Of a stretch of DNA of 64,000 nucleotides, positions 1 through 64,000 are shown piece after piece. Below the pieces are notes generated by a model, which had not been told where the DNA came from, searched no databases, and saw only the letters and a program-made list of their open reading frames with translations. How positions within the stretch are numbered: position 1 is the first letter of the stretch; the number at the start of each line of letters is the position of its first letter. Made by a program: the position numbers and the translations under genes. Source of the stretch: Botryllus schlosseri (taxonomy: Eukaryota); NCBI GenBank assembly GCA_051294905.1, contig CM119372.1:4776001-4840000 (forward strand), given 5' to 3'.

Positions 1-16
1 GATAGCGACTTACAAT

Positions 17-532
17 TAGGGCTGGGCACAATGATTCGAGTACTCGAATCTGAATCGAGCATTAATTTTAATGATTCGAGTCGAGTAATAAAATACCATT
101 TTTTCGAGTACTGAAATTTTACGCTTCTCGCCACGGAAAGTTAATTTATCAACGAGAATTACAATTTCGATACTAATTTTCACTGCTGAAGCCTTGAAAC
201 CTTGATTGGCTGTATTGTAGCATACGAAACATATGGTACGGAGCTACGAAGGCTACTGGACGTAGCACATTTCCGAAGTCATGATTCTTCCACAACATTG
301 CCACCAAGTGGAATGAAATCGGTATGGTCGAAAAATACCAAAGTATCATTTATGAGATGGATAAAATGCATTATATTCTTTGTGGGGGCATAAACGGTAC
401 ATATTTGAACTTTGACGTATTGCATTCTTTTATGACGTCATAACGAGTGATACTCGATGACTCGACTCGACTCGAAGCATATTACGTGATTCAGAATCGA
501 ATCACTCAGGTACTCGATTTTGCCCAGCCCTA
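17..532. mobile_element. hAT-like MITE, TAGGGCTGGGCA family
   Basis: TIR tagggctgggca/tgcccagcccta; 8-bp TSD cttacaat at 9-16 and 533-540. Confidence 0.9.
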
Positions 533-1385
533 CTTACAATACACGTAAATGGAAGTAACTGATACGAACGTCCCGCGTAATTTTTGAATACAATTTTGAT
601 GCATAGCTTAGTAAATACAGTTCTAATGCCGAATTTACTAGTAGCCATTTCATTTATCATCTGAAGTCCGAAAAGATAGCGTACTATCAGTGGAGCGTTC
701 AGCTTCTCGATCGCTAACGCCGGAAGGGAAAATGACAACAGACTTGACAACCAAACAGTTACTCCCAATCTCCATCGTTAAAGCACCTCGATTATGCAGA
801 CGAAAATAAACTGCCTTCCTTTCTCCTGCAGCGGATGACACAGAATTTAATAATAAAAAATTGACACTCTGTTCACCGTTCATATCCACTCGTTCACCGC
901 AATTCGAGGCTATCTTACACCCGTGTTACCAAGTAACTAACCAAAACGTCTGCTCGGCTAGTAGCGACATCCTCGTCTCAACTGTCCTTACGACCTTCAC
1001 AGAAGACATTATTATAATAGGTTCTACAAGCATAAACAGTAAACACTCTTGACTGCAGACCAGAAAAGGAAAGTGCGACTAATTGAAGCAAATGGATTTA
1101 TTCCACAAGAATAAATAGTTTGCATAAAACAATCGAAGGGAATAAACAGACAAAGTAGTTATTGCACATTTCACTTATCAGCTACGCGAAACCACGGATA
1201 TATATCTTTGTCGTGAGCGTAGACAATATACCAACGAAATGAAGGCACTGAACTTGTGAATCGATAGATGTAATCACTGATCTGAAAGAATGATCTTATA
1301 GTTGTATGATTTATTCGCGCAGAAGCAGCGTTTTGCGTTCATGTGCACTGAGCAAGAGAGTACAAGACACTTCAGGTCGATAGTT

Positions 1386-4300
1386 TCATTTCGCGATCTC
1401 GGGCGGTACGAACAGGAAGTCTGTAGGTAAGTACGTCTTGAGTTCGGCCATGTTCTTCACGTATTTCATCTTCCTCTGCACCTTTCGGCTTGAATGAGAC
1501 GCACGTGCATTAGTAAAATATACAGTTATACACTGTGCGGAAGAATCCACAATACAGAAAGTAATGGGGGCAGTGGAAGTGTCATTTTATAGAACTGTTA
1601 GGTGGAAGTAGTAAATGAAGGGTTGGAAGTAGTTTCAGAAAGTATATTTAGCCGAGGTGTTAAATACTTTACTCAGTTACTTAGTGGCAATGTCAAACTA
1701 CCTTAGGTGTAAGTGGAAAATGAAATTTTGAAAAGTAAGAAATTTCAAAAAGCAGAGGTGACTAACTTCCAAAATCGCAAATTAACGCAAAATGGGTAAT
1801 AACGCCACTACAAATAGGATCGATTCTCGAAAAAAAATCAGTTTCCGGGATACGGGGGTTATTTCGCCACTCATAATGGTGATGAAAACGTAACCCAAAA
1901 CTACTTTCTACTTTAAAAATTGAAATTGTGAAAAGTTGAGAAGTGAAATTTGTCTAAATCAGTGGGAGTAATCAAAATTTACTTGGGTATTCTGAAAAAG
2001 TACAAGTTAATCGTTACACCGACCACCTCTGTTTATCAAACCTACCATCGAAGGCCAGAACAGTGGGAAAAATTTTCCTACGCCAATTTGCATGGTAATA
2101 GGACTGGCGTCCGCACAAGATTTTGGACATAAGTAGGGCGATTTTTTGTATGAAAACGATAGATTTTGACTTACAAAATGAAAATTTTGACATTTTGTGA
2201 CTTTGAGAAACATAATTTTGACAGCGTGTATGTAATTAATGTAAATAGGCATTTCCGCACATAATGCTAGAATTGTACTACTTATCTTCATTTCTGGTTG
2301 GAACTGATTGTCCTTGCGACGTAGTTTGTCCTTGCATTTGTTATTCTCATGCTTACGAATTCGTAAACTCTGGTTTGACACGAACTGAATATTTGTTGCA
2401 TGTCGTTCAATTTTCGAATTCAGTAATTCTAATTTTTAAAACCAGAAAATTTTGTAGCAGTCCAACTCAGATCTCACCTGATAAACAGCTTGGCCACGGT
2501 TCGAAAGTAGAACGACGAGTTTAGAATGTAGAAGGCCTCGACGTTCTTCTTCAGCCGGTAATCGATATGCTCGTGCCATCTACGCAGAAGCGCGTTCGCA
2601 GGCTGCTGGTTTCTTGACCCGGCGAAAATAATGACGCTGAAGTTGCCTTGCGCTAGGAGCTCCACTGTCGCTAACACATATCTGGAATCGACAACACAAA
2701 CCGTTCGCAAAGTCGCAATGAAGCAGGGACAGAGGACATACAAGTGTTTACTTACAGAAATATATTGTCCATAATCCAGTCATAATGTTGGACGTTTGTA
2801 GTGGGTAGATACGGCATGAACACTTCGATGATTGTGCTCTTTTCGTCGTAAAATCCTGTCACGAGAATACACGAGTTGAGTTCAAAATTAACTTTTTAGA
2901 GGGATTCACTGATTAAATTTTTAGGTTGCGCACCAAAAAATCGCTGCGCACAAAATTCGGCTCGATTCCAACTGTCAGATGTGAACGCACAGGAGTGTGA
3001 AAATCATGAATCTATTATTTAATTTTTTTTTAATTTGAAATATTACTGTCAACCTCATGAAATCGCTAAGGCAACCTAACAATTTTCCAGTGAATCCCTG
3101 AAATTTTTGAACAACGCTAATGTGTATAACTATACATTGTTACATTTGCTGTTGAATTGTTTTTCATTTCCACTTGAGAAAACAAAAATCAGTACATCTG
3201 CTTTGTATTAGTATAAAAGAGGTGGCAGGCAGAAGGAGCTCAATAGCAGTTACCAGACCTAGAATAGAATTTTTCGCTTGGTAAGTCAGTCTGGCATAGC
3301 GTCAATGATCTGTAATTAGGGTTTGAGTCCAGCAGAGAGAGATGATTATTTCGAGCATTGAAATTACACAGCCCTATCAAATAAAATTAATGTTTCCATA
3401 ACATTGTCCACTGTGAAAGGCTGTAAACCTATACTAGTCATATCGCAACATACCGAACATAGTACAAAGTCACGGGTGTTACTGAAATTGACATTTGAAT
3501 GTCAACTCGTGATCAACCCACAGTATTGTCGTAGTGCAATGAAATAGGTATGGTCGAAAAAATACCAGATAAGCTTTACTATGATGTAGAACAGGCATTA
3601 TTTTTCTTGTGGTCACATAAAAGGTACATATTTGTCAGGTTGTAACCAAGTCACAAGGTTCCGAGTCATAAGTCAACGTCACTTTTATAGTTTTGACTCG
3701 AGTCAAGTCGAGTCATTTTTAATTTTCCACCAAGTCAAGTCCGAGTCCAAGTCAGCTAGTAAATGGCCGTGTCACTGTTTAATTTTCAGTTAAACCCACA
3801 TTTTTCAACTCTGCACGAGTGATATAGAATGGCTCGCATTCATAATATCGTAATTTTCCTCAGTCTTAGCAGTTTCAGGCCTAAGACTGACAAACAAGAT
3901 ACCAATAATGTGGCAACTTTACTCTTCTTCGAAGTAACTGTGAAATGTGTGTCTTGGCCGACCTGGTCTCGAGTCCCATGACTTGGTTCGAGTCACACAC
4001 AATGACTTGAGTATACAAGTCAAGTCAACACAAAATTTACTCAAGTCGAGTCATTTCGCGCATTTGAAAAATGACTCGAGTCAAGTCATAGAACATATGA
4101 CTCGAAGCCTAATACTCGATTCAGAATCAAAATCGGTAACACCGCCGACCTCCATGCGCGATCACTCGCTTGTACGGTTGAACCAGAGCTTCGTCGATCC
4201 TATATTCGATATTCTTGATCGTAACCGTTTCCCACTTGACCACTCTTCGAAGCTCGGGCTGGGGAACGATCGGAATCACGTCTTTCGGATCGACCAGCTG

Positions 4301-7300
4301 GTATCTCGTCTTGATTATTTCAGGGGCCACGGGTTGCGGCGTTTTCTTCCGTCGTAACGAAGGCAGCCGCGGGAGCATGCTGCGCTTGTTACCTGTACGA
4401 GTGGCGTTTCGAAATGGGATACTTGAAAATGAAAGGGATGGAGTTACCTGTCGCTTCTCCGGCGCTGCTTGCTACGGATGTTTGCGAGCTGCTGAGACTG
4501 GACGAAAGACTTATTCTTTGGGAAACTGGTGTTTCTACAAATGATAATAATACGTTGCAGGTAGCAGGACATCGAAAAATGCTATGAAGAATAGCAAATT
4601 TGGTTAGACTTCAGCTACTAGGGCGGAGGTGCTCAAGCTGTTGGCCATTAGAGTGGAGTGAAAAAAAAAATTGAATTTCAAAAAGTGCCATTGATATTTG
4701 GTCCCAAATCTCAAATGCCCAACAAAATTTTGTTGTTAAAGCAGCAATATGACAGATTGTAACATGCAAATTGGCATCGCAAACTTAGTAAAACCAAGCG
4801 ACATTTTAATGGCGGTCTAAAAATCAATGATTTGCTTGTAACTTTTATTCCGAACATTTTCAAGACAAAGTTCTATGGAAGGCAGATTGTAACATGTTGC
4901 TTCCGCATCTTTTAAGCCCAAAACTAGTTTTCTAGCATAAGCGGTTATCAAGATATGGCAAAATTAGCTATTTTCGGCTCGTTCGGTGAAATTGCACTAG
5001 AGGGTGCAGGAACCTGAAATCATGATAGAAGTAATTCATTTGAGATTTAGGACTAAATATCAAAGGCACTTTTTGAAATTCAAATTCCTCTTTTTTTCAC
5101 TCCACCCTATTGGCCATGTGGTTGTTTTCAGACACCCACAGAGCTTGTATGGTATATAGTTAGGGCTGCCATTCCCTCCTTGTCCTCAATACACTCCAAC
5201 TGGTAATCAGGACGCGACGGGGGCTTCAGACATTTATTGGGCGAAAGTGATGACTAGGGCAAGATGCATTGCTATATCAGAAAAAAAGTTTTGAATCATA
5301 TTTTCAGACAACCACGCAATTCCATGGGGTAGGCAATAAAATTTGAAAAAAATTAAATTAAATTTTATTAAATAAATCGAAAACTCTTTTTAAATAGCCA
5401 TGCTTCTATAGGTTGGAATTCTGCCAAAATTGGTGTGCAGCGTTTTTTAGGGAGCCTAACAATTTTATAAAGTAATAAGTAAAATTTGAAAAAAATTAAA
5501 TTTTATTAAATAAATCGAAAACTCTTTTTAAATAGCCATGCTTCTATAGGTTGGAATTCTGCCAAAATTGGTGTGCAGCGTTTTTTAGGGAACCTAACAA
5601 TTTTATAAAGTAATAAGTAAAATTTGAAAAAAAGGAAGTTATTTTTGAACAGCCCTAGCGAACATTCAAATATCTTGCAGTGGAAATACAAAAAAAGACA
5701 TCAACATATTTAACAAATAGCACCTTGTATATCAGATTTGTCGGTGAGGTCAATTTCATCCAATGCAACCGACAAAACCAGCGATGAAGGTGGTACCAAC
5801 GACTTTCGTTTAGCCGCCAATCGATTGTTCTCATCGGAGTCATGCGACGCGGTAGGTGTTGAATTGCCGGAATCATTGGCGAATGTATCGTCCTCCAGGG
5901 AGATAAGTCGACTGGACTTCTGAGATGCTGTTATGACGACAAAACCAGTTCAACAAATCAGCTTGGAATGGAAAAGAGGGACTTCAAATCTTACTTCAAT
6001 GACTCTTGGAGGTGCAGAACAGCACCATACAACACAATAATAAATACATAGAGAAATAAACCCGAGTATTTTCGGTTGACACTCGTCAGGGGTAATCGTC
6101 AGCAACTAGTAGAGTATTCAAAAGAACTGTGTATACAGCATTTGTTGTGCTTCTTGGAGGTACAGAACTTCAGTATACAATTGAATATTATATTCATATT
6201 GAAATGAAACCCGAATATTTTCGGCTGACACTCGTCAGGGGTAATCGTCAGCAACTAGTAGAGTATTCAAAAGAGCTGTGTACACAACATTTGTTGTGGT
6301 TCTTGGAGGTACAGAACTTCAGTATACAATTGAATATTATATTCATATTGAAATGAAACCGGAATATTTTCAGCTGACACTCGTCAGGGGTAATCGTCAG
6401 CAACTGGTAGAGAATATAGAGATGAGAATTTTCTACTAGTTGCTGACGATTACCCCTGACGAGTGTCAGCCGAAAATATTCGGGTTTCATTTCAATATGA
6501 ATATAATATTCAATTGAACACTTGTTGTATAACCATCATTTTCAGTACTCAAGGTGATAGTGATTAGTGAAGCACCAAGTATCTATGTGGTAGAAATGGA
6601 ATTATATCTATCTTTATAAAGTTTGTTGATAGTTGAAGGTGTATAAAACGTTTTGGCAGCCGACGTTATTCTCAAAATGCAACTGCAGCTAAGGATTTTC
6701 GTGAAATGTCCAATTCCACTCCTTTCATCTCTGTGGTTGGTGGTCACATCACATCTAGAGCGCAGCAGCGTAAGTAGTAGTAAAAGTATATATTTGCATC
6801 ATGTTCAAGAGTGAATGGTCATAATTACCTGCCTATTGCATATGTATCATGTTTGCAGCGTACGGATTTTAAAGTATTTGTCATTCTGCGTTATTCACAG
6901 AGATGTACCAGAAAATATTGAGTCGTGGGTTATTGCCAAAATATGCGAGATTTCTCATCTTAAACTGCTACTTCATAAGCACTGGGTTATATACACTGCA
7001 ATTCTACATGACGTAGGTTTGCCTGCCTTAAAATCTGCACACTGTCCACACTTAAATAGCACGATGACTATGTAGACCAACTGCATCAAATTAACTTGAC
7101 TCACCTTCTGTTTCATCTTCATCCTCGGAATCCGTTAGGTAGCGGATACTACCAGTTGTGTCAAATCTTTGCCGGCCGTGTTTTCTGAATACGAATTTCA
7201 ATGTTGCAATGAAAAGGACAAAGCAATCAACAAACAGTCTTACATATATTCTTCATCCTGCGATGTCGACTGCAATCCATCACTCATTGAACTTGAAGTA

Positions 7301-10300
7301 TTGAGTTCTGCCTGCTGGGTTGTCGGTATGTCTTCATTCTCGCTAGTAGTGATAACGGATGTTTTTGAAGTATTTACCTCTTCCTGCTGGGTTGTTATCA
7401 CGTCCTCATTCTCAACAGTAGTAATAACGGATGCATCATTTCCCTTGCTATCTTGTTCAACAACATCGAACAAGCTCTCTGGTGGTAATACTTCCCCATT
7501 GATTTCTATTATTGGAATACTGTCCTCTAGGCTGTAGTCTGGTTTTGCTTCCACGCCATCATCAATATGTTGATACGATGGCGTTGATTTTTTAGCCTCT
7601 TCCACACTCGACACCAAGGTTTCCATTATAGAAGCGAGTACAGAGTCCGCTATTAAATGATAGTTGTGCATTGGATCAACTATTTCATCAAGACTACCAA
7701 AGCTATCATCATCACTTAAGAAATATTCCTTTTCAGAAGACGAGTATCCGTCCGACGCAGAGTCTACAGGTGAGATACTTGACCCAGCATGCTCAGTGTG
7801 CGAAAAACTGTCATCCGCCAGTTCGTTTTGCTGACCATATTCATCCGATATCACTATTGTCGGTGGCAATCGCGGAGGAGATTCACGGTCGACTATGTTC
7901 ACAATAGGATTCACATTAATACCTTCCTTGACAATATCAGATGGACTTTCTTCGATTTGCAATGCTGATTTGACTGCAGGTTCATCCTCTGCCGGTTGTA
8001 CCAGTTCGCTGACATCAGCGCTAGTAATCATTTCCGCAGACGACAGTTCTTTATCATCTTCTGTATTGACAGACTCTTCACTGCTTGATACACCCAACAT
8101 AATCGACGGAGCAGTCACATTCGGTGCTTGTAAATTCGCTTCTACTAACGTTAGACTAATTTCCGAATCCGCAGACCGTTTTGTTTCAGAACTGTCATCA
8201 ATAATTGAAGAGATGAGGCTTTCACGAGTGTGTTCTCCATGTTCGTCAGATGTAGCCTGTTCATTATTAATGACAAGCTCACTGCTGTTCTTTTTATCGG
8301 TCGATGGTTGAACTACTTTAGGAATATTGCCGGTTTCTGTGGTTACTGTTGCCTCAGATAGATCGATTTGATCTGGGTTATCAACAAGTTCACCAGTCGC
8401 TTCTCTTTTTGCCTTCTTTTTCTTTCGTAACGGAGGGGGTGGCGGTGTATCAGTGATAAGATGTGTTTCTGAAGCTACGGTCTCCAACAGCGCCTTTGAA
8501 TCTTCCGCATTTGGAATCGAGGTATTATGAGGCACACTTTTAATATTGGAAACCTCAGGGTTTTCACGGGGCGCTTGTGGCAGATCAATGTCGGGTTTCA
8601 TACAGGCTTCACTACGGTTGAAACATTCTTGTGTTGTGTCATTAGGTTGCACAGCATGGATCTCAGACGCATTCAGATCTAATGATCCTGTCTCCCCATC
8701 TGGAGCAAGTTGCTGCGCATCAATTTCCTCAAGAGGCAGAGAGTCCACATTTTTATCATCATCTGACAGAATACTTTCCACAGATAATTTTGGCAGAATA
8801 TTATCTGCCTGTTCATGAACAGTGCTAATATCTGCATTAGCATCTGCATGGATACCGGGTAAGGTTGAGATGTCCTCGCTTTGTGACAGGTCTGTATTGG
8901 ATTGCGCTGAAGATACATCTTCATGAAATATGGCCGTTGTCTCCAACGACGTTCGATCATAGAAGGAATTTTCATGTACTACATCTGCATCACTTGCTGA
9001 AGTCACATTCGCAGTATGTGTGATATTTTGGAGCATCTCTGGATCTGCCGTATCCAACTGTGGGGTGTTCGCAATGTGTTCCATCTTATTGTGAGAATCA
9101 TCAGTCTGTTCCTGACATTGAACCTGTGAATTTTCGACTGATTGAATATCAGCTATCTCTTCATTGGCATCATCTAGTTTCTGTGTAGAATCTAGTATCA
9201 TTACCGGTGAAATAACTGGTTGTGAATCACCAAGTACACTTTCCGAAGGAATGATTGGAGTAGGGGCTTTCTTTTCTGTCAAACCAGAGTCAAAATCTGC
9301 AAACATTGGATCATTCGAGGCAGTTGTTATATTATCCTGCATGACACTGCGATGAGCCAAATCAGATTCAACCTGAGGAAAAGATTCAGACTGCAATACA
9401 CCATGAATGGGGGGTTCCGAAATATTGTCAACTTCCATTACAGTAGGTATTTCTGATGACAATTTGATGTCTGACTCCATCTCAATGACTAAGGAAGCTA
9501 CTTTATGATCTTCATCTGCCACGTGGCCATCAGTCAACGGCTCCTGTATTTCGATGGTGTCCTGAGACAGCACCTCAGAATCAGGCATATTAGAATCCAT
9601 ATCTGTATCAGACTCAGTGTGCTGGTACAGGGGTGTTCCTGATGCAACCTCAACATTATCAACCGGTAAAGTATTCCTCTGCAGATTAGTACTTTCACTT
9701 TCCGAATCAGCAGTTTCAGTCAAAGGTATATCTTGATTTGTATCATCATCAGTATGCTGGTACCCGGACATTTCCTCGATATTCTCAACACTATCAATGG
9801 CCAAAGTGTTCTCCTGTGATTCGATAAGAGAAGCCACCTGAACTTGGGACGTGGTAGTTTCATTCTCTGATGGCTTATCAGATTTTGTGACGAGCACACC
9901 TTCCGTTAGCTCCATATTTTCATCTGTCGGCTTTTCCGGGGTGAATGCAATACCGCTATTTGTCGGAGTAATATGTTCTGCAGCTACAAACAAATTTTCA
10001 ACAGTCTGCGGTTCAGAGGTTGCTTCACTAGCTGAAATTTCACTTGCACCCGAGAGCACTGAAGTTTTGATAATACATTCCATTGATTTAGACATTTTTT
10101 CCTCATCATTTTCAGAATCTAGTGAAGAATGGACTTCAGAAGTAATTGAAGTCAGATTGGTATCGTTCGAAGACTCTGGAGGAGTTATCGTGGGTGTCAA
10201 AAGCACATGAACATCTGTGGGTTCTTTTTCGAACTTCACTTCATTGTCAGTTTCAGTACTACCGATGATATGTAACTGGTCAATCTCTGAAGAGAAATGC

Positions 10301-13300
10301 AACACTGATTGGGCTTCATCACTTGTAACAACCTCGGCATTGGTGATGTCATGTAGTGGAACATCTTGAACAGGCTCCAGGTCATTCAATGTCAAAGAAT
10401 TCTGTTCGTTGCGGGGCTGAGCATTTTCAGCAGTACCTGAACTCTGTTTCACCTCTTGAGAGAGCATTATTGATTTACTCTGAGGTGACAAATCTGCATT
10501 AGGCTGTTCTGACAGTAAATTCTCATCACTAATGATGCACACGTCTCTGTCAGATTGAGCATTCATTATTGATAGGTGGTGATCACTCGCGTTTTCGATT
10601 TCCAAAGACATATTGATTGGTTCAATTTTCTCACCAGCGTCGACAGCCCCAGCAGGTTTATTTACCGTTAATACGATTTCAGTACGATCTGCATCATTGA
10701 ATATTGTTGAATGATCTTGCAACTTATTGTGATCAGCATTACCAACATTTTCCTTGACAGGACCAGGGAAACATTCATCTTCAGTTTGCAAGACATCTGG
10801 TTTCTTTGAAGGTCTATCCACATTTAAAGCGAGCTGCTGGTCGCTACATATTTCTGTTGCATCCAATGCCACAATTGGTAGTGAAATATGTTGTGCATTC
10901 TGCAAGCCTGTTTCAGCACTGTTATTTGACGATACCGATGCTTCCGAGTCTTCCAGCAAATTTGGAGTTATTTCAGGTCCAATATCCATTGTTTGAGGAA
11001 GAGTAGAATCACAAGCTGGTTGATGTTCAGTTACAATTTCCTCGTCCTTAGATGTCAACAAATCATCCATTTCATGGTGGTGCATACCAGCAGTGTCAAG
11101 TGCAGAATCAATTTGAGACGGAGCGGTAATAATATCGATTTTACTTTGAGACACTGGAGCAATAGCAGATTGCTGTAAAGACAAACCCATATCTAAGTCT
11201 TCTTTTTCCGTAAATGCTTCCACGTTAGATTTAACGTTTTCCATCGATGCAATCATATCTTCGCCAGTGACATCGTCATCATCGTTCATGTGATCTTGAG
11301 CATTTTCAGATCCAAAATCGGTCTTCGCAACATCAGCAGCAATAGTAACTCCATTGAAGGATGAAATTTCAGTAACAACGCTTGCGGATATGTCATTGTC
11401 GAATTGTAAAGACACGGCACCTTCACCCTCATTCTCATTATCAGAATTATCAGAAAACGAAATAGTGTCACCATCCATTTTCATGGGCTCCAAATTATCC
11501 CTGATGACATGGAGAGAGTTATTTTCCACAATAACTGAAGCATCGGACAAATATTCTGCTTCCTGATGTTTAATATCCTCATCAGAATGTCCGGTTTCAA
11601 CGACCTTAGTATTCATGGTCGATGCAGTTTCATTAATCACATCCACAGATGGTGACTGTGAAATCTCAGCCTTTTTGAAAGACTGTTGCTGCTCTTCGGG
11701 TATTTCTATGCCACCCGACTCAACTACCGACCGTACATTCTGTGAACTTTCGGCTTCATTCGAAACGATTTCGGGATCAATGTTTTTTCCAGCGTTATCC
11801 ATCAGTTGTGCATCAGCAGATGCTGGCAGAACAATGTCATCTTTGACCTGATCGAAATCTGAAACTACATGAGTCTCGAATTCCAAAGAACCAATTATCG
11901 GACCATCTGCATTTCGTGCTATGTCATGGATTTCATCTTCTTTCAGGATACTGGGTTGCTCTGGAAATATATGGGTGTAGGTTTCAAATCCAGCGATCAA
12001 CGCCCCTTGCAAAATATCACTTTCGCGGGCTGACATTGTTGGTCGATTTTTGTCTGTCCCATTGTCCACAGTTTGTGACTGCGCTGAGTCAATTGATTGA
12101 TCGATTGAGTATGTACTACTGCCTGATGAAATTTCAATACAAGTAGTGTCATTGTCAGTCTTGATTATATCGGAAGTGCTGTAAGCGGTATCTTCCGCTT
12201 CAGGATCCTGATTCTGCACCAACTCATTCTTTACTTTATTGGCGTCTGAAGTTGAAACATCTTGATTTGCAGTCTGATTTTCACTTGAGATGGATTCACT
12301 TTCCACATCCTCAAGTTTCATTTCGGATTTCTTTTCATGATTCACTTCCAAGGACGATTGGTCATCAATTTCCGATGCATGTTCTCCTTGCAACGGAACT
12401 GGATTCTCGGATTCTTCTCTCAAATCATCTTCGTTTATTGTCAAAGATTCATCCGTTATGATATCGTCGACATCTTCAAATGCGTACGTTTCACGCTGAG
12501 TTTCAGATTCATCTATTTCACTCGGTTCACTTTCTTCCGGTATGACTGGCAAGCCAGAATATCTTCTGAGAGGATCGGTGACAATATCTTCCCAATCGGT
12601 ATCGTAAGCTTCGTAAGTGGTTGAAGGTTCTGGATCCAATTCAGGATAGGTGAATTCTTGATTCGGAATTTGCCTTATTCCATACTGCTTTAATGCAGAT
12701 TTATATTGAGAAATGGAGTCATCATAATCATCTGTAAATGAGCTATCATTGCCATCAGCAGGGTTATAGTCGTTTGAACTTGAACTGCTGCCGGATTCTG
12801 CATCACTTCCATCGTCAGAAAATAATTCCCTGTCAATGAATACGGTGGATGGTACTGACGAGTAATTGGTGTAGAAGCTTGTCGGCAAGGAAACGGACTT
12901 TTTAATGGATGACGAAGAAGACTGTGCTTCCGTGTTCCCTTGCACTTTCACAGAAGAAAATTCATTGTCCTCCGTATATACATATTCAATATTATCGGCA
13001 GATTGAGAATGCATAAGTTCAAGCTCATCATAATCTGCTTCCGGAAGTGGTGGCGGTGATTGATATTGACCACGGTAGTCACTGAGCACTTGATTGCCAT
13101 CTTGTTCATCCCGAGTCAAATGGCCTTCACCAAAAACTTCATCTGAATTCTCAACCGAAATGATGACAGCAGTGTTGCTGTCATATTCCGCATCTGATGG
13201 TATACTTCCATCTACTTCAGTTAATCCGACTATTGGCGGTATTTCTCCATTGCTTTCCTGGCCTGTTGTGATATTCATGTGCTGATCATGGATATCATGA

Positions 13301-16300
13301 CCTTCAGCTCCCAAAATGTCCTGATCGCTGCTCTCCGAAGGGTTGTCTATCGATCCAATATTCCTTTCATCCTCGACATTATTTATGAATGAAGTGGACT
13401 CTTCGTCCTTTGGAAAACTTGTCATATTCTCATCAATTTTTAACAAGCTCTCATTGCCCTGAGTTGACTCGATTCCTTGTCTGCCAGCTGGCAAAATATC
13501 CATATCGTCGTCTGACATGGATTCCATTAGCGACATTGGCTTATCTTCAAGTTTATGAGCTGGATCGAAAGCAGAAACTTCTCTGGCACTATATGGCTGT
13601 GTGTGATGTATATCTTGAATGTTATCAAAATCATTTTCAACCAAGTCAGTTTTATCATTAGCAGAAACTGACGTTTTTTTCAGATTCGATTCCATATTGT
13701 TGTGAACTATTTCAGAACTGGCTTGCCAACTGCCTTGTTGCTTTTTCTCACATATTTCTACCAAGTTATTATTAATCCTCTCGGGATTACACTCACCATT
13801 CTTCTTGGAAGATTCGATCACTGGATCCATAGCCAAATCATCAGTCAGGTTTATTATTTCATTCTTTCCACTCAGCTGTCCAGCATTGACATCTCCTTTT
13901 ATCTCGGGGATATTGAAGCCAGTGTTTGCCGTTTTTAATAGCGAATCATCTACTATTTCACATGCTTGGCCGCTATCATTTCCAGATGTAATATCCTCAT
14001 CCTCAGTTGCCTTTTTCTTCTTTTTCCGTGTCGGAATTACCGGTGGGGCTGCTTCTATTGAATCGGACATTTGATTTGAGGGAGAAGATTCTGAAATTTG
14101 ATGTTCCTCGTTTTCAACAGCAACCAGGTTGGTGGTGTCACTTGAATCCAGCATATTGCCATCATCAATATTGTTCCTTTTCTTTGTTCGAACTGGAATG
14201 ACTGGCGAGGATTCCTCATCTTCGTCTAAATCCTCAATCGTCGATGTAGTATCCAATGTTTCATATCGTTCGGTGGTATCAACGGCGTCATCACTAGCAT
14301 ACTCCTTGTGATCAATACTTTCGTCACTAGAACCATCTGACATGTATTCTGCAGCAAGCTCCTCTTCCACAATTGATATTGCAGTACAGATGATATCATC
14401 CACAAACCGCTCAACAAGTGCTGTGGCAACAGATCCACTGAGCAAATCTGAAGTTGAAATTTCATTTTCGAAAGCATCTGCATTTCTATTATCCAATTCT
14501 TCAAGTGAATCGGTGTCTGTGATATCTGCTGATGCATCGGATGTGATGGTTTCTTCGGTTTTCTGTGGGTATACTTCTGTAGACAAAATGGAGTCTGCAA
14601 TAAATTTACCTTCTGGTAAAAAAACATTTGAATGGTTTTCATCTGTTACAGACCCATCCTCAACATTCTCAAAAGAGACTGCTTTCTTTTCTTCTTCTAC
14701 GAATGAACTGGGCTGTTCGTTATCTGGAGCGTTTCCCGATATATTCTCTCGCGTGTCCTCTAATTTATCATTGGACATCAAAACTGGAGAAACCATGAGG
14801 TCGTCAGAGTCGATTTGAAGTCCATGAGGTTCAGAAGATGCACGTTCGATCACAGACGATTCATCTTTAACCACAGGGTTAATGCAAGTGTTTGGTCCAT
14901 CAGTCTCACTTTTGCTCAGACTCATTTGATCCACATAGTCGATACCAACCTGGCAAGACAATCCTGTGTTGTTTTCAGGATCTAATGGTAATATGTGTAC
15001 TTCGTCTTGTATTTGGATAGGACTTCCGACGCTTTGTTTAGATTCAGGCATACTTGTAGCAAAAGAACTGTCCTCATTGAGGTCAGAAGTAGCACTTGAG
15101 TTGCACATATCATCCTCCGTATGAGTTGTAATATTAGAGGTATCGTGTTTGTCTTCGTCACCAGTAAGTCGTTTACCTTCACTCAATGCACATTCACTTA
15201 CATCATTTATTGAAGTTGTTTGCATGTCATTGAATGCACTGGACTCGGTATAAGTTACAGTGGACTCACTAGGCTCTAACATTGAATGATCACTGTCAAT
15301 ACTTGCGTCACTGTTCCGTGAACAACCACTGTCTTTGTTTTCTGTATCATCATTAACTATATTTTCATCTTTACATAAATCCAAAGCACCATCTTGATTA
15401 ACAAGCAATTGCTCATTGCTGTCAGACATCATCACTGATCTAACATCTGTTGTTGCACCTGACAGTCCAATCATATGATCCCCTTCATATTGAGTGTGTT
15501 TTGATATACCCTCTTGAAACGCTAGCTCACCCACACTATCCACGCCATCAGTAGAAGTGGTAATATCATTGAAACTTTCAAGTGTGTCTTCTATTATAGT
15601 ATCACATTTTTTGGAAACATTTAACGATGAGACGTCCTGTAATAACAGATCATTGCTTTGTTCATCATGAACAACCAAATAATCCTTTGTCCCATTGTTA
15701 GCTTGTGGATTTTTGAATGGCTGAAATGATTCGACATCATGGCATGATTCGCCAGTTTCAACACCAAATATACCCTTTTCGGTATGCATCGAGTGTTCAG
15801 CGATATTACCAACTACAAATTCAAAACCGGTGTCACGTTCAAAGGTTAATATGTCTTCCCAATCTTTCTTATTGGTCTTTCCATTTAATGTATTATCTTG
15901 CAGCAGATCAACATTTTCTGTGCTTGGTTCCATTGTAACACTGCCCAGTGGCAACATCACATCTTTGTCTGGCATTGGATTGTCACTATTTTCAGGATTT
16001 GACAGTAATTCGGATGTATAAACATCATGGCTCAGTAGGTCTGGCAGTAAACTTTGCTCGCTCTTATTAAATGCATTCTCCTGATGGACAATATGTTCAT
16101 TAGATATTTCATCTTTTTCTGCAGACCCGTTATCTTCAACAACCAACAATTGGTTTTCTTGTGGCATCATCATAGATAGTTCGAGTGAGACAATCTTGTT
16201 TTTATCAGTTGGAGTTACGGGTGATGCATCATGCTGCTCCGTCAAATGACAGTCATCACCATCAGGCAATAAGGTAGTAGGTTCTTTAAAATCAACCTGT

Positions 16301-17418
16301 TTTCCATCGCACATTGCCAAATCAATTAATCCACTATGGTCTTGCTGAGGCTGATCTATAATGGGTTTTTCAGATAGTGTTAGCAATACGCCTAAACTAT
16401 CGGAAGCACTTGTAGCAATTACAGGTGATTTAGCCGATTCAGGTTCATGAGCAATGCTTGGTTGAGTGGCTGCTAAAACACGGTCATCACAATTTGCTTC
16501 AGCAGCAGTTGAACTTGCTTCACTTTGCAACAAACAACTCACGGAAGCATGATGCGGAGAGTTCTGATTGGTACTTTGCAAAGTTATATTACCTTCTACG
16601 TTGAGGGATATTAATCCAGATTGATCAAAAAAGTTTGACTGGTCTCCTGATTTTCCCACTGCACTGGTTACATTCAAAGGCGACAAATCTTGCTCTACTG
16701 TAGCTTGTACTGGTGCCGTACCACACTCGAGCAGCTCATCAACATTTTCAGCATTCCTCTCATTTGGTTTCACATATTGATCACCAACGGTTTGTCCTAT
16801 TGAAACCAAAGCATCTTCTGAAGAAATATCAGCTTTATCCATTTCAATGCTTCCACCGAGTTTGTTAGGGTCCGAGAGAACAAAACCTGTCTGGATACCC
16901 GCTGTATTTTCAATCTCATCCAAATCAAACAAGCTATTATTCTTGTTAACAACTACAGAGTCACTTATTTGAAACAAGTCACTATTTTGGAATCCAAACC
17001 CAGACAAGTCCCTGTCAGCTGTTGCCTCACAAGCACCGGCCTCCAATTGCGAAAACCCACCTGAAAGATCAACAATGGAGTTGTTTGCTTTAGTCTGGAT
17101 TGATTCGCTTGTATCGAAGATGCCCAACACGTCATCGGTATTTGCGGAAGTGTTAGATAGCATCAGCGAATGTACATTTCGGTCCACATCAAAACCTGAT
17201 TGAGACGCAGAGTTGCTAGCTGCATTCCCAACATCAAAATCCAGCAAGCTACCACCTGGTACATTTTGTAATGCTAGACTGTTGCCAGCTATGTTGCTGT
17301 CAGCATTGTCAAATTCCAATAAAGACTGATCAACTGCATTCGACTCGCTGGCATTGTGTCCATTTTCTGTCTGTGGTACATCATTCCCGAATATATCCAA
17401 TATATCATTTGCAGACAT
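1386..17418 (-). CDS. Giant acidic protein with C-terminal BNIP-2/BCH (CRAL-TRIO-like) domain; BNIP2/BNIPL/ATCAY/PRUNE2(BMCC1) C-terminal family; ~3,731 aa
   Basis: Exons (minus): 17418-7244, 7184-7105, 5927-5724, 4534-4448, 4392-4150, 2855-2756, 2681-2478, 1488-1386. All are GT-AG with consistent phases. The C-terminal exons give KRKSLVPPSSLVLSV, WETVTIKNIEYRIDEALVQPYKRVIAHGG|FYDEK...YDWIMDNIFL|YVLATVELL...IDYRLKKNVEAFYILNSSFYFRT|...KMKYVKNMAELK...VPPEIAK*. This parallels BNIP2 (VDMKAIEPYKKVISHGG, YLMDNLF, YVIGTLELL, LRKNLK). The start ATG at 17418 is inferred; an in-frame TGA lies at 17445-17443. Confidence 0.88.
4649..5109. mobile_element. hAT-like MITE with ~70-bp imperfect TIRs
   Basis: tagagtggagtg...cactccacccta; TSD ttggccat at 4641-4648 and 5110-5117. 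Confidence 0.85.
6209..6242 (-). ncRNA. Minimal type-I hammerhead ribozyme motif, sense to the host BCH-gene pre-mRNA
   Basis: The reverse complement reads acccCTGACGAgtgtcagccGAAAataTTCgggt. Variant copies lie at 6060-6093 and 6358-6391. Confidence 0.72.
6452..6485 (+). ncRNA. Minimal type-I hammerhead ribozyme motif
   Basis: Stem I accc/gggt; CUGACGA box; 1-bp stem II (G..C); GAAA box; palindromic ATAT stem III; UUC cleavage triplet. Confidence 0.72.
7244..17418 (-). CDS. Single 10,175-nt coding exon; D/E/S-rich, predicted intrinsically disordered
   Basis: Uninterrupted ORF 7240..17424. It ends at the donor TAT AT|GTAAGA (phase 2), which joins the 7184 acceptor in frame across a 59-bp intron. 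Confidence 0.9.
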
Positions 17419-17960
17419 TGTCAAAATTGAAACACATACTTCTCATAGCATATAGAAGAAGATAACAGAAAATATAGTCCTTGAGCTCACGCAATCTTGT
17501 AACTATACATTTAATAAAGGCCCTTGTTGCTGGGAATCACTTTCACCACATCTGTCACGTACCCAACACCAAAAAGTACGCTGCTCCTGGTCAATCATTA
17601 ACTTCAATCAATACGGAGCCCCGAGTCCCTTTTTGCATGTATGTTTACCTTACTGTCATATATTTGTTGGAAACAAGAATTGGCCTTGAAACAAACTATT
17701 CCGTGCCGGCCACGCAAACAGCAAACATTGAATGCAACATTCCAATGCGACTTATCAATAACATCAACAGCAAATATACAATTATGCCCTCGGCTTTGCG
17801 GCAAGGGTTGGCATCAAAGGCTAATAGATTATATTGATAGAGTCAAGTAAGGGGTACGGTGAAATGAATAGCTTAATTTTGTACCTATGCATGAATTGAT
17901 GTCTTCCTAAATGTAAGCAAAATTCACATTCCTGATTTGAAGAAGCTGTGGGGAATATCT

Positions 17961-20900
17961 TCAACTAATAGATGATTGTACGATTGGCAGCAGTTGTTTT
18001 CTTGATGCCTTGACATTGTGCATTCTGCAATATATGAAGTTTTGTGGTATTGTATTTGTGCAACATCAGGTAAATATAGGTATAAACTGAGCTACCGACA
18101 ATACAGGGGTCAGTGTGTACAATATATAATATTGGTTGTAAACAGGGTAAAAAGAATCATAACTTACACGCCTGAGTTGGGAACATGGCATGGTGTTGTA
18201 GCTGCAACACACTCATGTAATAATCTATTTAACTTCAAGTTTCAGAGCATATGAAAAAATCTACCTGAAATATGTGAACTTTTCTCCATCATCGGATACT
18301 TCCACTTCTAAATTTAAAATGGGATTTTGTGCTTTCTTCAAGGCATTCTCCACCTGCAGAGCAAGACATTGTGATGATATCAAGAAGCGCAGTTGGAAAG
18401 GTTGGAAAAGTTGGAGCTGAGCACAATGATTCGAGTACTCGAATGCGAGTCGAGTGTCGAGCGATTTACCAGTAGTAACCAAGAGTACTTGTCAATGAGC
18501 AAGTATTTTCTTCCACAATGGTAGCCTTGAAATTTCGATTGGTCGTATCACAGCATTCAAAATATTTAATACTATACTATCATCAACCCGCAGCATGGGC
18601 ACAAAGCGCAATTAAATAATCATGGTCAGATAGTTCCAAATTATTGTTCGTGACTTGCAGCTGGCATAGTGGCATTATTTTCTTGTGGTGGTAAAAATTG
18701 ACATATTTGAACTTCTGAATCATTATTGTAGGACATTTAGGTCAGTTGCAAATGATATCCAGCACACAGTGCTGATTCAATGGCCACTTTCGCATAACTC
18801 ACATACCTCATTCATATACATTATATGGTGGTATAATATATCTTGTATAAGACATTTGCTAAGTAATTAGTTGATAGAATGATCGTATGTTGACAAATAT
18901 ATTTCAGCAACATATTACCTCATGTTTCAGTTCAGGTTGCTCCGCGTAGAGCAAAACAGGTTTGTAACTATTACCGGACAAACCACTCTCAACGGGATAC
19001 AATGCCACCAACAAATTTGCGTTTTCTGCCTTGACCAAGTCCGATAGACTTTGCTTTGCGAGTTTGTCTTCGAAAACCCTGTTTATCCCGGCGTGAATTG
19101 TACTGAAAATGACCTTCACCGATTTGTTTGGGTTGTGAATTGTCTTTTGGTCCTGAAAAAAGGATTTGGTAGACAAAGCATGACAGTTGTTATTTTAATA
19201 TAGCCTATGGTTTTCACTTTTCAGTGATTTGATCAACCAGAAGATCCCAGGTTTTTTACAAATTTAACCTCCACACTGAGTGTGAAAACAAAATTGAGAA
19301 CGTTTTTGGTAACTACTGTATGATATCTACCTTTAACAAGAGATCTTTCACTGTGAGCCCGTCCACACAATACTTTGCATCACACAGTTGTTTAAACAAG
19401 CTGAAAATTGTTGGTGTCAGTAGAGTTCCTCAATTTTAGAGCTACAGAAGATTATGTCACCTGGAGATCTCTTGCTTATCCTCATCCTTCCATAATCTCT
19501 TAATTATCTCTCTATCGCGCACTGTTACCTTACCAGCAGATTCGGACAAGTTAACAGTGTCTAACAGAATAGGACCTGAATCAGAGAGACTTGAGTAAAA
19601 TCAATTGAATCATTTTTCCAAGTTCGCAAGAATTAAAACGTGAATATTTACCAGATACGAGTAGCGTTAGTTCTCTCATGTCGGAGTCGGCGAGAATTAT
19701 TCTTCCAGAATCAATGCCGCGTAATATCTTCTCTGCTATTAATGTCATGCATGATCCCACAGGAGCAATTTCAACCTCAACTTTGTCATCGAATGTTTGC
19801 GACTGTGGCCTGTGATCAATAATCTCCTTGACGTAGGGAGATAGGAATTCATCCGACCTGTGAAATAAAAGAGAAGCTAGGAGTGAGTTGCCATTCTGTC
19901 TCCAAATCAGGACTCTTTAAGAAAGGAAGTCGTCGCCCAAACTGTATTTTGAAACTTTTCATCAATATTTCGAAATCAGGGTTATTGAGTCCAAATACGA
20001 CTTGAGCAGGGTCATAACGATTCAAGTCATGACTAGAGTCGAGTCGCGATTTTTTGGTGACTAGACTAGACTCGAATAATTTTCTTAAATAGGGAAAATG
20101 ACTTGACTCGACTAGGGTCATCTTGTCTTGAGAGTAGGACGGCCTACGGGGAAGAGATCTAGTTGCAAAGCATTGGGATTCTTACCTAACCAAATCCAGT
20201 TTTGTTATATTCGATTTAAAGAATTCCAAACGGATCCACTACAGAAATCATATACTGCGCCCTAAAATGCATCTGTGCACAGCACTACAATGACAATATG
20301 TTTACTGCCAGTGCGCGACTGCGCGTGGCAGATCTTTGTTTCATTTAAAAGTGTTGAAGTCTACTATTATTCAGTTGCACAAGCCTATTTAATGCAGACA
20401 AAAAGATTTTCTCTATAACTTACAAATTTCTCATTAGTGCATGTTGTTTCGTGTGTGTAACTGTTTATTTACAAATTGCGCTGCTACTATAGTACTGTAT
20501 GTCCGTATACTTCAAAGTTGTTATTGTTGCCATTGTTACAATGCGAATTTCATGGTCAGTGATTTTTATTGTTGCATCATACATTGCCTTTTTGGTTTTG
20601 CTTTTAAATTTGTTTAAATCCCTTCAATGCGTCGTTAACTCTTGAAAAGAGGCACCCGAAAAGTCTTCGAGTTCAGTAAATAATATATATTCTTTTACAA
20701 TGGATGTTGCATTGAAAGCTTTATTCCAGTTCTGTACCACGAAGCAGCTATTCAAGACAAGCATTTCATTGTAACTTCGATGAATAGTAAAGTTACCTCA
20801 TTATTGGTGTTCCGTCCGTTATTACTAACAGGTACGTGTAAAATATGGCCAGAAACTCTGTTAAGAGTGAGGAAAATTAGCGCATTCTGGATGTTAGCCA

Positions 20901-23840
20901 TTCTATATCGAGCAGAGTTGTAAAAATGCTATTGAACATGATTTCAACTTCAAAATGAACGGTGAACACAACAATTTGGACTTGGACTCAAGTCACAACA
21001 CTACGACTCGACCCTATGCACCAAGACTTGGACTCGAACTTGACACTGTGGCGAATTGAAAATGACTCGGTCGTGACTCGAGTCGAAACTATAAAAGTAA
21101 GATTGACTTGTGACTTGGTTGCATGTAGCTGTAGCATGGTCACATCTTGCAAAATATGTGATAAAGATTGAAAAGCACGAAGACAGGGGTGGCCAACCTT
21201 TTCGGCTAAAGGGCCACTTGAATATTGATGTCCGTTTTTAGTGGTCCGATAGGAGCGAGAATCGGATTAGGTAACGGTAAAAATAGGACTCATATTACTA
21301 CGTATCAAAATCCATAACAATTATGCCATGAAAACTATGTGTACATGTGCTAGACCACGGGTTGGACACCCCTGCACTAAGGTATATGACAGTACCTTTG
21401 AAGGACGTGGTGATCAACGAGAGTGACATGTGCATCCAGTGCATGTGTTCCAAAGAATTTCTCGAAACTCAAGGTATCACGAAATATCAAATCCTTCTTG
21501 CCAACGCCACATCTCTGCAACACATAGACTGTTTCTGTCTTCAGTCTAAACATATCCTCCTCAACGTTGAGAACCGGAACGTGGCATGTGTGGTCATTTT
21601 TGGGGCGTGTCTGTAAAAGAGTAATGTATTAAATCATTCGGGTTGCCGTATGAGTTACATGCTGCGTAGGGTTGTTCAAAAATAACTTAATTTTAGCTCA
21701 TTTTGGCTAAAAAAAACGTTGCACACCAAATTTGGCTCAATTCCAAACAGTAGAAGTGAAGTTATTGGAGTAACAAATTTTGGATTTGAAAAAAATAGTA
21801 TTTACAGTACCAACCATGAATACTATTATTTCAAACCCAAAATTGTACAAAATAAAAACTTAGTTTCTAGCCTATTCGTTGGAATTGAGCCAAATTTGTT
21901 ATGCATCGTTTTTTTCATACGACTTGATAATTTTATGGGGTTGCCAGTAAATCTTCAATAGCTTCTGTTTAACGGGTTGGAATTGAGCCAAATTTAGTGG
22001 GCAATGTTTTTAGCGAACCTAACAATTTCATCGAATAGCCTGTAAAATTTGAAGAAAGAATTTACTTTTGAACAACCCTAATGCGACTGAGATAGCCTAC
22101 AAAACGACCTACCTCTGAACAAAACCAGGCGTATAGTAGCGCAGACAGAGCAGAGTCTTGATCGCATGACTCGTTTCCGAATATAAAATTGTATCTCTCG
22201 TTCCGTGGATTAGCGTCGTTTTCTTTGAACTATAGATTATTTGCACTTCAGTAACAAATATAGGTATATTCATTTTTTCAAGGCCCATTCATAGTCGCTC
22301 CGCCCCGAAGACACTTTTATCCGTTACCTCAGATATGAGATCCTTTCTCTCGGAAGTGTGGAGGGTATATCCGTGATCCTAAACCTAATCCTGGGAAGAA
22401 TTTGCTAGCGATATACCCTTCTCCCTTCACCTGGGTCTAGTGAAACACTGTCGACTGATGACTAACATGACTTGATATGGTGCATGTCTCAAAGAAGTGC
22501 CGTTATTTTAGGTAATCGAAATGTCGATGTTGGATTGCGAGAAAATGGTAGTATCATTCATAAGTCGAAGATGATATATCCAAAGATATAATTGAACAAG
22601 CCATTTGGGGTACAGAACTTCAGAATAAAGCGAAACAATAGGCTAACTTCATATTGTTAATATATAGAGAGAGAGAGATATGATATTCTTTCTCGCCTGC
22701 ACCATCGAGATGCTTTGGCGACGGAGTTGCGATACGGCCCCATGAGGTCATCTAGTCTGCGCCCCCGTTTTTTTTTTCTCCTCCATGCTATCCGTGATTG
22801 CTGAGCGCCTAGCAGGATAGCTGCGGATACCATTTTTCGAGTCTTTGGTATGACCCGGCCGGGGATCGAACCCACGACCTACCGCTCGAGAAGCCGGACG
22901 CATAACCATTACACTATCTCGCTCGGTGTTAATATATTCGCTAAAAGCTGCGACAGCCGATTCTCTGTCGCCAGAAGGAGCGCCTCTACACTCTTAGAAT
23001 ATTTTATTAATGTTTTGTGTCGTTGTCTCCGGTTATTTATAACCAAATATGTACTCGTTAACGTTTGTTTTATATCGCAACTACCGTATCTTGCCTGTCT
23101 ACTAGTTGTTTGTTTTTGTTATTATTACGTCATACTACTGACGTTCGCTACTGATGAGAGTCAGTCGAAAAGCTTTCAACGAATAAATTAACAATATGAA
23201 GTTATTGTTTCGCGTTGAAGATATATTTGCTAAATAATTCTTTTGTTCAGAAATACGCCTAATGGTGTGAAACTGTGCATTGATCAGACGAGATATTAAT
23301 ACCACTGGATTAAAGAAATTTTCAGTAATGGCGAATATTGTTGAAAGTAAGGCTTGCCTCCTTGCACTACCCACTCAAGTAGATGTTTCAGTCTACTTTA
23401 AATTCCACTTGATGGTTTTGAAGTAAAATACTTTATATAAATTTTATTTCGTAAAGGAGTAAGTAGTTCTGCATCAATTTTACTGGTGAAATCGTCATAA
23501 CGACTGGGCGCAATAGGCCTTGTATCTTGGTATCTGAATATTTTTAGAAAAGTGCACCTAGTGTTATTATAGTAATTTAATGTATTGTTACTTACGAAGA
23601 AACTACTTGTAATTGAGTAGGAATTTACACATTACTTTTACTTTAACCGCGTCTGGACTTTCATATGACCAAGAACTCTTGCTAATTTGAAATGTAAAAC
23701 AGTTTTTGCTGGTCATCCACGAATCACGATTAGATTATACCCATGTTCTGAGCTCAGTGAATTATTTTAAAAGAAGGAATAAATATATTTACCTTATTCA
23801 CTAGTTCCGTGCGCTTTCCCCTTAAGAATCTCGAAAGCAT
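17961..23840 (-). CDS. prune: Prune exopolyphosphatase / DHH-DHHA2 phosphoesterase (PRUNE1-like), 9 coding exons, ~385 aa
   Basis: Exons (minus): 23840-23793, 22229-22113, 21610-21396, 19857-19652, 19575-19461, 19400-19331, 19152-18919, 18353-18265, 18024-17961. All are GT-AG with matching phases; total 1158 nt. Translation: MLSRFLRGKRTELVNK|FKEND...FIFGNESCDQDSALSALLYAW|...HVPVLNV...LIFRD...VTLVDHHVLQ|...EIIDHRP...VGSCMTLIAEKIL|GPILLDTVNL|...AKYCVDGLTVKDLLLK|DQK...|...KASRKQLLPIVQSSIS*. These match the Prune motifs GNEXCDXDS, DHH, DHR, VGSC, LLD and SRK. Confidence 0.93.
20637..20673 (+). ncRNA. Third-family minimal hammerhead motif, U3-A8 core variant
   Basis: aactc-TTGAAAA-gaggcaccc-GAAA-agtc-TTC-gagtt. 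Perfect 5-bp stem I and a compensatory C3G8->U3A8 change. Confidence 0.5.
21667..22080. mobile_element. MITE (TAGGGTTGTTCAAAA TIR)
   Basis: 15-bp TIR. Related sequences at ~5255-5657 (with a ~138-bp internal duplication) and ~24755-25147. Confidence 0.7.
22667..22922 (-). mobile_element. tRNA-derived SINE with a Meta-SINE-like central domain and (TC)n tail
   Basis: Minus strand: A box TAGTGTAATGG, B box GGTTCGATCCC, then GGGTCATACCAAAGACTCGAAAAATGGTATCCGCAGC...GCTCAGCA. Near-identical copy at 49222-49481. Confidence 0.85.
23144..23183 (+). ncRNA. Second-family minimal hammerhead motif with partly decayed stem I
   Basis: ttcgcta-CTGATGA-gagtcagtc-GAAA-agc-TTT-caacgaa. Palindromic AGCT stem III, 2-bp stem II, 5/7 pairs in stem I. 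Preceded by a T-rich tract. Confidence 0.55.
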
Positions 23841-24080
23841 TTTACCAGGAAGTTGCGAAAAAACGGCGTACGCTCAACGGCGGACCGCGGAACCGGCGAT
23901 ATTGTTTTCGCGATTAGCGTTTTTGCATCACGAATTTTGCACCAATTTTGCACATTTGCCATTGTCCATCCCTAATAACGCCCCTCATCCCTCGTTTCGC
24001 CTGAATGAGCACACTCCCACACGGAACTTTGTCTCGATCGCTCGTCGTTTATACAGTTCAGGGGTCTGGTTAGAACCAAG

Positions 24081-24121
24081 TATAGATAACTAACCTAACT
24101 AACGTAGGTTAGTTATCTATA
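24081..24121. mobile_element. 41-bp mini-MITE (17-bp TIR, 7-bp TSD), P-element-like
   Basis: tatagataactaaccta-actaacg-taggttagttatctata, flanked by aaccaag at 24074-24080 and 24122-24128. Confidence 0.75.
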
Positions 24122-26391
24122 AACCAAGACTAAACAGCGGACCGCCTGGGGCCGTGTTGCTTCGAATGGAAGGGTGTCGTCGCAGTGTTCGGATAACAAA
24201 TGTAAATTTGTGGTACATGCTCGTTCGTTTTTCATCTTGGTGCACACTGCACAACGTCTGAAAACCAAGTTTATATATCAGTGCCATTGTGGTCCCTGGT
24301 CACAATCAGTCAGTCAGTCAGTCAGTATGCTTTTATGCATCCCACCAACAAACACAACATGTATGTATTGGGAGACGACGGGGAACCGGAAGGTCTTAGA
24401 TTCAGTCGCCACCCAGCGGAGTTATAAATGAGTAAATATGGCAAGATGTAAGTCTATCACTTACGATTATGACAGTTAACCAATGGACATAAAAATAACA
24501 AAAGATCACAATACCAAACTCCGTTACAAAGCAATATTCGATACTGATTTTTGGGGGTTCCAGGGCCACGAGCAGAATAAAGTTGATATTTTCGAAATCA
24601 GCACCTCGGCAGCTTTCGATCGATACCCATCTTATAAAATTTAATTCTCGGAAAGCCGGACAAAAATTACCATCAAATTCCCTTTAGGCAAAGAGAAAGT
24701 GTGACGTAGCCCAGTTTCACTGATCCGTGAGATTTGCTTGGGTCCACTGTCCACTAGGGCTGTTCGAAAAAAACTTTTTTTCCTGAATCTTGCTAGTTAC
24801 GTGATTAAATCGTTAGGTTGCCTTAAAAAACGACGCACACCAAATTTGAATTCATTCCAACCAAAATTCGCGGATTTCGTAGAGTTTGAAAATTTTGAGT
24901 TTACCCAAAAATGCAAAAAAAAAAAATTTCATCAAATTTTTCTGTCAACCGCATGAAATTGTTGCGCTGTCTTCAAAAACAATGCAAAACAAATTTGACT
25001 CAATTCCAACCCGTAGAAGCTGAGTTATTTGAGTTTTTCTTTGGTAATTCGGGGATGATCATTGATCTGGATAATCCAAGAATTATCATCAAAAAACTCA
25101 AATTTGCATTTGCGCACGTGCGTAGCTTAGAGGGAACATTGGCCCTAGCTATATGTTACGGAGTACGTTATGTTGTAATTTTTGCAGTGGCTCGAGTGCA
25201 GTTTTACTGGCAGCCCCCAACAGAGGATGCCCTATTGTAACTTCGATTGGATTAAGTATTTAAAGAGTATCAGAAGAGCCCAGGCTGGCATGAAGCGTCT
25301 AAGGCTGTGGGCTGTCCGAAAATGGTAACCCTTATATAAGGATCTCCCGCAGATTTTGCGTTTTCAGCATTGCATTTTGAGATCAGTTTGTTACGGACAA
25401 GTGTGGGTTTGTATATGACGTCACCGATTCATTCGCAAAAATTATCTGCCAATCCAAGTATTATATTCATTTTGCGGCGTCTCAGAGGCTGTCTTGTGGA
25501 TGCCAGATTAAGAGACCGCAACTGCTGGCCGTTTGGCATCCTCCTATCTCTTCATTACACCGCATTAGCACTTATCGCATTGTAGATTGCGTGTGTGTTG
25601 ATCAGAGGAAAATCTGACGATTATAATATTTGATATTGATATATTATTAATTATACGAGACTTCTTGCTGACAGAATGCCCAGGCCAGATCGTCACCGCT
25701 TGTGGGCACAGACGAGTCATAGTTCGTGTCGAAGGCAGTGTGCAGCACACTACAGTGTGCACTGTTCAATTGTGCATTGCGATGGCGACTCGAATTACGA
25801 GCCGCAAGTTGCCAGCAGGGCTGCACAAAATGAGTACCTGAGCGATTCTATTTTGAATCGAGGATTAAGCTTCAAGTCGAGTCCAGTCCACTAATGACGA
25901 CGTCATAACTATGTGGCTGATGCGAAAAGTTCAAATATGTTCCTGTTATGAAGGCACAAAAAACATAATGCCATAATATCTCGCATATGTCTAATAAATT
26001 GCATTAGAGATAATTTTGGCATTTATTCGACCGTACGTATTTCATTGCACTTTGTGACAATTTGGCGGGCTGATCACGACTTCACATGAATGTCGTTCGT
26101 ACTAACGTGCATAGTTTTAGTGTAGGCGGATCGATAAATTCTCTGATCTGACTCCGATCCGAACCCTAGGCCGGATTCTTGAAATGACTTGAAAGATCCG
26201 ATCACAAAAAAAAAACGATAATCATCATCTGCGTTTCTACGTTCTATATATTTCTAGTAAACTACAAAAACAGTAGGTCATACGATACGGGTTCAGAATA
26301 CAATAACAGCTCACAGGTTCGTTTTTGACACAGGTTTTTATTGGCGGCTACCATCGCCTGGTTGGTAGTTACATACAACATTCATGATGGC

Positions 26392-27439
26392 TAGGGCGAT
26401 TTTTTTTTGACATGTCAAAATTTGTCAAAATTGTAGCGTTAGGCCTACCGTTGTAAACGGCTAATTGTCTGCTCATTGTGAATCATAAACGGTCAAATAA
26501 AACAAATAGGTAGACATGGTGTTATGGTCAACGTACCGCAATATCCTATCTGAAGAAAGACTTCTTGGGCATTGCATCATTCTTATATTACGAAGCGCAT
26601 GATGAAAAAGTGTGATGTAGACAACATTGTCAGAATGAAGCAACACAGTGTGTGACCAGCAGTGTACACTCAACTTGAGTGTTGTCAGCCAACAACTGCT
26701 ACTGTTGAGCGTCCTTGGCAAGCTTCTTAGTAAGGACATGCACTTTCTACCCAAGAATGTAGGAAAGTATCTCTCGTTGTACTACAAGAAAATTTAATTA
26801 TTTCTACCATAATACGTATCGTAACCACTGGAATTCTTAATAGGGTCAGATTTCGCTAAAATAGTGTTTTTTTTTCATGTAAAAAGTGGCCTGTTTCTAT
26901 GCCAGAAACGTTTTTTCAGGCCAAATTACTGCGTTAGGACAGCCAGAAATGAATTTTAACATTATATGGGAAAACACCTAATTTGCATACAGCTTCTTTG
27001 AGGTACAGAACTTCAATATTTCAATTGAATAGTATATTCATATTGAAATGAACCCGAATATTTTCGGCTGACACTCGTCAGGGGTAATCGTCAGCAACTA
27101 GTAGAGAATTCGAAAGAACAGCGTATATCAACAATCGTAACACAAAATATGACGTCACCAGCACGAAATGTCGAATACGAGAGCGTTGAATGTACTATTT
27201 TTAGATGATACACGAACTCTTTTTGTTGACACAGCCTTGGCTGGTGTATTTGATTACCCCTGACGAGTGTCAGCCGAAAATATTCGGGTTCATTTCAATA
27301 TGAATATACTATTCAATTGTAATTTGCATACGTAAGGTCAAAATTTGGTCAAAATTCAGTTTGTTTGGGTCAAAAAAAGTCAAAATTAATATTTTTTAGG
27401 TCAAAATTTACCTTTTTTTAGGTAAAAAAAAACGCCCTA
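26392..27439. mobile_element. hAT-like MITE (TAGGGCG), host to the hammerhead element
   Basis: tagggcgatttt...aaacgcccta; TSD atgatggc at 26384-26391 and 27440-27447. Confidence 0.8.
26991..27319. mobile_element. Same hammerhead repeat as an inverted pair, flanked by a 12-bp target-site duplication
   Basis: Intact cores at 27052-27085 (-) and 27256-27289 (+). TSD taatttgcatac at 26979-26990 and 27320-27331. Nested in MITE 26392-27439. Confidence 0.75.
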
Positions 27440-27600
27440 ATGATGGCTTTTGCGACAGAGCCGGCTAAAAATATGACTTTGTGATGGAACCGGTTAAAAT
27501 ATCCCTTTAGTCAGTGATAGAACCGGACCGGATGTCGAAAATCTGAATCAGCGGCGGATTTTGGAAGTGAATATCAAGATAACAGTATAATAGTTTAGTG

Positions 27601-29296
27601 CAGTGGTACTCAACCTGTGGTACGCATACCACTAGGGGTGCGCAAAGTCATTTCACGTGGTAGACAATAGGCATTAAAAGCATTTGTTTTTCAGTAAAAT
27701 TACAGTCGTCATATATCGTAATTTCTAATGTAACGAATGTCGTCATCGAATGAATAGATGAATACTGGACTCGGCTTCTCCCATTCTTGATCACCTGTGC
27801 AGAAGTAACAATTGCAACCCTCACCTTAATTTTGCCTTGCTAGTGCCTAGGCTGATATTCTTTATTATGATTTCGTCGCTGCATTGTCAGTGTGCCTTAA
27901 AATAATCAGGGGTGGATTCGGAATGGGCAGAGGTGGTCGAAGTAGTCATGAAAACTACTAAAGTAGAAGTAGAAAAAGCGAAGCAAAGATCTACTCAAGT
28001 ACGAGTAGAAGTAGTAATGTTAAAAGCAACCTCAAACTGCTACAAGTAGAATTAGAATTAACTGACTTTAAATCTACTCAAGTGAGTAGTTTTAGTAAAC
28101 AGTCCTAATTCGTTCTTATGGACTGTCAAAAGATGCAAATTGAGCTATGCGGAAGGTGCAGAGAGCTTGATTTGTATTGATGAATCCCAGTAGGTATCAA
28201 TTTTCGACAGAATAAACATTCTTTCGCATCATGGGATGCAAATTATAGTATTGATATGAAAATGCGATACTAACCCTTCGTTTACTCGAAGACCTCGTTT
28301 TAGAGGATATCATGACATGGCGCCCTACCCTATTATCAGGCCCAAAGCTTAGGCGAAAAGCAATACGGAGAAGATGTCATTTAGTGTAGGCTAGCTATAT
28401 TTTCGGAAAATAGAGGCAATACTACACTTGCTTTTATTCTTGGAGATGTATGTTCTGCAGACAAAAGAACTGAAAGTAATTAGAACTCAAAGTATGATAC
28501 TCGGAATTGAAAGTGGAATACAAATACCACTTCTAAAAAGCGGAAAATATATTTCATGTCTTTTGTCCATAAAGCTTCAAAGGTGGTATGCTAAAACAGG
28601 TGTAACGTTAAAAAAGCCGGATTCTTCAGATTAGTAGGACACGTCATGGGCTGCTAGATTACGATATGATAGGTAATTGCTAGATTTCGAAACGGTAGTT
28701 TCACACGTTATGGTGGGCCATATTTAATGTGATGAAATATTTGATATGGACGACAACCGACAATGCGGTGTGAGCGGAACCACGCAATCCGGTAACTAAA
28801 ATATATTCACTGATACTTTCGAGAAAACATATTTGTCACTCCACTACTGTGCGCGAAGCGCTACAAAGGTTCTGGGCTTTCCTTGACTTTTATGAATATT
28901 AAATGTTGGTACTCCGTGAAAACAGCCCCGAAATTCATCTTTCTCATAGGGGGATTAAACTACTTATACTTGACAAACTGAAAATAGCGAAAAGTGAGTA
29001 AGTAGATCTCAAAATATTACGAAGTAGAAGTAGAAGTAGGAAAATCAGATCGACTTGAGCAAGTACCAGAAGTAGAGTGAAACTACTTGAGTACTTCCAA
29101 AAAGTAGAAGTACTTCGTTGCCGACCACCTCTGGGGATGGGTCGCATTTATTGCGATATGCCCGGTTCAACTTGTTTGCTAATCCGCCCACGTTAATAAT
29201 CATATAAACATTTTGGGTGAAGTTGAGTTCTCATTAATTTGTTGTCACGTACAAAAGTCATAGAACCTCAAGGTAAGAAAAGGTTGAGAACCTCTG
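27601..29296. mobile_element. hAT-like non-autonomous element (CAGTGGT) with a nested insertion
   Basis: cagtggtactcaacct...aggttgagaacctctg; TSD gtttagtg on both sides. Confidence 0.82.
27928..29133. mobile_element. hAT-like non-autonomous element (CAGAGGTGGTC, AGTAG-rich subterminal repeats)
   Basis: TIR cagaggtggtc; TSD ggaatggg/gggatggg. A second copy lies at 57858-59134. Confidence 0.85.
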
Positions 29297-30637
29297 GTTT
29301 AGTGGGATCAGCACCTGATATACCCAGCAGCTACTCAGTACTCTTGCAGTTGCATGTTTGCAACACGACAAAATTATTGGGGTGATAGGCTACCAGTAAT
29401 GAAGGCATGACCTGTTGACATGGCAGTCGATAAATTAGTTTGGAAACGGAAAATATGCCCTGACGAACATGATGTTGCAAAAATCCAGGTCGAAGAGACC
29501 AGATCCGACTGGAAAAATCCTCGAGTGGGATCTCAGGTCGATAGCCGATAGCGCATTGTTTCACTGCGCTGCTATTGTCCGATTGTTAGGCGAACAATCG
29601 GTGAGGCAAATTCTTTTTTCCATCACCTTACATTGTTTCATTTTATTTTGAGATAGTTTTGGTGCTCTGACATTATTAATATTTGGATATTCCGAGTCGG
29701 AGTGCGACAAAAGCAATCGATTAATACCGGTTAATACAAATTATGAGCTGTTTATGACGAATCACGCTATCTCACGTGAAGCTTGGCTCGTCCGTGCCTC
29801 ACCAGTGCTGCACCTCTCCTTTCGCCCTATATTTTGAACTATATATATCCAAATTGTGTTATTTTGGGTGAAGAAATGTTCAAAATTGGTCATTCACGAA
29901 CATCGGTAAAAGGATTGCAGTATTTCGTCATTTTCTTTTACTTAATTATTCTGACGACAGACTTGCTTGCCCTGATTCATGATGCAACATAGTGTAACCG
30001 AGACATTGTGATGAATAGTGCACAGCTGCTAATAGAGGATTGCCGACCCCAAAAATATGGAGGGAAGACACCTTTCTAACCCTGGTTACGCCACTGGGCT
30101 CTACCAATGAATATGAAAATGTTTCTAATTTATTTCTTCAATTTAAGCGATCCGGCAAGACAGACATGATGGAAAGCACGAAAACAATAATTTCAAATTA
30201 AACGTAGGCCTATGGACAGAAAAAGGAAGGGACGATACGACCTGATGTTCAAATGGTAATTCCCTTCTCGAGAGCATAAGTATAATATTACGCATAAGTG
30301 GTTGATCCTTGAGACAGAAGAAGAGAGGAGTTTAAAAACACAAATAAAAACTGATCCGAAGGCACCTAACATGTCAAGTCTATTTGTTATTTATGTGCTC
30401 TGGAGTCGACATTAATCAAAATTCGCCAACCTATAGTTTGCGCCAACAAACAGAGTGCATAATCTAGAAATTGTATTGAGCTTAAGCCATCTGTTTGACT
30501 CGTTTATTCGAATTTTCATGCCTGGTCGGCGTGATTACGTCCAAAGGTAGCAAGTAGCTCGAAAGACGGCAAGAAGAATAGGAAGTCGATGAGAAGGGGA
30601 AACTTCAGCTAGTATCTCTACTATATACTATATCTAC

Positions 30638-33068
30638 CAGTGGCGGCTCGTCCTATAGGGCAACTGGGGCATTGCCCCACCTAAAATTCTGTTCAATAAC
30701 AATTTAACCATTTATAGACGCACAGCAATCAGTATATACCGAGATCACGGCGAAACCCGCATTATTCTTGTGCTTTCGCTAACAAATGCCCATACATAGC
30801 GAAGTCTCTGCGAAAATCGAATTCTCTTCTGTGTTTTCGCTTTGTGGATGCCTAGCCGGGGCTTGCCCCGGTAGCGCTCATAACAAGCTTTCACTATCTA
30901 TTCTCTCAAAGCCGCGCACAATAAAGAAACGGTGATTTACTCTCTCCTATTCGTAAAATGGCCGAGCAAGTGGGGCAACCATGCCTGTCGCCCTTAAGGT
31001 GTGATGTAACAATCGTATCTATATCTGAACTCGGTTACCGTGATATGCGTTGACTCGACCTTTGCTGGTATATGTCGATTTTGACGGTGTTTCGCACCAT
31101 GATAATTCTTGAAACTTGGTACGATATGTCGTGAAGGTAGTATTTAGCACTGCTCCAAGTTTCAGGCTTGCTACTCAAAGATAAGGGTGGTAATTTCGTT
31201 TCCGAAGTTCAGTGTGTGCTGATCTATCATGTACATTGTACAGCAAACAGATTTTACTCAAAAGCCGGTATTGGTCTCCATTGATTTTGACGATGTTCCA
31301 TACCGAGATCGGTCATGATATTTGGCACAGTAAGTCTTAATGTTAGTATCGACCGCTGTAATAAGTTTTAAGTTTGTCACTGAACTATGTGGGTGGTAAT
31401 TTCGTTTCCAAAGTCGAGTGAGAGCTGACTCTTCATTTATCGCTAACAGATTTACGCAAAAGCTGTTATTGGTCTCTATTGATTTTAACGATGTTCCATA
31501 CCTAGATCTGTCATGAGCTTTTGCACGGTATGTCTTGATTTTAGTATCGAACGCGGTGCCAAGTCTTAAAGTTGACGCTCAATGATTGAGGCAGTTATTT
31601 CGTTTTCGAGGTCGAGTATGGTAGAGATGCGCGCTGATCTGATACTTAGCCTACCTACATCATTGGGGATCTCACGGAAAAGCCGGTGTCTGTCTGTGCT
31701 AATCTAGTCTGCGTTCCATAACGAGATCGGTGATGATATTTCCAATGGTATATCTCGATGATCGCATGAAACAGCTAACTAAGATTCTCGGTTTGCATTC
31801 AAATATTCACATAATTTTATGTTCGCCAATGTGCATTTCACTGTGAAATTGTGGCCTTCAAACCATTTGCTTACAATCCCCTGTCAAATGCGATAGCTAT
31901 TTCATTTTCGATGTCGGCTAACAGCTGATCATTCGATCAGCCTATTCCTCGATCTATTTTACTCAAAGTTCGGTGTTCGTCTGTTTGTATTGATTTTGAC
32001 AGTGTACCATGCCGGAATGGGTTATGAGATTGCGAATGCTACTTCTCGATGATTTCATGTAACAGTATGCTAAGTTTACGGCTTTCATTCATGTATTTAT
32101 TGATTAATATATTTTCCAACGGCGATTTGGCAGCAGACAGTAAGCCGTATGTGTTGCGTCACAATCTCCAGTTTCAAGGCCAAAATGTACTATGTTGTTC
32201 CGAGACCGAAGTTCCGAGGCTGCTGTCCTTAGTTCTTCAAAGACCATTCAAATTGATGTTCTGGATTCAATATGACAGGCCCAATCTATGAGATAACAAT
32301 TGCGTATGTGTCCGAAGTCGTTGACCTTTGCAGTTAGGCTTACGCAATCTCTCGAGTTCTAGTCATTGGAATTAGTCTGGTCAAGTCAAGTGCGAACATG
32401 AATCGTATTGAATCTTTGCTCCGTACGTAGGCTAGTTTACGCAGTTGCCTTTAGAGCGAAAATTAAAGGTCTAGAAGACTACTCCTTGTCACTTCGACGT
32501 ATTCCTGTCTTTTCATTGTATCGCATTTTTGTGGTGTATTGAACTGATAAAATTGCTAATAAACCAATGATGATGATGATAGAAATTGTCCAGTCCATTG
32601 ATCCAATCGTACGCCGGGTACCTCCGCTTTGGTTGCCTATCACCTGGTCGTAACTCGTAACCACCAGCTCAGTGGTCGTAACACACCAGGATCGTGTACG
32701 AAACACTTTCGGACGGCCTATCGATTTGCGTAATCTCTAACTCTACCATGAAATCATAACGCATGCTACTAAGGATGACCTGATAATTGATTCGTGGCAT
32801 AGGGACGATTCTTAGTTCACGTACATTATGTAAAATAATCCTTTGATTAAAAAAAAATGAATAAAACATTTGTTACCACACTTCAAGTCACGGCTCACCG
32901 GCAAACCTCTCACGGCACCTACGTTAAAATCACTGTTGTCGGGAAATTCATGTGACCATCATATTAAAGTTACTTTTTTACGTTGGAAAACGCCATTGTG
33001 ACGTCATGTTGATAAAAGTCGCTCGCAGCCCTTGCCCCACCACCCGATATTGTCACGAGCCGCCACTG
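30638..33068. mobile_element. hAT-like non-autonomous element (CAGTGGCGGCTCGT) with an internal ~200-bp degenerate tandem array
   Basis: 14-bp TIR cagtggcggctcgt at both ends. Recurring gattttgacg-like units at ~31077, 31283, 31480, ~31700 and 31992. TSD is imperfect. Confidence 0.75.
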
Positions 33069-34329
33069 AATCTACTATAGGTCCTGAAGTAGGTGCATCC
33101 AGACATCGGAATCTCCAGTAAGGCCATGAGCATTATTTGGTGATATGATTGTTGATATACAATGTTCATTTCAATTCTCTATAGTAGTTGATGACGATTA
33201 CCCCTGACGAATGTCACCCGAATATATTCGGGTTTATTTCAATATGAATATAGTTTTCAATTACATACATCAATTAAAAGCTCTGCAGTATATATTCAGG
33301 AAATAACAAGAACACACACTAATCACAGACTAAATAAATATTTAATTTTCAAGAAGATATAGACTATGTCAATGAACATTTAAATATGTTAAGACTTCGT
33401 TCTCGAATTGTAACGGGTTATGCTATTCCCAATAATCCTATTGCTTCGATTTTTTTTCTGGAGTCTTTTACACACAAAGGATTGGTACCGGATCGTCGTA
33501 CTAAAAGGCAAAAAAATCCATTTATAGTAAGCCAAATGAAACCTAATTTATTGCAGAACGGCGAGATAAAGAGGTTCGTCGCTAAATAAAACAATAATTT
33601 ATGCATATTGAAACAGAGAATCATAAATCGATAATTTCACTTCGTCGGAAATCTCAAGACTTTGTACTGAACAAATCGCAGTCTACAGAGAGACTGCCCA
33701 ACGGCAATGAGTCAAAACAGAATTTATTACCATTTTTACAAGCGGCCAAGACACCCTTGCGGCTTTATACCGACCGGTGACCCAATTTTCGTACAGGTAT
33801 AGCTCGACGCGAACGCGAGCCGATATCACCGAAAACATTACCTTCGCCATTTTGTACGGAGTAATCGCTATTCGCACCCGTGCCATTGACATGTAGGTAG
33901 ATAGTGTTAGATAAAATCCTTACGTATTAATACGAATTACCAAATAATTTCGTGTTTGCGCTTCATGTTTGATGCGTATTGCAATAAGAAAGACCAATTA
34001 CTCGGCTATTCCTATTCAACAATTGTGCTTACTGTGGATGTAAGAGCAGAATAGCCACGGCCACGGCCACATTGGTAATAGTAATCAACGATGTAAAATT
34101 TGTACTAGTTTTCGGGCTCTTATTAGGCTGCAGGTTCTAATGAGGCTTGGTTTCGGGCTCAAACGTAATCGGGCTGTAGGTTACTGTTTCGATGATTTGC
34201 TTACTTTTCTCAATAAAAATACACCAAGCTGACATTTACTAGGGCTGGGCACAATGATTCGAGTACCAGAAAGTGCTACTGCAACCCACTCTATGGCACA
34301 AGTATACGTTTGTTCATCACGATGAGGGT

Positions 34330-34605
34330 AGTTGTGTATGATAATCATGGTGTTTCGACTACATTGGTCATATTACACCACGCTGATATTCGTTATTATG
34401 ATTCTGTATTACCGACTTGCAGCACGGCCCACTTCTTGGCCTTTCCAAGGCACCGCTTACGCGGATCCCGTGGCGAGGTGGAGCCTAGATAAACCTCCAA
34501 TACTACCGTAGGAATTCTGGGGTCGACCTCGGTCAGACTCGAACCCGCAATCCATAGGTAATAGGTGTTCCATCTGTGGAACGTACCACTACGCTATCTC
34601 GCCAC
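34330..34605 (-). mobile_element. tRNA-derived SINE, second family, with a 13-bp TSD
   Basis: A box TAGCGTAGTGG, B box GGTTCGAGTCT; TSD tcacgatgagggt at 34317-34329 and 34606-34618. A decayed relative lies at ~53410-53545. Confidence 0.8.
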
Positions 34606-34903
34606 TCACGATGAGGGTGCATCTGTACTAAATAGTTTCCGATTGTATTGAAGATCCCGTATGTTTGTTTCCCGAAAACCTTGGAGTTACGCCGTGGCAA
34701 TAACGATGTTTACTGATTATAGTCAACGAATTTGCCTCCCTAACTACCCCTGCTAGTCAACCATAATTTATTGGTTGTCTCGACAGCCTGGACGTTTCCC
34801 TTCATTCGACCGTTTTATGGCATGTGTGCCGTAATGATTGCTGCTGATTACTGTTTGTACTGGTAAGTAAACAAATGGCTATGTTACCTCATAACTCATC
34901 GGC

Positions 34904-34910
<7 letters not shown>

Positions 34911-34934
<24 letters not shown>
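34911..34934. repeat. (CT)n microsatellite
   Basis: Direct read. Confidence 0.9.
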
Positions 34935-35068
34935 GATTGTTGATATCTAAATTTCATAGAACATCGGGAATGATGATCTACATCTGTGCACTTCTGTTCT
35001 ACAAGTTTCCAGGTCTCTGCATTAGAGGTAAGAGAGATCTGCATTCTCTTGCGGGGTGTCGTCTGTAG

Positions 35069-38000
35069 TATAGGGTTGGTGTGAACGTGAGGTTCACGTT
35101 CGCGTTCTGTGTGTGAACCTCAGAAATTTAGCGGTTCACGTTCACAAACGAACCTTGCATGGTAGGTTCTGCACATTGAACCTTTTTCATATATTACAAT
35201 TTTCACGTCATTATAACATCTTTGGTTTAAATTTATTGCATTTCAACCGCGGGCCACTCCATGCACGGCGCTGGCAGCATGAAAGATCAACACTAAACGA
35301 GCATGCACCTTGAAAATCTCAAAAAATTTACTTGCTTTGTTACAAAAGTTTGCTCGAAATATCCAGCTTTCGCTTTGTGAATATTTAGTGACTCTCGGCT
35401 GTGAGCTTGACCCGCAATCATACAACATCAAGAGCGAAATACAATACATGTTGGTAGTCAGCGAATGATGCTCGTTCAACCAATCAATGAAATTGATATC
35501 GTTGTCTGATAGGCCTACTACCCATTTCATCTTTGTATTTCGAATTGCAATCTCCATATTTACTGACGGCCACTCCCGACGAGGGTCAGTTGAAAAGCTT
35601 AGAGTGAATAAATTGCGAATATGAATGTGCTGTCCGTTGCAATATTCAAATTCTGTACCACAAGCAACCTATTTAGATACAATAAACATATGCAATCAAG
35701 ATTCACCCCGTACGCGTGCTAGACTTTTTACATCAGACAACGATATCAATTTAATATATTGGTTGAATAAGCATCATTCGCTGACTACCTACATGTAGTG
35801 TATTTCGCTCTTGATGTTGTGTGATTGCGGGTCAGGCTCACAGCAGAGAGTCACTAAATATTCACAAACGGAAAGGTGGATATTTCGAGTAAACTTTTGT
35901 AAGAAAGCATTCAGACCGTTCATTTTCTGCTTCAACAAGTAGATTTCAATATCCAATTGACTAACAAACGTCTGCAAAATCTGGTCTTGACCTACTTTTT
36001 GAAACTACTTCATGAGTACTATTTACCATGATATGATGGTATATCTTATAAGTGTATGTGTGCACAAAAGCAACCCACAATAGGTAGAAAGTTCCTGCCA
36101 CTGTCCATTTCAGGTTTAATAGACTTGTGCACAGCCAATGATATATAAATGATTGTTCACAGCATATACTTTGCATAGTCATTTAATTGTAATGTTGTCC
36201 ATGTCCAGTATGTCAATTCCTACAATCATAATTGACTTGCAAGATGGTGACTTCGAAGAATGGGACGGAATAGAGACTGTCCAACAATCCCCTTCACTCA
36301 ACAAATTTCCGACTTACACATCATAATCTATTCCTTAAACAGTCGAGGTGATCATGGAAGAAGTTGATCGAATCCGAGCGTCATAACAATGTGTCATCGG
36401 ATGGGTATTACAGAAGCAGGATTTTGAACAGCTTAAATACCTCACCTCTTCATGGACTCCTAAATGCGCTGATACTAGTCGTGACTAAATTTCAATGAGG
36501 ATGCCAACACCATAATATCATTGAGAATTTTATACAGGGTATAGATATTTCATTTACTATAGCACTTAAAAACTGCATAAACAACTTTTGTTATAATGTC
36601 AGACTTGTTGTCATCTAAATTCAGAATAACAAGAACCAAAATCCTAGTCAACAGAAAGCATTTAAGTCAAGTCAATATGTAGCAAAAAGGGATTTTCCTG
36701 TTTATGCAAATTACAATCTCTGATATAGCCTACCTATGTTGAAGCCATTCGATAAATGTACTGTGTGCATCTATTTTTGTTGTAATTTATGAAACCGTGC
36801 TTTGCTATTATGAACAATCGAATAACTGTGCCTAATAGTTGATAACGTGAATGTTTCTTGTCACGTAACAAAAATATATGTTCTCAAATGTTATTTTTTC
36901 GAGCTTTCTTATTCTACCTTAATGACATAACAGTACCGTACTGCAGTTGGATGGTAGAGCAGCGATTTTACATGACGTTGAGCATTGGAGGGCATTGAAG
37001 CATCAAGTACCATGGCAGTTGAACACTAGTATGTTTCCAGCCTCTTTAGAAATCAATTATTCTTTAAAAATTACCATATCGCAGGTAAGGCCAGATTTCC
37101 TGATCAGGCTAAAAATGATTCCAATAACGGGTCAAGACTCAATCTCTTGGTGATAATGAGGTAGTCTGCTCGATGGATTGGCAAAACTGTCCGTATCAAA
37201 TTTATCATTGTTGTTGTTTTCTTGTCTCCTTGATAAGCTTCCCTGCTCACGAATTTTGTTGCTGTTTCTGCGGCATAAGAATATGTCCAGTTTTGCAGTA
37301 GCGGCATATCTTTTTCCAGCTAGTACAAGTGAAGCAATATTATCTTTAATGCAATATGGCTTAAAATGGCAGTTGTAGCTGAACTTGGTTGTGGTATTCA
37401 CAAGGCACACAAAATTATCCACAGATTGCATTGTAGTGTCCATCTCCTCATCTCTCGCACTCGAATAATATGCATAGTCTTTCAGCAAGACTATTTTTCT
37501 CTGCATCAATCGATCCAATGAGTATCAAATCCAATCCGGCACCAATCGTCAAAGTATTATTCATTTTGACTACAATCTTTGGAAATATCTCAATGTCTGA
37601 AGCAGAGTGGAACATGACATGGTTGCTTCTCATGGACTGCCCGGCGTCCCAGAATCCCATTTAAGATAATGATTTGCACTTTTATTAAGATCCCTAAATT
37701 CTTTTCAATTTCCTCGCGGTTGTGGGTTGCTTTGCGGCTGTTTCAATACACAAACAATCTTTTCTTGAAAGTTAGAATGGGCTACAACTTTTAAATTGGT
37801 CAATTACGGTCCTGTAAAAAATTTATGCATTAGACATTTACAGAATGGGAATTTGTTATGTCACAGTTTTGCCAGTCAACTACAATTGAAATCAAGGTAA
37901 ATATTCAAGCCGTCAGTATTTTCCGTATTACCGCAATCAATGAAATTGATATCGTTGTCTGATAGGCCTACTACCCATTTCATCTTTGTATTTCGAATTG

Positions 38001-38623
38001 CAATCTCCATATTTACTGACGGCCACTCCCGACGAGGGTCAGTTGAAAAGCTTAGAGTGAATAAATTGCGAATATGAATGTGCTGTCCGTTGCAATATTC
38101 AAATTCTGTACCACAAGCAACCTATTTAGATACAATAAACATATGCAATCAAGATTCACCCCGTACGCGTGCTAGACTTTTTACATCAGACAACGATATC
38201 AATTTAATATATTGGTTGAATAAGCATCATTCGCTGACTACCTACATGTAGTGTATTTCGCTCTTGATGTTGTGTGATTGCGGGTCAGGCTCACAGCAGA
38301 GAGTCACTAAATATTCACAAACGGAAAGGTGGATATTTCGAGTAAACTTTTGTAAGAAAGCAAGTAGATTTTTTGACATTTTCAACGTGCATGCTCGTTT
38401 AGTGTTGATTTTTCTATGCTGCCAGCGCCAGGCATAGAGTGGAACGCAGTTAAAATGCAATAAATTTCAACGAAAGATGTTACAATGAAGTTAAAGTTTT
38501 AGTATACGAAAAAGGTTCACAGTGCAGAACCTACCAAGGTTCGTTCGTGAACGCGAACCTCTAAATTTCTGAGGTTGACACACAGAACGCGAACGTGGAC
38601 GTCATATTCACACCATCCCTATA
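35069..38623. mobile_element. Foldback-type DNA element with ~440-bp TIRs (TATAGGG ends, P-superfamily-like), interrupted by a 2-kb insert
   Basis: tatagggttggtgtgaa / ttcacaccatccctata; TSD gtctgtag at 35061-35068 and 38624-38631. Arms are ~35069-35509 and ~38185-38623. Confidence 0.75.
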
Positions 38624-41600
38624 GTCTGTAGATACCATCGGTTTTCAACCGCAAGCACGCGTCTACTTTTCTGCCGGAGCGCCAGATGCATCACAATTCT
38701 GTATCTCAATTTCAAAATACAAGGTGCTGAAAGAGTGTTTTTCAACCTATTGATAGCTCTGGCCCACGATCTGTTTTGAAAATAGCCCCTGGCCTCTATC
38801 AAAATCCCGCTCGAAATATTCAATTAATGATATCTTGGTGACCTATAGTAGGGACAATTGAACGACATGACTGACTTCTTGGAGTTACATAACTTCGATA
38901 TACTGTAGCCTACTATTGAACAATATATTCATATTGAAATAAACTCGCCTAATTCGCTTGACACTCGTCAGGGGTCATCGTCAGCAATTAGTAGAGAACT
39001 TAAAAGAACTGTGTATATCAAGAGTCACATCACCATTTTTTTCAGTACCTGATATGATAGTGAGCGCTATGTATCTATGTGGTTTCTTCTCTTTCTAATG
39101 GACCAGGAAACCAGAACATGAACTATGGGATCACGTCCATCGTTTAAGGGGCGATGTGCTTTAAATATGATGCGGCGTCAAATTATAGTTGAATGCGTGA
39201 AAACCCCCAATATCTTCGGATGACACTCGTCAGGGGTAATCGTTGGCAACTATAAAGTTATTGTCTTATGGATAATTTTGTCCTAGCGTGGCAATAAATA
39301 TCCATCCATTTGCCACAATTTTAAATGACGGGTAAAGCTATATAACGCTTGCGTAGCGAAGGGTGTATAATCTCCAGCGATTGGGAGATAACACTCAAAT
39401 AATGTCATCATTTCCAATGCTTGTATTTTGCATATGCTTCAATTCTCTCGTCAATCGTTGTGCGATCTTTGAACATATGTTGATTCTGATTTCATTAAAG
39501 CGGACAAAATGTAATCGTGATTACTCTTTTGATGTAATCGTAATAACAATCGAATAAGTTGTGTTTTCGCGTAAACGTATTCACCGATGTCAGGAGGAAT
39601 CGTAATCGTGATCGATTACATTGGCACAGTGATCGCGCCATATCTGAACTTAGTGATTAGCGGTCAGCGTCTAAATGAGAGGCATCATTCACGAAGGAGG
39701 GTACATTGCATATCCAAAAGCAATATTCCCAATGTGAAATAATTTTACCAGAAATTATTCATCCACTGTGTATAGTTTCACTTGTAAACATATGCTGACG
39801 CCGTGAGAAACTTGGTGCGGACAACTGCTGGTAATTGCATTGTCCATTACCTCGCCAATGGGGTTGAATAGCATTACAGAATGGCCAGTGGAGAACTTCT
39901 TAGAGGTACAGAACTTCAACATACTATTAAATAGTATTGGACTTCATTTCATATAATATTCAATTGAACAAAGACCAGTCTACACTGCTAGCGTAACGCT
40001 TAAGTCACGTCGATCGTAGTATGAGAGTTTCACATTCTCGATGAAGGCTGATGTAAATTCGGCCTAATCTGCAACTCCGTTTTCAATGTGTCATAGGTTT
40101 CCCGTCAGAAATGCGTCACATTATGAACAGGCATGTCCACAAGAATCGGCACAAAATTCATGCAATAGGCGACACTCGTTTGTACATAATACAACACTAG
40201 CATAACATATTTAACACATATCGACTTTATCTCCGGCTTACTTATATGCGAACAGAATGTACGGCACAGTATTGATTTTGCGTTTTTTTTTATCATAGCT
40301 CATTCGTTTTGCCACTGTGCGACGACGTTAGGTTTTTAAATCAAAAGTAGTAATATAATACGATGAAATTGAAAAGATGCATGCACAAAGCACCATCCGA
40401 GAATATATACATAGATATTCTTGTGCTATGTAGGAACTTAAGTTGAGGTAGGTGATATCGACAGCAAGTAGATTGTATTGCTAGAGATTTTTTAGACTCT
40501 CCACGCCCGTAATGATAGATTAATAGATGTCCATCATCTGCACAGGTTTGAATGCTGAGCATGATGAGGGCGATTGAATTTCAGGACAACGTGCTGTCAC
40601 TCCATTATCTGGCTACCCTTGACTTCTATCTTCGCAATATAATCCCAACGGACCAATCGGAACAAGATAGAAGATCGTCTAACCTGATCGAGGGCGTTAA
40701 TCTGCTACTAATCTGTATTGGAATACTTTATCCTCACTTTTGTAGATTATGTTTGCACATCGCAAGTAATTTTATCATTGCTGAGCAACCTAACGTGACA
40801 ACGAAAATCACGCCCAGCGCAACATGATTTGCAATGCTTCCAATGTTGTTGTCGTATTTGTGTTGTATATACCGGAATGCGTAACGCCTCTGAAATTATA
40901 GCTAGTCAAGACGGCGCTCATATCGCAGATTACCGAAATACCGTCAACGCAATCACGACACGCGGCGCCTTTGAAAGCCCCACCGAGCCTGACATGGCCG
41001 CAACAATATACATGTCGGAAGCGATACCACCTTTCCTTTCGCTTATTTACACTGTGTTCTAATGAAGAGGCATAAATCCAGGGAGAAGTGACGTGAGTTT
41101 GCGCGAAGAGGCTAGTAATTGCTCATTTCTCCAACTTTGTAATTACTGTTTTACCATGAAAACAAATACGAGACGCACGCAGACGGCGTGGTTTCATTGA
41201 TCTCAGGCGCCACTGAGATCAGAGCGCTCCACGCGCGTTATATTGTGTTTGCAGTCATATTTTGTATCACGAAACAATATTTCATTGTTACCATCATATC
41301 ACAGAACCAGATTGAATTCCATCTAGTCCCGTCCGCGTCCGCGAGGCTGAAAACCGCCTTGTAATAAAGTGAGTTAACACAAGTCAGGGATGTTCCATGA
41401 CGATATTCCGACACATATATGCTGGCGGTCCTTGTGATGTTTTGTCGTGACTGATTTACAATGAATTAATAACACATGACGTCGGTGAGCGTAACAATAC
41501 GGGATTTATAGCTACGGCACATTGATTGCACAATTAGACTTGCAAATACAATATTTCATTACAACGGCCCAATAAAGCGAATGGGTGAATTTCTTGTGTG

Positions 41601-42662
41601 GTTGGATTACATCCTACGCGGAGCGTGAGGAGATCAGGAGAAAATATGGGAAAAACATGCAACTTAAGTTTTTCGCGATGTTGAGCATCAGTAGTCTAAT
41701 TTTCGTTAACGAGAATCATCATTTCCGCGATCATGAAATCCCGGCACATCGTAAAATGAGAAAAAGATACATTCACGATGCCTTTAGTAACAAGAAACGC
41801 GAGATAGAAAGTCAGCGTAAAGAAATCCGTGGCCGAGTCGGCTAATCATAAATGTAGCTCTAAGGGCAATAAATGTCAAAAGCATTAGATGGAGATTTCT
41901 ACTGCTGCCTTTATATGATGAATTTATTTCAACTCGTTGTAGGCATGCTGGCTTTACGGTCTTTCTATTGCTTTATGGCTACGAGGGGCGAACGAGGCTG
42001 AAGCTGGTTATCTGCGTCTTTCTCGTCACAGCCTCGCGCAAATACAAAGAATACAGAACACAGCACAGTTTCAGTAGGTAGAATCGACGCTGTGCCCGTT
42101 CAGGACACGAAAGCAGACTTTAAATTGATGTATCGCAGAGAGTTGACGTGGAACGGACGCGATTGCAGATTGTAACCACCATCGGACCTGGATATATGTC
42201 GCTCAAGCGTCATCTGATTGAGTCAATGTACATGTACACTCCCATATATTTGTAAAGCTTTGGAATATGTGAATACACCGTTGGCACTGATTAGCAATAC
42301 TGTTCTTCGTGTGAAGATGATATCGTCGGAGGCCACATTTCCGATTTACTGATTACCAAAGGGAAAAAGCATCGTTGCTATTGAGTTCAGATAGATAAGA
42401 ACTTGATTAGCGTATAAACAGGCGCAAATGTTACTAATGTGTCCTGTTTAATTTGTGGAGATGTGATTCAGTACTATATTCGCCACAAACACAAAACACG
42501 CGACTGCACCCGAGCATTTATTTCTGTATCATTGATTCAACAGAATGATGATGGAAGTTGGATTTAGCGAGCGCCATCTTGACTAACTTAGTTACGTCAT
42601 TTGATTGCGCCGCATCGCAAATAGTTGGCGCGATAACAGGAGTATTGATGCCTCTTTTTCAG

Positions 42663-42814
42663 ATCAGATAAACGACCATAATTTTATTGCTTATCAATAG
42701 TGGCGCGTGCCAACATTTGGTTAGATCTTCAAATTCGTGGATTTCGAAAGGGGAAGAGCACTGAGCTGGCTGAAGAAGATTTAGGCTATATTTGATCACG
42801 GCGATAAAGCGTTG
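42663..42814 (+). other. Candidate non-coding 5'-UTR exon of Hox10
   Basis: Acceptor cctctttttcag| and donor G|GTAAGT. The Hox10 coding exon is preceded by an acceptor (ttgtgttgcag, 47141) 30 nt before the ATG. Confidence 0.3.
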
Positions 42815-43160
42815 GTAAGTGGTTTCAATTACTTGTGTAGTATGTCAACGACTACGTGCTGCGATTCGAATAGCCTTTTCTGCAATACTGGATAGCGATT
42901 TAGAGTAGCCTGTTAAAAGCCACGAAAACAAAATGGCGACTGTGAAAGCAAAGGCATTTGCAAAGGCCGTTTTATAGCCTACCGTAAAATAAGCGTATGT
43001 GCTACATGATTATAAGTCTTGTTTATTTGATACAATATATATTGTATTCCTAGATTGCTGAAATTTTAAAATAATTATCTATTAAGCTATAGCTAGAGAA
43101 CGACATACGATTACATTTTCCAACTACAGAATTAAAACGGCAGGCAACAGTGGTCATTAA

Positions 43161-43677
43161 TAGGGCTGGGCAAAATCGAGTAGCCGAGTGATTCAATTCT
43201 GAATCACGTAATATGCTTCGAGTCGAGTCGAGTAATCGAGTATCACTCATTATGACGTCATAACTGAATGTAATAAGTCAAAGTTCAAACATGTACCGTT
43301 TATGCCACCATAAAGAATATAATGCCTCTTATACATCTCATAAATGATACTTTGGTATCATTTTGACCATCCGATTTCATTCCACTTGGTGACAATTCTG
43401 TGGCATAATCATGATTCTGGAAATGTGCTACGTCCAGTAAACTTTCGTAGCTTTGTACTATATGTTTCGTATGCTATGATACCGCCAATCAAGGTTTCAA
43501 GGCTTCAACAGTGAAAATTAGTATTGAAACTGTAATTCTCGTTGATAAATTAACTTTCAGTGGCGAGGAGCGTATAATTTCAGTACTCGAAAAAATCGTA
43601 TTTTACTACTCGACTCGAATCATTGAAATTAATACTCGATTCAGATTCGAGTACTCGAATCATTTTGCCCAGCCCTA
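43161..43677. mobile_element. hAT-like MITE, inverted copy of 17-532
   Basis: Same TIRs and interior in reverse orientation; TSD gtcattaa at 43153-43160 and 43678-43685. Confidence 0.9.
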
Positions 43678-46600
43678 GTCATTAATAGCCTATCTCTGGA
43701 AAATACTGCACTGGTAACATGCGATATACATGAAGCCCATTGTGGCCATAATTATTCCCTTGTCCCTTGTTGCACTGGTCCTTGGATCACATTTATAAGT
43801 ACAGTATAGGCACAGTATACTGTTAATGTAGTGAAAAATGAGTGAATTGCCGAAATACTTCGGTGAATTCAAACATATAGGCTGCACTGGGTGCTGTTAT
43901 TGCCGGATAAGATCTGAGCAAATTATCTCCTCCTAATAATATAACCAGTACGATCATTACCATATATAAGGATACTGGCCGTGTCCCGTGTCTATATGAG
44001 CGCGTATTGACTTTTAGGATTAAAGTCAGATACTATATGTTAGGCGTGGATCTGTACAAGTGGTGGCGTCACACCCTGGGAAATTTGTTATTCAGATTTG
44101 AGACCGACACACATAGCACGTAAAATTTATTAACAATATTAGTATACATAGTACTTCTGCATTAGATAGGAATTCGTTCCGATACGGCAGGTGGCGGGTT
44201 TACGAATGAGACTTACTTTGGCGACTATTCTATTGTAGAGTTCAAACATGATGAGTTAGTCGGTATCAGTATCTGTATCTGTATCAGTTTATTAACAATT
44301 TTATCATTTCAAAACATCGCAAGACTGCAATACAATGAAAAGGCAGGACTTGGAGTGGTCTTTGTAATCAGACACTCATTATCTATATCTTCGTCACACC
44401 CGTGGTTGACCTGATCAAGTCTTCTTGAATAGTATATTTATACTATAGTCAACCCGAATATTTCTGGCTGACATTCATCAGGCGTGTGACGTCATAATTG
44501 GCGATACGACTAGTGTTGATATACTAAGATCTTTTGAATTATTTTGACGATTACGCCTGACGAGTGTCAACCGAAAATATTTGGGTTTCTTTCAATATGA
44601 ATATATCATTCAATTGTATATATTGAAGTTCTATATCTGCAAGAGTCTCTGGAAATAGCCAATAGAGTAAGTGGTATAAGTAAGCCAAACCTAATCGAGT
44701 ACTCCGAAGAAGTAGAATTGCCGCGTTACTGACCAACACTTTTACAGACTATATCGTCACTGGTCATTTACACAAGGCTCCAAAGTCTGTTGCTGATTTG
44801 TGTAATACTGCAGACTTATACCAAGACCAAATTTGATACGGAGTGTGAATCTCCAATACTTTAACAGGTAATCTTGAGTCGACATATTAATCATGCCCAC
44901 AAAGCATCCCCAGAAGTTACTATTGCAGGCAGGTCGAAATGGTGGTTGATCGGCAGGCCGTCGCTTTCGCTAGACATGTAGTTGTAGATTGAAGCAGCCT
45001 ACTTTCTGTCATAGGATAGGGGCATGTGGTAATGGCACTATTACAGCACCAGAGTAGTCATATATTTCGCATAGCATTCTATATTTAGACTAATAGGAAA
45101 CATGAATAACAGTTATAGGCTAATATGCTTCCGTTAAACTGGCAACAAGAATCAAAACAGCTTACTGCCCTTGACATCCATGAAACGATTACGGGAAGGG
45201 TCAATCGAGTTGCATATTGCCCATGATGGAAATAGAGAATTGAATTCAATCAATGATGACACAAATGATCATAATTTTGTATAATTTATTGCTGTGTTGA
45301 CTTTTGACCGGAATTCAACCGCGTATTCTCGGAACAGATATAAATATGTAATATGTAACGCAACCTCCTTACCTAGGAATTCCCATGCTGGGATCACGTC
45401 GAAAAGCACGTTTATCTAAAACATATCCCATGCTGAATCGTTAATTAGAAACGATATTTGCTAAAGTGGTCTGGAAGACACTACAAATTTATGCCACTAA
45501 ATGAAATAGTTATGGGTATACATTATACTCGATGGCCAATGCATTCAAATATTCCACATTTACTTTATTCAGTAGTAAAATACATAATGCGGTAGCACCC
45601 AACTGGATTCGAAATAAATTTTATGAAACCTCTTTCAGGTCTCCATGTATCCAGCATGTGGCATGTGTTGTGTAGTAGCCTCGTTAAAATGGCGGCACAA
45701 TTTATATCTGAGATAAATGATTGTAATGACCCAATATAACTCATTTAATTGCCTTTTAAAATAAAAATGTCTGCAAATTACGTGGCTTAGTGTCAAGGCC
45801 GCAAACATTGGACATAAAACATCATTTCGTGATTTGAGTATAGTTTCGATGGCGATTTGGCGGATCATTACCTCGGGCCAAAGCCATCGACTGTTTGCGA
45901 CCTATAGCTTTTTATATATCATTGTTTACAAACTCCCATCGATCTCATATACCTAGGAATTACTGCCACCTCTCTTTACATTGACTTGGAGTTTGTTGCG
46001 TGATTACTATTAACACCTCCATCGTTTGGTTGATCCTTAACCTAATCAAGCGTATCGCTCTTAACGACATTATTTATTACGCGCAAAATCGTTTCATTAC
46101 TTTTGAAGAGGATTCCATTTCGTTGTCGCACTTCATATAAATATTTGTATCGACTAATTTGTTATCCTTATGATTCTTACAGTATTCGTTATGTGATTTA
46201 TCCATTCTGCGGGCTAATTTCAGAATAAAACAAAGTAGTCCTGTGTCATAGAATTAAATATGCTATTAGCAACAAACCTCAAACACTGTTTACGATGAGA
46301 TCGACACGGTATCATTAAAGCGCTAATCTTCACGGGGACGTCGGAGAAGTCAGGTGCAAATGACGATTGGTATTTTAGATATTTTCAAACTTTTGACATC
46401 GCTGTTCCGAATAGAATCGGGTCAAGCAACCCGGATCATGGTAAAAGCATCGCGGGCCGTTTTATTAGTGCAATAAAATGGATGACGATATTAATCACCC
46501 GGAGCACTGTTAGCTGTAGCTGAGGGAAGGAGTCGTAATATCAGTATGGTACATTGAGAGTATCGAGTCTATTCCGTTTTGAATAGTATACTTGTGACTA

Positions 46601-47171
46601 TATATTACCAGTAACAAGATGGCGTCTGTGTCAATTTAACCGCTCTTTTAGAATCAAATTCGCTGCGGCCCGGCGAATGTCGTGCTAGACAGAAATCCCA
46701 TGTTAGACGCAGGGATGATTGATATAATAGCCGAACGATTCCTGTGTCAGCATGTCAACACTGCGCTTGACTTTTACGTCCATGTCCCCGTAAATCAAAA
46801 CCTCTACCACAAATATAGTCACAAGGATGCAAAAAGAAAGCGTAAAAAACACCCGGAATCAAATATTATCTGTAGGTTAATAGACAAGGAGAGGTGCGGA
46901 TTTTTAAGATAGCAAGCTCTCTTAGGAATGAATAGTTCGCATGGTCGCCGTAACTGTAGATAGAATATTACTATGCCCATGATTCAAGCCGGTCCCTGCT
47001 TATGAGTAATTAAGTACAGTAGCGGGTTCTTTGGTACTTCGGATGAGCTAGTGTGCCTGCAATCTGGAAAATTGTTCTCCTGTACAGAATGCTATATCTG
47101 TTTACCGTATCGTTATTCACAGCGGCGCCCTTGTGTTGCAGATTAGCGGTACTGAGCTAGATGTGAGCAAG

Positions 47172-50100
47172 ATGCCAGGCGGTGTGTATCCTGGAGAATC
47201 TCAATACCCATTACAAGTCTCATCTGGATACAACCAAAGCACAGACAAGGACAGCGGGCACGGAGTATCTAACCACATGAGTCAAAGTACAATTGCAACA
47301 ATGTCAAGGAATAACCTGCCGCCAGCAGAACACAACAGTAAAATTTCGTCAACGCCAGAAGGCTTGAACCGACATTCCCTGCCGTTGCCTGACTATCAGG
47401 ACAGTTTCGGGCATCAGCTGATGAAAGACCGCGCGCCTATGCAACTCCCGGACTACCAACAGTTCGGAAACGCCCCGCCTATAGACGTTGGTATGAACGG
47501 GACTCATATGTTCAATCGAGTCGATATGGAACACAACCCGAGCCCAGTGAGCGACAAGAAGTTTTCATATTCCACGCTCACCACGAAGCCGAAGAAGCAG
47601 AACGGTCAGTACGTGCAGCAACTCGCGGGAGACGACCCGCCTTGCTACGGGCAGCGCGTGAAAGCGGAATTTCTGAGCGCGGACGTTTTCTCGCCGCGAT
47701 CGTCGGCCTCGGACGCATCCAGTTGCGATCGGCGGATGATGACGTCGTCGTCTGTCGATTCGCTCTCCACGGACAAGTCGCCGGCGAAGCGCGACTCACT
47801 GGAATACGACGTGGACGCCCCGTATCAGGACAAGGGCGAGAAGAAATCGGAAGGTGGGAACTGATCTTTTTGGGTCCGAGGGCATGTGAGCATGCGACAG
47901 TTTGTCATGAGACATTTCAGCATGCGGATTAAAATTAGGTTTAGATTTGGATTAGATTTCATGTTAGGTAGGTTAGGGTAAGGATTAATTTTGGGGTTAG
48001 GAATAGTTGTGGAGTTATAAAATCCTATGGTGAAGTGTGGCATGTTCAACAATCATTTTCGTTGTGTCGCACGCTCAAATGTTGCATGACCCTTGTTCAT
48101 GAACTGCCTTATATTGGTGATAATTATCATATGAGCCTTTTAGGCTTTGACGGTCCGCTTTATATGGGCTTTCCAGTAAAGTCTACATTTGGTGGTCCCG
48201 CCCATGGAAAATGCTGAAGCTACACTTGATGTGAAGTTCGTTACTTGGAATTGGTTCCAATAGTTCAATGGTGACAAGTCTTGAGATTAAAGTATGGGCG
48301 AACAATTAGGGCACCCGTAACCAACAGTCTGCACTAAATCGAACTGATCGTATTGAATTCAAACTCTGATAAGCCATGGGCCGAATCAGTGGTCCAAAAC
48401 TCCGGCGAAAGGCCACTGTAATAACTCGTTAGACGCCGAACGACGTGGGTGTCCGAGCCTACTTCGATGAAGGCCGTATTTCGCGAGGTGAAACAGTCAC
48501 GTGGCATTTAAGCATTCGTATTCTAGGGATGGTGCTAACGTTCGGTTCAAGTTCGTCGTCCGTGTTCACTGTTCAGTGTAATCCAGAGGTTTGCGTTAGC
48601 AAGAGAGGTGCAAATATTGTGAAGCACCAGACTTTTCCAGTAATTTGAACATCATCTGATCAAAATATATTGAATTTCAATTTGATATCATTCGATCCAT
48701 CACGGTAGCAGAAAGGGCATTCAACATATATCTAAGAAGTCCTAAAGTAACTCTGTTTGTGAGAATTTTGTTTGTCATACCATGCTATTCTAACTTTGAA
48801 TATTAAAATGAATCGCTTCCGTTACAGCTACGTGCTTCGCCGCACCTTTTTAGGCCAATATTCCCGTGCCACATTCATTGGCAATGCTATATATCTATCG
48901 ATGATCAGACTGAAAATAGTATATTTTGGTCCGTGGTGCAAAGTAATTTGGGAGCTACGAAGAATCTTCTGAACAGCCAACCAATATTGTGTGTATAAAT
49001 CGTCGATAAGAATTTCGCTAAAGTCACATCGTGATGAATGACATCTTAAGAATTACACCATGTGTACTATGTTTTTTTAATGATTGCTATTTCGAGTCAA
49101 ACTTACACGGACTGGGTGCGTGGACACAAAGCCACAAGTGCTTTCCATTGCAACTCTTATCGAACCCAAATTCTAAAGAATTCAATCCGAATATATAGGC
49201 TATGCTAATTCCTTTAAGAGCGAGAGAGAGAGAGAGAGATATGATATTCTTTCTCGCCTGCACCATCGAGATGCTTTGGCGACGGAGTTGCGATACGGCC
49301 CCATGAGGTCATCTAGTCTGCGCCCCCGTTTCTTTTCTCCTCCATGCTATCCGTGATTGCTGAGCGCCTAGCAGGATAGCTGCGAATACCATTTTTCGAG
49401 TCTTTGGTATGACCCGGCCGGGGATCGAACCCACGACCTACCGCTCGAGAAGCCGGACGCATAACCATTACACTATCTCGCTTTTAGCGAGGCTAAAAGT
49501 GTAAAATCTATCAATCTGAAGAAAACAGATGTGGACCTGGACATGTACGACCTATACGTATATTTGTACGTATGTATAATGTACAGGACTAAGTATGGTA
49601 AACAACTATGGATTGTTTGGATTGGAAGCGTCTCTCCAGTAAACTGCATTGTGGCCTTGTGGGTACGTAGTTGATGAAGTATGCAATGTGGTGTAACTTG
49701 CAGTCATAGGCTCGCGACAATCTTTCAGGGGTTGTTTTGTGTTCATGGTATTTCGACCACATTGATCATTTATGTCCAGGCGAGTGTTCCTTATTACAAT
49801 TCCTGATATGCCGACTTGTTGCAGTGTTTCGTATCCTCCCCGCGTTCATAATAGACACCACTGGCTGTTATAAGGTCACCGATCGCATATACTCAAAGTC
49901 CATGTATAGCCCACACGATTTGCTGTCGAATAGAATGTTGATACTCGTAAAACCGAGAAAACAACTACCAAAATAACGGCACGATCCTGCGTAAAATATT
50001 AAATTAATGGGAACAAGCCCAAGACATGATAAAAAATAATCACAGCACTGGAGAAGGAATTTACTCGGAACGGTTTTCAAAATCATGTAGCGTGCCGCAT

Positions 50101-53100
50101 GTCTGAGAAATGGTTCTAACTGATACAGGTAAAAGCTTTTTTTCCGTTTTGCTAATATTTTAAACAATACCTGCTGTTATCACATGCCGGTTTCCCGTAA
50201 ATGGAATAGAATATTTTTTTAATGTGAGACGTTGCTGGCAGGAACCAGTAAATCCGCGATATCTTCATTTGATTACGCATTAACTTAAAATAAAAGGCTT
50301 GAACGAATATAGACTTTTCAATACACAATCCAATTTCATAAATCTGGGAGAATTAATAGCTTCAAAGGATGCATATTAACCGATAAATTTGACTGATTGC
50401 GTGCTAACCAGACGGGGATATATTTATAGCTCAGGCAAATCTGGAATTAGGCTGAATCTATATCATTCGTATATATTACTGTATGTCATTATGTATAAAT
50501 ATGGCACAATATGTTTCTTAATGTCAAGTTATGCTTCATTTATGCAGAATTTTTTTATTTATTTGAAAAAATACCTCTTTACAACATAGGAAGTTATACG
50601 TTTTTCGGCGACCGGATTTATACGCGTTTACGGGTCAGTGAGATGCCGAGCGATTCCGTAATTCTGAAAAAATTAAAATATGAATGTATATCACGTATGT
50701 ATTATATACTACTGCGCTGTTAAATCATTATCATTGGCGACTCCAAAATGTAAAGCCACACTATTTCCAGCGCCATGAAAATGAAACTTCTAATCTACGC
50801 CGCGCAGACGGCAGGCACGTGCCCAACGTAAGATTGATGATCGCTACGTGAATGCTGATGAAGATTAACGAGAGGAGATTTTACATCCAATTGAACTACG
50901 TGGCGACACCGCATACCTGACCGAATGTGTACCGTTCATTAAGTCTGAGCCAGTAATTACCTTACAAGGATATAATATATACTTCATTCCCGTTTTAATC
51001 ACAATCGCCGCTATATTTACAGCATACCGTCCTTATAATACCTGATATTCATAACTATATTTCAAGTGTTTCTTGGAGGCACAGAACTTCAATATACAAT
51101 TGAATAATATATTCATATTGAAATAAACCCGAATGCGGTTGACACTCTTCAAGGGTCAGTAACTATAGTAGAGAATTCAAAAACTTTGTATATTCGTAAT
51201 GAGATAAACTCGGATGTTTCGGCTGAATATGGGACCATCTGATAGGTACCTTCGACTCCAGGAGGCAGGGTTGTAACCAAGTCACAAGGCTCCGAGTCAC
51301 AAGTCAATCTCACTTTTATAGTTTTGACTCGAGTCAAGTCGAGTCATTTCAATTCACCACCGAGTCAAGTCCGAGTCCAAGTCAGGCAGAGGGTCGAGTC
51401 CGAGTCATGGAATTATGACTCGAGTCCGAGTCCAAGTCATTGTATAGACTGCTCAGTTTCCAGTTAAAGTCTTGGTAAACTCACTTTTTATAACTCTGTT
51501 TGGTGATATCGGATGTTTCGCATTTATAATATACCAATTTACCTCACTTTTAGCTGTTTCTGGTCGCATATTCAAGTACCAGTACCAACAGACGAAATCC
51601 TAATAGAATGTTGGCTTCGGAATTACAATGAAATGTCGGTCTTGGCCGTCTGAGTTTCGAGTCAATGACTTGGTTCGAGTCATGCGCAATGACTCGATTC
51701 CAAGTCGAGTCAATACACAGATTGACTCGAGTCGAGTCGAGTCATTTCCGTATTTTGAAAAACTGACTCGAGTCTAGTCGAGTCATCAAAAAATCGTGAC
51801 TCGAGTCGGACTCGAGTCGAGTCATGACTCGAGTCATTACAAACCTGCCAGGAGGTGAGATTTCACTCAAATTTGTGAGATGCAATATCCATAATAAATC
51901 TAAAAGTACTGCACCGCACTGTAAATAGATAGGTGGATAATAATTGTATTTACTAGATTTTACAACATATGGTGTCATTGGCGAGGCGTGAAAATCATCG
52001 CTGTGACTCCTTCTGGTAGGGTCGAGAAGACGCATATGAGTCAGATGCACCATTTCATATGTAGATACATCCCAGGAGGGCACCATTCTACACCAATATA
52101 TCCATGTGGATTGTTACATTTAGTTCAGTTATTCCAACCGGAACGGGGAATGAGTAACAAAGTTTCAATTAAAGTTTCCCCTTAGCGAAAAGAGTGTGCA
52201 GTGCACTGTGCATTCACACCTAAAGGGCAGACATGGGTGCGGTAGGCTTCATGAAAACAGAACCTAACTCAGAATTACATCGCGGTCATAAATCCTACGT
52301 GTCTATCTGCATACCTTCCTACACGATCCTATTTACATGTCGTACATGCATTGCATAATTTGGAATAACTAAGTCTGAGACTGGTATCATTTGTATAGCT
52401 TCATTTAAACGCATGCATTCTTACGATAAACGGACGGAATCGGTATTGATTTCAATGCGCTTCAAGGATTATAATTTGTTAACGCGTTGCTATCTCTCAC
52501 GCAGACGAAGACCCCACGAAACACTGGCTGACCGCCAACGGCCGCAAGAAAAGAGTTCCGTACACAAAGTACCAACTACTCGAACTAGAGAAAGAGTTCC
52601 ATTACAACCAATACCTGTCGCGCGAACGCAGACAAGAAGTAGCCAAAGCGGTCACCCTATCCGACAGACAGGTCAAGATCTGGTTTCAAAACAGGAGGAT
52701 GAAATGGAAGAAAGAGAAAAAGGAGGAGAAGGTCCGCGACGGAATCAGTCTCCCCCCGCCGCCTCATATTCTCCACCCTCACAACCACGGGAATCCGATG
52801 CATCAAGCTCACTTTTCGCCACTTACTCATTACTCTGGTACGGCAGCAGCTTTCGCAGCAGCGGCTAGTATGGGCCACCACCATCATCACCCTTCAGCTG
52901 GCGGTATCGGTACACATCACCACCCTCACTTCAACGGATCACTATCAGGACACAACGGCCCGCCTTCTCACTTTCAACACCCCTCCTATTCAACCCCCCA
53001 TTCCGCCATGCCTGGTTCGATGGCCGCTGTCGCCGCGGCTGATTTTTTTTCGTCATTCCAGCACCACCATGGCTATCAAGTACCCCGCGATCCATCGGGC

Positions 53101-53130
53101 GGGTTACAGCTGGGGTGCATGTATAACTGA
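47172..53130 (+). CDS. Hox10: Posterior (Abd-B class) Hox protein, ascidian Hox10-type, ~435 aa, 2 coding exons
   Basis: Exon 47172-47853 ([10 protein letters not shown]...EKKSE, phase-1 donor G|GTGGGA) joins exon 52505-53130 (acceptor CACGCAG|AC). The second exon encodes [67 protein letters not shown], then a His/Ala-rich tail. WLTA-GRKKR-PYTK is typical of PG9-10, and the sequence is very close to ascidian Hox10 as I recall it. Confidence 0.9.
49222..49481 (-). mobile_element. Second, near-identical copy of the SINE, in the Hox10 intron
   Basis: Only a few differences from 22667-22922. Confidence 0.85.
51266..51847. mobile_element. hAT-like MITE rich in GACTCGAGTC motifs, in the Hox10 intron
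   Basis: cagggttgtaa...ttacaaacctg; TSD ccaggagg on both sides. Related copies at ~3636-4105 and ~19977-21120. Confidence 0.85.
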
Positions 53131-53842
53131 TAGCTAAATTCGATTCACCCCTACGTTTGGAATACGGCCATAAGTTAAGCGTGTATGAAACCCTGTTTCA
53201 ACGTGTAGAAATCTCCCGTAATGAAGGGAAATGATTTCGTGTCACGTAAACACGTTATGCAAACAAACTATGTTCGTGTATGGCGTGTAGGTATTTGTTG
53301 CTGTTTTATTATTTATGGTGTTTCTACATCTACTGTCATGCTACATCAGGCAGATATTCTATATTTTGGCTCATTGCACGGCACAACTCCGTTCTATAGA
53401 CTTTATTGCTTCACCGCTAATGCGGACCGGGTGAGGAGCTTATAGATAAACCTCCAACGAATAAGGAAGAAATTTTTGAGTCAACCTCGAACTGGCACTC
53501 CGCCAGTGTTGCAGCAGTGGAATGTACCACTACACTACTCGCCACCATGGCGGTAGTTGATCCTCGTTTAATTATATGAAGCCTTCTTTTCTGTTAGCGA
53601 AAAAGGTTCATATTACTATCCTATATGCGCGTAAACAGACCCCAACTCCATCTTACCACATATCTCCAGTCACTGTATGTATAGGTGTATTTGGCTCAAC
53701 GGGTGTTAAAGAAACATTTTGTAGAAGAACGTGCAGCTGATGCACTTTGCTACACGCTATTGGGGGTATCAGTAGATTCCACGATTTTCATTTATCGTAT
53801 ATGTGAGTATTATTTCCAATGCAGTATATGCCTATACTTTTG

Positions 53843-53870
53843 AAATTCGTCTAGGTTTGTCTACAGGGTA
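53843..53870 (+). promoter_or_regulatory. Candidate miR-10 target site in the putative Hox10 3' UTR
   Basis: TCTACAGGGTA (53860-53870) is complementary to miR-10 nt 1-11 and includes the 8mer ACAGGGTA. AAATTCG (53843-53849) is complementary to nt 14-20. Confidence 0.55.
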
Positions 53871-56464
53871 CATTCAATAATTTTAAATTTCCGTCGACCA
53901 CTTTGTGCCAGGCATAATATATGTCTGTTAATGTTTTTTCAGCCATTTATTTTATGTATACCGATCATATTTTATGTTTTATATGCTCCGGTAGAATGCG
54001 TTTTTTACGACACTAATCGATCTACCCGTTCTGTTTCTACAGTAATTAAATTCCATTTCATATGCAAAGAGGGTGGAATTCGCTCATTTTAGATGGGGAC
54101 TAATTTTATAGGGCTTACGTACTGTAGACAATGATACAGCGATTTAAGACTTTATATTATATCACGAAGGCGATGCATTTCTTTGACGCTCCAGCGAAAT
54201 ATTAGACAACGCGATTGTCCGTTGAATTTTGATCAAAAACAAAATGTCACCTATACGTCGACGCGGCATTCAGATCTTTGCTCTCATCTAAATTAAATGT
54301 CATTCACCGGAGGTGTTTTTTGTTTAATTTCCTCCAGATTATACAGCGATGATTAATGGGCAAACGATGGGCAGTTTCTTGTGCCCACAGTTTTATTATG
54401 ATACAGGGAAATTTACTGCTTTGCACAAGCTCATCTTATTGCTTGCGAAACAAGTCGTTACATCCCAATCACATACATCAGCTTATAGCATGATGTGTAA
54501 TGAGGGTATAGTGAGCAAATAACTGAACGTTTGGCAGTTGGTTCGCTTTACTTTGGAAACTATATGCGGTTTCCCGTTGTGTTCCTGATCTTTATTCACT
54601 TTAATGCGGACCACGAATTAGCGCCAATATATGATTTATTGCAAATGAAATAGTTTATGCAAATGAGGATCCCCCAAAGTAAACTATAAAGTCGTATAGA
54701 ATGTATAAAAATATTATACAGACCTATCGCACTATCGTCTATAGCAGGGTGATCCGACTCTGCGAGCAAAGCGGGCCCGGGGCCTACGGTCGGATGGCGT
54801 ACCGCCAAAAACGTAACGAGGTTTGATGAATTTTCGATTTTGTCGGAAATAGCAATGATTTAGCTTAAAAGCTACTAATAGGGTTGGCGAGGGCCCGCCT
54901 GCCATATGGCTTGGAACACCCTGGCGTACCGTTTATGCATATCTATACCCGACGAAGAGCCCTCCTTACCAGGGTGTCAGGAAATCCTGTGATAAGCATG
55001 GAAATGGTATATTTGTTACGTGGAGCAAAAGTAGTTCCCGGGCTCCGATGATTCCCCGAACATCCCTACAATACTGGGTGCGAATGCGGTGCGATTTCAC
55101 AGAACTTTTACCAGAACATCTTGAAATAATCCATTTCGTTCACGCCACATCGTTATGAGCACCAGATACAATATTTTATGCATACAGGAGAGTGGACATA
55201 AAGGCAAAAGCGTTTACCAATATCGCTTCTGTCGAAACAAAATTCGAAATGATTCAATCCATATTTTTGCTCATTTCGTTAACCAGAGATATGTTTAATG
55301 GAACTTTATCAACAAGCACAATAAGTTACATAAGGCCTCAGTTATTATGCACCATACAATCAACAGCAGCGTAACCGTACCATAACACAAGCATGGATGT
55401 ACGACTGCGCCAGCACGTGTACATACGTACGTAAATAACTTTGAAGCCAGCTGGCCCCTAATAGTAACTGACCCAAGCTCAGGATTGAAATTGTACAGGA
55501 GTTCTAGTTTTGACAAGCCATGTAAAGTTACATTGACATGTAATCCAAATTACGGAAGTCCCATTGCTTTAATTTATGTTACCGACTTTTATTTTCATAA
55601 ATAGACGTAATCAAACCAAAACCACACCGCGAAGAGTGGAGGTGGAGTTGTCTTTAAGTGTGCATAAATTGGTTATGTCTATATATGGGGCAGGAAAAAA
55701 CGAGTACCTGACTGATTCAATTGCTAGTTTCAGGTTTAGATTAGATTCAGTAATTTGGACATCATTTGCTTTTACGTCAAACTTAAAAAAAGATTTAACA
55801 GTAGAAATCTGAGTAAAAAACGTTATATTTTACTTTCGGGAACAATGGCAAAGAAGTGTCTTGCTGAAACGAAAATAGTCTTTTTTAAATGAGCCCCTCC
55901 ACGACGAAGAGGGTGGGTGGGTATCTGATTCCTAAGACTACTCCAAGTTGTTTCGAGACCTTCCTGTCTTTTTATTGTATCGCATTTTTTTGTGCAGTAT
56001 TGAACTGCTAAAATTGCTAATAAACCAAGCTGGCTGACAAGAAAAATCTAGATATTACCCGAAACAATATTCGTTCTCCATAAATTATATTATTCAGAGG
56101 CTGTAGGAGCAGGATTCCTATACTTGAAATGTCGCTTGTCCCTCCCCTTCCTACACCAGCATGCCGTTTTTACAGTGCTCTTTATTATCATCTAGCGACA
56201 CACATCACTGCAAGCAACACCACGCAGGTGTGGCAGTGGAGAGTAATGATTTGAATCGGATCCAATGAATTAAACGTGACGCACAAAACCTGCGGTGTGA
56301 TAAGCGCCACTATATCACGATTTTACTGCTACAAATAATAATAACAATAATACCAACTGCATAGCGTTGGGATCAGCATATATGTACATTGTACAAGCAA
56401 TAGAGTTAAATGCAACGGAGTAGTCAGACTTCATCTCATAGCAATTGCTTAACTTACTAAAAAC

Positions 56465-59400
56465 CAGTGGCGGCTCGTGAGTTTTCACAATATCGGGTAG
56501 GGGGGCAAGGGGTCCACGCGATTTTAATGGCCTAACTGACGTCACAATAGTGTATTCCGACGTGAAAATGTGACTTCGTAGTGGTCACACACAGTTTGTA
56601 TGGTGTATAGACATTGGGCATGGTTAACTAGGCTTACGTATTTCAAATTGTTCGGAAGAAAATATGGAGTGGAGTAGTTCCTACCTGCATATTTTAACGT
56701 TTATATCAGTAGGCCTATATTGCGCGGCGTGATTTCATAGTTGCAAAATATTCAATGACGAGTTCGTTGTAATCTGGAATACCCAGAATGACAGTGCTGA
56801 GAATCGTGGGCACATCTAACGCATCGAGCCTATATCTTTACGCATCCCGATTCTAAGAAAAGTCGCGATGCGGTTTAATTAGGGGTACCATATTTTGGAA
56901 ATGTGAAAAGAGGACACTTCTTCAAAATTTTCAGACTTGGAACACCGAACGGAAAATCTTGAAACATGGTAAAATTTTTGCACTTCATGGTCGGTTGACT
57001 AAAAAAAGGCCAACTTTCTGGCTCGGCTCCCAAAATACAGTTTTTGCAGTCTTTCTTATCAGTTGGTTGACTAAATAATAAAAAAAGGTCATCTATCGGA
57101 TCCAGCTCCCGAAATAGCCACCGGAGCGTTCCTTCAGTGCTGATTTACTGTATTTTGCCCTATATTTAACCAAAATTATCAAAAAAGAGGACAAAATCTC
57201 AAAAAAGCGTACGTTGGGCGCCCGCCGAGGACACTTTCAAAAAAGTAAAAAAAAGGACAATTCCTCTTAGAAGAGGACGTATGGTAATCCTAGTTTTAAT
57301 GTGCTGAAACCATGCTCGTATTCTACGGACGGAATCGGGGTGGTAAATATGATATTTAAAAAGTTAGTTACTTACTGCTGCAAAGTTGATAGAAAGCGAT
57401 TTTTAACTATCGGAATTTTGAAAGTGGTTAAACTATACTTCGGAGAAAGATGTATTGGAATATAAACAAGTCAACTCGAGTCGAGCAATGTCGACCATCC
57501 GGTAATATCGAAACACCGTTTGCAGTAGACCACATGCTTCAGATCACAATACCCAATTTCGTTCTAACTAGAGACATTTCCTCTGGCACCAGCAGTGTAA
57601 AATGGTATGACAAAGCGTCCTTATCCTCGCTTACACGCCAGCTATTCATTTTTTATCGAAATACGTTGGGAAAAGGGTAAGCGTGCGCTTTCCTCCCGCG
57701 TACGATTAGATCAATGGACAATTTATAGGCTGATAAGGACCGAGTCTCTCTACCTCTAATTATTGCTCTAAAGCAAACTGCATAAACGGCGTACGGAGCA
57801 GAAATTCAACACGATTCATGTTCGCAATTGACCTGACTAACAATCTGCAGATATGACCAGAGGTGGTCGAAGTAGTCAAGAAAGCTACTCAAGTAGATGT
57901 AGAAGTAGCGACGAAAAAAATTACTTGAGTACGAGTTGAAGTACTTCTTCCATGAGCCACCTAAAACTACTTGAAGTAGAAGTAGAATTGACTGACTTTA
58001 AATCTACTCAAGTAAGTAAGTAGGTTTGAAAACAGTCTCAATTCGTTGGTATGGATTGTCAAAAATTGCAAATTGAGCTATGTGGAAGGTGCGGAGAGCT
58101 TGATTCGTATTGATGCATCCCAGAAGGTATCAATTTTCGACAGAATAAGCATTCTTTCGCATCATGCGATGCAAATTATAGCATTGCTATGAAAATGCTT
58201 TTGTTTGCTAGAAGACCTCGTTTAAAAGATCATCATGGCATGGCGCTCTACGGCCTCTACCCCATATTATAAGGCCTCAAGTTTAGGCGAAGAGCAATAC
58301 GGAGAAGTTGTATCGGATACGGTTTCAACAGTTTGCGCGATTATTTTACGTTACAAACAAATATTGGGGAGCGTAAAATATGCATTTAGTGTAGCTATAT
58401 TTTCGGAAAATAAAGGCATTACTACACTTGCTTTTATGCTTCAACATTTATATTCTGCAGAGAATAGAATTGAAAGCAATTAGAACGCAAAGTATGATAC
58501 TCGGAATTGAAAGTGAAATACAAATACCACTTCTAAAAAGCGGAAAATATATTTCATGTCTTTCGTTCATAAATCTTTAAAGGTGATCTGCTAAAACGGG
58601 TGTAACGTTTAAAAAAGCCGGATTTTCCAGATTAGCAGGACACGTCATGGGTGCTAGATTACGATATGATTGGTAATTGCTAGCTTGCAAAACGGTAGTT
58701 TCAAACGTTATGGTGGGCCACATTTACTGTGATGGAATATTTGATATGGGCGACAATGCGGTGTGAGCGGAACCAAGCAATCCGGTACCTAAATTATATT
58801 CACTGATACTTTCGTGAAAACATATTTGCCACTCCAGAACTACTGTGCGCGAAGCGCAACAAAATTTCCGGGCTTTACTTGACTTTTAGGAATATTAAAT
58901 GTTGGTACTCCGTGAAAACAGCCCCGAAATTCCACAGGCTATCTTCCGTATTGAAGGATTAAACTACTTATACTTGACAGACTGAAAATAGCGAAAAGTA
59001 AGTAAGTAGATCACAAAATATAACGAAGTAGAAGTATAGAGAAAATCAGATCTATTTGAGTAAGTACCAGAAGTAGAGGAAAAGTACTTGAGTACTTTCA
59101 AAAAGTAGAAGTACTTCGTTACTGACCACCTCTGAATATGACTATAACTCGAGATATTGTGTATGCAGCCTAATCGGAAATGACAACGAGTTCAGACACA
59201 TACGCCATTTTTATCTCATGGATTTGGCCTGTCTTGTTGAATCCAACACATCAGTTTGAATGGTCTTCGGAGATCTAAGACGAAACAACCTCAGAATCTC
59301 GGTCTCGGAACAACATAGGAGATTTTGGCTTTAAGCAAAGTTGCCCCATTTGCTCGGTAATTTGATGAATAGGAGAGAGTAAATCGCCGTTTCTTTATTA

Positions 59401-59684
59401 TGAACGGATTTGAGAGAACAGACAGTGAAAGCTTGTTATGAGCGCGACCGGGGTATGTCCCGGCTAGGCATTTACAAAGCAAAAACACAGAAGATAATTC
59501 GATTTTCGCAGAGACCTCGCTATATATGGGCATTTAAAAGCGAAAGAAAAAAAAAGAATGTGATTTTCGCCATGATTTCGGTATATATTGATTGCCGTGC
59601 GTCTATAAATCGTAAATCATTGTTATTGAACATAATTTTAGGTGGGGCAATGCCCCTATTGCCCTATTAGACGAGCCGCCACTG
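56465..59684. mobile_element. CAGTGGCGGCTCGT-family element in opposite orientation, with nested MITEs (~56880-57292 and 57858-59134)
   Basis: Same TIR; subterminal similarity to 30638-33068; TSD ctaaaaac/ccaaaaac. Confidence 0.78.
57858..59134. mobile_element. Second copy of the CAGAGGTGGTC element, nested in 56465-59684
   Basis: Collinear with 27928-29133; TSD gatatgac/aatatgac. Confidence 0.85.
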
Positions 59685-60944
59685 CCAAAAACATTTCGAT
59701 CCAATATCTTGTCGTTGTGCATTATTTCCACCGGTACTGTTTCCACAGTTTTGAGATATGGTCAATTGGTCATAGACATTTAATTGACGGGAGTCGTGAG
59801 CCTCCCGTCAGCCATACTATGATAAGTGGAAGATTTCTGCTATGGACAATGGACATGCAGCTTGGCTAGAAGTGATCTGTGATTGCGAAGCACCGTGGAT
59901 TATGCAGTGATATGCTGGAGACTACATTTAAATCTCATGTAACAAAGTAAAAAGACGTGCGAAAAAAATCCTATCGATATCAATTAATAATACCATACTC
60001 GCAATTGTTTCCAAGAGATTCTTACTAATTTTATGCTGTCAGATGAAATCTAATCTGACATTAATTTGTGTGCAGTCACGTAGTTATATAAACCGCTTTT
60101 CCTGATGAAGAGGCATGATCATAGTTGTGCTTCGTGGAAGCAAGTTAATCACTGATTTTCAGGCCTGTTTATTTTTGAATATTGGGTTTTATTTTTGGAG
60201 ACTCTCCCAAAATAAGATTTGAAAACATCCAAAAATATGTCAGGGGCAAAAGCTTGGAATAGTGAGGAGTTTGGAGAGTTAGCCATCCATCCGTTTTTGG
60301 ACCCCTAGGCTCGATGTTTCCCACAATTGAGACGGTCGAGGCCGATTTCTCGAAAACCACGTGGGTGGAGGGTCTCGACCGGGCGTCTCTCACAGATTTT
60401 TCTTTGGAGGGCATTCTCCAGGCCAAAGACTTTGTGACGAATGTATTGGAAAGTTATATCAAGATCACTGATGATGTCGATGTGTAAGAGGACTTGAATA
60501 TATGATAATAACATACTGTCGGTGGAGTTTTCCAGTAGTATTAGGGCTAAAAACACCTTTATTTCTCATTTTTGTAGTTTCTCCAAAAATAAAATTTGAA
60601 AACATCTTAGACTAAGCTATTTTGTTATTTTTGGAGAAATCCGAAAATGATCATGCTTGCTGATTTCGCGTCGAGTATTAAAATTCGAGTCGAGTTCTCG
60701 ACGATCGCTAATTTTAACGTCATACACATAGGAAATATTTAAAACTTGAAATAGGTACCTTTCATTCGGTCATTAAGAAAATATTGCCTGACTAACTGCT
60801 GTCTAATTTTCTCTGCTTCTCAGATGAAAGGGAACGTTTGTTGTTAACTTTGGTATGTGAGCACCGCCCTAATTTGACATGAATTTGTGTATATGTGTAA
60901 TTATAAATTATCGGGTTGAGTGACGTCGTGCGGGCGGTGGTTAC

Positions 60945-62127
60945 TAGGGCTATGGGCAAAATCAAGTATAGTGGTCTAGTATGAACCTTCGAATAGAGTC
61001 GTTTTCTCGAGTATCACTCAATATGAGATCATCCACAGAGCCATAATTGCAAAGTGAAAATATCTAGCTTTCATTCGGCCTCAGATCAAATATTGCCACT
61101 TCAAATTGATTAGAGATAACTTCGAATGTGTCTAACTGTCTACCATACATCGCGCATTGTGACAACGCCTGGGTTTGATCACTATACTTCAAAGTAGTGT
61201 GTCGTTTTTATGGACATACGTAACCTGTAATACGTGTCTGGATTCTATAGCGTGAGGTAGTTATCGGAATGATAATTCCCCTAAAAAATCTTAATCGCAA
61301 GATGCGTATAAATTAGGTACTTGAAAAATGGCTCGTGGATTTGTATGAATTTGAAATTGTAAAAATCATGAAACAATATAATGAAAGAACACTACCTGAA
61401 TATTTCGACAACTTTTTTCAATGCCCCAATTCAATTCACCATTATAACACAAGATTCTCACAGAATCAGTCCCTATTTGTTAAATTGCATTCATCAAGAC
61501 TGTCAAGAAATTCCCTATCTTATATAGGTGTGAAATTTTGGAACAATGTACCAACTTTCTACCGTACTCTTCCTTATCATACATTTAAAGCTCGCTATTG
61601 CAAATTTATATTATCCAAGTACTAAGAACATATCTCATGACCACAGTGATGTTGTTTGTTGTTTTGATTCATTTAATATGCTACAATAATATTACCACTG
61701 TGTACATGGGTCAAATTGTTATTTTCTGATCACACTGTTAACTATGGTAACCGTCCTTCACTAGTGTTGCTGTCTTTTATTTACTTTTGTTTATTTCGTT
61801 ACTCTTTGCGTTGCTACTCTGAGAGAAGAAATTGATCCATATTATAATTAATACTGCCATTATGCTTGGGTGACTCCGGCCTAGAAGACTTCGGTCATAT
61901 CGGGTCTCCCAGTCTATACCATGTAAATTATAGTTAGGAAAATTTTAAAAATGTATACTATTGGACGTGAATGTTTGTGGACATTGCCTTTACTATATTT
62001 CATGGTTGACGAATAAAAGAACTCTCTCTCTCTCTCTCTCTCTCGTACTATAGGCCTACTCGAATCCAGTCCTTATTGTAAATGCTGGACTCGGATTGGA
62101 GCATCAGAATCGTTGTGCCCAGCCCTA
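60945..62127. mobile_element. TAGGGCT-type MITE hosting the LINE fragment
   Basis: tagggct...gcccagcccta; TSD gtggttac at 60937-60944 and 62128-62135. Confidence 0.75.
61335..62044 (+). mobile_element. 5'-truncated LINE (CR1/L2-group, Crack/Daphne-like): ORF2 C-terminus plus 3' UTR
   Basis: ORF ...LPEYFDNFF...IHHYNTR...SLSYIGVKFWNNVP...TFK is a typical ORF2 tail. The 3' UTR has a stem-loop (gggtgactccgg...tcgggtctccc), AATAAA and a (CT)n tail. A second 3'-UTR fragment lies at ~62506-62690. Confidence 0.8.
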
Positions 62128-63273
62128 GTGGTTACATGCTAGCGTAAAGATACAGGCAGGAATGGATTAGATCACTGGCCTATCCTATAAGAGACTGGGT
62201 TTTATAATAGCTCCTCATCTCTGTCTCTGAGTGTAATTCAAAGAAGGAAAGATGAAGATGAACGCACGGATCTAAAAGAGGATACATCAGTGGGAGTGCG
62301 AGAGGGAGAGGGATTGAAAAGATGTCAGTCGCTAATGAGCAATGAGACTGTCTGATTACAAACGTAACGTGGTGCACATGACAGTTCCAGGCGATGAGCA
62401 TCTCAAGTTGCCACGGTGATAACAGTAATAATAATGACACCAATGTACCGCTGGACTAATTTACAATTGGACATCAGTAAACTGTAATTTCGATTGATCA
62501 TTCGATTCTTGGGTGACTCTGGCCTAGACGACTTCGGCCATATCGGGCCTCCCAGTCTATACCGTGTAAAATATAGTTGAAAAAAAAATGTACTATTGGA
62601 CGTGAATGTTTGTGCACATTGCCTATCCCCATAGTCTACTATATTACATGGTTGACGAAAAGAGAATTTCCTCTCTTCTCTCTCTCTTCATATTTTCAAT
62701 TATCTCTATTATAGTTAATTCTGCAATCTAACCTTCATGCATGTGTTGCATAGGAATAACAATTTGGCCTTATTAGTGAAATCGTAAACGTCTATTTCAA
62801 TTCGTCCTATCCTTAGGGGCAGGCTTCTCCCCGGATTGTGAGTGTATTTACCTGTTTTACTGTGAATACAGAATATAATAAGGATTCGAAATATCACTAT
62901 ATTGGGCACGGTGAAATGTGCATATTCTTTGGAAGACCTTGATTGCACTTCTAGACTGAAAAAGTTACAGCATAACTTCTGTAATTCCTATTCTCAATTT
63001 TCAATCAAAACCCTTGCCAATTCTTGACCCGATGCATTTCTGTGATCCGATCATGTATGCATGGGAATAACAATTCGACTTTACTAATGAATTTAAGTTT
63101 ACATCACTCTCGCCATTTTCCTAAGGGGGCAGGTTGCTCCTCGGATTGTGTGTGTATTTACCAGTTTTACTGCGAATAAATAAGATCAAAGGGACAGTAT
63201 GTATGAAATATGTTTCTACTATCATTGAACAGGCATGACCATATCCTTTCCAGGAGGTATTTCGCGATATTAT

Positions 63274-63718
63274 TAGGGTTGCATTGAAAACAAACGGTGT
63301 TTTAAAACACTTTGTTTAAAACATGTTTTAAACAGTGTTTTAAAAAAAGTCATTTAAAAAAAACAAAATTGTGTTTTTCTTAAGTTGTAAAATTATGCCA
63401 TAATTGTGTAAATACTTTCCAAAAAACATGCTGTATGAGCCTACGGTCAATTACCATCAGGTATAGCCGACGTATATCGATACGGGATGGTTGGAACTCT
63501 AAAAAATAGTCGGTTCAACATTAATAGTACAGATATTTCGTCAAAGGGGCTATATTTACTCTACAGTTTCAATTGTCAATGTCATTCCACTATGACGTCA
63601 CAATTGGATATTCGTGACGTCATGGCTTTTAAAAAACAATTAAAAAACATGTTTTAAATTAGGGTCTTGTTTCAAACATGTTTGTTTTAAATTGATTTTT
63701 GTTTTAAATGCAACCCCA
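63274..63718. mobile_element. Palindromic MITE (AAACATGTTT-rich)
   Basis: gggttgcatt(g)aaaacaaa / tttgttttaaatgcaaccc termini; TSD not resolved. Confidence 0.65.
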
Positions 63719-64000
63719 AGTGTAACCCAATCCTGGTTTCGGGCATACTCCTGATCAGCAGGCTATTGATCATGTCAGTGCCAAAGTCAAATTAAATCAA
63801 CGTTAGACTTACCTTCAAACATTAGAACAGATGAATAACAACATACATTTAAAATTAATGTGTCATTGTAAAGATATGTCCAATCGCCTACAATCCTTGG
63901 TGTTATTACAGCTGTCGAGCGTACCACTTTGTTACTCCACTTTCAATTGACACTAATAACATTGGTAGATAGACGCAAGATGTAAATAATTATGGATCAA

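Follow-up and report, generated by a model that had tools for sequence, protein, structure and literature searches.

The short array at positions 6004-6516 of the window, by which we mean the whole 64,000-nucleotide stretch of Botryllus schlosseri DNA that was analysed, consists of the cut-off ends of a Penelope-like element (PLE) and is, by most of the sequence features tested, a truncated insertion of the Penelope/Poseidon type. We regard it as very probable that these truncated 3' ends came together in place, through a head-to-head insertion at the edge of an older copy and one subsequent tandem duplication. The array is ordinary transposon debris and not a retrozyme family, and the hammerhead at this locus is carried along passively, and is decaying, within the predicted intron of a host gene.

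The array and its parent element

A repeat search of the 64-kb window returned a 149-bp tandem of 2.8 copies on the minus strand (6004-6412), and an inverted-repeat search returned arms at 6321-6415 and 6428-6522 which are 94% complementary. The preliminary description of a head-to-tail 149-bp repeat followed by an inverted copy is thereby borne out, and the span which it gave, 6004-6517, needs only a small correction at its right-hand end, the inverted arm ending at 6516. The parts of the locus are collected in Table 1. Truncation at -28 in the unit with C3 at 6387 and at -29 in the inverted arm means that neither constitutes a 149-bp unit. In a predicted fold of the whole array (-219.6 kcal/mol overall), the inverted arm and unit B form a duplex of ~97 bp; Rfam miRNA matches at the array were rejected as reflections of this inverted repeat.

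Table 1. Features of the array and its surroundings, in window coordinates; signed positions count from C3, the start of the hammerhead boxes
Feature	Position	Strand	Remarks
Predicted host intron holding the array	5928-7104	-	GT..AG ends; frame kept across exons 7105-7184 and 5724-5927
Unit C	6004-6148	-	Older diverged 5'-truncated PLE end, about -57 to +86 around C3 at 6089
Hammerhead of unit C	6060-6103	-	Damaged
Unit B	6149-6297	-	Sole full 149-bp unit with intact motif; likely local duplicate
Minimal type-I hammerhead of unit B	6209-6252	-	Intact; 6-bp pseudoknot, 4-bp stem I, 1-bp G-C stem II, palindromic stem III
Likely target-site duplication, left copy	6286-6297	+	A/B junction; again at 6137-6148, the B/C junction
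Unit A	6298-6415	-	Long-tail arm of the head-to-head insertion, -28 to about +89, C3 at 6387
Filler	6416-6426	.	11 bp; gap separating the two truncated 5' ends
Inverted short-end arm	6427-6516	+	-29 to about +60, C3 at 6456
Hammerhead motif of the inverted arm	6442-6485	+	Intact
Likely target-site duplication, right copy	6517-6528	+	12 bp, directly after the short arm; spotted by eye at the arm ends

The source of these ends was located in the same genome. Upstream of the hammerhead, several genomic copies extend into the final part of an ORF that bears a GIY-YIG-like motif, and following that ORF led to an intact element (L061) in which two hammerheads, 2,692 bp apart, flank an ORF of 848 aa, its ATG lying at +40 from C3 and its stop 105 nt before the next C3. 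The ORF matches RVT_1 (E 7.8e-9; 36 bits against a cut-off of 29.6) and carries DKG and YVDD motifs. A putative GIY-YIG domain fell short of the Pfam cut-off (E 0.015-0.029) and a full-length scan returned no GIY-YIG match, so that the assignment rests on a GIY-YIG motif pair with CxC between, visible in this ORF and in four other families. By inspection, the linker between reverse transcriptase (RT) and endonuclease (EN) holds no CX2-5CxxC zinc finger of the kind set out in the relevant description in PMC8557442. For one stretch of the ORF, identity was 98-100% in all 40 copies scored.

The array units align to about -57 to +89 of the 2,692-bp element and therefore correspond to its pseudo-LTR plus the first ORF codons; the 149-bp unit takes in ~16 codons and ends about 49 nt into the ORF. 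Identity to the intact element is 118/143 for unit C, 133/147 for unit B and 95.6% over 90 bp for the inverted arm. The proposed link to Penelope-like elements is upheld, in that an intact PLE with an RT ORF carries the same hammerhead end.

The family resembles the canonical EN+ Penelope/Poseidon PLEs, as portrayed in the relevant parts of PMC3846280 and PMC8557442, in its single ORF with RT followed by a putative GIY-YIG-type domain, its DKG motif, the cysteines between the two putative nuclease motifs and the linker in which no zinc finger was seen, as well as in its partial tandems, inverted 5'-truncated arm, ~35-bp one-sided tail, target duplication and a pseudo-LTR which takes in the first codons. 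It differs in target duplications of about 12-13 bp, those of the rotifer examples given there measuring 8-10 bp, and in array arms of only ~90-120 bp stacked on an older copy.

Related Penelope families are plentiful in this genome, with at least seven bearing long or intact ORFs and with thousands of young copies. A copy of the young element from which the array ends derive (L066, G000:C16:21220000-21226000) sits between two ORFs of a related Penelope family, near the start codon region of that family. The window itself holds another head-to-head insertion of the PLE family (26991-27321), with a perfect 12-bp target duplication, the long arm on the left and the short arm on the right, and older diverged ends of that family at 33134-33262, 38875-39252, 39889-39937, 44425-44657 and 51057-51193. 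Ends of two other Penelope families, compared by eye, lie at 20620-20757 (+), similar to L170 with its U3-A8 core, and at 23090-23217 (+), similar to L162, relative to which the pseudoknot has a compensated pair. With its related families and young copies the genome offers good material on the use of the hammerhead to the element and on the formation of inverted arms.

The hammerhead motif and its conservation

Three sets of hammerhead boxes lie on the minus strand, with C3 at 6089, 6238 and 6387, and a fourth lies on the plus strand, with C3 at 6456. A full minimal-hammerhead descriptor matched six times in the 64-kb window, against a mean of 0.02 and a maximum of 2 in 200 first-order shuffles; 6238(-) and 6089(-) are among the positions which pass it, and 6387(-) is not. 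The features of a minimal type-I hammerhead (core boxes, stems I-II, A15.1-U16.1 and an NUH triplet) are all found at 6238(-) and 6456(+), and these are also the two of the four array copies with the full family motif. At 6387(-), stem II is a G-U pair and a C-C mismatch adjoins the cut site, leaving stem I with 3/4 pairs, while at 6089(-) the stem III palindrome is broken (4/6), the triplet is CUC and the pseudoknot retains 5/6 pairs. The assertion that each unit holds the full motif thus stands for the boxes, which occur in all four, and for complete motifs in two. Stem III is palindromic as had been claimed, the palindrome being the 6-mer AATATT in place of ATAT; likewise the minimal type-I architecture had been recognised correctly, while a pseudoknot of loop II with bases 5' of stem I had been overlooked. 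In unit B the motif predicts a cut between 6213 and 6212. An Rfam scan of the array matched no hammerhead model at E values up to 10.

Conservation was examined by a protein search with the first 120 ORF residues. Thirty-two further stretches were fetched and 36 loci examined, three of them without the upstream region and some being broken copies with damaged motifs; one representative each of eight families was aligned. Seven of the eight have long ORFs, at about 56-69% protein identity. Across the related families the motif is placed 35-51 nt ahead of the start codon and comprises a 6-bp pseudoknot that joins loop II to bases 5' of stem I, a 4-bp stem I, a 1-bp stem II, the 3-8 pair and stem III. 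Paired states occupy 97.5% of the cells of this alignment, and double changes occur in 9/15 pairs: in 4/6 pseudoknot pairs, in 3/4 stem I pairs and in the change from C3-G8 to U3-A8. None of 500 shuffles scored as high and slid controls reached 26-43%, in statistics which ignore the kinship of the families and apply to a structure derived from the same sequences. The covariation check suggested at the outset thus came out in favour of the motif. Two families (L166 and L173, the latter with an intact 846-aa ORF) have C in place of U at core position 4.

Because covariation across the eight related families is strong, the motif is likely to be functional in the autonomous element, where it is likely also to be under selection. 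Lying 40 nt before the start codon, the hammerhead would cut multimeric transcripts as a dimer, aided by the pseudoknot, and its likely role is the processing of multimeric element RNA. Even as dimers, minimal hammerheads of PLEs showed weak cleavage in one study (PMC4209133), and another reports cleavage only with the protein of the element, the reaction being dispensable for insertion in vitro (PMC11167929). Activity has been shown for a metagenomic hammerhead that combines a 1-bp stem II with a pseudoknot, and there the pseudoknot is needed for fast cleavage (PMC3088659).

With the minimal hammerheads of PLE pseudo-LTRs, as characterised in the pertinent parts of Cervera and de la Pena 2014 (PMC4209133), the present motif shares its type I topology, short stem I, palindromic 15.2-16.2 region, G10.1-C11.1 pair, a U3-A8 core variant in some families and predicted cleavage as a dimer; a long helix II has been described for Schistosoma, in contrast to the 1-bp stem II and 6-bp loop II pseudoknot seen here. 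The metagenomic hammerhead of 2011 (PMC3088659) is alike in its single-pair stem II and in a 6-bp pseudoknot joining stems I and II, and unlike in being a type II ribozyme assayed in two-strand form, whereas ours is type I without a stable stem III. The pseudoknot pairing was not found described in the literature on Penelope hammerheads that was checked for it, and it may already be in print; a literature search on Penelope and hammerheads in ascidians found nothing. Conserved as it is, the pseudoknot offers a precise construct boundary for cleavage assays, one which earlier assays of minimal hammerheads may have lacked.

Insertion layout, dispersal and proposed history

Head-to-head pairs of the family allow the layout of the array to be compared with that of other insertions. 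Among 35 distinct pairs, a number which excludes five loci duplicating the window and derives from loci picked by sequence searches and not at random, 25 scored at least 12 for a target duplication, as against 0/60 mismatched-flank controls; the window pair counts among the 25 through an internal match, and L032 may do so too. Of these 25, 24 combine a long arm with a short one, the ends of the window pair lying at about +89 (long) and +60 (short). The duplications of the family mostly scored 12-15. That of the array itself has one mismatch and would score 10, a value reached by 5/60 controls, and the best match returned by the script there is the internal one; 6517-6528 agrees with 6286-6297 at 11/12 positions and with 6137-6148 at 10/12. 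Although this match is weak alone, it stands at both expected ends, and a 12-bp target duplication is likely. The old copy C yielded no target duplication when one was sought. Nested insertions with the target duplication inside an older pseudo-LTR also occur at L071 and L122.

An inverted 5'-truncated arm, a one-sided tail of 30-40 bp and a target duplication have been described for PLEs (PMC3846280, PMC8557442), and the one-sided tail can be attributed to the use of two internal RT start sites, as reported for an anole PLE (PMC11167929). The arm pattern in the window matches such insertions, in agreement with the earlier suggestion of a PLE-type tandem-plus-inverted layout. In a tally of the arms for an arm-specific base near -27, no difference was found at the position tallied, the variable position being -26. 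On the question whether the two arms derive from a single template, divergence within pairs was 0.6%, against 1.0% between pairs (15 pairs, one of which is an unrelated older copy).

The 495-Mb genome contains 3,460 copies (1,764 + 1,696) of the exact 31-nt core; together with the linked 848-aa ORF, with its RT and putative GIY-YIG-type domain, this speaks to the question, raised with the initial proposal, of copy number and a Penelope ORF sharing the terminus. Copies of the unit are another matter. A genome search with one unit gave 79 matches among the 40 of 1,035 candidates that were scored, nearly all of them partial, and the best matches to the whole unit outside the array reached 77-82% among the 40 scored. 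Fetched copies were mostly solo or in head-to-head pairs, with two fixed end points about 33-35 nt apart; in the first 30 exact-core loci by position, 3' ends fell at +51 to +67 in 17 and at +90 to +100 in 11, and a same-strand neighbour within 400 bp appeared in three entries, all from one compound locus. Same-strand core pairs with periods of about 123-153 and 154-184 bp gave at least 8 and at least 10 matches, respectively, against the 3,460 cores, these counts being lower bounds because the anchors are exact.

An exact-pattern search of the genome for the junction between 149-bp units returned two matches, both in the array. A dispersed 149-bp family was accordingly rejected. The claim of a mobile RNA family that is very short, non-coding and self-cleaving is not supported: the unit is a piece of a PLE which is autonomous and codes for protein, and its junction occurs only here. 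Dispersed units of 135 or 123 bp were likewise rejected, with two exact junction matches each, one pair being L071 and L003. The short tandems at other loci differ from one another in junction and in period (123, ~130 and 135 bp). About five 123-bp units of the same element end lie at L184:1809-2541, and four of ~130 bp at L119:1301-1928, both tandems being locus-specific and their hammerheads decaying. Such locus-specific tandems represent a concrete route from PLE ends to retrozyme-like arrays.

A different arrangement is found at L183:1008-2550 (G000:C1, about 37767500-37769050), where a head-to-head insertion has a 12-bp target duplication and each of its two arms repeats, head to tail, a 359-bp deleted unit spanning -121 to +247 (hammerhead plus ~207 nt of ORF). 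The unit is 98-100% identical to the intact element, and its junction gave four matches, all at L183 alone. Insertion as a multimer implies a circular or tandem template, and L183 is a better retrozyme-like candidate than the array in the window.

The identity with an autonomous element, the long and short arm pattern and the locus-unique junction are the observed basis for the history that we propose, alongside the mosaic composition of unit B, which resembles unit C upstream of C3 (56/59) and unit A downstream of +26 (62/64). An old 5'-truncated copy, C, would already have been present when the protein of the element nicked both strands about 12 bp apart. Reverse transcription, primed at two internal start sites, would then have produced the long arm A and the short inverted arm, each breaking off about 30 nt into the pseudo-LTR. 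Finally, unequal crossing-over or slippage between A and C would have copied 149 bp to give B, and with it a further copy of the target duplication. The sequence would be explained most simply by an old copy, an insertion at the margin of that copy and then one local duplication.

Host transcripts and alternative readings

The exons flanking the predicted intron join in frame behind a 10-kb exon, and downstream exons match BNIP2 (PF12496, E 3.2e-7) and CRAL_TRIO_2 (PF13716, E 4.8e-11), clear domain matches having been obtained in two of seven stretches tested. The host is thus predicted to be a BNIP2/CRAL-TRIO (BCH-domain) gene, to whose predicted transcript the three tandem copies are sense. 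Upstream of the BNIP2/CRAL-TRIO exons, the minus strand is open in one frame over 3,400 codons (7244-17442), and the encoded sequence is acidic and of low complexity; this layout resembles that of PRUNE2/BMCC1. Insertion of the array into an exon was rejected, since the phase of a candidate acceptor at 6582 does not fit that of the upstream exon.

Four RNA runs were sampled at 3-13% of each. In all four, the element end was covered on both strands and the ORF start was almost bare, and reads on the element end ran into unrelated sequence in 97-100% of cases in three bulk runs and 70% in a single-cell run, as would be expected for fragments inside host transcripts. Over position 6506, 0/544 reads in three runs carried the base of the locus; the host exons had no reads in the same runs. 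At one genomic copy (L126:1486), the adapter begins precisely at the predicted cut site in seven reads of run X22, on the strength of which some copies in the genome may cleave. This signal was not among the top positions for X20, X24 and X18, no pile of ends passed the threshold, and X22 also showed an eight-read adapter pile at a non-cut site.

Could the 149-bp unit be a non-LTR retrozyme, a non-autonomous family spreading as a small circular RNA? Animal retrozymes (PMC7229834; Li et al. 2026, bioRxiv 10.64898/2026.07.22.740005) do resemble it in their short head-to-tail units with type-I hammerheads and in their kinship with PLE pseudo-LTRs; PLE-derived retrozymes are proposed in the latter source, and consecutive tandem units which pass the descriptor (6238 and 6089) come close to its operational definition, under which the array might be counted. 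However, the array lacks the dispersal expected of a retrozyme (PMC7229834; bioRxiv 10.64898/2026.07.22.740005), and the confinement of the junction to this locus largely refutes the idea, to which the private junctions and periods of the other short tandems add. Retrozymes in the sections of PMC7229834 describing them measure ~170-400 nt and have canonical hammerheads, whereas the present unit is undispersed, shorter than ~170 nt at 149 bp and minimal in motif, with two of three tandem copies damaged. It also stops about 49 nt into the ORF, while the anole PLE needs the first 172 nt of its own ORF as template (PMC11167929; an analogy only). A retrozyme family is consequently very improbable. 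Still more so is the arrival of A, B and C in one insertion from a multimeric template, or a tandem created by misassembly, even though L183 shows that multimers of a deleted unit can insert whole and inverted PLE structures are said in PMC8557442 to trouble assemblers: the three units differ from one another, with C departing from A and B at about a quarter of 3' positions (45/61 and 46/61 identical, respectively), and the junctions carry right-hand flank sequence, unlike a pre-formed multimer.

A reading that shares the proposed history would have the array active at present, host read-through allowing adjacent copies to dimerise, so that the intron is cut and a 149-nt RNA, linear or circular, is set free as an incipient retrozyme. 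The tandem copies do lie in sense orientation in the predicted pre-mRNA, the family motif is conserved with covariation, and the intact 5' half of B or A could, we infer, complete a site with the cut strand of a neighbour in a dimer. Against this, two cuts in succession would be required to free a monomer, and the copies on either side of B are damaged; the inverted arm, which is transcribed before the tandem, is predicted to pair with B in the long duplex noted above; PLE minimal hammerheads are weak or protein-dependent in the reports already cited; and the locus base was absent from the reads over 6506, though the host exons lacked reads too. We consider present activity distinctly unlikely. 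A bolder version would take the locus as a snapshot of the birth of a retrozyme, in which PLE insertion at its own older pseudo-LTR gave a dimer-competent tandem, this tandem is amplified and a ~149-nt circle is cut from the host intron, these hammerheads owe to the pseudoknot a speed well above the published one, and L183 with its 359-bp multimer is the next stage, in which a deleted unit was reverse-transcribed from a circle and reinserted; this we put forward as an unlikely speculation. The preferred reading remains that of truncated PLE ends assembled in place.

Two further repeats lie close to the predicted intron. One is a two-copy tandem of 138 bp (99%) at window positions 5355-5633, and the other a pair of inverted arms, 4642-4717 with 5037-5116, about 320-420 bp apart and possibly a MITE.

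Follow-up and report, generated by a model that had tools for sequence, protein, structure and literature searches.

Here, we describe a MITE copy of Botryllus schlosseri that has taken up a discrete insertion at a site with a 12-nt stagger; in this insert, two outward-facing copies of one high-copy family are joined head-to-head. Judging by its anatomy, the insert is very probably a dead-on-arrival, 5'-truncated terminal module (pLTR plus minimal hammerhead) of an EN+ Penelope-like retroelement (PLE). The features of PLE insertions that are present include an inverted 5'-truncated copy, a 31-nt one-sided tail, variable 5' truncation and a short TSD with its empty site, and the asymmetry and one-sided tail correspond to the standard PLE insertion pattern. 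The insert is a real but ordinary instance of a pattern that has already been described. As a single locus it matters little, being a clean example for which the empty site is now shown. The family has modest value as a dataset, as it is young, high-copy and sharp-ended, and its TSD length, junction microhomology and arm identity could be tabulated. All positions refer to the window, i.e., the whole stretch of 64,000 nucleotides that was analysed.

The insert, its host MITE and the empty site

The host MITE, the insert and their parts are as follows:

26384-26391 (+): left copy of the 8-bp TSD of the host MITE, ATGATGGC
26392-27439 (no strand): host MITE, with TIRs at 26392-26407 and 27424-27439
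26979-26990 (+): left copy of the insert's 12-bp TSD, a sequence that other MITE copies have once
26991-27251 (-): long arm of 261 bp, a 5'-truncated pLTR-like element end
26991-27021 (-): 31-nt 3' tail, on the long arm only
27052-27085 (-): minimal type I hammerhead of the long arm, predicted cut after 27056
27089-27095 (-): leader GCTGACG, 7/7 complementary to loop II TGTCAGC and missing from the short arm
27229-27248 (no strand): small imperfect hairpin that immediately precedes the junction; folding energy as RNA, -6.3 kcal/mol
27251-27254 (no strand): junction of the inversion, head-to-head at 27251/27252; microhomology (GAT) of about 3 nt
27252-27319 (+): short inverted arm of 68 bp, which stops at the tailless terminus CAATTG
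27256-27289 (+): minimal type I hammerhead of the short arm, predicted cut after 27285
27320-27331 (+): right copy of the 12-bp TSD of the insert
27440-27447 (+): right copy of the 8-bp TSD of the host MITE, ATGATGGC

Without the insert and one copy of its TSD, the host MITE is 707 bp long, and its 16-nt TIRs are 94% alike. Short TIRs, an 8-bp TSD and high copy number fit a hAT-type MITE; the wording hAT-like is given here by the 8-bp TSD only, which we take to be a hAT mark. A relative of the right end of this MITE (74% over 92 nt, opposite orientation) was observed at 2134-2222.

To look at other copies of the host, 4 of the 24 listed public runs were mapped to 26250-27600 at 85% likeness. 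None of the mapped pieces extends across the 27-kb locus itself. Of 937 joints and 3251 loose ends, 15 and 24, respectively, were listed, and those discussed below come from this list; many joint sides are shorter than 40 nt. Along most of the MITE plus insert, the summed contig depth was 3-5 orders of magnitude above that of the unique flanks, which implies that both are abundant repeats, depth being no measure of copy number. The left flank runs straight into the 12-mer in 212 records of run X1 and 120 of run X3, and the loose-end consensus before 27320 matches, by eye, the 30 nt preceding the left TSD at 26/30. Among the joints listed, one that skips the insert (26991->27335) was found in 5, 3 and 1 contigs of X1, X3 and X6, respectively, further ones being 26989->27336, 26990->27341 and 26946->27320; none of the joints listed for RNA run X23 skipped it. 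Taken together, the flank-to-12-mer records and the skipping joints indicate that other MITE copies contain the 12-mer once and lack the insert. The preliminary description had proposed a discrete insertion rather than local slippage, to be checked by recovering the empty site from other host copies; the site was recovered in these 212 + 120 contigs, and the proposal holds.

Many positions of the host MITE copy deviate from the majority allele, while the arms and the TSD are exact, which suggests, but does not prove, a younger age for the insert than for this MITE copy. It is likely that the insert entered after the MITE had arrived at this place. Alternatively, it could have travelled here within an already interrupted MITE copy.

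The insert comprises 329 bp between exact 12-bp direct repeats, TAATTTGCATAC. When a 329-bp interval was placed at random 300 times (+/-10 nt at each end), a flanking repeat of at least 12 bp was never obtained, the largest being 10; the TSD length may be off by about 1, owing to microhomology of the element at both TSD edges. The long arm extends 170 nt upstream of core C3. The plus-strand short arm begins 8 nt ahead of its core and is identical at 68/68 positions to 27022-27089, the arms being exactly complementary. Family contigs span 27084-27247 and run on past 27251 (38 records in X6), and hence the spacer is family sequence and the long arm is 5'-truncated. By eye, the consensus of this continuation beyond 27251 opens with GAT, as does the short arm. 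The tail follows CAATTG in family copies as well (668/632/79 contigs and 263 reads, seen as loose ends at 27321). Thus, the exact 12-bp duplication reported in the preliminary description is confirmed, as is the interruption of the MITE at 26392-27439, with the 16-nt TIRs and the 8-bp TSD in place. The inverted pair described there is indeed head-to-head, but it is asymmetric, with a 261-bp tailed arm against a 68-bp tailless arm.

Hammerhead motifs

Each hammerhead core is composed of stem I ACCC/GGGT, CTGACGA, G...C, GAA, the palindrome AATATT and C. Under a strict descriptor, 5 such motifs were counted in the window and none in any of 200 shuffles, which bears out the earlier observation of two cores in opposite orientation at 27052-27085 (-) and 27256-27289 (+); a looser pattern yielded 10 cores. 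These two had been called intact, and both cores are, but the right copy is without the 7-nt leader that is present in the left one. An Rfam search of the whole window gave no match at the gathering score, the best weak match being RAGATH-1-hammerhead (24.1 bits versus a cut-off of 56.3, E 0.076).

The terminal-repeat motif fits a type I minimal hammerhead in its core, its short helix I, G10.1-C11.1 and a palindromic helix III. Stem I has 4 bp and stem II one pair only, G-C; stem III, the palindrome AAUAUU, implies a dimer according to PMC4209133 and PMC6765202. Metazoan PLE min-HHRs, as presented in PMC4209133 (Cervera and De la Pena 2014), have a 4-5-bp helix I, a palindromic helix III and G10.1-C11.1, and occur as pairs, one motif per strand, at a distance of 100-700 bp. 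The family described here shares with them the core, the 4-bp helix I, G10.1-C11.1, the dimer-requiring palindromic helix III and the dual opposite-strand motifs at such a distance. On the other hand, the min-HHR consensus of PMC4209133 includes a long helix II and, after position 9, an unpaired nucleotide, both of which are absent here, stem II being 1 bp with a 7-nt loop complementary to the leader instead of a 7-8-bp helix plus an extra unpaired nucleotide. This helix is a trait in which the ribozyme varies, rather than one that characterises the element class. Our literature search found no hammerhead with a 1-bp stem II and pseudoknot, although the supplements of PMC4209133 may contain such variants, and no Penelope hammerhead in ascidians, which does not imply absence from print.

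It is possible that the leader and loop II form a pseudoknot, the modelled pairing amounting to -9.6 kcal/mol versus -5.1 for the competing pairing with the core. Covariation was examined over 9 window copies (8 distinct); the 51-kb copy and the cores at 38.9 and 44.5 kb, which are the most decayed, were set aside. It gave 1 compensatory pair for the pseudoknot, with 303/500 shuffles as high, and the hammerhead fold was not favoured over a two-hairpin fold in the same 9 copies. In the short-arm context, antisense family sequence at 27225-27232 (+) could replace the missing leader at loop II; this pairing is probably due to chance.

The predicted monomer fold sequesters the core, and pair probabilities of stem I are only 0.02-0.14. 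With its two cores on opposite strands, the 27-kb locus offers no way of dimerisation in cis, and for the read-through RNA a single long hairpin is predicted (-154 kcal/mol). Given this hairpin and one sense core per strand transcript, the locus is unlikely to act as a ribozyme. From 6% of RNA run X23, 4176 reads were mapped, only 174 of them at a likeness of at least 99%, with the strands about equal. No pile-ups of read ends were observed at the hammerhead in this run, which is one bulk library of a type unsuited to the question of cleavage.

Inverted pairs and the origin of the insert

Four inverted pairs were identified in the window (27 kb, 6.3-6.5 kb, 39.9 kb and 44.4-44.6 kb). Those besides the 27-kb pair are:

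6286-6528 (no strand): second inverted pair, with a tailed (-) arm and a tailless (+) arm
39896-39968 (no strand): degenerate, very short pair of a tail arm and a tailless arm, in which neither a hammerhead core nor a TSD was found
44416-44647 (no strand): older inverted pair, with a tailless (-) arm and a tailed (+) arm; TSD not found

The tail is on one arm only in all four pairs (4/4). The TSD was resolved in two of them and is 12 bp in both (12/12 and 11/12 matching); the second, at 6286-6297 and 6517-6528, bounds a pair that is nested in an older family copy. Copy ends were examined for 13 of the 14 in the window, the decayed 39.2-kb copy having been left out: 8 of the 13 are tailed, and 5 end at or beside TCAATTG. 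Family 3' ends occupy two fixed positions 31 nt apart, and the 5' ends are variable. Inner junctions differ both between the window pairs and between family contigs, examples among the listed contig joints being 27076->27269, 27100->27278, 27101->27255, 27107->27253, 27159->27270 and 27167->27297. Decayed solo or partial copies of the hammerhead family are also present at 33134-33263, 38875-39085, 39202-39252 and 51066-51226. In addition, some contigs pass from the tailless 3' end into an inverted tail (joints 27321->27025/27026), implying that there are also copies arranged end to end or one within another.

Similar structures have been reported for PLEs. Adjacent pLTRs in inverted orientation, a tail of 31 bp and TSDs of 8-10 bp are described in PMC3846280 (Arkhipova et al. 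2013), PMC8557442 (Craig et al. 2021) shows a neighbouring 5'-truncated copy that is inverted and a one-sided tail of 30-40 bp, and inverted pLTRs and short 3' extensions are listed as PLE peculiarities in PMC8969392. With the EN+ PLE insertions of the first two papers, the insert shares a head-to-head inverted 5'-truncated copy that is shorter than the main arm, a 31-nt tail at a single end, a short TSD, and targets consisting of other repeats and the own family. It differs in that the 27-kb copy is without an ORF body, none being linked to the family, and in that the TSD is 12 bp in both resolvable cases, as compared with the 8-10 bp cited above from PMC3846280. The steps that produce tandem and inverted PLE structures are still undefined according to PMC8557442.

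Based on published PLE biochemistry, the following course of events may be proposed. A GIY-YIG/RT protein supplied in trans would nick both strands about 12 nt apart, and one nick would prime reverse transcription at a distal start, which would give the tail, the cDNA running for 261 nt. The other end would be completed from a proximal start, without a tail, the two 5'-truncated products would join head-to-head via about 3 nt of microhomology, and gap filling would give rise to the TSD. PMC11167929 (Frangieh et al. 2024) reports cleavage and extension on both strands, with two RT starts defining the tail, for Anolis Poseidon PAc. That element resembles our family in two fixed 3' ends one tail-length apart, in an AT-rich target and in RNA-seq without RNA ends piling up at the hammerhead site; in contrast, it is autonomous and was tested in vitro, whereas the family reported here is known from sequence alone.

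An element of the same class could also have generated the mirror arm from a single cDNA, which would start from the top-strand nick, fold back via GAT and prime itself up to the tailless position. We consider this possible, if somewhat doubtful. The arms within young pairs are identical (27L = 27R and 6b = 6d, 0 differences), and the 27-kb and 6-kb loci differ by 2 over 68-69 nt, so that the arms share locus-specific variants. However, arm identity might also come from a uniform RNA pool or gene conversion, and 6b has itself been interpreted as a local duplicate, with 2 differences between 6c and 6d. A palindrome lies at or next to the junction both at 6.4 kb (GAATTC) and at 44.5 kb (TGACGTCA), and PMC3846280 argues from junction palindromes that self-priming occurs; yet the arms of the 44-kb pair differ at 21 positions over 68. 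Moreover, folding back alone gives no reason for the constant stop of the short arm, whereas two RT starts, as reported in PMC11167929, do provide one. A more detailed version of the PLE reading would assign to the family a fixed 12-nt nick stagger, two fixed RT starts, a mirror arm made from the long-arm template via 3-nt microhomology, and a 1-bp stem II held by a 7-bp leader pseudoknot; as a whole, we regard it as rather unlikely. If it held, counting the many genomic copies could by itself decide between two primed cDNAs and fold-back.

Much less probable is a non-autonomous non-LTR retrozyme, in which a small hammerhead RNA would be circularised and reverse transcribed in trans. The type I hammerhead, the lack of a visible ORF and the TSD of more than 4 bp (for the last, PMC7229834) are what such an element would show, and the readings overlap, as the preprint 10.64898/2026.07.22.740005 derives retrozymes from PLE pLTRs. 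Going by PMC7229834 (Cervera and De la Pena 2020) and this preprint, the family has in common with non-LTR retrozymes that it is short, apparently non-coding and high-copy, with a type I hammerhead and a long TSD; but retrozymes are head-to-tail tandems, defined by repeats with a hammerhead each, and the 27-kb locus is a head-to-head inverted pair with a one-sided tail. A family tandem (149 nt, 2.8 copies) does exist at 6004-6412. However, every unit of it contains the target 12-mer and the older family copy picks up again after 6528, which fits nesting plus local duplication, and the region 6004-6590 can be interpreted as an older copy that received a young pair, with a local duplication that mimics a retrozyme tandem. 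Among the 15 of 937 joints listed, there was neither a fixed monomer junction nor, in RNA reads, a circular-RNA back-joint.

The perfect 68-bp inverted arms, the fixed outer ends and the 12-bp TSD in 2/2 resolvable cases would also be expected of a non-autonomous DNA transposon or fold-back element with long TIRs, a fixed 12-bp TSD and a hammerhead-like motif by chance, which we judge very improbable. The inverted repeat reaches one end only, the other end having 31 extra nt; arm lengths and interiors vary by locus, several copies are solo and 5'-truncated, and family contigs display many different inner junctions. Neither TIRs extending symmetrically to both ends nor a shared fixed interior were found, and a TIR DNA transposon is largely refuted. 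The preliminary description had favoured retrotransposition over a family of fixed TIRs and fixed TSD length. Its preference is supported by the variable 5' ends and junctions, and the arms are unequal with varying inner ends, but the two outer ends are fixed and both resolvable TSDs are 12 bp. That the inserted sequence belongs to the MITE itself or stems from local slippage has a negligible probability and nothing in its favour: empty-site contigs occur in three runs, which refutes it, and at least 10 core copies are found elsewhere in the window, outside the host MITE.

Coding capacity and other features of the window

No ORF for a telomerase-like RT plus GIY-YIG endonuclease was recognized by eye among the 19 ORFs of at least 120 aa in the window. 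With none tied to the family, PLE membership rests on anatomy. The 32-aa frame upstream of the hammerhead had 0 matches among 1.84 billion representatives and 0 in Pfam, and pattern scans of viral, metagenome and GTDB contigs gave 0 matches to family copies. In EN+ PLEs, the ORF begins within the pLTR and tail. From an ATG at 27041 (-), the 6.3- and 51-kb copies have a frame of some 17 codons that crosses the tail; it is too short to exceed chance and is shifted by one base in the 27-kb copy. By eye, the consensus beyond 27251 contains, in one frame, a 10-residue stretch with W..LL. This presumably resembles PLE endonuclease C-termini, but it carries no weight, as all three frames are open.

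Several further features were observed in the window. On the minus strand, 7240-17442 is an acidic, low-complexity open frame of 3400 codons, probably one giant exon. A homeodomain exon (PF00046, E 7e-23) is located at 52483-53130 (+), the homeodomain being placed at 52483-53127, which marks the window as animal DNA; we assume that its homeodomain is posterior-Hox-like. The region 47052-47864 (+) is a possible upstream exon and has no Pfam match. Other TIR elements were noted at 43161-43677, 17-532, 3710-4077 and 21735-21890, the first of which has an 8-bp TSD and TAGGG ends and is 91% like that at 17-532. Finally, 35481-35909 and 37934-38362 form an exact 429-bp direct duplication, which is either a recent duplication or an assembly artefact.
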